Assembly (NCBI GenBank): GCA_951406725.2
Contig: OX597819.1
Coordinates: forward strand, 75,392,001 to 75,456,000
Source of the DNA: Octopus vulgaris
Taxonomy: Eukaryota
Direction of reading: 5' to 3'
Length of the DNA: 64,000 nucleotides
Shown: positions 1-64,000 of the stretch, one piece after another
Layout: each line of letters opens with the position of its first letter
How positions within the stretch are numbered: the stretch's first letter is position 1
The notes under the pieces: generated by a model
The model's input: only the letters and a program-made list of their open reading frames with translations
Database searches by the model: none
Told to the model about the DNA's origin: nothing
Translations under genes and position numbers: made by a program

Positions 1-143
1 AAATACAGCGCCATAAGACTCGCCACGTCGCTTTTGCCCTGCAGTCTCGCCACCAGCCTGATTTTCTGAATCCAGGCCACTACATCGCCTTCGCCGTTAA
101 AAGGTCTGACAACGTCACTGGCGATCCTAATTTTTGCAGACAT
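1..143 (-). CDS. gag: N-terminus of a Ty3/Gypsy gag, running off the window edge
   Basis: Reverse strand from ATG at 143 reads MSAKIRIASDVVRPFNGEGDVVAWIQKIRLVARLQGKSDVASLMALY, a typical Gypsy gag start; lies directly downstream of the LTR at 189-468. Confidence 0.7.
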   Translation of the reverse strand, partial: MSAKIRIASDVVRPFNGEGDVVAWIQKIRLVARLQGKSDVASLMALY

Positions 144-188
144 CGTGTTGAAAAAAAATGTGAATGTTTACGAACTTCCGAAATAGCT

Positions 189-468
189 TGTAGTGAGTGT
201 GTGCGATTTGAATATAGAGGCACCTACCTTCTCTTCGTGGTGATGGAGATCCTCCAGAGATGGCTGGTCCTTCCTCACAGCCCTACCCGAACACTAACAA
301 TAGCAGCTGCTAGCCCCAAACCCTTTAGCGACTTCCTCGCACGTCTTGTCGCCAGCACGACCCACGTTGGAAAGGTCAACTTCCGCCCCCTGCGCACGCT
401 TGACGGCTGACCCCTTCCGCTTGCCCCAGCTTCCGGTCAACGCACCCCGCTGCTGACGTCATCCCACA
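189..468 (-). mobile_element. 5' LTR of a Gypsy element inserted into a PLE RT
   Basis: Minus strand starts TGTGG (468) and ends CTACA (189); followed by a degenerate PBS-like AGCTATTTCGGAAGT and the gag start; interrupts the PLE RT exactly after YSRYI. Confidence 0.65.
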
Positions 469-2314
469 GATGTAACGAGAGTACATTGCTAAGTGGATGT
501 TACGGGTTGCTAGGCACTGTATAAAATGTCTGTCCCACCATACCATGAAGAGGTTTGCAACGTCACCGGCGATCCCTACTCCAAATAGCACTGCCTTTCG
601 TCTGCTTATACAGTTTGTTGTCAAACTTTAAAATATGTGTTTTAAGTGTAATTCTCAGGCTGACACCGATAGCATGTGCGATGGTAGTTCTAATGTGTGC
701 ATTTGAAGGTGGGTAGTCCGGCTTCATCCACCCCTGCCAGCGCTCACAGTGAGTCTTTCTGTATGCTGAGGTAATGGTAGGTGGTCTACCTCGTTTGTTA
801 CGGGTGGGACAAGTATACAGAAGGTCATTGTGCGTCAGGTATTCATTGGTACACGTTAGGGCCAGGAAGAGCCCTAGTTCATATACATCCACATTTTTAA
901 ATATCATATTGCTCTCACTAATTATTTCTATACATTTGTCGATAGCAAAGTCTACATCGATGGAGGGGTATAGTGATACCACATCCATGCTACCTACGAT
1001 GTGGTTCCTGAGGTCACACGTGTTGTTGCATTTGCGGATCCTGCTAAGGAGGTCCTCAGTACTGTCACATACATCCGCAGATAGCTCTATTAATGGTCGT
1101 AGGAATTGTGAGAGAAAATATGATATTTTGTGGTTGTTTGCATTGTTGGCACCACAAACGGGTCGGGTGGGTGGCCCAAGTATATGATCCATGTGGCTCT
1201 TATGATCTTTGCGAAGGCCATATAGGGGTGGGATTTCATTGTTGGTGGTTAAGAAGTTGTTTGCTGTGCGTTTCTCCGACTGGAGAATGATACTCCACAT
1301 CCCCATGTGAGCATTAATGATTTTTTCGTTTTTGATGTATTCGAGTGTTGTAGTTTCTGTCATGTCTCTGATGTGTGGTTGCATGTTTGAAATGTAATTA
1401 GATATGTTGTCAACAGACATTCTACCTGACTTGTCAGTTGGGAAGCATACAATCTCTCTGTTTTTGATACGATTTTTTAATTTGTTAAGGCCTTTCTTAA
1501 TTTTGGTGTCAAGACCGTGGGTCTTATTTATTGATCGTTCTTGTATATGCCTTTGGGTGTAATTAGAGAAAGCTGATAGAAGCTTGGATTTAGTAAGGGT
1601 AAACTTTGCTTCCAAAGCAGCGTCGGTATAGGGTGGCATGCATACTCTTTTGTTGAAGGGTAAGTTGGTAGGGTAGACACTTTTCATGTCAAATGACATG
1701 TCACGTTTATCATAGAAACAACGTATGGAATGGTTATAGTCAGACATGTATTGAGTGTCAGGATTTTGGTTGTGGTTAAAGTGTGTTCTCCATCTAAGTT
1801 TGGTGAAGCATTTTTCAATGTCAGATAGTATTGATATCTTACTAACCTTATTATACGTGGCGAACTTTGGAGGGAGTTCTAAGGCCGCGAGTTCATCAGT
1901 ATCCATTTGTACTCCTCCGTACACTCTTACGTTTCTTGTTAGCTGGTCATCATCTACTGGTTTGTCATTCATAGAGATCCCATCAATCGATTCAGTTTTG
2001 TCAAACTGTTAAGTTGTTGGCTGGTTGTATGGTATTTGTATCGTCCATGTTAGTTTCTCTTCAAAGTGTTGTACGCACCTGTTCCATACGGAGTTACATT
2101 CACAACGGAGTAGTTCTTTTAACTGTTTCATTTCTTGATTATTAAGTAAGTTCTTCACTTTTGAGAGGGCCTCTCGCTTTTCCTTTTCTTTAATGGCAAG
2201 GTGTATGTATAGCTCGGACTTCAGGTTCGTCATTAAAATATGTTTTAGTCTCGACGCTTGTCTCTTCTTTAGGTTTAGTGCTTTGACTGTATTGTAAATC
2301 CTTTTTGGGTACAT
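469..2314 (-). pseudogene. Penelope-like element reverse transcriptase, disrupted and cut at the YIDD motif by the Gypsy LTR
   Basis: ORFs 2009-2314 and 563-1972 are in frame across one TAA. Motifs: LPPKF, PTDKSG, YGLRKDHK, RPVCG, SMDVVSLYPSI, then after a frameshift AIGVGIAGDVANLFM...YSRYI. Confidence 0.85.
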
Positions 2315-2359
2315 ATATTATATATATACATGTATGTATATATATATATATACATGCAT

Positions 2360-3514
2360 ATATATAGAGAATACCAAACGAGTTCCCTATGGATACCGTA
2401 TTTATTACGAGTGGCTTGTAAACGTATCTAACGAGCGAAAGCGAGTTAGATACGTTTACAAGCCACGAGTTGTAATAAATACGGTATCCATAGGGAATGA
2501 GTTTGGTATTTTATTTATTACACACGAATAAACGACCATATTTTATTAACCCAATAACTAAATTCTTCACATTGTGTTGAAGCGCGCATGAATACAGCTT
2601 GATTTCACGTCAGTGATGTCACAATGTGTAACTGTAAAAGATGTCATGCCGCAGGAAGATAGTCCGACTTTATAGCGCTAAGTTTTCACAGAATGTCACA
2701 AAGTTCACTTTTGTTGATAGATTCAATTGGACGCATGTCGCCATTTGTCGCCATGAAAGCAAACAATCGTTTAACATCATAGTTTGTTTTCCGAAGAGTG
2801 TTTTTATTTTGATTACCTTGAACGAATTTGTCTATTCCAGAATGATCATGCCTCGGTTGAAATTCAAGTTCATTATTGCTCTCATCAAAGAAATCGTCAC
2901 GTAGAAGTTTGTTGTACACCTCATCAGGGATGTTAGATCTAGGGTTCGATGACAATCCACTCGTCGATGACACTGTTTCAGGTACCTTTGTTAACCTGTA
3001 TCCAGCAACATGTCGAACTTGGCCAGTATTGATCTTCACTTTGAACATTCAGTATGTTCCAAGAGGTTGAACAACGGATAACACTCTTCCCCCATCTTTA
3101 CCATCAATCTTAACAAAATCATTCACCTTGATATCGACAACAGTAGCCATCTTGTTGATAGATCTACCTGCACTGCAAGAGTATCAACGAGCAGACGAAA
3201 TATGTCGTGATCTTTTTGGCAACAAAAAATTGAATTACCACCAGAAATATTTATATTTTATGTGTATATGACTTTAAGTGATATCTGGTATAAAAAAGAT
3301 AGTATGTTTGTTTAATTACATGGCTACATTCTACCTGCTCGTGAAAGTAATGAATGAAGTTTAGTTGTAACTTATGAATGACAAAAGTAGTGCCGTCACT
3401 GTGACCTCGGGTCATCACCATGGATTGACCAATCAGAAGCAGCGCTCGCAGTATCTGACATATGTTAGATACCAAAAATATCTCAGTGTTCTCACTCACA
3501 TGTGTGTAATAAAT
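2360..3514 (-). mobile_element. Non-autonomous Crypton-like (DUF3504/ZMYM-type tyrosine recombinase) element with terminal hairpin
   Basis: ORF 2686-3048 contains FVQGNQNKNTLRKTNYDVKRLFAF...RPIESINKSELCDIL, resembling the N-terminal part of Crypton-type recombinases; catalytic part absent; 13-bp inverted repeat ATTTATTACACAC at 2513-2525 and 3502-3514; flanked by (TA)n. Confidence 0.6.
2370..2510 (+). repeat. About 140-bp hairpin with a GC-GAAA-GC apex
   Basis: Arms AATACCAAAC...TATCTAAC and GTTAGATA...GTTTGGTATT are reverse complements apart from GA/GA mismatches and a small bulge. Confidence 0.95.
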
Positions 3515-3524
3515 ATGTATATAT

Positions 3525-3588
<64 letters not shown>

Positions 3589-3589
3589 T

Positions 3590-5620
3590 ATGCGTGCCAC
3601 CATTTGCTTCAATCTCTCTAAACTACATACCATCAACTGCCTTCTCCCTCCTGCTTTTTCCATCTTTTTCTCCTCTCTGCCGCCCTTCCATGCTCACAAC
3701 ACGTTGCGCTTCATTATCCATTTAAATCACCTCTTTCATCAATTTCTTTCCAATACCAAACTTCGTAAACTCCAATCACTCCTCCATTCCATCACACCCG
3801 ATGCCACTACCCTTCTCCCCCTGATAGGCTCCACCCACCCACACCTAACCCCACTGTCCATCCTAACATTCCGTGACATACCACCCACAAACCGGCCAAC
3901 AAGGGTGGAGCTGTGGTGGTGTGGCGCGCAACCCTAACCCTCCTTCTACTCCCCTCTGTCCTCTGACCCCATGCTTAGCTACCAACAGATGGTCTCCTCT
4001 ACTGTCCACGACCTCATCTCGTCCTCCTGTCTCCCCTACACCGCATCCAACCTCATTGTCCAAACCCCACGCACTCCCACCATTTACTTCCTCCCCAAAA
4101 TCCACAAACCCAACAACCCTGGCCACCCCATCATCTCCGCCTGTAACTACCCCACCGAGCTTATCTCAAAATACCTCGACTGTGTCCTTGCCCCCTTAGT
4201 GGCGTCTCTTCCCTCTCATGTCCACGACACCAACTATGCTCTCCGACTTTTCAACTCTTTCTCCTTTCTTCCTGGCTCCTCCAAACTCCTCTTTACAATG
4301 GACATCCAGAGCCTCTATACCGTCATCCCTCACCACGAAGGACTGCGTGCACTTCAACACTTTCTTGACCTCCGCCCCAACCCCGAACCCAACACCTCCA
4401 CACTCATTTTCCGAACTTGTCCTTTTTCTTAATTGCTTCTCATTCGCGGGCGAGTTCTACCACCAGGTCTCAGGAGTGGCCATGGGAATGCGAATGGGCC
4501 CCAACTATGTGAACTTGTTCATTGGCTATGTTGAGGCCCAAATATTCTCTAGTTTCACTGGTCCCACTCCTGAACTATACTGTCGTTATATTGACGACTG
4601 TATCGGTGCCACCTCACTCTCCCGCGAACATCTAGACTCCTTCCTCTCTTTCGTTAAATCCTTCCATCCTGCCCTCCACTTCTCCTGCACTATCTCCAAC
4701 ACCTGTCTCCTTTCTTGACATTTCGGTCAGCATTCTTCACTCCATTCATTACAAGCACAGACTCATACTCATACCTAAACTTCTCTTCCTCCCACCCCAA
4801 ACACACCAAGCTTTCCATCCCCTATTCCTAATTCCTCTGTCTAAGCAGGCTCTGTAGTGACGACCATGACTTTGAGACTCAGTCTCAACTCATGGCTTGC
4901 TACTTCATCCTACGTGGATACCCCCTCACCACTATCCACACCACCCTTACCAGAGCATGTTCCGTAGACTGTGCATCTGCTCTCGCCCCCTGAACCCGCC
5001 CTGCAGTCTCCCGCCTCCCTTTTCCCCTCACCACCCCACCACCCTACCTCTCCAACACACCATTCTTCGAGCTTTCCGGCATCTCCAGTCCGACCTGTCC
5101 ACTTCACACCTCTTCCCTATCCGACCCCTCCCCTCCTGCAAACGAGCCCATAACCTACGAGACCTCTTGGTCCACAGCTTCTTCCCCAACCCTACCTCCC
5201 AACCTGGCTCGTTCCCCCTGCTCCCGCCCACGCCGCCGCATTTGCCCTTACCTCTCCAACACCACCCTCCTCACCAGCACCCATTATCGACCCTATCGCA
5301 TCATCAACGCCTTCACCTGCACTTCCAGCAATATCATCTATTGCATCTCCTGCTCTCTCTGCCATTCCCTGTACATCGGACAAATGGGACGCCGCTTGGC
5401 TGACCGGTTCGCGGAACACCTCCAAGATATCCGCCTCGCCAATGACACTCCAGTCTCACGCCATTTCCGCTCCTGTCTGTGTTCGGATTGTCCTTGCACA
5501 GAGGCCATCCGGATTCCCGCTTGCGCCCTGAACAGGGATTAATCTTCTCCTACGCCATTTGGGCTCAACTCTCCCCCTCTTTTCATCTAACCTCCTCCCT
5601 GACTCCTACTTCTCTTCACT
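3590..5620 (+). mobile_element. C-rich Neptune-like PLE (RT plus GIY-YIG endonuclease), frameshifted
   Basis: YFLPKIHK, TMDIQSLYT, GVAMG-RMGPNY, YCRYIDDC; endonuclease FTCTSSNIIYCISCSLCHSLYIGQMGRRLADRFAEH around 5310-5420. Confidence 0.9.
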
Positions 5621-5835
5621 CCTACATCTTTTCACCCCTACTCTCTTTCCCTCTTCTTCCCTCTTTCCCTTCTTTCCTTCTTTCCCTTCTTACCTCTTCT
5701 TCCCTTCTTTCCCCTTCTTTCCTCTTCTTCTCTCTTCTTCCCTCTTCCCCTCTACTGTCTTTCCCTCTTCTCCCCTTCTCCCTTCTCTGCTGCCTCCCTC
5801 CCCTTCTCTCCCCTCTCCTCTCCTCCCCCCACCCC
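5570..5835 (+). repeat. Polypyrimidine (CT-rich) low-complexity tract at the PLE 3' end
   Basis: Almost only C and T. Confidence 0.9.
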
Positions 5836-5999
5836 CAAGGTTGTCATGTCTTTTTTTTTGCATTCTTTCTGTACCAGCATACTACATTCACTAACTATAT
5901 AAGTAACACTTTCTCTCTCTACAATAACGCTATCTGCAGGCGACATGACACATAAAATTCCCAATTTAAAAAGTTTTTGGTAAATTCTCAATTGCAATT

Positions 6000-7180
6000 T
6001 CGAAGTTAGAAATTTGCTGTACTATAATCATATACTGTATCATGAAATAACAGATATAAACAACACAACAGTTTCATTCTTCTCATGAGGAGAATATTGT
6101 AGTTAATACAAATCGATGCAAAATCATACCTTGGGGTTTTAAGTATCCCGACTGGCAAGAAATAACTTCTAACCCTGTAATCACAAAACGTATTTTCATT
6201 AGTACTCATATTATTACTCTGTTTCTTATCATTACATTCAGTATAATTGCTACTTGCCATTTTATCTACATTCAAGAGGATGGGATTTAACATGGTTTGT
6301 ATCCCCTTGCACACTAGATGTCTCAAATTTACTTTCATTACTAAAGTTTATTCCATTAGTATTTTATGGTGTTTACTCCTGTTAAAATTATTATAAAAAT
6401 TAGATAATTTTCTTTCATTAATTGAAGATATGATCTGGCATAAATTTATTAGATATGGAATAACCAATTCTAAGAAGCCTAGGGATAATAATATCATAAT
6501 ATCTATTTTTCTTTGTAAAATGCTTAGAGAAAAGTTCGTATAAGGTTCCAACCAAATTACCCTTAATTTGCTTAGTGAATGGAACTATGAACCAAACAAT
6601 GCCGTTTTTACCAGGAGATGCATCATAATTTTCAAATTTTCAAGCATTATTGAATATATAATGAGTTTGTTTTTTTATCCTGTTATTTGTATTCCTGATA
6701 ACATAAGGATGACTAGAAGAATGAAGTAATACATTGATTCTCATATTTTGTATATCATTTTTCACATTTGGACATTTAACCTTACCTACCCTATGCTTAT
6801 TTGTATTTCTGGCTATTTGTTTAAAATCATTGCTAATATAGAAAACATCATGTTGGAGAATCTGATGCCCATATTTTTAGGATAATATTTCAATTTTTGT
6901 TTGTATCCAGCTTTACTAAGTGCCATATTAAAGTAGTCTGTATTTTTGTCAAAAATATCCTTATTAGACGATAAATTAGAAATATTACGTTTCCAAATAT
7001 CTCAGAGAGATATAAGCAGTAGTGGTACGATAGAGCAGTTGTATACTGTCAACTTAACGTGACAGTTCCATGAAGGGAATCACACCACTGCTATTTAGCC
7101 CTAGGAAGCATCAATGCTTCCTGTCGGCCTTGACACATCCAGAGACTAGTTTCTGAGTCTTGCTCGTCATCAGTCTGGAG
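6000..7180 (-). pseudogene. Decayed Naiad-like PLE remnant (thumb and linker)
   Basis: Reverse strand near 6900-6990 reads RNISNLSSNKDIFDKNTDYFNMALSKAGY, homologous to the PLEs at 25-45 kb; a hammerhead lies upstream. Confidence 0.7.
7138..7179 (-). ncRNA. Minimal type I hammerhead ribozyme
   Basis: tccaga CTGATGA cgag-caaga-ctca GAAA ctag TC tctgga: 6-bp stem I, palindromic stem III. Confidence 0.8.
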
Positions 7181-7519
7181 TAGCATGGCTTTTTTCTTTA
7201 TTATAGGCACAATGGCCTGATTATATCGAGGGACATAACAAGACAATTGGGAACATAAAAGAAATGATGTATGATTGATGGAATGATTAATAAATAATGA
7301 GAATGAGATGGTTTGACTCACTCCTGCTGTGAGATGAACTGTGAACTTTTTACATTAATTCTCAATACCATCGGGTCTCACTGTGAGATGAAACCACGAT
7401 GGTCTTCTTATCATTATCGTATAAAATGTATCAATTTCTTTATTACCCACTGGTGGCCAAATATAGAATTGGACAAAACAACTGATGGGATCAGTGAAAC
7501 GGTATGAGTTTACATATAA

Positions 7520-9085
7520 TATGGTTTTAATGTTTTAATACAATATATGAAAATCGAATGAAATAAACAATACAAAAGACAATACAAATGAAGCGATGAT
7601 CAGGTCATGCTCTGACCCCAGAAGCCCCGATCTACCGCTGGTACCTTTTTCTTTTTGACCAGTCTATTCACAAGGTTCCTTGCACGCCCAACACTCGTGC
7701 AACATGCTTCCATCTCTTTTGGAACGTACACTCCGACAGATACTTCTCCAGCCACAGCTTCTTTTTCAAATGAAAAGAAAAGAAAGATCGTAAATTGTGA
7801 CCAGAGATAAAGTTGTCTGTCTTAATTCCTTTTACCCTAGTCTTCCATACTGCCTTTTTTGCTATTGCTACAACCGTGAGAAAGCAATTCTTACCTTCGT
7901 TCGTTAGAACTCCCGGTGGGTCAGTTTTTATAATTGACTCAGTCGACAGCTGTACTCTTCCTTCGCCGGACAACAGGTGTTCAGCATAAGCCCACATTTC
8001 AGTTATCTCCGGACACTGAACAATGGCGTGAGGGATGGTTTCCCTGTCCCCCTGCATCTTGGAAAGGTTGGTGACTGACGTCCACCATGTCTTGCGAGCT
8101 TATCTCGAACGGGCAAGGCACCTCTGTAGCATTGCCAGGTTAAGGACTTTTGGAAATTGTCCAACGTTCTCAACCCGAAAGTACGGTAAAACAGGCTGTC
8201 CAGTTGAATAAATCCGAGATCTAGAGTCGACCCCAGGCCATCGTCGCATTTAGACTATCAACCCACTATATAAAAACCGTGTGGAACCCCTGCTGCTGGC
8301 ACTGCCCGAGTGCCGGAATAGCAAGAGGGCCTTACGGCACTCTTTATGCCACTCACTCAACCTCGATCTACAAGAACACCAGGATTCCTCTTCACAAAAA
8401 CTTTTGAACTCAGGGAACATTTGTCTGGCTAGCGGCGACCATACCCGTTCACTATCCAGGAGAGTCCAGAGGTGCCTCAATCTCAACGCATGTCTGCACA
8501 TCATTAACCAAGGCATCCCTAAACCTCCCTTTAGAGGCTTTTGGCAACAGACAGAGCGTTTCACAAGTGGTGACTTGCCCTCCCACAAAAAGCAGAAGAG
8601 CTGGCTCTCCAACTTGGTCAACCACGACGGTCAGGCAGTAGGTAATGACCAATGCGATAAACACATTGGCCACCTCTGCCCTCCCTTTCAGGGATAGCCA
8701 CCGCCAAGACCAGGTCTCGACTACTGCAACCACGCTGCTCAATACCTCCGTCTAGTTCTTCTCTATCTGGAAGCCTGGTCCAAACCAGTCTCCCAGCAAC
8801 TTAACCAGTCCCTCCGTCCAGCGCCCAACAACACTGTCTGAAGGCATTGACTTGCCAACCCAGGTGTCGAGCTGCAAGCCGACTGACTTTTCCCGGTTAA
8901 TCTTTGCTCCTGCCACCTCCTTGTAAGCCTCAGTAGTCTTACCCACTTCATGCAGGTGTGCTACTGATGTTATGCTGATAGTCATATCATCTGCATAAGC
9001 TGTAACAAACTCCTCTAGTCCTGGTTCTCTCGGGATGCTACTCAACCTTCGCAGTAATGGCTGGAGAGCCATCATATGTAAAAGT
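7520..9085 (-). mobile_element. 5'-truncated Tx1/L1-clade LINE ORF2 remnant
   Basis: TAYADDMT, GAKINREKS, LSLKGRAEV, KGGLGMP and the C-terminal Zn-finger remnant ETIPHAIVQCP; several stops and frameshifts. Confidence 0.85.
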
Positions 9086-9419
9086 GACCTGTTGTGGACG
9101 GTAGTAGTGATTGAATTCCTGAAACATCTCTTTTGAATGTTTTGTTTATAAAATTTGTGTAGGTGTTATCCTAAACAGCAATAGTGGTACAGTTAGGAAT
9201 GAGGTGGCGGAGAGGAAGAAGAAGAGAAGGGTGACTAAGAAGAAATGTAGGTAGTATGATAGTAGTAAGATGTTAAATGGTCAAGTGACCTAAAAGTGGC
9301 TCGTTATGGATTATTGCAGTGATTGGTACAGTTTTTTAATGAATTCTTGGGAATCTCTTGAGTGTATCATTTTTAATATTTGCATGTGTGTTTGTGTTAT
9401 TCTAAGGCCGTGGTGGATA

Positions 9420-12330
9420 TGTCATTTGTTGTAGACGTGTTCAAAAGGGTTCTGTATTTTGTAATAGAATCTCTTTACTAATTCGTTGGCTACAGGTTGT
9501 ATCGTCCCTGAATTAGGGGAAAAATTCTGAAGCTTAGATTTTTGTTATTTGCACCAATGTGTATGTGTTGGCTGAATGCTATTTTTCTGTTTTGGGAAAT
9601 TTTGATCTGGGATGTGTGTAGAGCCATTCTTTTATGTAGACTGTGTTTTGTTTGGCCTATATATTGCTCTTGACACCCAGAGAAGGTTAGTGTGTATATC
9701 AGGTTCTCCGAAGCACATGTGAAGTTGCTTTTCACTGTGGAACGTTGTCCCTGTTTGAAGGAGAACTCTGATCCCTCAATTAAATTGACGTATATTCCAC
9801 AGTTGGGTCTTCCGTATTTTTTTTACTGACGGCTTCTGTGTTGTTGTTGAGCATATTCAGGCTTGTGTTAAGAGACTTTTCATAGATTTGGATTGTCGTT
9901 TGCTTTTTATGATGGTGTGTGTTTGGAGAATTAAGTTCATTCTGTGGTCCTTTTTTAGCAGGGGAATGTTTTGAAGGCTGGTGTTGAAGGCTTCATTGTT
10001 GAGAAGGTTGTGTGTGGAGATGTATGGTAGGGCTTTTGCTTGTAAATCCTTCTTTAATTTGGGATGTCTGAATTCCTGGATGTTGAGTTGAAGGGCACGT
10101 TGAAAGCATATGTCAATTAGTGAAGGTGGGTAGTTCCTGGCGATGAGTGTATCCTTTAGTTTATGTAGTCGTGTGTCTCTGGTGTTTACATTAGAAGCTA
10201 TAGTACATATCCTTTTTGCTAGGTTGAAGGGGATGTTCATTCTGGTATGTCTGGGGTGGCATGAGTTGAACGTTAGATATTGCTTGGAGTCTGTAGGCTT
10301 ATAGTATATATCTGTTTCTATTACGTTGTTAGATTTCTTAATGAGGATGTCGAGGAAGGGAAGTTGTTGATGGCTATATTCCATCATGAATTGAATGTTT
10401 ACGTCAAGTCCATTTATAAGTGCTTGGAATTCTTTAAGTTTCTCTATATTTTCATGCCAAAGAATGAAACAGTCATCCAGGTATCTCTTCTAGTTATTTT
10501 CTATGTAGAGGGAGAATGGGCTGCCGTATTTTTCTCGAACCTTATGATAAAGACCAATTTCTAGATATCCCATGACTAGGTTAGCAAAGGAGGGGGCCAT
10601 TCTCGTACCCATCGCAGTCCCCAATTTTTGTCGGTAGGAGTTGTCTTTGAAAACGAAGTAGTTATTTTCCAGGGTGAATTTTAGCCCTTCTATCATGAAT
10701 TCTTTTTTGTTGCGATGTGGGAGTTTGTTGGCATAATTCTCGAACCAGAATTGAATTGCCTCTATTCCTAGGTTGTGGGGCATATTGGAATAGAGGTTGA
10801 TTACATTGATTGATACTAGTAGGGTGTTTTTGTTTATTTTAGGAAGGTGATTGAGCATATCCATGTTGTCCCTTATATAATAAACCTTTACATAAATAAA
10901 TAACGTGAAATACACGAAGGGACGAACAAAAAGACAAACGGGTCATTCAAAGCCTTCATTCTTCAGTCAGAAACTGATCCCTCATCGCAGGTTTCGGCTG
11001 TTTAATTCTGAGATCCGCTCTGAATCAGCCAGCCACAGAAGGAAAGAATGCAACGCAACAGACGAACATGAAATGAGAGAAAGGGAGAGAAGGAATCAGA
11101 GAAGAAGCAGTGACCAAGAGAGAGAGAGGGAGAGAAGGAATCAGAGAGGCTGGGAAGCTTTTGACATGCTTGAGGAATGACTTTAAGAGGGTATCTAAAA
11201 AGTTACTGCTATTATAGGTCTCAATTTGAGGTCATTCGGAGTAGGGACTTTAATTATTATGTCTGTAGCTATCTTGCATGCGTTACTTATTTTCTCACTT
11301 TTGTATATCTTGAGAATACCATAGAATTGACTGGTTTTACTTTTGAAATTGGTCATATAGTCATATTCTTTGTTGGTGAGCCCTTCTTTGTATAGGTTTA
11401 ACATGGATTTTAGGTCTAAGACAACTGCACTCTCTTTATCAGCCCCTTTGATTGTTATTGTTTTGTCATCTTTTAATTTGTTCAGCTCAGCCCATTCTTT
11501 TTTGCTGAAGTTTGGTTTGTTTTTGTGCATATGTTGATATGGGTAATTCGAGATGTGTTCACAGAAATGATCAAGAGTTTTGTTCTTATCTTTTGAGGGA
11601 GTGTAGTTACTTCTATTTCGGACCAATGATTCATCCTCATTTTTGTCGTATAGCTCCTCAGCGAGTCGTAATTTTCTACAGAATTCCGTGATGTCTTCTT
11701 TCATATCATTGTAGTTGGAGTGTTGTGAGGTGGGTGTAAACTTGGGCCCTTTAGAGAGTATATTGATTTGGTTTGCTGTTAGTACTTTGTGAATTAGATT
11801 CATAATTTTTATCACTTTTGGTTCCTCCTGCCTGTTTGGTGCTATCTTGTGTCTCTGTCTTTGTGTATTGGGTCTAAAAAATGATTGTGCTGGTTGAGGC
11901 AGTAGCTATTATGTAGTTGTTCCTTGTTGTTGCAGGGTGCTCTGTTGTGATTTATGGTGTGAGTTCTTGGAACGGTATTGAAAAGTGTATCCCGATATCC
12001 CATGTTCGGATGTGGTGTTTTAGGGGGCCGTCGTTGGTAATTATTGCGGGTTGTGCATGGTTGTTTAATAGATTGTTGGAACAAAAATTTTGTTGGTAAT
12101 TCCTTATGTGGGGGAGGAGGCTGCAACGTCTATCCTGCAGGTAGTGATTTTTCCTTTCTGTTTGAAGTTAGAGTACTCGTGATATTGTATCACTGGAGGC
12201 TTACAAAGTTAGGGTTAGGTCCTGTATTCTTTTTTTGGTAGGGGTGATGGTTCCTATTTTTAGACAGGTGTGAATCAGTGTTTGAGTGTTGTTTTGATTT
12301 TCTTATTTTTAGGAAAGGGTTGTTACTAGA
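9420..12330 (-). mobile_element. Degenerate two-ORF PLE (copy A), related to 12988-17972
   Basis: SKGPKFTP, GTAMGTRMAPSFANL, PFLD, YKPTD, FTCASENLIY..YIGQT; interrupted by an unrelated insert at about 10890-11215. Confidence 0.85.
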
Positions 12331-12614
12331 GAAATTGTTAAAGTTTGTATTGGTATAGGTTTTGAAATGAAAGGTAGAGAGGTAAGAGTTTTAAAATTAT
12401 TTTTCTTTGGTAAGGTTTTTTGTATGATTTGTCATACATTGGGCACTAATGTGTTAAAAGAAGTGTTGATGCTTATTTTCTCCATTCTTTGGTACTCTGC
12501 CTTATTTGCTTGTTAAAAAACTTCAATTATTATAAAAGTGAGTTTGGAGGAATATATTATCCAGGCAGATACCATATTAGCTCTCAATTAAGTTTCAGTT
12601 AACAGCTAACCACA

Positions 12615-12695
12615 ACCCTGATGAAGCTGCATTGACAATATTGCAAGACTGCATTTGCAAAATGAGTAGTCGCTGTAGCAGAAACACTTGTAGGT
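12615..12695 (+). ncRNA. Degenerate hammerhead ribozyme in a solo PLE terminal repeat
   Basis: acc CTGATGA agctgca...tgtagca GAAA cacttg TA ggt; adjacent imperfect inverted repeat 12539-12615 / 12889-12963. Confidence 0.6.
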
Positions 12696-14214
12696 CATTA
12701 TAATATGCTGTATATAACTATAAAATAATTTTTGTGGATGTACAAGTCTCCATACTCTTTATTATTAATAATGATATATACTCCAGACAATTTTCACTGT
12801 CCAGCAAAGAGTACACAGAATTAACCATCAGAAGAATTCATGGAGCGACTAACAACTAAATGTATACACAGACGTAAGATACTGATCATTGTAGTTGGCT
12901 GTTAACTGGAACTTAACCGAGAGATAATACAGTATCCGCCCAGATAAAATATCCCTCCAAATTCCCTATATATATATATATATATATATATTTAAAAAAG
13001 GAGATGTGGAACACGAGTTGTGATATATAAAAAAAGGAAATGAAGAAAATGCTGACAAAATAATTTAAGTAAGGGAGAGTGTATTTAATTAGGTGAAAGT
13101 TCTTTTTTTAAACAAAAAAAGAGAAAAATTGGGTTAGAATACAATGTTCATTTTTTGTGAATGATTTCAGTGTATAAGAAAAAAAGTAAGAGTCCTTTAC
13201 AGTGTTCTGTTTCAGAATAAGATATTTAGTAAAAGCGTGTAATATACAGCTTTTTTATGGAAAAGTTCAATGTCAGATTTCAGTGTAGAATAAAAAAAGT
13301 AAGAGTTTACCGGTTGCGCATTTGTTATGGTTATCAAAAGATATTTTGAGTGAGATAGAGTTCCTTTCTGATTGATTTTTTTCTCTTATCTGACTTTATA
13401 TTGGGTTTGCTGTCTCTTATATGTGAAAAAATAGGCTCCAGAGTTGTTTAAGATTTGCTTGGTTTCGCGCCTAAAATTTCTTGTGGACAATGGTCAATAC
13501 AATTTTGATTGGTCATTATAAAGGGGTCACGTGAATGTTTGAATGGAAGTTGGTGTTGGGGTAAGAAAATAGGCTCCAGAGATGTTAAAATTTGGCTGGT
13601 ATGGCGCCTAAAATTTCTTACTGGTCATAATAAAGAGGTCACGTGAATGTGGTCATAATAGAGAGGTCATGTGAATGTTTAGAATGAATGTTGGTGTAGG
13701 TGGTGTATGGAGTTTTCGAAAAATTCTTATTGTTCAGGCTGGTCAGTAGACGTCATGTAGATATTTTGAATAGCTTTTTAGCGCAAGGAGTGTATTTTCC
13801 GCTTGACTGAGCGCGTAGTTAAGGAGTGTATTTTCCGCTTGACTGAATTTGAGCTGGAAAAGTAAGTTCATTTAGGACAGGAAGAGCTATATGTATGTAT
13901 GTATGTATGTGTGCGTGCGCGTGTGTGTGTGTTTATATGTATGTTGGGGCGCACGCGTGTATATATGTGTGCATGTGTGGGTACAATTTTCAATATTTAT
14001 AGTTCTGCTGGCCTTGTGCCTGTATCGGGAAGCAACGTGTTTGTGTGAAGTCAATATTTAGTCATTTCCAAAAAATAGTGTTGGATGTTTTGCACCCGTA
14101 TCAAATTATGTGCATGTGTGGAACCATATGTTTGCGTGTGTCATGGTGTTAATATCTGGGTAAAAGTGTGTGTAGGGTGTGTGCAGGTGTAAGTGTGTTT
14201 GTTGTGGGTTCGTG

Positions 14215-16528
14215 TTAGGGGGATGTGTTTAGAAGTGGTCTGTATTTATTAATAAGGTGGGATTCCATGGTTATTCGCTGGGTATGAGTGGCATTGTCTT
14301 TAAATTTGTAGAGGGGAAAGATTCTAAAATTGGGATGAAGTTGTGCGGCACAGGTATCAATATGTGCACTAAGTGCTATTTTTCTGTATTCCTGTATTTT
14401 TATTTGGGATCTATGGACAGTCATGCGTTGGCGGAGGCTATTTTTAGTTTGGCCTATGTAGTGTTCATTACAGCCTGAGCAAGTTAAGACATATACTAGG
14501 TTTTCTGAAGCGCATGTGAAGTTGTTTTACTGTGAAATGTCCTTGTTTAAAAAGGAATTTCGGACCTTCTATTAGGTTGATGCATATACCACAGTTGGGT
14601 CTATTGCATTTGTTTACTGTGGGTTTAGTTGTTGTGGTTGGCAGTACTTTGGCATTTGTTAGGATGGTTTTCAATGATTTGGGTTGCCTTTTGCTCTTTA
14701 TGATTTCGTGTGTTAGGAGGATTTGGTTCATTCTATGGTCCTTTTTTAATACAGGAATGTTCTGGAGGATGGTGTCAAAAGCTTCATTGTTGAGGGGGTT
14801 GTGTGTAGAGATGTATGGTAGAGTATGGGGTTTCGATGTAACAGGTTTAGGGCGTCTAAGTTCCTGTGTGCTGAGTTTTAGGGCGCGTTGGATCCCATTG
14901 TCAATTAGTGACGTGGGGTAATCCCTGCTTGTTAATGTGTCCTTAAGTTCTTGTAGACGTAAGAGATGGGTGTTTTTATTGGAGACTATAGTGCAAATTC
15001 TCTTGGCTAAGTTGTAGGGAATGTTAATTTTAATGTGTCTAGGGTGGCATGAATTGAAAGGGAGGTATTGCTTGGAGTCTGTGGGCTTGTAGTATATGTC
15101 TGTTTCTATTTTTTTGTTGTGAATTTTAATGAGGGTGTCGAGGAAGGGAATTTGTTGAGTGCTGTATTCCATTGTAAAAATAATGTTTGTGTTGAGCCCA
15201 TTTATAAGGGTGTGAAATTCTTTAAGCTTCTCGATGGTTTCGGGCCAAAGGATGAAGCAGTCATCAAGATATCTCTTCCAGTTCTTCTCTATGTGTGTGT
15301 GGAGAGTGGTACCAAATTGGTTAAGAACGTTATTATAGAGAGTGATTTCCAGGTATCCCATGACTAGGTTGGCGTAAGTGGGAGCTGTTTTCGTTCCCAT
15401 TGCCGTCCCTGATTTCTGTCTAGAATTTGTTGTTGAAGGTGAAATTATTCTCTAAGATGAATTTGAGTCCTAAAATAAATTCCTTTTTGATGCGGTGTGG
15501 GAGTTCGTTGGAGTAATTAACCAGCCAGAATTGGATAGCTTCTATTCCTAGGTTGTGGGGGATGTTGGAGTAAAGATTAATTACATCGAATGTTACTAGC
15601 AGGGTTTGTTCAGCAAGAAGTGTATTGGGGAGGTGGTTGAGCATATCTAGATCGTCCCTTATGTAGCTTTTAATGTGTTTGAGGAAGGGCTTAAGAAGGG
15701 TATCAATGAAGTTGCTAAGGCGGTGGGTTTCGCAAGCGGAACCTGCTATTATAGGTCTCAATTTGAGGTCATTTGGTGAGGGGACATTGATTACAGAGTT
15801 TGTGGCTTCCTTGCATGCCTTACTTATTAATTCGCTTTTATGAATTTTAGGAATACCGTAGAAGAGGCTGGTTTTACTAGTGAAATTTGTGATGAAGTTG
15901 AATTCTTTGTTAGTGAGTTCTTCTTTGTGGGGGTTGATCAGGGTTTTTAAGTTTCTCATAATTTTCTGTTGATTGTAGTGTTCAGTCTTTTCGTAATATG
16001 TTCCATTTTCCAAGGTGGAGAGTGCTAAGTTGATATAGTATTCTGTCTCCATTAAGACTACTGCACTTCCTTTGTCGGCCTCTTTAATGGTGATAGATCT
16101 TTCATTTTTTAATTTGTTTATTTCTTCCCACTCTTTCTTGTTGAGGTTTGGTTTGGGTTTTGGTTTGTGTAAGTGTTGGTAGGGGAAGTTTGTAATGTGC
16201 TCACAGAATTTGTCTAGGATTTTATTTCTACTTTTTGGTGGGGTGTAGTTGCTTTTATTTCTAGCTAGTGACTCATCCTCATTGTGCTGGTCGAATAGTT
16301 CCTCACTAAGTCGTAATTTTCTACAAAATTCTGTAATGTCTTCCTTCATTTCGTATTAGTTTGGACGTGGTGGGGGGGTGGTGTGAATTTAAGACCTTTG
16401 GAGAGTAAGTTGAGAAGGTTGGGGTTGGGTTCTGTATTGGTTAAATTGATGACTTTAATCAGTTTCTGTTTCTCTTCCCTGTCCTGTGTTATTTTGTTTG
16501 CCTGTATCTGTGTGCTGTGTCTAAAAAA
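14215..16528 (-). pseudogene. RT-GIY-YIG ORF (ORF2) of PLE copy B
   Basis: Pieces 15420-16349, 14468-15400 and 14215-14424 plus upstream VINLT..LLSKGLKFTP; KEADKG, YGIPKIHK, TFDVINLYSNI, MGTKTAPTYANL, YLDD. Confidence 0.9.
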
Positions 16529-17776
16529 TGGTTGGGGTAGAGGGGTTGTCTGTTGGTGTTAAGAGGTCCTGTGTGTTTGTTATATTCCTTGTTGTGAAAT
16601 ATGGTTCGCGTTCATGGTTGTGGATAGAATGGGGTGTTCCTGTATTGCGGGTGTTGGTGTGTGTTTCTTTGTGTCATGTTGGATTGTGGTGATATGAGTG
16701 GCCTACGTGGGTGCTTGTATCGAGTGGTATGGGCTTGTTGTGTATTGTGAGAGTTGAGAAAGTGAAAATTACCTTGTTGTCCCCTCGTGGTGTGGACGTT
16801 GTTGTGTCTATCCTGGTAGTGGTATCCTCTTTTATTTGTTAATAAGGTATTCGAGTAGTTGTTGTGTATAGTGTCTCCTTGAAGGGGGAAATTCGTTAAT
16901 GTAATTCTGGTGGTGAGGGTTTCCAGGGTTCTTGTTCCTCCTTATGGACGTGGGGTAAGAAGTTACATCTTCAATATGCTGTTTCCTTCTTTTGTTCGAG
17001 GTTGGAGGGTTGGCGGAGTAGTTGTGTGGTTGGGTTCCTGGTTTTCCCATTTTTATGAATGGGTTATTGGAAGAGTAATCTGTTTTGAAAGTCGATTCAT
17101 AGTTTAGGAACCAGGCGGCACTCTTTTCCCAGCGTTGTAGGGATTTTAGTTCCTCTTTGTTGCAGTCATCTTTCCATAACTTGGAGATCTTCTCTATGTG
17201 GAGGCTTTTGGCCTTGTTATTTATTACGAGGAGGATCTCTTCATCGATTGTTTTGACTCTTTCCTCATTTGTTTGGGCCCTTAATTTGAGAAGTTCAATC
17301 TCTGTTTTCAGTCTCTCTAATGCCATTCTTTCTCTAAGTCGTCTTTGAGGTTCAGGTTCATTGGGAATGGCTTTTAATTGTATTTTGCGGGGAAGAGTTA
17401 GAGGGGTAGAGTTCATCCATTTTTCGTATATATTGGCCTTGTTGTTGTTTCTAATCATTTTTCAGAAGGAGAACTTTCTGTCTCTGAGGGATTTGTTCCA
17501 TTCTGGGATTATATGATTTTTCAGTTTGTATGAATCAATTTGACATGGTTCTTCTTTGTTTTTGGCTGGGTTCATGGTGGTGAAAAAGGTGTGGATCATA
17601 TCACACAGAGTTTGTAGCTTATTGCCGATTTCGGAGGGTTTGTGTCCGGTAATGGTTTCCTCATTAGTGGAGTCCAATTTGTTGACTAGTACAGAGAGGT
17701 TGGTGTTGATGTTTTTGAGTTCCTGTAGGATTTCTTCGTTTAAGTTGATTAGGGTGGTTTCAGTTTTTGTAGGCAT
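16489..17776 (-). pseudogene. ORF1 of PLE copy B: coiled-coil-like N-terminal half, basic low-complexity C-terminal half
   Basis: 17462-17872 and 16832-17458 are in frame across one TGA; the homologous frame continues to ...HFLDTAHRYRQTK-TAA (16489) and aligns with ORF 11842-12126 of copy A. Confidence 0.7.
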
Positions 17777-17972
17777 TTTCTGTATCTCGTGCGGGGATAT
17801 GATATTTAAAAAAGGAGATGTGGAACACGAGTTGTGATATATAAAAAAAGGAAATGAAGAAAATGCTGACAAAATAATTTAAGTAAGGGAGAGTGTATTT
17901 AATTAGGTGAAAGTTCTTTTTTTAAACAAAGAAAGAGAAAAATTGGGTTAGAATACAATGTTCATTTTTTGT

Positions 17973-20160
17973 AATAATTATTACCATTATTATTATCCTT
18001 CTTCTTTCAAATTTGCTTCCATTTCTTGCCGAGTGTCTTCCTGACTCCTAGGGCAAAGAAACTCATAGTATACATTGGGAGGCCATTAAACTAAACTCAC
18101 TAGTTCGTTCATTTTTTAATTTTTGGATAGAAATAAAGTTAAATTAAAATACATGAGTAGTAATAGTTCTCACATCGACAATGCTCTTCTCAATATGTGT
18201 GATGTACCAGTTAAGACAATCTTTTGCACTTCTTGCAGGGATGGTAAGCCAGGGATCATTCTCATATAATTTTCGGTTCCCTTCTTGATCATTCCTAGTG
18301 CTCCTACGATCACTGGTATTGTAACCGCCTTGAGATGCCACATTTTCTCAATTTCAATGAGCAGGTCTTTATATTTTCTGAGCTTGTCAAATTCTTTCGC
18401 CGAGATATTATGATCACAGGGCATGCTCATGTCGATCAATAAGCAAACTTTATTGTTTTGATCTTTCACAACATTATCCGGTTTATTGGCTTTGATGGTT
18501 CGGTCTGTATGTACTGGAAAGTCCCACAGAATCGTTACATTTTCTCCTTCAGTTACAGCTTCAGGGTGGTGATTATACCACTTGTTGGCAGTTTTGATAT
18601 TGTAATGCCAGTGTAGATATTGGCCAACTCTGTCATGTCTTAATTTATACTCCACTGGTGCTAAGACTTTACATCCAGAGATTAGGTGGTCCACTGTTTC
18701 AATCATGTCGTTGCAGAATCGGCATTTTGAGTCTGCTCCATTTTTCATCACATTGACCTGGTAGTTCCGGGTTAATAGGCTTTGATCTTGAGCAGCCAGG
18801 ATGAAACCTTCGCTCTCTGCTTTTAGCCCTGAGCTCCGTAGCCACTGATGGGTTTGCTTCTGGTCAACATCAGCTTCTTTGCTATGGGCCACATATTTGC
18901 CGTGCCGAGGTTTCTTCTCTCACCTATCAGCCAATTGCTCGTGCGCTTTTGTCGTTGCCATTATTTTCACCTTCTTTGCAACAGTAGTTGCCGTACTTCC
19001 CTCGGGTTGTTCAGTTTGGGTATCCTGCACGAGATCAATAGCAAATTTTTTTGCTTTCCTTTATGATAGAATGAAGCTTCTTTCGTCTCTCGTGATTTTC
19101 CACGAGCTTTAGCATCCAGTCATTCGTTATTTCAAGATATTTGGCCAGTCCAATTGTGGTTGTTTTGTAAGCTAGTTCAAATTGGATCAGGCCACGACCT
19201 CCTTGGGCTCTGGGGAGGTAAAGGCGATCTATGTCTGCCTTTGGGTGGTACATCCTATTACAACTCAGCAGCTTGCGTATTTTCCTATCTATTTTCTTTA
19301 CTTGACTCATATTCCAGTTCAACACATTGTAGCTATAAGTAACAACTGGAACTGCTAAGGAATTTATAGCTAACACCTTGTTACGTGCATTTAGTTCAGA
19401 TTTCAGGACTGCTCGAACTCTCCTATAACATTCCTTCCTGATCTTCTCTTTCATGCTTGCATGCTGAATACCAGAACCTTCATTTATCCCTAAATATTTG
19501 TAGGTTTGTTCTTGCTCAAGCTCTCTTATGACTGTGTCAACATCTAACACGACTGAATTTGTGGTCTTCACTTTCCCTTTCTGGAAAGTGACCGTAGCAC
19601 ACTTCTCAAGCCCAAACTCCATCCCGATGTCATCACTGAATGCTTTCACAGTGTGCAATAGGCCTTCAAGTTCATTATTGTCTTTACCATAGAGTTTTAA
19701 GTCATCCATATAAAATAGATGGCTTATTTTTTTATTGACAATTTTATACCCATACCCTGTTCTTTTTAATTCTCTTGTAAGGGGTATTAGGGCTATGCAG
19801 AATATTAGAGGTGAAAGTGAGTCACCTTGAAAAATGCCACAGTTGATGTTTATATTCTCTGAGGCAAGTACTCCATTACAGTGGTATAATTGGAGATTCC
19901 TATTCTACAACGACATATTATGCTTCATGAAGCTTGAAATCACAGGGGAAATTTTGAAGATGTCCAGCGATTTCAAGATCCATGAATGCGGTATACTGTC
20001 GAAGGCCTTTTTATAGTCAATCCATGCGGAGCTGAGATTTCTGCGCTTGTTGTGACAATTCTCAAGGATCATGCGATTAATTAGCAGTTGATCTTTGCAT
20101 CCGTATGAGCCTCGGCGACACCCTTTTTGTTCAATGGGGAAAATATTATTATTGTCATTT
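17973..20160 (-). mobile_element. 5'-truncated R4/Dong-like LINE (RT plus restriction-like endonuclease)
   Basis: EQKGC, WIDYKKAFDS, LFYMDDLKLY, CRFC...HLISGC, RHD, KPD...LIDMS, FDKLRKY; 3' end in a (TAA)n-like tract. Confidence 0.85.
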
Positions 20161-20162
20161 AC

Positions 20163-20737
20163 TTTTAATCTGCATGTTTGATGCAATCACTTGCCGGGGC
20201 ACACCCAGCGCCCTAGGGCAAGTGAAGGTTAAGAGTTGTTGAAATATAGCTGAAAGCTTGGGGAGGGGAAGTAGAGAAATATCTCCATGTAATACAACAC
20301 AAACATTTACATTGATAGGGTTTTTCTAAGGATGTGGGCAGTACTCGTTAGTACAATCGTTTGGATTTCCTTGAGACATGGTTCTCCAGGGATATTGTCT
20401 AGGTGTTTCTGACATCCTTTTTTTATCATACCTTGGGCACTTACAATGACAGGAACAGTTTTTGTTTTAAGATTCCACATCTTTTGTATTTCGATTTCCA
20501 GGTCCTTATATTTACTAAGTTTGTCAAATTCCTTTACAGATATATTTTTATAAGTGGGGACGCTTACCTCTATTAGTCTGCAGGTATTTTCTTCCCTGTC
20601 TTTAACAATTATGTCTGGTCGATTAGCCTTGATCACATTGGCCTGGTAGTTCCGGGTTAATAGGCTTTGATCTTGAGCAGCCAGGATGAAACCTTCGCTC
20701 TCTGCTTTAAGCTATGGTCTTCTTTGCTATGGGCCAC
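20163..20737 (-). mobile_element. Second R4/Dong-like fragment (endonuclease C-terminus and 3' UTR) joined to a short piece matching 18752-18897
   Basis: ANRPDIIVKD..LIEVSVP..EFDKLSKYKDL..KTVPVIV. Confidence 0.8.
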
Positions 20738-20994
20738 ATATTTTATCAATGGCAGTGAGGTAAGTTTTGAAAAAATTAGACGGAGCACCTCATCTGCAAG
20801 GGAATCAAGATTTTTCCTGGGCGCCCAGGAGGGGGAGGTGTATAGGTTTGTTGAAGACCAAGTGGAGCAGTAGACGTAGCTGTTTTCGATTATTTTAAAT
20901 AGAATAGAATACCAGGAAAAGTCTCGATTCCCTTGCGGATAAGGTGCCCTGTCTAATTTTTTCAAAACTTACCTCACTGCCATTGATAAAATAT
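20738..20994. repeat. 83-bp inverted repeat (20738-20820 / 20912-20994), probably an inverted PLE fragment
   Basis: Arms are reverse complements with a few mismatches. Confidence 0.85.
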
Positions 20995-21087
20995 AGTTGT
21001 GAAAATATTATCGATGGTGATTCATTTTTCATAACTATTCTTTTCGCTGTAGCTGGTAACACGTCATGAAGTGTTAGTAATAATATT

Positions 21088-21136
<49 letters not shown>

Positions 21137-21596
21137 AGATAGGGGTTGTAAATTCAACCCTCCATGGGATAACATATATCCAATATACTGCTAGAGAAGT
21201 ACCCAACAAAGCTAATACATAAATGTTAAAAATTGCGATGCAATTAATTCATTTACTGTATTAGGTGGGCAAAGGTAAAATTATTTTTACCGTAAATTAA
21301 TAATACAAAATGAGAAAATGGAGAAATATATCTAAATCAATCATCAACTATCAGATAATACCGAATCATATACTTTATTAAAACACTACACAATAGCAAT
21401 GAGATTATACATTAATACAGTACAATAATTACAATCAATATGGTGAGATATAACTAAATAAATATAACAAGATATAAAAATACATTTACATTACATATAT
21501 ACATTACATTTACATATATGTAAGAATATGAGTATGTATGCACTCATATTTATATGTAAATTATTTTAGGGTTTGTACTCATACTTGCATTAGAAT

Positions 21597-21705
21597 CTCC
21601 GAAGAGGCCGTAAGATATTCTTGTTAATGTCTCATTTATACCTGCATTATATGGCTAATAGGTTAAATGAGACATACCTATCTTCATGGCCGAAACAGCT
21701 GTCAG
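21597..21705 (+). ncRNA. Hammerhead-like motif with U4C core (CCGAAGA)
   Basis: ct CCGAAGA ggccgtaagata...tatcttcatggcc GAAA cagctg TC ag; long stem II; sits inside inverted repeat 21383-21493 / 21709-21812. Confidence 0.6.
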
Positions 21706-21894
21706 TTATAATGTAAATGTATTTTTATATCTTGTTATATTTATTTAGTTATATCTCACCATATTGATTGTAATTATTGTACTGTATTAATGTATAATCT
21801 ATTGTGTAGTGTGTGTGTATGTATATATATATATTGACTGGTAGCACTTGCATGTGCAAGTTATATATATATATGTGTGTATATATATATATAA

Positions 21895-23630
21895 TCATCA
21901 TCATCATCATCGTTTAACGTCCGCTTTCCGCGCTAGCACGGGTTGGACGGTTTGACCGGGTCTGGGAAGCCAGGGGCCGCACCAGGCTCCAGTCTGAATC
22001 TGGCAGAGTTTCTACGGCTGGATGCCCTTCCTAACGCCAACCACTCCGTGAGTGGATTGGGTGCTTTTTACGTGCCACCTGCACAGGGGCCGGAGGGTCC
22101 GGCATCGTCACGATCGGTTCGAGCATTTTAACGTGTCAGTGGCACGGGGGCAACGAGGTCCGGGGTACTTTGGGGATCGGGGTACTTTGGGGATCCAGGG
22201 TACTTTGGGGATCCGGGGTACTTAGAATGGGTAGGGGGTATGTGGAATTGCTGCAGAAAGCAGCCCGGGTCTTTGTAGTCACAGCATTTATCGTCACTGA
22301 GTAACGTAATTAGGTAGAGGAAAGAAATACAGATATTCTAGAGTTGAGTTGGGGAGGGGGGGTCCAGTTGAGGCGGGTAATATAGGAGAGCAACCAGTGG
22401 GGAAGGTTGGGGTAAGGAGGAACGATGGCAGGAAGGGTTGGTGTAGGTTCCTAAGAAATAAAGACATTCGTTATCGTCACTGAGTAACGTAATTAGGTAG
22501 AGGAAAGAAATACAGATATTCTAGAGTTGAGTTGGGGAGGGGGGTCCAGTTGAGGCGGGTAATATAGGGGAGCAACCAGTGGGGAAGGTTGGGGTAAGGA
22601 GGAACGATGGCAGGAAGGGTTGGTGTAGGTTCCTAAGAAATAAAAACGTAGGATATTACGAGGCGGGAGGGTACTAAAGGGGATGGTCGGAATGAGGCAG
22701 TGTCAGGAGGAAGCGTAAGATCGGTGGGCAGTTGATGAGCTATGGCGCTAGCAGCTTGTCTTTTCACAGTGAAAGCATATGAGGAGAAGGGGTAGTGGGG
22801 GGAGGAGGAGGGAGTAGGGCGTACCCGGTGTAGATGAGTAAGGCGTATCCGGTGTAGATGGTGAGAACAGGGTATACTGGTATTGGTGGTGGGGGGTGAG
22901 AACAGTGTTCACCGGTATTGGTGGTGGTGGCGGTGAGAACAGTGTTCACCGGTATTGGTGGTGGGGGTGAGAACAGTGTTCATCGGTATTGGTGGTGGGG
23001 GGCGGGCGCACCGCCAATGGCGGAAAGATGGGAAGAGATGGGATTACGGCTTGAGGTAGCCTAAGGTTAAATTTTGTAGAGAGAGAGATAGGAAAGATAA
23101 ATCAAGTTATGGCGAAGGCTTGAAAGTAGCCTAAAAGGTTAAATTTTCGTAACAATGTATGAATAAACGTAGTAACAACGAATAAAAATAGTAAGATAAA
23201 TTTTTAAGAACTTGCTGCGGGCATCGATCGGGAGTTGAAATTGAAGAAGAAAGTAAGTTGAATTGGGAATTTAAATTGCAGAATCGTAATGGTAATGGCG
23301 ATTTTCAAGTTTTAGCATAAGAAGAAGAAGAGGAAAAAGACCGCCAATGGCGGAAAGATGGGAAGAGATGGGATTACGGCTTGAGGTAGCCTAAGGTTAA
23401 ATTTTGTAGAGAGAGAGATAGGAAAGATAAATCAAGTTATGGCGAAGGCTTGAAAGTAGCCTAAAAGGTTAAATTTTCGTAACAATGTATGAATACACGT
23501 AGTAACAACGAATAAAAATAGTAAGATAAATTTTTAAGAACTTGCTGCGGGCATCGATCGGGAGTTGAAATTGAAGAAGAAAGTAAGTTGAATTGGGAAT
23601 TTAAATTGCAGAATCGTAATGGTAATGGCA
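21895..23630 (-). mobile_element. Composite non-autonomous retroelement: RTE-type 3' tail plus internal tandem duplications
   Basis: (CAT)n-CGTTTAACGTCCG tail at 21895; 17-bp repeat x4 (22160-22225); 183-bp duplication (22288-22643); minisatellite 22800-23005; 330-bp duplication (23010 / 23340). Confidence 0.5.
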
Positions 23631-23673
23631 TATATATATATATACATACATGCACACATATATATATATATAT

Positions 23674-24490
23674 GTCTTGCAAACAACTTGCACATGCAAG
23701 TGCTACCAGTCAATAGCTACGTATACTGGAAGCCAGCAAGTGTATGGGGTCATCAGGAGAGAATGCGCGCCGTTTCGAGGCCTACCTCTCGACGCCATCA
23801 ATGTGCACCGGCCCCCCCCTCACTGATATGAGGCCCCGCTTGCTAGATCAGCTGGTTATCAAATAAAGCTCAATATCCTTCTAGCCATCGCTCATCGTCT
23901 CTTTTTAACCAAATCCAGTGGCTAGCCTTCTCCACTGTAGATTGGATATCGGTCATGGTGGTATTGACTTTACAATGAGTTAGGCCTAGCAATAACAACA
24001 GTCGTCTCACACTGTGTCCAACGAACCCTCTACATCCGACTTCGATTGGAAAATGTTTTGCTTTCCAGCCTGCGTCTTCACATTCCTTGAGGAGGTTTAC
24101 ATAACGGTTAAATTTTCGAGCCTGAGCTGCGTCCATATTATCTTCACGAGGAACCGTTAGCTCAACTATATTTACAACTTTCCTTCTTTCACACCACATC
24201 AAAATATCTGGTTTTTTCGTAATTGGGATGGGAAAGAAAACCTGGCACCCAGGTAAATCTGCAGTTACCTCCCAATAGCTGTTCCACTTTTCATTTCTCA
24301 CAGGAAGTTTCTTGATCTTCTTCTTGAAACGGATCCGCTGACCTGGTCGCATGAAGGTAACGAAATCTCTAGATGGTACTTCTAACGGTTTTTTCTCAGT
24401 GTTGTTGAGATGAATTTGGTTCTTTATAGCATTGAAGATAACCTTAAGGACCAAGTTGTGTCTCCATGTATACCTGTTCAATGCTAATTT
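23674..24490 (-). mobile_element. HERO-like LINE 3' fragment (restriction-like endonuclease and 3' UTR)
   Basis: RYTWRHNLVL, KPDILMW, VELTVPRED, IEVGCRGF in ORF 23870-24481; ends at (TA)n. Confidence 0.8.
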
Positions 24491-24572
24491 TCATTGTAGT
24501 TATTAATATTACTTGTTTCAGTCAATAGACTGTGGCTTTGCTTGGGCTATATATGTATGTATATATATTTAA

Positions 24573-24614
<42 letters not shown>

Positions 24615-24718
24615 TTGCCAGATTAGACTGGAGCCTGGTGCAGCCTTCTGGCTTCCCAGAACCCCGGTCGAACCGTCCAACCCATGCTAGCATGGAGAAC
24701 GGACGTTAAACGACGATA

Positions 24719-25046
<328 letters not shown>

Positions 25047-25098
25047 TATAAGTATATGAAAGAATGGAGTTGAACAACTAGTTAACAAATATCCTTTA

Positions 25099-25181
25099 TT
25101 CTCGACATATGTTTCGAAGGCTGCATATTCCTAATTCCGAAGGAATAAGGAGTACATTATGCAGATTTCTCATCAGGAAAA
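25099..25181 (-). ncRNA. Type I hammerhead ribozyme
   Basis: ttttc CTGATGA gaaatctgcata...tatgcagccttc GAAA catatg TC gagaa. Confidence 0.85.
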
Positions 25182-28100
25182 TCAAGGAACTTATGTCGAC
25201 ATCAAAATGCACAAAAAACTTTTAGCTGACTGCTCTCAAGGAGCCCATGGCGATAATGAGTGTCTTTTTATAAGGAGTGACATCAGAGTGGCTGAATGTA
25301 GAAGAATCTAGAAGGTTCAAGGGTTCAAACGAAGTAGGAGGAGGGAGGCATAAGAATGGTAATGTGAGAGAGTGCAGGTCAAAGGAATGGTGGGTTTAAA
25401 TGATTTCTTTTATGAATGAGTGCCCGTGTGTGTGACTGTATATAACTGTCTTAATGCGTGTATGTGTGTGTCTGAATGCGTGATTGTGTTTGTGGATGGG
25501 TAGATGTCAGAAAACTGACAGCTGTGAGGTGAGAGGTCTGTGTGTTCGATTATGTTTACTGTAGAGAAAGGAAAGTAGATAGCGAAAGGGAGAAAGAATC
25601 GGGCGAGGTGAGAAGCAACGCCAGAATGGATAGTAGTAATTGGGAATATAAGAAAATCTTTTTGACTATTGGGGTGAAATATAGCAAAAATTTTTTGGGA
25701 AATCGAGGGTTTATCTATATTAGTCACTATTTATATGAGTGAAAGGTATGTCTTTTCCAGTGTAAACACCTGTAGGATCTTTCGACGATTGTATTTATTA
25801 AAGGGACTTAGGCGAACAAAATATGAAAAAGTTCGGAATTACAGATGCCACAAAATTTTCTGCTTTTATCAAACGGGAAGGACACCGATAAAATGGACCA
25901 TTCGAGCTTGAACGTAGTGTTATTGTTCTTCAGACTAATTTGCTTAGCCCCATGCTGTGTTGCTTTCTGTTATCTCTGAAAGTGGAATAATGCTTGGAGA
26001 TCCTTTGGGCTAATTTAGAAGAGGTTGCGCCAATGTAGAAGTAGACATCGGTTCCAGAAGAGATTTTGCATTGGTAAGTGGTGTTTCTAATTTTGGAATT
26101 TTTGGATAAGAACTTTAATCTGTTGGGGTTGGTTTCTGATACTAAGACAGAGTTTTTATTGTTGTGATAGGTGTAAAAATTGTTGCTGGCTTTGGCCACG
26201 ATACTATTCATCTTATTATCATTACTATTAGTTGTAATATCGTCGGCAAATTCCCTGGCTATAGGAATGCTGCGATTGTTATCATCAATAATATAACTGT
26301 TATTTAGAATGCTGGTACTATTACCACTAACACCACCACTGTTAATAATCTGGCTAATGTTATCATTATTACTATTGCTAACGCTAATGCTGCTATGAAT
26401 GTTGCTAATATCCATACTACTTCTATTATTATTATTATTGTATGTTACGTTGGAATGGGTAAGAGCGGTGTCGCTACTCATGGGTGATGAGACCCTATTT
26501 AGCAGCTTATTATTGTGGGAAGCTATTATCTGCGAAAGATTTTTAGTATTTGAGAATGCTATTCTTACTTTATGCGAATTTATAGTGGAGTAGTATCTAG
26601 AATTCCTAGGAAAATTCTTAGCAACGGCTTCACGGAATTGTAAAGGGAGATTAGACCTGATTTGTCTCCCGAAAGGAATCACAAACCAGATATAGTTTTT
26701 TTTGTTCTTGGAATGGCTGAGAGTGTTGACATTTACATTAAAGGGTATATTTCTGTGTTGTAGAATGGGTTTTGGTTTACGCTGGCCTCCCCTGGTCCGT
26801 AAATTATTATTGTAAAATATATTTGTGTTGACGTTGCTAGAGCTGAAATCACTATTTATGTTATTTATATTATTATTAGAAGTTATCTTATCTTGATGGG
26901 CAGATATTAGTTTAGGATGGGCCGGATCGATATAAGATACCTTATCCCTATAACCGGCCTTTGACAAGGCGGCATTATAAAATTCCACTTTCTGTTTAAA
27001 AATGTCGACATTTGCTGATAACTTTGATAGTCTTAAGGACCGCCGCAGATGTCCGGGAATTGGTCGGCTAATTCATATAGAATATAGATTCCGACCAAAT
27101 CGGCTATCTGGGCGCTATCTGAGCTTCCCATTGGCACATCGAACGCGTTGGGAGTATCCTTATGAACCCATAACTTATCATCGAATTGAATGAAGGATTT
27201 TCTAGCGGCTAGAATTATATTAATTTCCTCCCTTGTCAGCCCTGTCTTGTTATGTGCATGCCATAGGGCCTTATTGAGCACGCTGGGGTTTATCGAAGGG
27301 TAGAAATTGGAAATATCGAATTGAATGAATTTAGTGCTATTTTTATTAGAAATGGAAGAGAACCATTCTACGACTTGAGTGGAGTTAGACCATATGTTGA
27401 GTTTAAGCTTATTAACTAATCTAGGTATGTATTTATCTAAAATGTACTTACTGATGGAACCGATGTCGGAACTAGAAGGGCAAATGAACCTTAAAGCTGG
27501 GTTGGTTTGGAAGTTTGGTTTATGGTCCTTGACGATGAATCTTGGTTGCCTTGGGTTGAGTGGTTGTGTTTTCATTTGCAAACCATGAGTAACCATGATT
27601 TTCTTAATTTCCAAGTTGGCTTTTCTAAGTGTATCCTTATTCGTAGTTCTGTAATTCTTCTGTATTTCCTTCTTGAGCAATTCTAAATACTGGTTTTTTG
27701 CTAGCTTGTATGTATTCCTGGTTTTATCTGATTGGACCAGGATAGCGTCTGAGCTGTTTATATCTTGGGTAATTTTGTTGAGGTATCTAAGGTGTTTATT
27801 CCTAAGGGGCGATTTACGGAATTTAATGCTCCTTACAATGTCCCACAAGCCGTCCTCAAATTTCTTCAGTCTGGGATTAGGTGGCGGTGTCTGCCTCGAC
27901 TTGAATAGCTTCTTATATTCGGAAGATGTTTCTGTACCGTTCTGTTTTAAGTCCTTGTTATCATGGAAGAAAGCGAGCCATCTAATTCGGTTGATGAATG
28001 CATTTGTTTTGTTGACAATTTCCTTACGGAAGGTTTCTTTTGGTGGTATTGGTATGTCCTTAAGGGATGCGTTAATCTCGAACAACTCCATTTGCGGTAT

Positions 28101-28341
28101 CTGTTAAGGTAGCAGGATCTGGATGAAGCTGTATATGAATATTTGAGTAGTTGAATGAATTATCTTATTAAGGATAATTCGAAAGATAACCGATACCTGG
28201 GTAGCAAATTCACATCAGAAAGAACACGGTTGAAGCTACGTCCCTAGGGCATAGACTACGTGTGGAAATTTGTATGTTTATTTTAAAATTATAAGTATAT
28301 GAAAGAATGGAGTTGAACGACTAGTTAACAAATATCCTTTA

Positions 28342-28424
28342 TTCTCGACATATGTTTCGAAGGCTGCATATTCCTAATTCCGAAGGAATAAGGAGTACAT
28401 TATGCAGATTTCTCATCAGGAAAA
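28342..28424 (-). ncRNA. Type I hammerhead ribozyme (second pLTR of copy 1)
   Basis: Same sequence as 25099-25181. Confidence 0.85.
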
Positions 28425-28977
28425 TCAAGGAACTTATGTCGACATCAAAATGCACAAAACCTTTTAGCTGACTGCTCTCAAGGAGCCCATGGCGATAATG
28501 AGTGTCTCTTTATAAGGAGTGACGTCAGAGTGGCTGAATGTAGAAAAATCTTAAAGGTTCAAGGGTTCAAACGAAGTAGGAGGGAGGCATAAGAATAGTA
28601 AGGTGAGAGAGTGCATGGCGATAATGAGTGTCTCTTTATAAGGAGTGACGTCAGAGTGGCTGAATGTAGAAGAATCTAGAAGGTTCTAAAGGTTCAAGGG
28701 TTCAAACGAAGTAGGAGGGAGGCATAAGAATAGTAAGGTGAGAGAGTGCAGGTCAAAGGAATGGTGGGTTTAAATGATTTCTTTTATGAATGAGTGCCTG
28801 TGTGTGTGACTGTATATAACTGTCTTAATGCGTGATTGTGTTTGTGGATGGGTAGATGTCAGAAAACTGACAGCTGTGAGGTGAGAGGTCTGTGTCTGTG
28901 TGTTCGATTATGTTTACTGTATATATATATAAATATATACATACATACATACATACATACATACATACATACATACA

Positions 28978-29050
<73 letters not shown>

Positions 29051-29257
29051 TGAAGTAGATAAATGAATTATCTTATTACGGATAATTCAAATGCTAACCG
29101 ATACCTGGATAGCAAAAATCTCAACAGAAAAAGCACGCTTGAAGTTATGACCATGGGGCATAAAAACCGTGCCTTAGTGCGGAAATTTGAAGTTTTATAT
29201 ATTAAGTGTAGGAAAAAATGGAGCTGAACGAAGATTTAACAAAATTCCTTTATATTA

Positions 29258-29341
29258 TTTTCTACATATGTTTCGAAGGCTGCAAAGTCCCTAATTCGGA
29301 TTGAATAAGGAGTCCATTTTGCAGCTTTCTCTTCAGGAAAA
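29258..29341 (-). ncRNA. Type I hammerhead ribozyme
   Basis: ttttc CTGAAGA gaaagctgcaaa...tttgcagccttc GAAA catatg TA gaaaa. Confidence 0.85.
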
Positions 29342-31873
29342 ATCCAGGAACTTAATTCTCCAACAAAATGCACAACAAGCTTTTCGACAAACGCTCACGA
29401 GGAGCCCATGAAATAAATGACACAAACTGTCTATCTATATGCGTTGACGCCAGACTGGGTGAAAGCAGAAGAGATTGTCCGTTGAGATAGTTCAAGGTCA
29501 GAATCCGGTTGGCAGAAGTGGGGTACAGGAAAATCAAAGAGAGTGAATGTATTCTGTATGACTGGTGTTTCTATTTGAATTATTTTAAGAATGAGTGTTA
29601 GTGTTTGAGTGTGAGGAATTGCTTTAATGTAAGTGTGTGTGCGTCTATGTATGTGTGACAGTGTGTTTCGAAGGCAGAAAGAGAGAGAGAGATATAGCAG
29701 GTATTAATGGTCAAGAAACTGAAAAAACTGTCTGTGTGTTCGTATGTGACCACTTGATAGAGAGAGGGTGTCCACAATGGCCATGGCAGGATACAGTGTT
29801 GCTGTCAGGGATGGCAGCAGTTCTTATACTAACAGGGAAGGGATATCACCTTTCAAATTTTTTTCTAATTTTTTAAAGAATTGGTATGAGAGAAAGGTAT
29901 GCCGTTTCCAGGGGGGGCATCTGAAAGAATTTTGCACAATCAAGTTAAAAAGGTGCCCTCGGGCGAACAAAATATGAAAAAGTTCTGAGTTACAAAGAGC
30001 ACAGATTTTTTTGCCCTTATCAAACAGTAAAGACACCGATAAAATTGACCATTCCAGTCTAAAAGTTGAATTCGCGTTCTTCAAACGCCAGACTAATTTG
30101 CTTAACCCCGTAGCGTGTTGCTTATCCTTATCACGGAACGTGGAAAAATGATTTGATATTCTAATGGCCAATTTTGATGATGAAGCTCCGATATAAATGA
30201 AGACATCGGATTCAGTATAAACTCTGCACTGGTAAATGGCGTTTCTAATCTTGGAGTTGCTAGATAAGCACCTTAATCTATTGAGATTGGTTTCCGATAT
30301 TAATACATCGTTCTTATTACTATGATGATTGTAAAAACTACCGCTGGATTCGATATTATTCACCCCATTATCATTACTATTTAAGGCAATATCACCTGCA
30401 TATTCCCTGTTACTGGGAATGCTGTGATTGATAATGTCCGTAATACTACTGTTGTTAAAACCGCTGCTAATATTATTGTTGGGACTCCCTACGTTAATGA
30501 CGAGATCAGTGCTCTTATCCTTATTACTATTACTAACTCCAATGTTGGTATGAAGGTTGCTAATATCTGTGCCAGTTCTATTATTATTATTACTATTACT
30601 GCGCGTTATGTTGGAATTTGACGGAGCAGAGTCTCTGCTCATGGGTGAGAGGGCCTTATTTAGCAGCTTATTGTTATGGGAGGAAATTATCTGTGAAAGA
30701 TTTTTAGTATTGGAGAAGGCTATCCTTACTTTGTGCGAATTTACAGTGGGGTTGTAGTGGATGTGTGGATGTATTAATAAATACATAAGTTGTTTTGTAA
30801 TAAATTAGAGATTTATTTTCACTACATCAATTTGTAAGCAATGCTACACATTGCTTGTACAGAATGCATATTAAATAATGCTTGCACAGAATACATATTA
30901 AAGAATGCTTATACATAATACATATTAAAGAAGAATATGTTTGATGGTGTGTGTGTGTGAGTAAATCATGCAGGACAGTCACCTTTATGCATATTCTCTC
31001 GTCGTCTCCAAAAATGCGTAGCGTTCGTTTAGGCGTCGGCTCCGGTTCTCCCTAGATACTGATTTTTCCGTTCTATTTATAAAATCTCAAATAGCCAGAA
31101 AAATAGATATATCGCAAGAGAGTTATCGTTTAAGTAGGTCACTGGCCGTTCAGTTAAACTTCGCCTGACCTGGTTCAGGTCAGAGGTCAAAGGGAGACGA
31201 TCCATCACTTTTTGTCAGAACAAAGGAATCTTGATTTCGCGCCTTTGCATGCATTGGTATTTGACGACCGATGATTCTTGGATTTGATTTCGAATCCAAG
31301 CTTAGAGAAGGAAGTGCTAACTCTTACACTACCCCCCTTCTAGTGAGAAAGCCACAGAGATCAAACGATATTGGAAAAGTATTTTTTTTTTTTTTTGTGT
31401 GCATGCAGAAAAAAAAATTTTTACACATTGAACGATAAAAATATGCATGAAAGGTTTACAGTTTGTATGTGCTATATGGTGGGCAATATGTATATGTGCC
31501 CAGGCAGAATTATGTTGGCGCGTTGAAAGAGATGTGCGTCTATTGATTACTCGACCTACTAGAGGTCTAATAGAGGCAAGGTGTCTTTCAGTGGCGAAAA
31601 AAATCGAGTGATAGCACGCATGAGAACAAGATTTGTAAATTGTGTGGATATACAGTTAGCAAAAATATATTTATAAGAAAGCAAAGCATTTTGAAGAGAA
31701 AACAAAAAATATGTACATGCAAAAATGAAAGAAATGTTCATCGGCAAAAGTTTGATTTTGAAATGTTCCGTAAAAGTTCATACAGACAGTTTTTTTTTGT
31801 TTTCATTTTTTTTTTCTTTATGTACACAAATGTTCTTTGATTTCTCTGGGTGGGTGATGCAGTTATGTGTTCA

Positions 31874-34800
31874 TTAGGAAGATGGATACGTTAGGAGTTC
31901 AGAACTTACCCGAAAAACTTGCACAAACCTTGCTGGCCATCGAACTGTTCTTCCTGATTTGGTGTGTCGGGGTTGTGCAGAATCTGTGGTGTTCGCTGGA
32001 GTTGCCGAGTCTTTTCGAGGAAAAGAGGGGACTGAATGTAAGTCCTCCTCGATGAAAGCTTTTTTTAAACGATCAATCGAGACCGTATTTCGTTTACCTC
32101 CAATATCGAGGACGAAATACTTGGGTTCTCTTTTGATGACCTTGTAGGGCCCGGAATATGGTGGTCGAAGTTGAGAGGGTATCCCATCATTCCTCACGAA
32201 GACATGAGTCCAAGTGTTGATATCTTTTGGGACACGTGAAACGACGTTCTGTTGTCTGGGGCCTGAAGGTGATAACTGCGACATGGATGTCCGTAATCGG
32301 TGCACATATTGTTGTGGGTCAGGGAAGTTTTGTGAAACAGGTTTGATCATCTGCCCAGGTAAGGTGAGTTCGGCCGGAGTATATCCCAGTTCTTCCTTAA
32401 TCGTGGATCGAATTTCAAGGAGGATGAGAGGGAGATGTTCCAACCAGTGAGAACTGTCTGGAGCTGCTTTGATAGATGCCTTGAGTTGGCGGTGAAAGCG
32501 TTCGACCATGCCATTTGCTGCAGGGTGGTAAGCTGTAGTGCGGGTGTGTTTACATCCGAGGAGACGAGTCAGCTCGGTGAAAAGGTGGGAATCAAACTTA
32601 CGTCCTCTGTCGGTAGTAATTGTTGCGGGTGTGCCAAAACGCGAAACCCATTGTGATATCAGCGTTTTAGCGACCGTTTCTGCTGAACCTATCGCGAGAA
32701 CCTATCTACGCAAGTTAGCAAATACGAATCATTCTGCGAAGGCGGTAGGGGTCCAACGATATCAATGTGAACGTGCTGAAATCGTGCGTCGGGTTGCGAA
32801 AATGAACCGATTGGTGATTTTATGTGCCAGTGGATTTTCGCTTTTTGGCACGCAACACAGCACTTGGTCCATTCTCTGATATCCTTGTTGATACTGGTCC
32901 ACACAAAATGGGTCGATATCAGCTTTTGAGTGGAGCGAATACCAGGATGTGACAGAGAATGCAGAGCGGAGAAAACTTCTCGACAATATTTCTGTGGTAC
33001 ATAAGGGCGTTGGTAACCAGTGGAAATATCACATCAAATATGGGCTGTGGATGATGGTAGCGGAACATGCTGAAATTTCAGAGATGACGAATTCCGGAGC
33101 TTTAGAAGTGCTATACGTGCCAGATCAATTGTAGACGTGGTGTGGATAGCATTGATCTGCGCACGTGAAAGTGCATCGGCTGCTACGTTGGTCGTCCCTC
33201 TGATGTGGCGTATATCCGTCGTGTACTGCGATATGAAATCGAGGTGGCGGATTTCTCTCGGCGAGTGGCGATCCGGCTTGGTGTTAAATGCGTATACTAA
33301 TGGCTTGTGCTCGGTGTATATGGCAAAATTTGTACCTTTTAGCATGTGACGGAAATGCTTAACGGCCAGGTATGCCACCAATAATTCCCGACTGAATGTG
33401 CTGTACTTGGTTTCCGCGGGTTTTAACCGCTTAGAAAAGAAAGACAACGGTTGCCATATACCGTCAACAAGCTGTTGTAGCACACCTCCAATTCCAGAAT
33501 CGGATGCATCAACGAGTAAACATCGTGGGGCGTCTGGTTTTGGATAAACCAGCATGGTAGCGCTAGATAACACTTTTTTCAGGGCAGCGAAAGAAACGAG
33601 TTGATCTTCCGTCAGAGCTATATCTGCCTTTTGCAGGTTCGCTGACGTAGCAAATCCGTGAGCGGTTGCGCTATTTCAGCGAGGTGGGGCACGAACCGTC
33701 GATAGAAATTCGCTAGACCGAGATATTCCCTTAATTTGCGGAGAGATGTGGGTGGTGGAAAATCCACGATGGCCATTACTTTCTCGGGAAGGGGATGAAT
33801 TCCATTATCATCGACGATGTGCCCGAGAAAATAAAGGGAAGCAACTCCGAACAAACATTTAGTAGGGTTGATAACCACACCAAATTGACGGAGACGTTCG
33901 AATAGCAGGTGAAGGTGTTGATTATGTTCTTCATCCGAGTTACTGGCCACGAGTATGTCGTCTATGTATGCATAGACGAAAGGCAAACCTCTAGTCACCA
34001 TGTCGATAAACCTTTGGAATGTCTGTGCCGTGTTTCGTAAACCGAAAGGCATACGCAGGAATTCAAACATTCCGAAAGGTGTAGTAACTGCTGTCTTTGA
34101 GATGTCCGCAGGTTCGACTGGGATTTGGTTGTATGCTCGCACCAGGTCGATTTTGGAAAAGACGTGAGCTCCATGCAGCGAGCTCGAAAAGTCCTGAAGA
34201 AAAGGCACCGGATAGGCATCACTGATAGTGCTTTTATTCAGTGATCGATAATCGCCGCAAACCCGCCAATCGGTCGATGATTTTTTTGGGACGCAGTGTA
34301 TCGGCGAGGACCAGTTGCTGCTGGAAACGCGGATGATTCTGAGGTCGAGCATGTGCTGGAATTCCCGCTTGACGGCCTGGAGACGATCAGGTGGTAACCT
34401 TCTGGGCCTTGCAGCAACAGGTGGACCGCTGGTTTTGATGTGGTGGGTAACGTCGTGTTTTATCGGGTGGTTATGGAAAACTGGTCGCGCGACATCTGGA
34501 TATTCATTCAGGATGGAACTGTGACGAGTCGTTGTCGTTAGCATTACAGTTGGGCTGACTGTGTCCATTCGAGCGGCTATACCGCGCACAGTAAGCTTGG
34601 TGGTGGTGTCGACAAGTCGTCTGTTCTTTATGTCTACCAGGAGACCGAAATGATGCAAGAAATCGGCTCCTAAGATAGGGGTCGGCAGTTTAGCGACGGC
34701 GAATACCCACTGAAATGTGCGGCGTAGTCCTATGTTCAATGTTAGGGACTGTTCACCGTAGGTTGGAATGGGTGAATGGTTGACTGCCTGAAGACAGACT

Positions 34801-34973
34801 GATGTCTCTTTTCTTTTTCCAGAAGTGTTGGAGACTGGGATGATGTTGACTTCCGCACCTGTGTCAACCAGGAAACGCGTGCCTGTTACACGATCACAAA
34901 CGAAAAACAGGCGACTGTGTGGGTGCGAACCAGGAACTTCCATCGCGTTCAATTCCTGGCTGTGCCGTTTCCC
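31874..34973 (-). pseudogene. pol: Gypsy pol (PR-RT-RNase H-IN), frameshifted and partly deleted
   Basis: LVDTGA, YIDD, DASD..ELL, integrase HIDIVGP and [11 protein letters not shown] motif. Confidence 0.93.
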
Positions 34974-35824
34974 GAACTGGGTGAGGAAAACGAGCACGGT
35001 ACCGTACATTTTTGTGCCCGTGTTCCGAATGTTCGGTGGTACCAACACGTGTCATGTGAGTTGCGGGTAGCACTGGGGCTTCGGGACCGTCTGCCATCTC
35101 GTCGAGATTGGCTGGTGCTTCGACGCTGGGGACTAAGCTTTAGGGCTTGTATTTGGGCTGTGAGGATTTGTATTTGCGCAGCTTGCTGCGTCATTAATGC
35201 ACGCAAATCCGAAATCTCGGAAGAACTGGTTTGTGCACGGAAAGGATTGGTACTGGGAGCGGCTGGCGTCATCGTCGATACCGTTGGATATTTGTGCTGT
35301 ACTTCGGCTATTTTGTCAGCTAGCTCCGCCAGTTCTTCAAGGGATGTGTTTTCTCTGGTAGACGTGAGAACAACCTGGGTATTGGAGGGCAGATGCTGGA
35401 GAAAAAGTTGCTTGAATATTTTTTCTGGGAGCGTCTCATCTCCGAGAAGCTGCTTCATTCTACGAAGAAGCTGGGCCGGCGTTTTGTCACCCAATTCTTC
35501 CGATATCAGAAGCTGGTGAAGTCTTTTTTGTTGGGATTCGGAGGTTCTGTTTATCAACGTGGTTTTAAAAACTTCGTATGAAACAGAACCGGGTGGTGCC
35601 ATGATAAGGTCACGTATTACATTCGTTATTTCTGGCGACAGAGAACCGATAACATGAGAAAGGCGAGACGCATCGCTCAGTATTCTGTGAGAGGCAAACT
35701 GTGCCTCTATATGGTAAAACCATAATGTAGGGTCGTGGGTCCAGAATGGTGGAATTTTTAAAGAAATCGCCGCTTGGAATGCCATGTCGATGTTGGCCGC
35801 TGGATTCTGTTCCGGGAGGTCCAT
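34949..35824 (-). CDS. gag: Gypsy gag
   Basis: [21 protein letters not shown] and C-terminal [14 protein letters not shown]; overlaps pol at slippery G GGA AAC (34973-34967). Confidence 0.92.
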
Positions 35825-38556
35825 TGTTTTCGTCGGAATTTTCAGTTGCTTGGTTGCTGGGTGATGTGCAAACTGTAATTCTTCGACGCGGTTGATGAAG
35901 CTGGTTCCGGGGAAGGCGCGATTCGTTTTACGGGGTCACCAAATGTCGTGGATGTATTAATAAATACATAAGTTGTTTTGTAATAAATTAGAGATTCATT
36001 TTCACTACATCAATTTGTAAGCAATGCTACACATTGCTTGTACAGAATGCATATTAAATAATGCTTGCACAGAATACATATTAAAGAATGCTTATACATA
36101 ATACATATTAAAGAAGAATATGTTTGATGGTGTGTGTGTGTGAGTAAATCATGCAGGACAGTCACCTTTATGCATATTCTCTCGTCGTCTCCAAAAATGC
36201 GTAGCGTTCGTTTAGGCGTCGGCTCCGGTTCTCCCTAGATACCGATTTTTCCGTTCTATTTATAAAATCTCAAATAGCCAGAAAAATAGATATATCGCAA
36301 GAGAGTTATCGTTTAAGTAGGTCACTGGTCGTTCAGTTAAACTTCGCCTGACCTGGTTCAGGTCAGAGGTCAAAGGGAGACGATCCATCACTTTTTGTCA
36401 GAACAAAGGAATCTTGATTTCGCGCCTTTGCATGCATTGGTATTTGACGACCGATGATTCTTGGATTTGATTTCGAATCCAAGCTTAGAGAAGGAAGTGC
36501 TAACTCTTACAGGGTAATATCTTGAATTTCTGGGAAAATTTCTGGCAATTGCTTGGTGAAACTGCAACGGTAGGTTAGATCTTATTTGTTTACCAAAGGG
36601 AATTACAAACCAGATATAGTTATTCCTGTTCTTGTACTGGCTCGGAGAGTCAACTCTAGCATTAAGGTGGGTATCTCTGGGTTGAATAATGGGTTTTGGC
36701 CTACGATGGCCTCCCCTGGACCGCAAATTATTTATGTTATCTATATTTATGCTAGTTGTACTTGTATCGACATTCCTAAGGCTACCATCACTATTTATAT
36801 TATTTATATTATTATAAGTTGACTTATCCTGACGATAGAATACTGGTTTCGGAAGGGCCGGGTCTATATATGTTACCTTTTCCCTATAACCTGCTTTTGA
36901 CAGGGCGGCATTATAGAATTCCGCTTTCTGCTTAAAAATGTTGACGTTGGCAGATAAATTTGATAATCTTTGAGAAATATTTTAAACTAAATTATCTGTT
37001 ATAGTTTTTGCGTGGTTAGAGAAAACACTGACATACTTTAGGTTAGTGGAAGGTTTATGGTAGGGGCAGTAAGAATCGCTATGCAGGTTTAGTGTGACAT
37101 CTAAGAAATTTGCCTTGGTAAGTTCGTTATCAAAAACTATGCTCATGCCCATCCTATTAAAGAACCTGGCTAATCTATTTTTAGTTTTCTGTACTATTCT
37201 GTTCGGGGTGTTCTGTAGGTAAAACAGACAATCGTCACGATATAGGACGCCGCCGATGTCCGGGAATTGGTCGGATAATTCATAGAGAATATAGATTCCG
37301 ACCAAATCGGCAATCTGGGCGCTATCTGAACTTCCCATAGGAACATCGAACTCGTTGGGAGTATCCTTACGAACCCATAACTTATCTTCAAACTGTATAA
37401 AGGATTTTCTGGCGACTAGAATTATATCAATTTCTTCTCTTGTGAGGCCTGCCTTATTATGTGCATGCCACAGGGCCTTATCGAGTACACTAGGGTTAAT
37501 CGAGGGGTAGAAATTAGCAATATCGAACTGAATGAACTTAGTTCTGTTTTTATTCGGGATAGAAGAGAACCACTTTACGACTTGCGAGGAGTTCGCCCAA
37601 AGATTAAGCTTAAGCTTATTAACTAAACTAGGAATGTATTTGTCTAAAATGTACTTAGTGATGGAACCGATGTTGGAACTAGAAGGGCATATGAGCCTTA
37701 ATGCTGGATTGGTGTGGAAATTTGGTTTGTGATCCTTAACGATGAATCTAGGTTGTCTTGGGTTAAGGGGTTGTGTTCTCATTTGAAGCCCATAATTTAC
37801 CATAATTTTCTTAATCTCCAAGTTAACTCTTCTCAGTGTATTCTTATTTGTAGTTCTATAGTTCTTCTGGATCTCTTTCCTGAGTAATTCTAAGTACTGG
37901 TTTATAGGTATCTTGTAAGTATTCCTTGTTTTGTCAGATTGGACCAGGATTCCGTCTGAGCTGTTGATATCCTTAGTAATTTTCCCTAGGTATCTAAGGT
38001 GTTCATTCCTACGGGGCGACTTCCTGAATTTAATGCTCCTTACAATGCCCCATAAGTCGTCCTCAAATTTCTTCAGTCTGGGGTTACGTGGTGGCGTCTC
38101 CATCGACTTGAAAAGCTTCTTATATTTGGATGATGTTACGGACCGGTTCTGTTTTAAATCCTCGTTATCATGAAAGAAAGCGAGCCATCTGATCCGGTTG
38201 ATGAATGCATTTGTTTTGCAGACAATTTCCTTAAGGAAGGTTTCCTTTGGTGGTATAGGAATGTCCTTAAGGGACGCGTTAATCTCGAACAACTCCATTT
38301 GCGGTATCGGTTAAGGTAGCAGTTTGGTGGCGAAGCTGTATATGATTATTGAAGTAGATAAATGAATTATCTTATTACGGATAATTCAAATGCTAACCGA
38401 TACCTGGGTAGCAAAAATCACAACAGAAAAGGCACGGTTGAAGTTATGACCATGGGGTATAAAAACCGTGCCTTAGTGCGGAAATTTGAAGTTTTATATA
38501 TTAAGTGTAGGAAAAAATGGAGCTGAATGAAGATTTAACAAAATTCCTTTATATTA

Positions 38557-38640
38557 TTTTCTACATATGTTTCGAAGGCTGCAAAGTCCCTAATTCGGAT
38601 TGAATAAGGAGTCCATTTTGCAGCTTTCTCTTCAGGAAAA
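38557..38640 (-). ncRNA. Type I hammerhead ribozyme (5' pLTR of copy 2)
   Basis: Same sequence as 29258-29341. Confidence 0.85.
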
Positions 38641-38885
38641 TCCAGGAACTTAATTCTCCAACAAAATGCACAACAAGCTTTTTGACAAACGCTCACGAGG
38701 AGCCCATGAAATAAATGACACAAACTGTCTATCTATATGCGTTGACGCCAGACTGGGTGAAAGCAGAAGAGATTGTCCTTTGAGATAGTTCAAGGTCAGA
38801 ATCCGGTTGGCAGAAGTGGGGTACAGGAAAATCAATGTATATATATGTATATATATACATACATACATACATATATATATATATA

Positions 38886-41800
38886 TATTATTGGTGAATT
38901 GAAGAAATGGAGCTGAACGAAGATTGAACAGAAATCGTTTTATTTCATTCTACACGTGTTTCGAAAGGCACAATTTACCAAAATCCGATTGAATAATGAG
39001 ACCATATTGTGTCTTTCTCTTCAGGAAGAAATAGGAAATCCGTTGGAAAAAACAAAAACAGAACAGAGGCGGAGCAAAACAAATCGAACTAGGCTCCTAA
39101 GAGCCCATGGCAAAACTGTTTATCAGTCTATGTTGAGAACCGGTGGTTGAAGATTTTAACAGGTCAGGCAGCGGTCATTCCTGTGGGTGAGGGTGTGTAG
39201 ATGTTCTTTGTGACCGAGAATAAAGTTCTGACTATTTAAAGAATATTGGATGTATTATAAGGGGCGAGAAAAAATCTACTTAGAGACATGTGTGTGTTTA
39301 CTGTTCTATATATGTGTGCTGGCACAGGTTGGCAATAAGCGCTATTTTCTGGTCACTGCTGAGAACTCCGTCAAGGGGTAGAAAACATTTTTTGTGTACG
39401 TGTGTGCGTTTGATCGCTCGGCTGTCAGTTGTTAAACAGCTCTACACAATGGCTAATGCAGTAAAAGCCGTTGGGTGGCAGAAAAATATTTTATGTTTTA
39501 TGTGTGCGTGTGTTCGTCTAATCATGCCTTGTCAAAGAAACCCCCCGTCGTCAAAAACAAAGCCCCGTTTATCTCACAGGAGTAATTCCCCTTGCAGTGG
39601 TTAATCGTAATTATCTTAAAGGCTATTTCAGAATTTATTACCAAGGGCTATGGGTGCAGGTATTATTTATAAGCGTTATTTATAAGCCAGATAAGTGTAA
39701 CGCCGCCAATGGGGGCATCGAAAAGCCGACTGTAAAAGTCCGTTTACCATCCGGTCTCTGGCGAACAATATATGGAAGAGTTCGGAGACACAAAGGTTGC
39801 ACTTCCTTCTGCCCCTATCAAATGGGAGGGCCACCGACAAAATTGACCATTCCAGCCTGTAGCTTGAGTTCGTATCCTTCAATCGCCATATTAGCTTGCT
39901 GAGTCCCGTGGTCTGGCGTTTATTCATGTCTCGAAAAGTTGCGTAATGATTGGAGATTCGCAAAGCCAATCTTGACGATGAGGCCCCTACATAAGCGTAG
40001 ACATCTGAGTCCGTGTAAACCTTGCATTGGTAGACGGCGTTTCTGATCTTGGAGTTCGCCGACGTGAATCTTATTCTGCTAGGATTAGTTTCTGAAATTA
40101 GAACTGCGTTACTGTCACTATATTTGTTACAAGAACTGCAGCCGCTTACTACTTTATTTTCCACTACGTCACTATTAACTAACGGAATAACCCCTGATTC
40201 TCCACTATCTATCAGAGTGCTGTCATTGCTAGTGCCCGTGGTGTTGCTATTGCCGGAAATGATGCTGGGGTTGCTATTGGGACTCTCTACCCTACTGCCA
40301 TTGTTACCGTCAACCACAACACCCCTATTTATAACTATACCCCTAGTGTGTAATCCCTGGCTGGAGCTGAGATTATGAGTCACTGTACTGGCTCTCATAT
40401 CATTATTACTACTATAATTATTCCTACTGAGCATTAAACCGGGAGCGGAAGAGGCTGTGCCTCCGGAAAAAGGTGATAGGGTCTTAGTAAGCAGCCTATT
40501 ATTATGGGAGGCGATTATCTGGGCGAGGTTTTTAGTGTTGGAGAAAGCTATCCTAACTTTATGCGAGTTAACCGTGGAGTAATATTTGGAATTTCTGGGG
40601 AAGTTATTGGCGATGGCTTGTCTAAACATGAGGGGGAGGTTAGTTCTAATCTGCTTACCAAAGGGAATTACAAACCATATATGCTTATTCCTATCTATGT
40701 GATGGGTCGGGACGCCAGCTCTCGCATTCGGGTGGGTGATTCTCGGATGAATAACGGGTTTTGGGTTAGTGTGAGATCTCCCGGACCGATAATTATCCTT
40801 GTTCGCTAAATTAAATGCGGGAGCGACTGCCCCAGCACCCGCCGCGCTCCCGTCCCTACTTAAATTGTTTATGTTATTTTAGACGGCCCTATCCTGATGA
40901 CCGAATGATGGCATCGGAAGGGCCGGATCAATATAAATTACCTTCTGCCTATAACCGGCCTTGGATAGTGCGGCGTTATAAAATTCGCTTTCTGCATAAA
41001 AATATCGGCACTGGCGGACAAGCCAGACAATCTTAGAGAGATGTTTTTAACCAAATTGTCTGTTACGGTTTTGGCATGATTTGAGAAGACACTGACATAC
41101 TTCAAATTAGTGGAAGGCTTATGGTAAGGGCAGTATGAGTCGCTATTAAGGTTAAGTGTAACGTCTAGGAAATTAGCCTTGGTGAGTTCGTTATCAAAAA
41201 CTATATTCATGCCCATTCTATTAAAAAACCTAGCTAACCTGCTCTTAGTTTTCTGCACTATTCTGTTTGTGGTGTTTTGCAGGTAAAACAGACAATCGTC
41301 ACGATACAGGCTGCCCGCGATCTCCGGGAATTGGTTGGACAATTCGTAGAGAATATATATTCCGACCAAATCGGCTATCTGCGCACTATCCGAACTACCC
41401 ATAGGCACATCAAATTCATTGGGAGTATCTTTACGGATCCACAACTTATTATCAAACTTAATAAACGATTTCCTGGCAACTAAAATGATATCTATCTCTT
41501 CTCTGGTGAGGCCAGCCTTGTTGTGAGCATGCCAAAGGGCCTTATTTAGCACACTAGGGTTAATCGACGGGTAGAAGCTGGCGATATCAAACTGAATGAA
41601 CCTAGTACGGTTCTTATTGGGGATGGAAGAGAACCACTTCACTACCTGCGAGGAGTTGGCCCAGAGGCTGAGCTTCAGCTTGTTTACTAAACTAGGGATA
41701 TATTTATCTAAAATGTACTTACTGATTATCCCGATATCAGAGCTAGCAGGGCATATGAGTCTTAGCGCTGGGTTGGTGTGGAAGTTCGGTTTATAGTCCT

Positions 41801-42562
41801 TCACTATAAATCTGGGTTGCTTAGGGCTAAGCGGCTGCGTTCTCATTTGAATTCCGTGTTTAAATATTATTTCCTTAATTTCCAAGTTTACCTTCCTCAG
41901 GGTACTCCAATTGGTTTTTCTATAATTTTTCTTGATCTCTTTACCGAGTAAATCTAGGTACTGCTTAATGGGTAGCTTGTATGTGTTCCTGGTCTTGTCG
42001 GACTGGACCAGGACTCTGTCCGTTCTATTAATGTCCTTGGTAATTTTATCTAGGTATCTGAGGTGGGCATTTCTCCTGGGTGACTTCCTGAACTTAATCT
42101 TTCTAACTATGTTCCACAAGTCGTCCTCAAACTTCTTCAGTCTTGGGTTAGGTGGTGGCGTATCCAATGTTTTAAAAAGCCGGCCGTATTCGGACAATGC
42201 TGTTGTCCGGTTCGATTTTAGATCTTCGTTCTCGTGGAAGAAAACGAGCCATCTTATCTGGTTTATGAATGCGTTGGTTTTACAAACCAACTCCTTAAGG
42301 AAGGCGTCCTTCGGTGGTATAGGAATATCCTTAAGGGACGCATCAATCTCGAACAACTCCATTATTGGTATCGGTTAAAGTAGCAGTTTCTTGACGAAGC
42401 GGTATGTATTTTGTGAAATAGAAAGATGAATAATCTTGTAGCAGATTAATCAAAAGTTTAACCGATACCTTGGTAGCAAAAATCACAGCAGAAGACAGCA
42501 CGGTTGGAGGTACAACCATATGGTGTTGCAACCGTGCGTTGGTGCGGATAATTGAATTTTAA
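38886..42562 (-). mobile_element. Naiad-like PLE copy 3, full length with frameshifts
   Basis: ORFs 40938-42362 (RT, YRDD) and 39676-40629 (linker plus GIY-YIG AVYQC..YVGASS..CNLCVSE). Confidence 0.92.
38944..39030 (-). ncRNA. Type I hammerhead ribozyme
   Basis: ttcttc CTGAAGA gaaagacacaat...attgtgcctttc GAAA cacgtg TA gaatgaa. Confidence 0.85.
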
Positions 42563-45500
42563 TATTATTGGTGAATTGAAGAAATGGAGCTGAACGAAGA
42601 TTGAACAGAAATCGTTTTATTTCATTCTACACATGTTTCGAAAGGCACAATTTACCAAAATCCGATTGAATAATGAGACCACATTGTGTCTTTCTCTTCA
42701 GGAAGAAATAGGAAATCCGTTGGAAAAAACAAAAACAGAACAGAGGCGGAGCAAAACAAATCGAACTAGGCTCCTAAGAGCCCATGGCAAAACTGTTTAT
42801 CAGTCTATGTTGAGAACCGGTGGTTGAAGATTTTAACAGGTCAGGCAGCGGTCATTCCTGTGGGTGAGGGTGTGTAGATGTTCTTTGTGACCGAGAATAA
42901 AGTTCTGACTATTTAAAGAATATTGGATGTATTATTAGGGGCGAGAAAAAATCTACTTAGAGACATGTGTGTGTTTAATGTTCTATATATGTGTGCTGGC
43001 GCAGGTTGGCAATAAGCGCTATTTTCTGGTCACTGCTGAGAACTCCGTCAAGGGGTAGAAAACATTTTTTGTGTACGTGTGTGCGTTTGATCGCTCGGCT
43101 GTCAGTTGTTAAACAGCTCTACACAATGGCTAATGCAGTAAAAGCCGTTGGGTGGCAGAAAAATATTTTATGTTTTATGTGTGCGTGTGTTCGTCTAATC
43201 ATGCCTTGTCAAAGAAACCCCCGTCGTCAAAAACAAAGCCCCGTTTATCTCACAGGAGTAATTCCCCTTGCAGTGGTTAATCGTAATTATCTTAAAGGCT
43301 ATTTCAGAATTTATTACCAAGGGCTATGGGTGCAGGTATTATTTATAAGCGTTATTTATAAGCCAGATAAGTGTAACGCCGCCAATGGGGGCATCGAAAA
43401 GCCGACTGTAAAAGTCCGTTTACCATCCGGTCTCTGGCGAACAATATATGGAAGAGTTCGGAGACACAAAGGTTGCACTTCCTTCTGCCCCTATCAAATG
43501 GGAGGGCCACGACAAAATTGACCATTCCAGCCTGTAGCTTGAGTTCGTATCCTTCAATCGCCATATTAGCTTGCTGAGTCCCGTGGTCTGGCGTTTATTC
43601 ATGTCTCGAAAAGTTGCGTAATGATTGGAGATTCGCAAAGCCAATCTTGACGATGAGGCCCCTACACAAGCGTAGACATCTGAGTCCGTGTAAACCTTGC
43701 ATTGGTAGACGGCGTTTCTGATCTTGGAGTTCGCCGACGTGAATCTTATTCTGCTAGGATTAGTTTCTGAAATTAGAACTGCGTTACTGTCACTATATTT
43801 GTTACAAGAACTGCAGCCGCTTACTACTTTATTTTCCACTACGTCACTATTAACTAACGGAATAACCCCTGATTCTCCACTATCTATCAGAGTGCTGTCA
43901 TTGCTAGTGCCCGTGGTGTTGCTATTGCCGGAAATGATGCTGGGGTTGCTATTGGGACTCTCTACCCTACTGCCATTGTTACCGTCAACTACAACACCCC
44001 TATTTATAACTATACCCCTAGTGTGTAATCCCTGGCTGGAGCTGAGATTATGAGTCACTGTACTGGCTCTCATATCATTATTACTACTATAATTATTCCT
44101 ACTGAGCATTAAACCGGGAGCGGAAGAGGCTGTGCCTCCGGAAAAAGGTGATAGGGTCTTAGTAAGCAGCCTATTATTATGGGAGGCGATTATCTGGGCG
44201 AGGTTTTTAGTGTTGGAGAAAGCTATCCTAACTTTATGCGAGTTAACCGTGGAGTAATATTTGGAATTTCTGGGGAAGTTATTGGCGATGGCTTGTCTAA
44301 ACATGAGGGGGAGGTTAGTTCTAATCTGCTTACCAAAGGGAATTACAAACCATATATGCTTATTCCTATCTATGTGATGGGTCGGGACGCCAGCTCTCGC
44401 ATTCGGGTGGGTGATTCTCGGATGAATAACGGGTTTTGGGTTAGTGTGAGATCTCCCGGACCGATAATTATCCTTGTTCGCTAAATTAAATGCGGGAGCG
44501 ACTGCCCCAGCACCCGCCGCGCTCCTGTCCCTACTTAAATTGTTTATGTTATTTTAGACGGCCCTATCCTGATGACCGAATGATGGCATCGGAAGGGCCG
44601 GATCAATATAAATTACCTTCTGCCTATAACCGGCCTTGGATAGTGCGGCGTTATAAAATTCGCTTTCTGCATAAAAATATCGGCACTGGCGGACAAGCCA
44701 GACAATCTTAGAGAGATGTTTTTAACCAAATTGTCTGTTACGGTTTTGGCATGATTTGAGAAGACACTGACATACTTCAAATTAGTGGAAGGCTTATGGT
44801 AAGGGCAGTATGAGTCGCTATTAAGGTTAAGTGTAACGTCTAGGAAATTAGCCTTGGTGAGTTCATTATCACAAACTATATTCATGCCCATTCTATTAAA
44901 AAACCTAGAAACCTGCTCTTAGTTTTCTGCACTATTCTGTTCGTGGTGTTTTGCAGGTAAAACAGACAATCGTCACGATACAGGCCGCCCGCGATCTCCG
45001 GGAATTGGTCGGACAATTCGTAGAGAATATATATTCCGACCAAATCGGCTATCTGCGCACTATCCGAACTACCCATAGGCACATCAAATTCATTGGGAGT
45101 ATCTTTACGGATCCACAACTTATTATCAAACTTAATAAACGATTTCCTGGCAACTAAAATGATATCTATCTCTTCTCTGGTGAGGCCAGCCTTGTTGTGA
45201 GCATGCCAAAGGGCCTTATTTAGCACACTAGGGTTAATCGAGGAGTAGAAGCTGGCGATATCAAACTGAATGAACCTAGTACGGTTCTTATTGGGGATGG
45301 AAGAGAACCACTTCACTACCTGCGAGGAGTTGGCCCAGAGGCTGAGCTTCAGCTTGTTTACTAAACTAGGGATATATTTATCTAAAATGTACTTACTGAT
45401 TATCCCGATATCAGAGCTAGCAGGGCATATGAGTCTTAGCGCTGGGTTGGTGTGGAAGTTCGGTTTATGGTCCTTCACTATAAATCTGGGTTGCTTAGGG

Positions 45501-45860
45501 CTAAGCGGCTGCGTTCTCATTTGAATTCCGTGTTTAAATATTATTTCCTTAATTTCCAAGTTTACCTTCCTCAGGGTACTCCAATTGGTTTTTCTATAAT
45601 TTTTCTTGATCTCTTTACCGAGTAAATCTTTCGAAACACGTGTAGAATGAAATAAAACGATTTCTGTTCAATCTTCATTCAGCTCCATTTCTTCAATTCA
45701 CCAATAATTTTAAAATTCAATTATCCGCACCAACGCACGGTTGCAACACCATATGGTTGTACCTCCAACCGTGCTGTCTTCTGCTGTGATTTTTGCTACC
45801 AAGGTATCGGTTAAACTTTTGATTAATCTGCTACAAGATTATTTCATCTTTCTATTTCAC

Positions 45861-45861
<1 letters not shown>
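42563..45861 (-). mobile_element. Naiad-like PLE copy 4: tandem partial duplicate of copy 3 with an inverted 5' piece (45628-45861)
   Basis: Near-identical to copy 3 from 38886 to about 41955; 45628-45861 is the reverse complement of about 42412-42643; ends in (TA)n. Confidence 0.92.
42621..42707 (-). ncRNA. Type I hammerhead ribozyme (junction of copies 3 and 4)
   Basis: As 38944-39030, but stem III is CATGTG. Confidence 0.8.
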
Positions 45862-45899
<38 letters not shown>

Positions 45900-46526
45900 T
45901 AAACTAAAATTATTGAACAAACAAATGCAAGGTCATCTGCATATCATTTCATAATTCGAACATTTAATCATAGAATATACATATAAACATCCCGCAAGAT
46001 GGAAAATAATTCATCTGTATAAGCCAGGGGTGGGCGAACTTTTTTGATCGCGGGCAGCCCAGTGCATCTTTGGAACCTTGGCGGGCCTCATTTATAAAAA
46101 TCAAGTGAAAATATTTTTAAAGGCGGTTATAGACCTATAAACACACAATTGATTGAAAGGAAATTTTGTGAAATATTCCTGGTTTAAGTGATTTAATTTA
46201 TTTTTTAGAGTATCGGGTTCATGTTTTTCGGTTATTTGCTCCTATAGTTGAAATTATTACAGGAACCTCGGTTATTTTGGACAGCCTGTTATTGCTTACA
46301 AATTGCCAGGAATGGAATTTTCCTAGTAAAATCTGCACTAATTGTGGACAACCACCTCTTAATATTATGGACAGCCATGATGAATATTATACTTAAATTC
46401 TAGGATACCCAAAATAAAAGATTTTAAAGAGAAATAACAGTTTATTAATATGAATTGATATCTGAAATTAGAAACGTCACCTGAAGCATTTATTTGAAAA
46501 ACAAAGCGGCTCTGTAAATAACAATG

Positions 46527-48098
46527 TCAATGAGAATGATGCAGCTGACTACAGTCATTTACCAGTTTGTCAAAATTAGGTGTCAAGTTGCTTGTGCTGA
46601 TTCTTAACACTGACTGAAGATTTGAGTCTGTGAGAAGTGATCGATTCTTCCTCTTGTTAATTTTCATGATGGAGAAAGTCTGCTCACATATGTAAGTTGA
46701 TGCAAACAACACAAACATCTTTCTTGCAAATTTTTTTAGATTTTGAAACTTTTTTGAATGTAGAGAAGCACAAAACTCGACCAGTGGTTTACTTTCAAAC
46801 ATCATCTTTAAAGAATTGTCGGCTTGCAAATGAATCACTTCTATCTGCAGTTCCTCGATAGTTGTTTCAATGTCACAGGCAAGAGGTGAGTTAAGCAAAT
46901 CGAACAGGCCTTCAACTGCCTTGAAATCAGCAAATCTTCTAATGAATTCCTTTTGTAAAGCCATCAACTGGGAACTGTACTTGTCCGATGATTCTTGTGT
47001 AACAGACTGTGTTTTCAGCAGAGGGAAGTGAATAAATTTTTGCTCATTCAGCTGCTTGGCAAAAAGTCCAAGCTTCCATTGAAAAGCTTTCACTTCCAGG
47101 TACAATTCATGAGCAAATATACCTTTGCCTTGCAGTTTTGTGTTAAGTTCATTCAGCTTCTGCATTATGTCCACAGCAAATGCAAAATCACAAACCCATT
47201 CGTCACTCTCCATTTCGTTTAAAAAGTCGCAGGAGATGTCTTGCATTTTGAGAAACATAAGAATCTCTGCTTTGAGGTCCCATACTCTCTTAAGAACTTT
47301 TCCAATGCTTAACCAGTGGACATTTGTGTAGTACAGCACATCAGTAAAATCAGCCTCCACATCCTCCAAGAAACTTCGGAATTGCCTGTGTTTCAATCCC
47401 CGTGATCTTATTAAATTCACTGCACGCACCACAGGTTCGATGACATGTTTGAGTTTTAAAGATGACTTACAAAGGCTTTCTTGATGTATGATGCAGTGAA
47501 AAGACAACACACTGTGTAGTGGAAAATCTTCTTTGATTTTGTCATTCAACAACTTCACAAGGCCGGAATGTTTACTGGTGAGTGAAGGAGCTCCATCGGT
47601 TGTAATGCTGGCCAGTTTATTTAGGGTTAATCCAGACCTGATTGAACTGTTAATGACACTGTTGAACAAATCTTTTCCAGTAGTAGTGTCTTTGAGAGAC
47701 TCCATAGATATCAATTCTTCTGTAATTTCAAAGTTTTCATCAATTCCTCTGATGTAAATGAGTAACTGAGCAGTATCCTGAATATCTGTACTCTCATCTA
47801 AAGCAATAGAAAACCACTGAAATCGACCACTGGCTGTTAACAGCTGTTCATGAATATTCACGGCAATTGCATCAATGCGACGAACAATAGTTCTTCCTGA
47901 CAGGGAAATGGCTTCTACTTTTAACTTAACTTCAGGACACACAACGCTGACAGCATCAACCATACAATCTTTGATAAATTCTGCTTCTGCGAATGACTTG
48001 TTTTGCTTTGCAATTTTGTTGGCCAATATAAAACTTGCCTTTGTCGCGTTCCTTTGTAAAGAGGAAGTTTTATCAAACACCTTTTGCTGTTGCTTCAA
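46527..48098 (-). CDS. hAT transposase (Charlie/SPIN/GTF2IRD2-like); N-terminal Zn finger disrupted
   Basis: SIALDESTD, SITTDGAP, HCIIHQE, HWLS, STYICEQTFS; TIR-like CAGGGGTGGGCGAACTTTTT at 46025; partner TIR not found. Confidence 0.88.
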   Translation of the reverse strand: MKQQQKVFDKTSSLQRNATKASFILANKIAKQNKSFAEAEFIKDCMVDAVSVVCPEVKLKVEAISLSGRTIVRRIDAIAVNIHEQLLTASGRFQWFSIALDESTDIQDTAQLLIYIRGIDENFEITEELISMESLKDTTTGKDLFNSVINSSIRSGLTLNKLASITTDGAPSLTSKHSGLVKLLNDKIKEDFPLHSVLSFHCIIHQESLCKSSLKLKHVIEPVVRAVNLIRSRGLKHRQFRSFLEDVEADFTDVLYYTNVHWLSIGKVLKRVWDLKAEILMFLKMQDISCDFLNEMESDEWVCDFAFAVDIMQKLNELNTKLQGKGIFAHELYLEVKAFQWKLGLFAKQLNEQKFIHFPLLKTQSVTQESSDKYSSQLMALQKEFIRRFADFKAVEGLFDLLNSPLACDIETTIEELQIEVIHLQADNSLKMMFESKPLVEFCASLHSKKFQNLKKFARKMFVLFASTYICEQTFSIMKINKRKNRSLLTDSNLQSVLRISTSNLTPNFDKLVNDCSQLHHSH

Positions 48099-48955
48099 AC
48101 GTTTTGTCAGATCATTTACTTTCTTTTGCAGTTCTTGTTTTGATAAAGTGGTGGATTACCGATTCGACTGAGCAACAATCAATGCATGCACAATACACAA
48201 CGTCCGAAAACAGTCCAAATTAAAGTCTTTTTCTTCTCTTCAACAATTCTTTTGACACATTTCAATAGATTACAGTTTGTCACAATGCCCTTTTCCTTCT
48301 TTTTCTTTTTTTCCACAGTTCTTTTTTTTCTGACACAATGTTCTTTTTCCTTTTTGTCAGTCTTTCTGTTTTTTTAACACAACTCACAAGTTCTTTTCTC
48401 TTTTCTTTTACATTTCACATCAACATCCAAAATTCAACAACAAAAACATAAACATTACCGCATGTTCCGAGTCTGCAACAATTTCAGCTCCTTCTACAAA
48501 TAGCCATGCCTTCTCGCCGTCATCTCCATCTCACTCCCTTATCCCCTCCGCTCATGGTCTGGCTGACTGTCTCTGGCCAACTCTCTGTTGCCAACTCAAT
48601 TCCTCTCGGCAACTGCACCTCTAGCCAACTGACTGTCTCTGCCCAAACTGACCAACTAACCCCCAGCTCTCCGCATTTTAAAGGGGTGGCAGATTTATTT
48701 TTTTCTCAACTTTGCTTAACCAGATATGGGTCAGAGGTACCTTCCAACCTCATTAATTTCCCTTACCGGTGACAAGACAAAGGCCCATAACTTGTTTCGC
48801 CAGTCCATCTGGCACCAAACCACGAAACTGGGTCATAGCACTTTTTCCTCAACTGACCTCGTATCTATATATATAAATATAAAAATTTTTATTTTTATGT
48901 TCAGTGACAATGAAAACAATTTTACAATGGGTTATTCTCTACTTTTATTTATTAG

Positions 48956-49070
48956 TCTTATACAAGAATGTTGTTGACAGTGACTTTGAAGTTTCGACCA
49001 ACTAAAGCCATTGTTTTGGGTTAGCTGGCAGAAACTTCGAAGTCACTATCAACAACATTCTTGTATAAGA
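48956..49070. repeat. 115-bp imperfect palindrome
   Basis: TCTTATACAAGAATGTTGTTGA...TCAACAACATTCTTGTATAAGA. Confidence 0.85.
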
Positions 49071-50249
49071 ACACATACACGTGTGCACTCACACACATAC
49101 ATACACACGCATCCATGTTGCAGCAAAATGAATGCCATGTATTCTTCCTAGTAGGGCACTGCTAATCAGACAAAATTTCTTTCTCACTACCATAATCTGT
49201 AGCATTCATCTTTGATCTACTTTTAAATATGGGATTAGAAATTCAGAATCCATGAGTAGATTATGAAAATATAGGGTCGGCTACCACTTGATCACAATCA
49301 AAATATATGACAAAATATACAAGCATGTTTTGAATCCCTAAATAAGTGTGTGAATAGAAAAATGGATTTTTGAACAGCATTGAAAAATAGACATGTTAAA
49401 CATTTTCTGTTCACATTTTAGTTAGAATCTGTTTTTTTTTTGCATGTTTTTGGAATTTAGAGGAAAAGAGAATGTTCAGAGATTTTTTTCAGATCATTTC
49501 ATTATATATTCAATCAATTTTTTTTATTTTTATATTTTTCATTTTATTGTTACTCATTATATAATGTCTAAGTTTTGTACATGTATATTTTTGAAATAAA
49601 TGAAAATTTCAACACCATTTTCTCTGTTTTATTTCTATTTTTATTATTTGGAATATCTAAACAAACCAGAATGTGCTGTACTACAACACAGCACATTTTA
49701 TTTATTATTCTTTGAGAAATCTCAGAATATTCTCCAAATGCTGCTCCCACTGGTAAGTAGATTGCTGAACACTCCAATGTCTTCAACTTAATTTTAAATT
49801 TTGTATTTCTACTCCTCACCACCTCAAATGAATTCTCTGAACAGCTCATTATTTGGCATTCCATCTCTAGAATTTTGAGATCCTGTAAAAATACTCTGCC
49901 TGCTGGAATTTTGTTCCATGGATCAATTAGCCAATGATAAGGTGTCAACAGGTTTTGGTGCCTGAAATTTCTCACTATTGTGACTTGTTTCTCTTTGTTA
50001 ATTATCCAGTTGAAAGGTGGTGAGCTGGCAGAATCATTAGTGCACTGGGCAAAAATACTTAGCAGTGTTTTATCTGTCTTGACATTCTGAGTTCAAGTTA
50101 TGCTGAGGTCGGCTATGGCTTTTGTCCTTTAGGGGTTGGTAAAATAAGTACCTGTTGAACATTGGGATCAATGTAATCGACTTACTGCTTCTCATGAAAT
50201 CACTGACCTTGTGCCAAAATTTGAAACTATTATTCAGTTGCTTCACTTG

Positions 50250-51040
50250 GTCTTCTGTCAGCTTTGAAGGGTTTCTTTAAACAACAACACGTTCCAGTGG
50301 TTGTAAAATCTGATGTACACCTGGCTTTCACAGCTTGGTAAGTTCTGTGGTATTTAATTTTTTTGTCTCAGATGTGCTGTAAACATGTCTATCTATTAAA
50401 GACTTCTGATTTAGACTTCATTTAACCTTTTCTACCACACTTCATTCAGTCACTCAAGAACAATGGTTTCATCAACCTACTTACCTTCTTGGGCAAACAC
50501 CCACTATCTCTTTTGTCCTTTGGCAGTGATTCTTTTAGCATTGTCTTTCTTTTAAAAACTATGGCACTTTTTAGTTTAGTATCATTAGCAAGGCATAAAC
50601 AATCTATTGTGTAATGGTGTTTATCACTCCAAGAAGTTTTCACCAAGTTTTCTGAATTTTTTGTTTTCCTACATATCAAAGAACATGGAGGTTTGTTGTT
50701 CATACTTCCTTATGGCTGCTAATTCAAAATCTTCCTCTTTCCTTTATGTCTATGACAAACTTTATTTTCTTAGTGTCTCCTCCACGTCATATGAGAGTTT
50801 CTGTGTAGACTGGGTTTTCAAAATAACCATGCAGTTTCCCTGAGCTACTGCTGGGTATAAATGATTACCTCAACTCTCTTTTTCATTAAGGAATATAATC
50901 TCAAAAGCATCAACCTCTCCCAGAACGGCTCATCTGCTCCAAGAGAGCAGGGCTTTTGGATTGTTTCCATTTCAGGAATAATCATTATGATATGCTTCAA
51001 CAGGTTGCTTTGCTGAAGTTTTCTGGAAATGTCTTGACAG
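50250..51040 (-). pseudogene. pogo/Tigger-type transposase relic
   Basis: VKTSWSDKHHYTIDCLCLANDTKLKSAIVFKRKT and an LQPL..KPFK remnant. Confidence 0.65.
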
Positions 51041-53603
51041 AAATACATGCACGCATATCATCATCATCATCCTATTGTTAATGTCCACTTCTCCATGCTT
51101 GCATAGATCGGATGGAGTTTGTTGAGTTTGATGCCCTTCTTGTCGCCAACTCTCACCTATTTCCAAGTAAGGTAATATTTCCCCATGACTAGACATGTTT
51201 TCACAGGAAATTGGAAACAGCATGATGGTGATAATTAGTTATAGTTATCATGCAAGGTGACAGTAACACACCCACACCGGCTTCTTTCATTTTCCGTCCA
51301 TTGAACTCACAAGTGTCACGCAGTGGAATCGAACCCAGAGCCATGTGGTTAGGAAGCAAATTTCTTACCATGCTGCCACATCTGTGCACCATGTACCTAT
51401 GTATCTCAATGAATGATAGAATAACAAGAGTCCTGCAATCATCTTCATCAGCTCCCACACCTGCGTCTGCTATTAGAAGCATTGCAGTCAGAGTCTATAC
51501 CTAAATGAAATCATAGCGCACACACACACACACACACACATGAAATAAGCACCGAACCATAATGACTTGTTGACTTCTGACACAGCATAATGTTTTATGT
51601 AAACATTTCTCAAAGTCGCATACAGCAGAGGTAGGGCAGAGACTCAATGAACTGTATGCAGCCTTCATTTCTGCCTTTTCTCTTTTTCTTTTTTGCCAAA
51701 AGAAAATATATATTACTTGTAATACTGTACTTATCTTTCTATTATGAATTGTAGTCACACGGCATCACGTTGTGCTATCATTTAACCAAGGTGTGTGAAC
51801 AACCAGACATTTAGAGGTGAAGAGGTGCTTATTGCAACCTAGATGGTTGTTATGATTTAGTTCCTTAATCATAGGGCTGAACCATAAGAATCATTAGCAC
51901 ACTGGGAAAAATGCTTAGCAGCATTTCATCCTTCTTCATGTTCTGAGCTCAAATTCTGCTGAGATCGACTTTGCCTTTCATCCTTTCAGAGTCGATAAAA
52001 TTTGTACCAGTTAAGCACGGGATTGATGTAATTGACCAGGTTCCACCTTCCTCAAATATTTCAAGTCTTGTTCTTATAATAGAAAGCACTATCTTCTATT
52101 CAGCTCCGGCTGAGAAAACACATCGTCAAATGTGGTTCCATCCATGTCCATCCATGAACACGGCCTTATGAATGTGAGTTCAATTCCCAGCAGTGCACTG
52201 TGTCCTTGAACAAGGTACTTATTTCACGTTGCTCAAGCTGCCAGACGAGATGGTGAAGATGCCGACGACCGCTCGGTTCAAAGTCTCCCTTGACCTCAAG
52301 TGGCCTGAACTCTTTACATGAACACCACCCTGTACATAACTCCATGTCCCCCTACATGGCCTTGCTTTTTAGCTTTTTGAGCCAAAAAAATTAACTAACT
52401 AACTAACTAACTAACTAAATGAGATGTACCTGTAATTTAAAAGGGCCAGCCTTGTCACATTCTGTGTCATGCTGAATCTCCCTGAGAACTACGTGAAAGA
52501 GTACGCGTGTCTGTGGAGTGCCCAGCCACTTGTATGTTAATTTCACGAATAGGCTGTTCTGTTGACAGGATCAACTGGAACCTGCATTGTCTTAACTGAA
52601 GAAGTGCCAATAGTTGTCTAATATGGTCTGAACCTGGAACCATGAGGTTGGGTAGTAAACCTCTTACTACACAGCCACGCCTGTGCTTATATGTATTTAT
52701 TTGAGTGGTAATCAATGGGGGTTGAAACTGAAACTACGTCGTTGTGACACAAACTTCTTAACCACCCAGCCATGACTGCCTATATGATTTCCAGTCCCGC
52801 CAGAGATGATTGTACTTTTCACACTTCTCTGATCAATACCATAACTGCTTGTTTATTTCAGTCAAGTATTGGGTACGGTCCAACTCATATTCTTCCCTAT
52901 GGACACCACCCCATAAAGCAAACAAACAAACACATATTTGTAGCTTAGTGCCAATGTTGAAAAATCAATATTTATCTATTTATCGTGATGAAAATATTAA
53001 GAATATACGGATAAGGTGCGATGTGGAAATAAATCTTGCGGCATTTTCTTAAAAATGGTTGTAATTGTTATTGTAACACGAATTGTAATTTAGGTTTACA
53101 ATAAAAAAAAAAAGAGAAATAAATACAATAAATAAATAAAACAGAATATAAACATTTCTCTTTCTTCTTATCGATTTTACTGTCATGTAAAATTGTGTGG
53201 AAGAGTGGATTTATATAATGTTATTTCCTATTTTTTCAGAATTCAATTCAATAAAGATAATTAATTTGCCTGATAACCCTCTAGCAATTGAAGAATTAGT
53301 GCAAGAAAAAAGCAATTAAATAAAACAAAAAAACATATAGTAAAAAAACAAAACAAAAAAAAAAACATGTATCTACCATCATCGTCGTTTTGTGGTTCCC
53401 AGCCTGGTTCTAAGAATCGCTGGGGTACACAAAGCTAGTATTGGGAACCTGCGAGCTGAGTTTAAAAATTTGTATAGAAGGACCTCTCAAAAGCCTGAAG
53501 TGGGTTTGTGGGAAAACTCATTTAAACGAAAGCAGGGTCCTTGCTGGTGAAAATGTTGTGAAACGGTTTCTTATGTTGTTACTCAACTTACTAGAAATAA
53601 CAA

Positions 53604-53638
<35 letters not shown>

Positions 53639-55324
53639 AAACGCACTTTAAGTATATTAGGTAAACTAGTCATACATCTCTTAAACAGACAGATTGCTCA
53701 TAGCTAGAATGTCTTCACTCATAGGTCTGTCTGCTGGAGACAAAAAACATTAATCACAAGTGAAGAAATTATGTATTATCTCATGATTATGCATAATGAT
53801 TTTGCATAATCTCAACAAGTTGTTTTATTGTCTCATCAGCTGGACTACGAAGGGCAGAACAAGTCAGCCAGTTCATGTTATACAGCTGGTGGTGAGGTGC
53901 TAGTCGATTACATCGACCTCAGTACTGAACTGGTACTTAATTTATCGACCCCGAAAGGATGAAAGGCAAAGTCGACCTCGGCGGAATTTGAACTCTGAAC
54001 GTAAAGACAGACGAAATACCGCTAAGTATTTTGCTCGGTGTGATAACGATTCTGCCAACTCGCCGCCTTATCATTAGATAATAAAAATAAAGTAGATTTT
54101 TTCAAACTACTAGTGGGGAAAACAGTTTTCTGGAAAGTTATAATGGGACCTGGGGGAAAATAGGTCGGAAAACATTGCTCTAGAGGACCGTCGTTGTGCA
54201 AAGGAAGAAATGGGTGTAATGTTTAGTGTGAAGCCAGGGATTAGAAGGAGAAGCGAGTGGAATGGAATGCTGCAGTGGGTTATCCAATGTTTGAGGCGAC
54301 AGGACGTGCTATCATTACATTTTCCGTCCGGATCCCCAAGCGTAACCACCCAAGATCATGGATATTATCCAACCATCTCGTTTCCCTTCTGCTTCTAAGT
54401 AAGCATATAGTATTATGTCAAGTTATCTGATGTGCCCTTCAATCTTCAAAGACAGTATAGTGTGATTTGAATGAAATTTGGCTGCTATTCCTAGCTGGTC
54501 GGTCGGCCACATTAGCGGTTTCCTCGGTCGTCAAGGAAGATATAATTTTCTGAGGTCAGTAGGTCAACGTATCAACACAGCTGCGGTATCTGTAGCACTT
54601 GTTTGCTACTGCAATAGTAATGATCACTGTTTGTCAACTGATACCACACGGGCACAGAGCCAACGAAAGATTATAGAAATTAATTGAAACATTAGAAAAT
54701 AGTTTTGTAATCAATAACAAAAATGACAATGACATTAATACCTCCTCCTCCTCATCATCATCTCCCCGTCCCATCCTCCTCCTCTCCATAATTTCTGCCT
54801 CCCCCCTCCTCATCCCTTCATTCCTTGTTCCCGCCTCCGCTTCCTCACACCCCCTTTACTGTTCTTATCCTTGTCTTTGGCATCATCGTCGTCGTCGTCG
54901 TCATCATCATCATCATCATCATCGAACGCACGACTAACAAAATCAGTCAAGAATTATTTATGCCTGATAAAAAAAATAAACAACAAACAAGAATCATTAT
55001 GTGTCCGATAAAAAACGAAAAAAACGAAAACAAACACAAAACAAAACAAAACACAAACATTACTTTGTATCGATATCAAGAGTAATTAGAGACAAAAAAA
55101 AGACAAAAATCAAAAGTGCAAGGAATTTTATAAACGAGCTGAATAATCTATTAAATTTTACGTTAAGATAAAAGAAAGGAACAAAAATTAACAATATTTG
55201 TACATTTTTCAATACATATTTTCTTCGTTCAATCAAAGGAAGACAGGAAGCCCATGACCTTTTTTAGAATTAATTTATGTGGGTCCGCATTCTGAAATAT
55301 TCCTTTTTTATCTTTTTGTTTTTC

Positions 55325-55530
55325 TTGTTTCAGCCATTTTTGACTACGGCGGCCATGCTGGGGCACCGCCTTGAATCGTTTTAGTCGAAACAAATCGACG
55401 CAGGACTTTGTTTCTTAGAGCCTTGTATTTATTCTATCAGTCACTTTTGCCGAACCACTAGTTTACAGGGACGTAAACACACAAACACCGGTTGTCAAGC
55501 GGTGGTGGGGGACAAACACAGACACAAAGA
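55325..55530 (-). mobile_element. SINE of a second family; related piece at about 57175-57315 in the opposite orientation
   Basis: GGCCATGCTGGGGCACCGCCTTG...TTAGTCGAA..TTTTGCCGAAC, shared in reverse with 57175-57315. Confidence 0.65.
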
Positions 55531-55779
55531 CGCGTGCGCAGACGCACGTACACACACACACACGCACACCACACACACACACACACACATACACACACAC
55601 AAAAGATGGAAGATAGAAATAGCACAGAAGTAAGTCTGAGACATTTAAATTTAAGAGCAAATTTAATAAAAATGATTTTAAAAATTAAATAAAGAAAATA
55701 TTACCAGTTTCGATGAGTCTCATCTTATCAAATATCAGTAAAAATTTATAAAAATTTGAAGTAAAAACAGTTTATCTTC

Positions 55780-56767
55780 TGTCTGGGGGAGTCAAAAACT
55801 GCTTATTTCGGTAACATAAAAATCTGGTGTTCTGGAGCTGATGAACTCTTGAACGCACTTTCAGCATCGGTTTAATTTTTGAACCCCTTCTCTCTCAGGA
55901 AACCATCAAGGTGCTTGAGAAAATGGTAGTCAGTAGGAGTAAGGTCTGGGGAATAAGCTTTGTGGGAAAGAACTTCATAGCCAAGTTCCCTCAGCTTCTG
56001 GAGCGTCATTAGTGAAACGTGTGGTCTAGCATTGTCATGAAGAATGATTGGCCCTATTCTATTGACCAGTCTTGGAGGAGTAACAGTTTTTCGTTCATTT
56101 TGGCAATTTCATGGCAATATGTATCTGCAGTAATGGTTTTTCCGGGTTTTAAGAAGTTATAATGGATGAGTCCAGGAGTACACTACCAAACAGTCACCAT
56201 AACTTTCTTTTTGAAGAGCTCGGGTTTAGGGAAGGTTTTCGGTGCTTTATTTTGGTCCAACCACTGCGAAGAACGTTTTTTTTATCATTGTACAGAATCC
56301 CCTTTTCATCGCAAGTTACAATACGATCGAGAAATGGATCAGTCTGGTTACGGAGAAGAAGCGACGAGCAAATTTCATATCTGCGCACTCTCTGTTTTTC
56401 ATTCAAATCGTGTGGTACCATTTGTTGAGCTTTCTTGATTTTCCAATTTTATGCAAATGGTTGAAGGCAGTTTTCTGGCTAACTTGAAGTTCTTTTGTCA
56501 ATTCTCGAGTGGCTTTATCTAGCTCTTTCTCAATGGCGGTATTTAATTGAGCGTCATCGATGACAGATGGGCGTCCACTTCGCTCACTATCTTCAAGGTT
56601 CAGGTCTCCACTGCGAAATCGTTTTAACCATTTTCGAGCTGACTACTCACTGGTCATTTCCTCACCAAACGTTTCGTTGATATCGCGAGCAGTTTCAGCT
56701 GCTTTATGTCCTTTTTGAAGAAGTTGAATTGCAAAATTGCTCAAACACCGCACTTTGACAGTTCCAT
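55780..56767 (-). pseudogene. mariner transposase relic
   Basis: VPHDL, IVTCDEKGILY, LHDNARPH, YSPDLTPTDYHF; ATG at 56767; several disablements. Confidence 0.88.
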
Positions 56768-56964
56768 TTCAGATGATTGTAACAACGGTAAAGTTGTTAC
56801 AATCATCGAAGACACTTGCCCAAGGTGCAACACACAGAGACTGAACCTGAAACAGGGTTGGGAAACAAACCCCAAACCATGTAAATGCTGGGTAACATCT
56901 AATTCTGACATGGTTACGACACACCTGTACAGAGGGACTGAACATGGGACCTTGTGGTTGAGAT

Positions 56965-57020
56965 GCTTGCAACACCTAGATTTCCCAAGTGGTCACCCGT
57001 CTAAGTACTAACCAGGCTTG
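56965..57020 (-). pseudogene. 5S rRNA-derived fragment (3' half)
   Basis: Reverse strand GCCTGGTTAGTACTTAGACGGGTGACCACTTGGGAAATCTAGGTGTTGCAAGC matches the metazoan 5S intermediate element, box C and 3' end. Confidence 0.75.
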
Positions 57021-57074
57021 ACAAATGATATACTGGCGATACACGTGCGTGTGAGCGCGCGTGCGTGCGTGTGT

Positions 57075-57106
<32 letters not shown>

Positions 57107-57521
57107 TTAAGCCTGTGTACCTACACCCATATATGTATGTGTGTGTGTCTTTTACCTGTATTTACGTCCCCATAACTAGCAGTTCGGCAAAAGAGAACGA
57201 TAGAATAAGTCCCAGCTTAAAAAAAGAAAACTTACTGGTCGATTCATTCGACTAAAACTTCTCCAAGGTGGTGCCCCAATATGGGCTGCAGTGTAATGAC
57301 TGAAACAAGTAAAAGATATACATACATACATGCAAAGGTGTGTGTGTGTGTATGTATAAACACATACATACACACACACACACACATATATATATACATG
57401 CACACACTCATATATATATATAGTTAATCCAAACAAGAAAACACAAAAAAAACACAACAACGCGAGGACGTGGAACAAATATAGTATTATTGGACGCTCA
57501 GGAAAGAAGGGAAGAAGGAGG

Positions 57522-57556
57522 GTTTAACGTTTCGAGCGGAGCTCTTCGTCGGAAAC
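57522..57556 (-). ncRNA. Minimal hammerhead-like motif with U4C core (CCGACGA)
   Basis: gttt CCGACGA agagc-tcc-gctc GAAA cg TT aaac. Confidence 0.55.
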
Positions 57557-57645
57557 ATAGGAGAAGGAAAGATCCAGAGAAGGGAAGACAGAGGAAAAAA
57601 ATCGCCAACGGTACACGCAAGGTCACACACACACACATATGCATA

Positions 57646-58603
57646 CAAGGCCCCTCCCTCCAAAAAAACAAAACAGAACCCATAAAATTTTTATTAAATC
57701 CTACTAAGGTCCTGGCAAATTTCAAGAAATTTGCTGGACTTAAACTTCGGTCTGTGTACGATCATTCGCTTTACATAAAAGTCATGTTCTTTTTAAAATA
57801 TGCTCCAAATGGAGTGCGCGGCGTTGGAAGCACACTTGCAAACGTCGGGCAAAATTGTCAATTACTCAAACACATTCCCCTTTGGGGATTTCCTTGATTT
57901 CTGCTGTGATTGCTGCCTACAGTTCACCAATCATTTGATGGTTGTTCTGGTAAACATTATCCTTGAGATACACCCACAGATAAAAATTTGGTGGGGTCAA
58001 GTCCGGTGAATGCGATGCCCACTCAACGTCACACTTCCTGCTGATCAGTCTCTCCTGAAATCGCTCTCTCAGCCAGGCTAGGAAGTCATCTGATGCGTTA
58101 GTGGGTGACCCCGTCTTGCTGCAACCACTGTTAATCTCGATCTATTCCACTGCGTCGTCCCAATGATGCCCAAAACCTCCTCAGCACTGCCACATAGCGC
58201 TCCATGTTCACCGTTTGAGCTTCCAGATTTTCGTCTTCGAACCAATATGAGCCGATGATGCCATATTTAGAGATTGCTACCCATGCCGTGCACTTTGCAC
58301 AGTCCCATACTCACAGAACTTTTGAACCCAGTCAAAAATTTTGCTTCTTGATGGAGCATGACGACACCGAAACTGTCTCTGAAAATTTGCTTGCACTGCA
58401 GTTTATAATTTGTTGGTGAAATAGGACTCCAAGCAAAATGTCTTTTCCTTGGTTGGCCAAGACATGTTGGGGTAAACTATTGTTCCAATCTTTCATGCAC
58501 AAAGTCGACTTGTATACCCTGGAAAAGAAAAGAAGTAATATTAAAATTAACGGTTTCATTCAAAGATTTGTGGGTTCTGTTTTTTTTTGGGGGGGTCACC
58601 CTG
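57646..58603 (-). mobile_element. Internally deleted Tc1/mariner-superfamily element
   Basis: Degenerate TIRs CAGGGTGACCCCCCCAAAAAAAAACAGAACCC with TA flanks; WLQQDG, SHSPDLTPPNFYLWVYLKDNVY. Confidence 0.8.
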
Positions 58604-58878
58604 TACACACGCACACACACACACACACGCACACACACACACGCATGCACACACACACACACACAGACAAAATATCAAAATAGTGCTGGTATAACCCTCT
58701 AATCCTTCAGCTGTCACATCTAGTATGTTCCACCGAGTCAAGAGTGGGAAAACCGAGAATGTGCCTGTGTCTACTTGCGACAACACGAGTACAATTTGCC
58801 GTTGTAGCGAAAGCATGGTACATTCTACCAAGTAGTTCTTGCTTGTAAGTGACGGGTATAGCTTACTTTAGCCTGTCC

Positions 58879-58964
<86 letters not shown>

Positions 58965-59289
58965 CATACGATGGTGCATAACAACTATAAATGATAACAG
59001 AAATGTTTGTCACCACAGCATTATTCATTTAACGCCGTCTTCTCTCTCTGCATTCCGGTCACTTCCAAACTCTGAAACTGATCTACATCTATCATAAGAA
59101 CGCTATAATTCTCACTCACTCCCAACAAAATCTGAACCCGCTTCGACTGGCATTCCATAAACACAATAGCAACAACTTATTAGCTGCAACACTGTTAGAA
59201 GGTACACCGTCTATGATAAGTACAAAGGAACAGTAAATATCGTACGTCGATTGAATCCACCATGTCCGTTCCTGTTGTGACCAACGATT

Positions 59290-59550
59290 ACAGGTAAGAT
59301 TACCGCCATCAATTCATCGCAGGAGAGTTCACTGCGATCAATTCACCGTGAAGAACGTTCACTGTGAACTTTAGAGTTCGGAAATAGGTTTAAATTTTTA
59401 AAAATTCTTTTACTCTGAACCTATCTCTCCGTAAACTTTCCTTGCGGTGAACTTTCCACGCAGTGAACATTCCTTACGGTGAACTTTCCCCGCAGTGAAT
59501 TGATGACGGTGAACTTTCGTTGAAGTGATTTGATGACGGTGAGCTTACTG
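59290..59550. repeat. Foldback/MITE-like element built from about 15-nt CGGTGAACTTTC units in inverted arms
   Basis: Left arm has GTTCACTG/ATTCACCG units; right arm has CGGTGAAC/CAGTGAA units. Confidence 0.6.
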
Positions 59551-60616
59551 GACATGGTGACCAACATTACTGATCTCATATACAGTCGAAAACATACTAG
59601 ACAGTAGACCACAATGTTACACTGTACTCAGTGGGATAATATGATTTCTTAACATTTCTCGAACTTGCAGGTCTAGAAACGTTGAGATATATATATATGA
59701 AAAAAAAAAAAAAGGTCTGATGTAACTTACAATTTAGTTGTACCCCCCCCCAACAAAAAGCAAAAACAAAAACAAAATAAAAATCTTACACTAAGAAGAC
59801 TCTCTCAACACAATCCCTTATGTGCTCAAAAGAAATGAACTGTTGTGGGACAATACATTATTCACATATTTTGTACTAGAAGTCACGACAGTTCTTAAAA
59901 TTTTTCTAGAAATTGTATTCACTAGAGTCGTATTTTATTTTATTGGTAAATGACTTGAAGTGAGACTGTGCTGTGAAAGTGATACAATCAACTTATTGAA
60001 GAGTCGTTTAAGAACATGCAAAACTGTGCGTTACCTTCATTTTTCGTTTATTTCTTAGTTCTGGCTACTATGATGCAGTGGATTCGTTTCAGTTACGAGG
60101 TCGAAGAAATGCGACGAAACTTTTTGTTACTTCATAGTAAACCGTACTACTAAGAAATAACAAGTGATTTAACAGCTTTTCTATTTTTAAACATCTTTTT
60201 AAAATGACTAGAATGACAATGTAATTGTCAGTATTCCCTATATTCTAAGAATATCAATCAATAAGAAATTGTGGATGCTAAAGATTGATACTACTGTCAG
60301 TATACATCGCTATGTTGACCGTATGGTTAAGAAGTTTGCTTCGCAATCTCGAGGCCCCGAGTTAGACCATCTGACGCTGCAACTTCCATAGTTTAGGATC
60401 ACTTGAAGCTTTGTGAGAGAAATTGAGTAGATGGAAACTATATGGAAGCCAGCTGCAGGGACTGCGCTGGTAGCTTAAAGAGTCTTTCCGTCTCTCACAC
60501 CGGGTCATGCCAATCCTGCTTCAGGATTATATTAACACTGCGAATGCTTTTGTAATACTGAGTTACATACGCTATAGTTTAGTGAAGAAGCAGACCTGCC
60601 TGTCTGCCTGCCTGTC

Positions 60617-60675
<59 letters not shown>

Positions 60676-61294
60676 TTGTGAAAGGGAAAACTAAAGACGA
60701 TTAATCCCCCTTCCAGTTGCAGGAAGCTGCCTGAGATCCAATCTGTCGCAAACCACCACCAAGCTAAATAGCACATGTTTTTTGTTTCTTTCAGGTTATA
60801 CTTCCTTAATTTTTGTCATCGTGAACTCAACCGCAAGACCGAAAATCCACCTATGTGCAATCCCTGTGACCAGCTACTTCTCAGAGTTCTCTGTGCGAGA
60901 TTAAACAGGAGCTACAAAACACCCAAATGATAGCAGCGCTTACTACATCAATAAGCCGTGGATTTTAAGGTTTATTTACACCAGCTGTTGTAATAAATCA
61001 TTTGGAGTAACTGCCCTTGATAACCACAAGTATGAATAGAGTGCTTTCCCTTTATTCTATTGTAATCACGTATGAATCAATATTTCTGGTAAGATACCTT
61101 TTCGTCTAACAGACGCGTTTTGACAAAAATGAATCTATCACAACGAAACTCTACCAAGGTAGAACTGTAGTAATAAGATCTTACCTAAAAGAGCCTGAAT
61201 TACTCTACTACAATTTTTTCTTTCGGTCGTTCGTTCGTTCGCAAGCAAAATGCGCGTATATATACATACATGCGTAAACACACACACACATAAC

Positions 61295-61359
<65 letters not shown>

Positions 61360-61436
61360 GTTCTGTATTTAAGAGATGAGGAATTATGTATATTATTTAC
61401 ATTTGACGGATATTTGTGCTCATCTTGTTTCTTGTT

Positions 61437-61482
61437 AACACAACATTTCGGCTGATATACCCTCCAGCCTTCATCAGGTGTC
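61437..61482 (-). ncRNA. Minimal hammerhead ribozyme (left arm)
   Basis: gacac CTGATGA aggctg...cagcc GAAA tg TT gtgtt. Confidence 0.65.
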
Positions 61483-61551
61483 TTGGGAAAATTTCCAACC
61501 TGGGTTCTCATTCCAAAAGTATTTTTTTTCAATGTTATCATTATTATGATC

Positions 61552-61657
<106 letters not shown>

Positions 61658-61676
61658 TCACATTATTATTCGCGAT

Positions 61677-61717
<41 letters not shown>

Positions 61718-61800
61718 TAATAATAATAATAATAATAACAACAATAATAACATTGAAAAAGTACCTTAGGAATGAGAGCCCAGGTTCGAAATTTCCCCAA

Positions 61801-61846
61801 GACACCTGATGAAGGCTGGTGGGTATATCAGCCGAAACGTTGTGTT
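61801..61846 (+). ncRNA. Minimal hammerhead ribozyme (right arm)
   Basis: gacac CTGATGA aggctg...cagcc GAAA cg TT gtgtt. Confidence 0.75.
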
Positions 61847-61903
61847 AACAACAAACAAGATGAGGACAAATATCCATCAAGTGTAAATAATGTACATAAT
61901 GTA

Positions 61904-61950
<47 letters not shown>

Positions 61951-61952
<2 letters not shown>

Positions 61953-62488
61953 GTAATACTTCGATATACGTGTTAATTTGCTCGTAAAGCAAAATCTCGT
62001 AAAACAGAGCAATAATTTCCTATAATAGCAATGTTAGAAATCGTACTTCGTTCTTAGAAAAATACTTTACTAATGAAATTTATAATACTCGTAAATAAAT
62101 CGCAATAAAACAACTGTAGAATGTAAGAATATTCTATGTAAAAAGAATGTCAAGATCATTTATAATAAAAGAAATAGTATCGTTTTCTGAATCACTTTCA
62201 CTCGCATTAGACTCACGCACACCATCATTTGTAGATGCGATCACCCATTCACAAGCACTCGTAGACGGACTTGTGGATTTCTTTAAAAAAAAAAAAAACA
62301 AGTCTGGAGTTGTTTGTTTAGAAGAAGTATTTTTTCGCTCTCTAAATTTCTCGGTAACAAGCAGAAGCATTTGTTATGGTAATAGAAAGTTTCACACTTC
62401 GTTCAAAATTTGGATCTTGTGCTTGAAAAATAAAACTCGTAGACCCGAGGTGTCATAAAGCGAGTCCTCGTAAAGTGAAGTATTACTG
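61951..62488. mobile_element. pogo/Tigger-type MITE
   Basis: TIR CAGTAATACTTC / GAAGTATTACTG, repeated subterminal CTCGTAAA motifs, TA-rich flanks. Confidence 0.75.
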
Positions 62489-62491
62489 TAA

Positions 62492-62494
<3 letters not shown>

Positions 62495-62553
<59 letters not shown>

Positions 62554-62573
62554 CTCAGTGTTTGAATGTTTTG

Positions 62574-62621
<48 letters not shown>

Positions 62622-62664
62622 CTATCTATCTGTCTATCCATCAATCCATTCGCCTGTCCGTCCT

Positions 62665-62713
<49 letters not shown>

Positions 62714-62744
62714 GTCTCTCTCTGTCTCTCTCTGTCTCTCTCTG

Positions 62745-62795
<51 letters not shown>
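62495..62795. repeat. Compound microsatellite (TA)n/(TCTG)n/(TC)n, representative of many in the window
   Basis: Directly visible. Confidence 0.95.
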
Positions 62796-62797
<2 letters not shown>

Positions 62798-63546
62798 AAT
62801 TTGACCTTCTACTATCCATGGTCCCAGATGAATCAATATCAAGCCAGGAGATGCAAAAGAGAGCAGCATTGTCACCAAAAGCCAATCACATAAGATTGTC
62901 CATTGAAAAGGTGATTACACTGGCGGTGCCTTAGCATGGCCCCAACGTTAGGGCTGAAACGTATTAAGAAATATATGAGAGCCCGTGTGTATCATATATT
63001 ATATATCTATCACCAATCTTTGCGCATAAAGATTTACCGTAGGCATTACATTATATGTGGATTATCTCCCGTTAAAGAACAAGGTTTTGATTTAAAGTTA
63101 CTTCCCCTGGGTTAAATCACAAATTTTAATTCGTGTCAGCTCGGTGAAACAAGTATTTTTATCATTTCATAATTAAGCGAGACACCTTTACATAATCCAT
63201 ATATCGTTATTAGCAATATATATAAAAAAGTATACGGATTAGCTGTAATGTTGCGTTGCTGCTGTTTCAGTGTTGACTCCTTCATGCGATTGCTGTAAAT
63301 TTATTGCGCCACGAGCAGCATTTCGTCCGTCTTTACGTTCTGAGATCAAATTTCGCCGAGGTCGACTTTGCCTTTTTATCCTTTCGACGTCGATGAAACA
63401 AGTACCAGTTACGCACCCTGGTCGATATAATCGACTCAACCCCTCCCCCAAAGTTTCAGACCTTGTGCCTACAGTAGAAAGGAATATTTCAAACATAAGT
63501 GAACGTGTTTGTATTTGTGTGTGTGTGTGTCTACACACACACACAC

Positions 63547-63614
<68 letters not shown>

Positions 63615-64000
63615 CATAACAACATGATATGATATAATATAACACAAGCGTACATATATGGGACACATATCGGACAGTACAATCACGGAAAAATAATGTT
63701 TGGAAATACGGAGAATTTGCTGTTGAATGTTCCTGAAAATAGGTTTGCTCCACCCGGGTATATCTCAGATTAAACAACAGCAGTAGCGACCAGCATTAAC
63801 AACCAACAGCAGTAGAACTGTGACTACCACCACAACCACCACTATCACCACCACTACTATCACCAGCTCTTATAGCAAGAACAACAACAAAAATACTATA
63901 TTTTGAAGAATCATTGAGCAATCAACATAACTGTTTCCTAGCGTTATTCTTGGCACGTATGACTACATACCACTCAATTCTGATTTAAGTGTTGATTAGC

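Follow-up and report, generated by a model that had tools for sequence, protein, structure and literature searches.

A predicted leader fold and two candidate internal start sites for reverse transcription in Hydra-clade Penelope-like elements of Octopus vulgaris

The leader of a Hydra-clade Penelope-like element (PLE) of Octopus vulgaris probably forms an RNA domain that defines two internal start sites for reverse transcription, one for each strand of the target, while masking the AUG of the open reading frame (ORF). We analysed a stretch of 64,000 nucleotides (the window) that carries several copies of this element, together with related copies and families elsewhere in the genome. One helix of the leader, P3, covaries; insertions end at two fixed AU-rich sites, here called S1 and S2; two-ended insertions carry one end of each kind; and private variants are shared between the repeats of an insertion. 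As judged from structure prediction, the leader would form five helices (P1-P5) that leave both sites single-stranded and pair the AUG within P1 (Table 1).

Table 1 Positions in the window of the Hydra copies and of the leader features of copy 2
Feature	Position	Strand	Remark
Type I minimal hammerhead, copy 2	38556..38640	-	CUGAAGA 38635-38629, GAAA 38573-38570; motif scan
P1, 5' arm (core CAGCTCCATTT, 38525-38515)	38515..38541	-	predicted to pair with AUG and first codons; folds
S2, upstream insertion end, candidate priming site	38495..38505	-	AU-rich, predicted single-stranded
P2 hairpin (core GCACGGTT/AACCGTGC, 38471-38432)	38408..38488	-	basal CAA/TTG helix, then first CTAC motif; fold
P3, 5' arm GGTATCGGTTA	38394..38404	-	inside terminal repeat; previously read as donor
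Proposed 68-nt GT-AG intron	38336..38403	-	splicing unsupported
P4 inner hairpin GAATTATC/GATAATTC	38364..38387	-	folds
S1, main 3' end, candidate priming site CAATAATCATATAC	38338..38351	-	within loop closed by P3
P5 small hairpin CAG...CTG	38316..38338	-	then second CTAC motif; CAG previously read as acceptor; folds
P3, 3' arm TAACCGATACC	38303..38313	-	only where terminal repeat joins gene
P1, 3' arm including start codon (ATG 38298)	38290..38300	-	fold
Copy 2 Hydra ORF, RT part	36516..38298	-	stop at 36984-36982; broken near 36515 by LTR retrotransposon
Copy 2 remainder: endonuclease region and 3' terminal repeat (29537-29042)	29042..30749	-	repeat ends at S1 in (TA)n
Copy 1 hammerhead and leader (subfamily B)	28083..28419	-	3' repeat ~25305-25049 ends at S2
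Copy 3 hammerhead and leader (subfamily C, CCG not CAG)	42354..42701	-	3' repeat 39152-38882 ends at S2
Inverted arm, copy 3/4 tandem insertion	45628..45870	+	ends at S1 in (TA)n

Judging from domain order, motifs, hammerhead and (TA)n targets, the element of copies 1-3 is a Hydra-clade PLE. This clade, which includes Hydra-1_Obim, is defined in section 11 of Craig et al. 2021 (PMC8557442). Translations and alignment place the reverse transcriptase (RT) region first and an endonuclease-like region at the C-terminus, with neither a CxC domain nor an N-terminal endonuclease. All three copies encode RIRWL and SDKT; the corresponding RW[K] and DK[T/S] motifs recur in 14 aligned homologues, the K of RWK being L in the window copies. 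In total 28 homologues were found, of which the 14 aligned are 34-41% identical, and tblastn matched homologue residues 575-690 to positions 40044-39697. A Pfam search returned no family for the Hydra proteins, so the GIY-YIG assignment is based on motifs and homologues: CCHH is absent, and CxxC and CxH motifs flank conserved E and N residues (CNLCVSELF...VN...RCPHW at 39676-40878, minus strand). The element also has a hammerhead in its terminal repeat and lies in (TA)n. Relative to the Hydra clade as presented in the text of PMC8557442, the unit is longer (3.2-3.7 kb rather than under 3 kb), and the CxCX5C linker, which we found in homologues P0001, P0003-P0007 and others, was not recognisable in the translations of the window copies, a long N/S-rich stretch standing in its place. 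Such stretches separate RT and endonuclease at 25930-27072, 29824-30804 and 39676-40878 (minus strand) and resemble N-rich insertions reported from the Penelope ORFs of rotifers (PMC3846280).

An initial annotation of this DNA had called the copies Naiad-like. This label has to be replaced, because the N-terminal RT, DKT, R-x-RW, the hammerhead and the (TA)n targets together identify Hydra. For a Naiad element, an N-terminal GIY-YIG endonuclease with a CxC domain would be expected, and the ORF opens instead with the RT N-terminal region; a canonical hammerhead should be absent, and CUGANGA...GAAAC cores are present in all copies. The copies are nested in one another's (TA)n tails, and copies 3 and 4 form a tandem pair with an inverted arm. 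As this arm ends at S1, the insertion has one S1 and one S2 end. A protein search revealed four further Hydra families in the genome (D, E, F and G). We also observed a subfamily-C tandem trimer (L136-L137, C1:119513300-119526500) with identical leaders at a spacing of 3624 bp. Within copy 2 lies an LTR retrotransposon (30761-36511, minus strand) whose 569-bp LTRs are 99.3% identical; it matches DUF7041, protease, RT and integrase, its frames are broken, and we take it to be of the Ty3/Gypsy type.

The letters and coordinates that the initial annotation gave for the three leaders proved accurate. A GT-AG segment of 68 nt runs from GT at 38403 to AG at 38336 in copy 2 and occupies 28196-28129 in copy 1, and copy 3 has GT at 42468 and CG at 42401-42400 where AG would be expected. 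The arm that carries the GT pairs with sequence just before the AUG: 38404-38394 with 38313-38303 in copy 2 (11 bp, ending 4 nt before the ATG at 38298), 28197-28187 with 28106-28096 in copy 1 (one mismatch) and 42469-42457 with 42379-42367 in copy 3 (13 bp). This pairing of 11-13 bp is real and conserved, being kept in a distant family of the same genome through four double changes. The hairpin described inside the 68-nt segment was likewise found in all three copies. The hairpin reported upstream of it, which forms the core of P2, is exact in copies 2 and 3 and has only a shortened variant in copy 1. The leader is thus conserved and structured as claimed, with genuine covariation; the statement that the sequence around the pairing diverges needs qualification, as the leader as a whole is conserved at the level of structure.

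The best reading of the predictions is that the leader from the hammerhead to the AUG forms a single, multi-branched RNA domain, in which the pairing noted earlier is one helix, P3. We presume that the hammerhead cuts between 38562 and 38561, a position taken from the hammerhead consensus. A search of Rfam returned no match at the gathering score, and its four chance matches all lay far below. Stem II of the hammerhead (38569-38635, minus strand) has an unusually long insert in subfamilies A-C, with ~55 nt between CUGAAGA and GAAA. In the predicted fold, the 5' strand of P1 lies ~40 nt after the cut, and the start codon would be hidden by this outer stem, which the earlier description lacked; the AUG has an unpaired probability of at most 0.05 in all three copies. 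Folded from the hammerhead cut to +28/+30, the copy 2 leader was more stable than all 200 shuffled sequences (z = -6.3, 0/200), as was that of a subfamily-C copy (z = -5.9, 0/200). The leader of family E, unrelated in sequence, adopted the same topology (z = -5.3, 0/200 shuffles), and the fold of family D was weak (z = -1.4, 20/200).

An alignment of 17 leaders, in which family D aligns with subfamilies A-C, allowed the helices to be compared. P3 was 95% paired and 4 of its 11 pairs had changed on both sides; family D forms it from GGTAACTATTCA/TGAATAGTTACA, and all four double changes derive from the one lineage split between D and A-C rather than from many events. P1 was paired in 95% of cells, with one double change, and RNAalifold recovered both P1 and P3 unaided. 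P2 was 73% paired and out of register in family D, its basal helix being conserved with zero double changes. In P4, a single pair has changed on both sides, the change separating subfamilies A/B from C. P5 has 6 bp in family D; subfamily C and L144 do not form its middle pair. For the twin basal helices, i.e., the base of P2 and P5, no covariation was found in these leaders.

P3 closes 4 nt before the AUG in A-D; in family F, where it is bulged, the distance is 5 nt. The bulged stem was recovered in L285 and missed by the minimum-energy fold of L205 (z = -0.8). L285 is a decayed leader in the window (12466-12587, minus strand) with the bulged stem GGTA-TCTGCC/GGCAGA-G-TACC before the ATG. In family G (L299), a long stem closes just before the AUG; like the stem of family E, it is analogous and unrelated in sequence, and both lie outside the 17-leader alignment. 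We also inspected 28 Hydra loci from metagenomes, 10 of which have a readable ORF start. An exact-stem scan of these 10 leaders found no P3-like stem except for one palindromic repeat, and the seven metagenome Hydra leaders that we folded gave mixed results for masking of the AUG and no clear P3. Five distant metagenome leaders (L172, L174, L179, L180 and L190) contain a twice-repeated hairpin of the GCTC...GAGCACT type between hammerhead and ATG. In the parts of PMC8557442 that we covered, which exclude its supplementary figures and the structures of File S2, neither a leader structure nor a priming site nor an intron is reported for Hydra elements. More broadly, we found no description of this fold or of AUG masking in Hydra elements in the literature covered, which was mostly open-access and excluded the supplementary figures of PMC8557442 and PMC11167929.

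The initial annotation had interpreted GT...AG as a regulated spliceosomal intron: the stem would hide the donor, with unspliced RNA serving as template and spliced RNA as message. In an amended version, splicing would remove S1 and one arm of P3, leaving only the unspliced RNA copyable. We consider an intron of this kind unlikely. By the initial annotation's own terms, an AG that is not conserved would refute the intron, and this is the case in one, young subfamily, C: none of its 30 loci has the AG (29 CG, 1 TG), and 15 of these 30 carry intact 899-aa open frames. Elsewhere the pattern is more favourable. CAG stands 14 nt before a conserved TGCTA in subfamilies A and B and also in family D, which is distant from them (together 34 of the 56 distinct leader contexts), families E, F and G have an AG ~3-15 nt after the insertion end, following a G-poor, pyrimidine-rich stretch, and subfamily C offers AAG as a second AG 11-12 nt downstream. 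However, four CTG contexts also lack the AG, and the CAG can be explained as the 5' strand of hairpin P5. In E and G the arm does not open with GT, and a segment running from GT to AG would measure 43 nt in family F and 77 nt in family D. At position +5 of a donor the consensus base is G, whereas A-D and F have C.

The switch proposed together with the intron fares no better, as the stem predicted to mask the AUG is another one, the outer helix P1. Without the 68 nt, the predicted fold still had the AUG paired (unpaired probability at most 0.04), while the stability fell from -69.7 to -45.7 kcal/mol. Contigs run unspliced across the predicted acceptor. Among the five joints listed for copies 2 and 3 in contigs of seven runs presumed to be RNA, none was a GT-AG joint; such contigs drop rare forms, and family D was outside this set. 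When genomic DNA was searched with four patterns for leaders in spliced form, 18, 2, 0 and 2 matches were obtained, none of them a spliced element; the 18 from the first pattern, which did not include the CTAAG variant, were unrelated DNA or leaders short of one G. Low-level splicing of the leader is possible. Precedents exist in the spliced 75-bp intron in the 5' UTR of Penelope of Drosophila virilis (PMC2377424) and in the Chlamys-3 intron, which spans the boundary of pLTR and body as the 68-nt segment would (PMC8557442). As in the accounts given there of Penelope and Chlamys-3_cRei, a short GT-AG segment lies upstream of the ORF at the repeat/body boundary; splicing was shown in those elements, whereas the youngest Hydra subfamily no longer has the acceptor.

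The insertion ends locate two sites within the leader. In the genome, 37 of the 40 best matches to the copy 2 leader stop at 38353-38337 and continue as (TA)n, and among 77 distinct ends of A-C, 72 of the 74 that were mapped lie at -55 to -40 from the ATG. This is S1, ~46 nt before the AUG, with an unpaired probability of 0.8-0.9 in the predicted fold. All 13 secondary leader matches end at query positions 221-234, near 38495. This second site, S2, lies ~197 nt before the AUG, and thus ~150 nt from S1, and has an unpaired probability of 0.96. Both sites are rich in A and U and share TA microhomology with the (TA)n target, and both ends lie ~6 nt before a helix closed by C-G and followed by CTAC. 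As S1 sits inside the P3 loop, just before the proposed AG, the second arm of P3 exists only where the repeat joins the gene. An end inside the corresponding loop was also found in families D (~-51), E (~-48), F and G; L303 ends ~27 nt past the usual family-G end, in leader-only sequence. Some copies stop their 3' repeat at S2 and have no S1 altogether. We examined 50 insertions with DNA on both sides, 28 of which had no typed second end in the DNA retrieved; the 22 two-ended insertions all have one end of each kind (16 S1/S2 and 6 S2/S1; Fisher p = 1.3e-5). Separately, L053, L055 and L056, on C31, C7 and C4, keep the whole leader to the base before the ATG and continue into unrelated sequence that they share, with the ORF start nearby in opposite orientation; they are possibly one duplicated, rearranged copy.

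These ends bear on a second explanation, in which the fold is mainly a translation element, i.e., a cap-independent entry site or a repressor, for RNA left uncapped by the hammerhead, and insertions end at S1 and S2 merely because these stretches are unpaired, AU-rich and able to anneal to (TA)n. Ribozyme-linked translation in R2-type elements provides a precedent, and the masking of the AUG by P1, the closure of P3 just before it and the AU-rich, TA-bearing character of both ends would all follow. However, it leaves unexplained why every two-ended insertion has one site of each kind and why both ends keep a fixed distance from the CUAC-tailed helices, and other AU-rich unpaired stretches of the leader rarely serve as ends. 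We thus regard it as quite unlikely.

The repeats of individual insertions provide a further line of evidence. In a set of 21 insertions of subfamily C, a mean of 0.81 changes per 90 nt separates 5' leader from 3' repeat within an insertion, against 3.79 between insertions, a likeness that none of 100,000 permutations reproduced. A private G three bases from the end of L128 also occurs in its own leader, and copy 2 has a private GGTTAGCAT variant in common between its 3' repeat and its own 5' leader. The registers of the ends vary among near-identical copies, while the leader junction of subfamily C is constant apart from point variants. Furthermore, 10 of 47 5' breakpoints fall at -46 to -62 from the ATG (Poisson 4e-7 against the rate at -63 to -446), a count affected by the selection of the top 40 matches. 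These patterns suggest that every insertion generates its ends afresh, through priming within the leader that spans the junction, and that the RT may later run into its own start, which would account for the 5' breakpoints near S1. Homogenised repeats, taken alone, would likewise be expected if the RT jumped at the 5' end of an RNA beginning near S1. An explanation in which a linear RNA begins near S1 and extends through the 3' repeat into (UA)n, this tail is where priming takes place, and the arms join the two ends of the RNA in a panhandle that guides the template jump rebuilding the 5' repeat, would accommodate the clustered breakpoints, the homogenised repeats and a TCATTT near -66 that we take to be initiator-like from its consensus, but it is highly improbable, as shortened ends would be inherited and erode a junction that stays constant in subfamily C while ends vary, copies ending at S2 have no S1, the end of L303 lies beyond the usual one, and contigs span the repeat/gene junction.

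For the reading that we favour, two start sites presented by the leader fold, the following mechanism can be envisaged. The unspliced RNA that spans the repeat/gene junction would fold, with P1, P3 and P5 formable only in this 5' copy. The RT-endonuclease, probably a dimer, would nick both strands of the (TA)n target, and the two 3' ends would anneal loosely to S1 and S2, a few bases before the C-G-closed helix with its CUAC tail. Copying might get past the 5' end of the RNA on a circular template, through a template jump or along a tandem transcript, and would then yield repeat-gene-repeat with an inverted arm. Protein binding or folding would withhold the RNA from translation, and each RNA would serve either as template or as message. 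Protein binding, priming and the effect of the leader on translation are steps that we infer.

The closest known system is PAc, a Poseidon element of Anolis, for which reverse transcription has been reported to start at two internal sites, within or beside a stem-loop, of an RNA that crosses the junction of pLTR and ORF (Frangieh et al. 2024, PMC11167929). According to the text of that study, both strands of its AT-rich targets are cut and extended, the genomic ends match the start sites, the stretch between the two sites corresponds to the 'tail', and hammerhead cleavage is not needed in vitro. The ends described here are similar in that they fall at two constant internal positions close to where pLTR and ORF meet (PMC11167929). 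The PAc starts, however, lie 111-118 nt inside the ORF in an AC-rich stem-loop, without homology to the target and with a tail of 30-40 nt, whereas the Hydra sites lie upstream of the AUG, ~150 nt apart, enclosed by long-range stems and with one per strand, and are AU-rich with TA microhomology to (TA)n (PMC11167929). The evidence also differs in kind: initiation was shown in vitro for PAc, and the Hydra sites derive from genomic ends and a predicted fold (PMC11167929). A circular template running from hammerhead to hammerhead has been proposed for PLEs, with no priming site named in the text concerned (Cervera and de la Pena 2014, PMC4209133); it would explain the more-than-unit copies, the homogenised repeats and the breakpoints at the start site found here.

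How PLEs choose their template, rebuild their terminal repeats and acquire inverted ends is stated to be open in section 15 of PMC8557442 and in the Discussion of PMC2377424. On these questions, a deeply diverged clade now contributes start sites at nucleotide level, a strict rule of one site per strand and a covarying fold with natural compensatory variants, and the existing in vitro system could test the question of the start sites. If one fold both presents the template and masks the AUG, the choice of template would be coupled to translation in the mobile elements most closely related to telomerase.

Epsilon of hepadnaviruses, which overlaps a start codon, and telomerase RNA, with its template and boundary helix, are cis-acting folds that present an internal template to their own RT. 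The likeness of the Hydra leader to them is conceptual only, as here priming would be by target DNA and at two sites. A bolder version of our reading would make the leader a telomerase-RNA-like cis element and switch, which clamps two sites of primer alignment for a dimer of the RT, hides the AUG and also serves as an intron in the older families. We hold this to be rather improbable. If it were true, removal of the intron would delete the main priming site, so that spliced RNA could not be copied, and this would explain why PLEs retain 5' introns through retrotransposition.

The window contains further mobile elements. Additional pieces of Penelope-like ORFs with DKS/DKG-type motifs and no Pfam match occupy 563-2008, 9857-11905 and 14468-16355 (minus strand), with a CxxxxCxxC linker at 14468-15451 and a hammerhead core at 11661-11615. 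At 61383-61900, two inverted arms with compact hammerhead cores (61477-61445 and 61806-61838) surround an (ATT)n palindrome. A non-LTR-type RT with a zinc-binding region lies at 18170-19904 (minus strand), and a frame of 542 aa at 46527-48155 (minus strand) encodes a hAT-type transposase.
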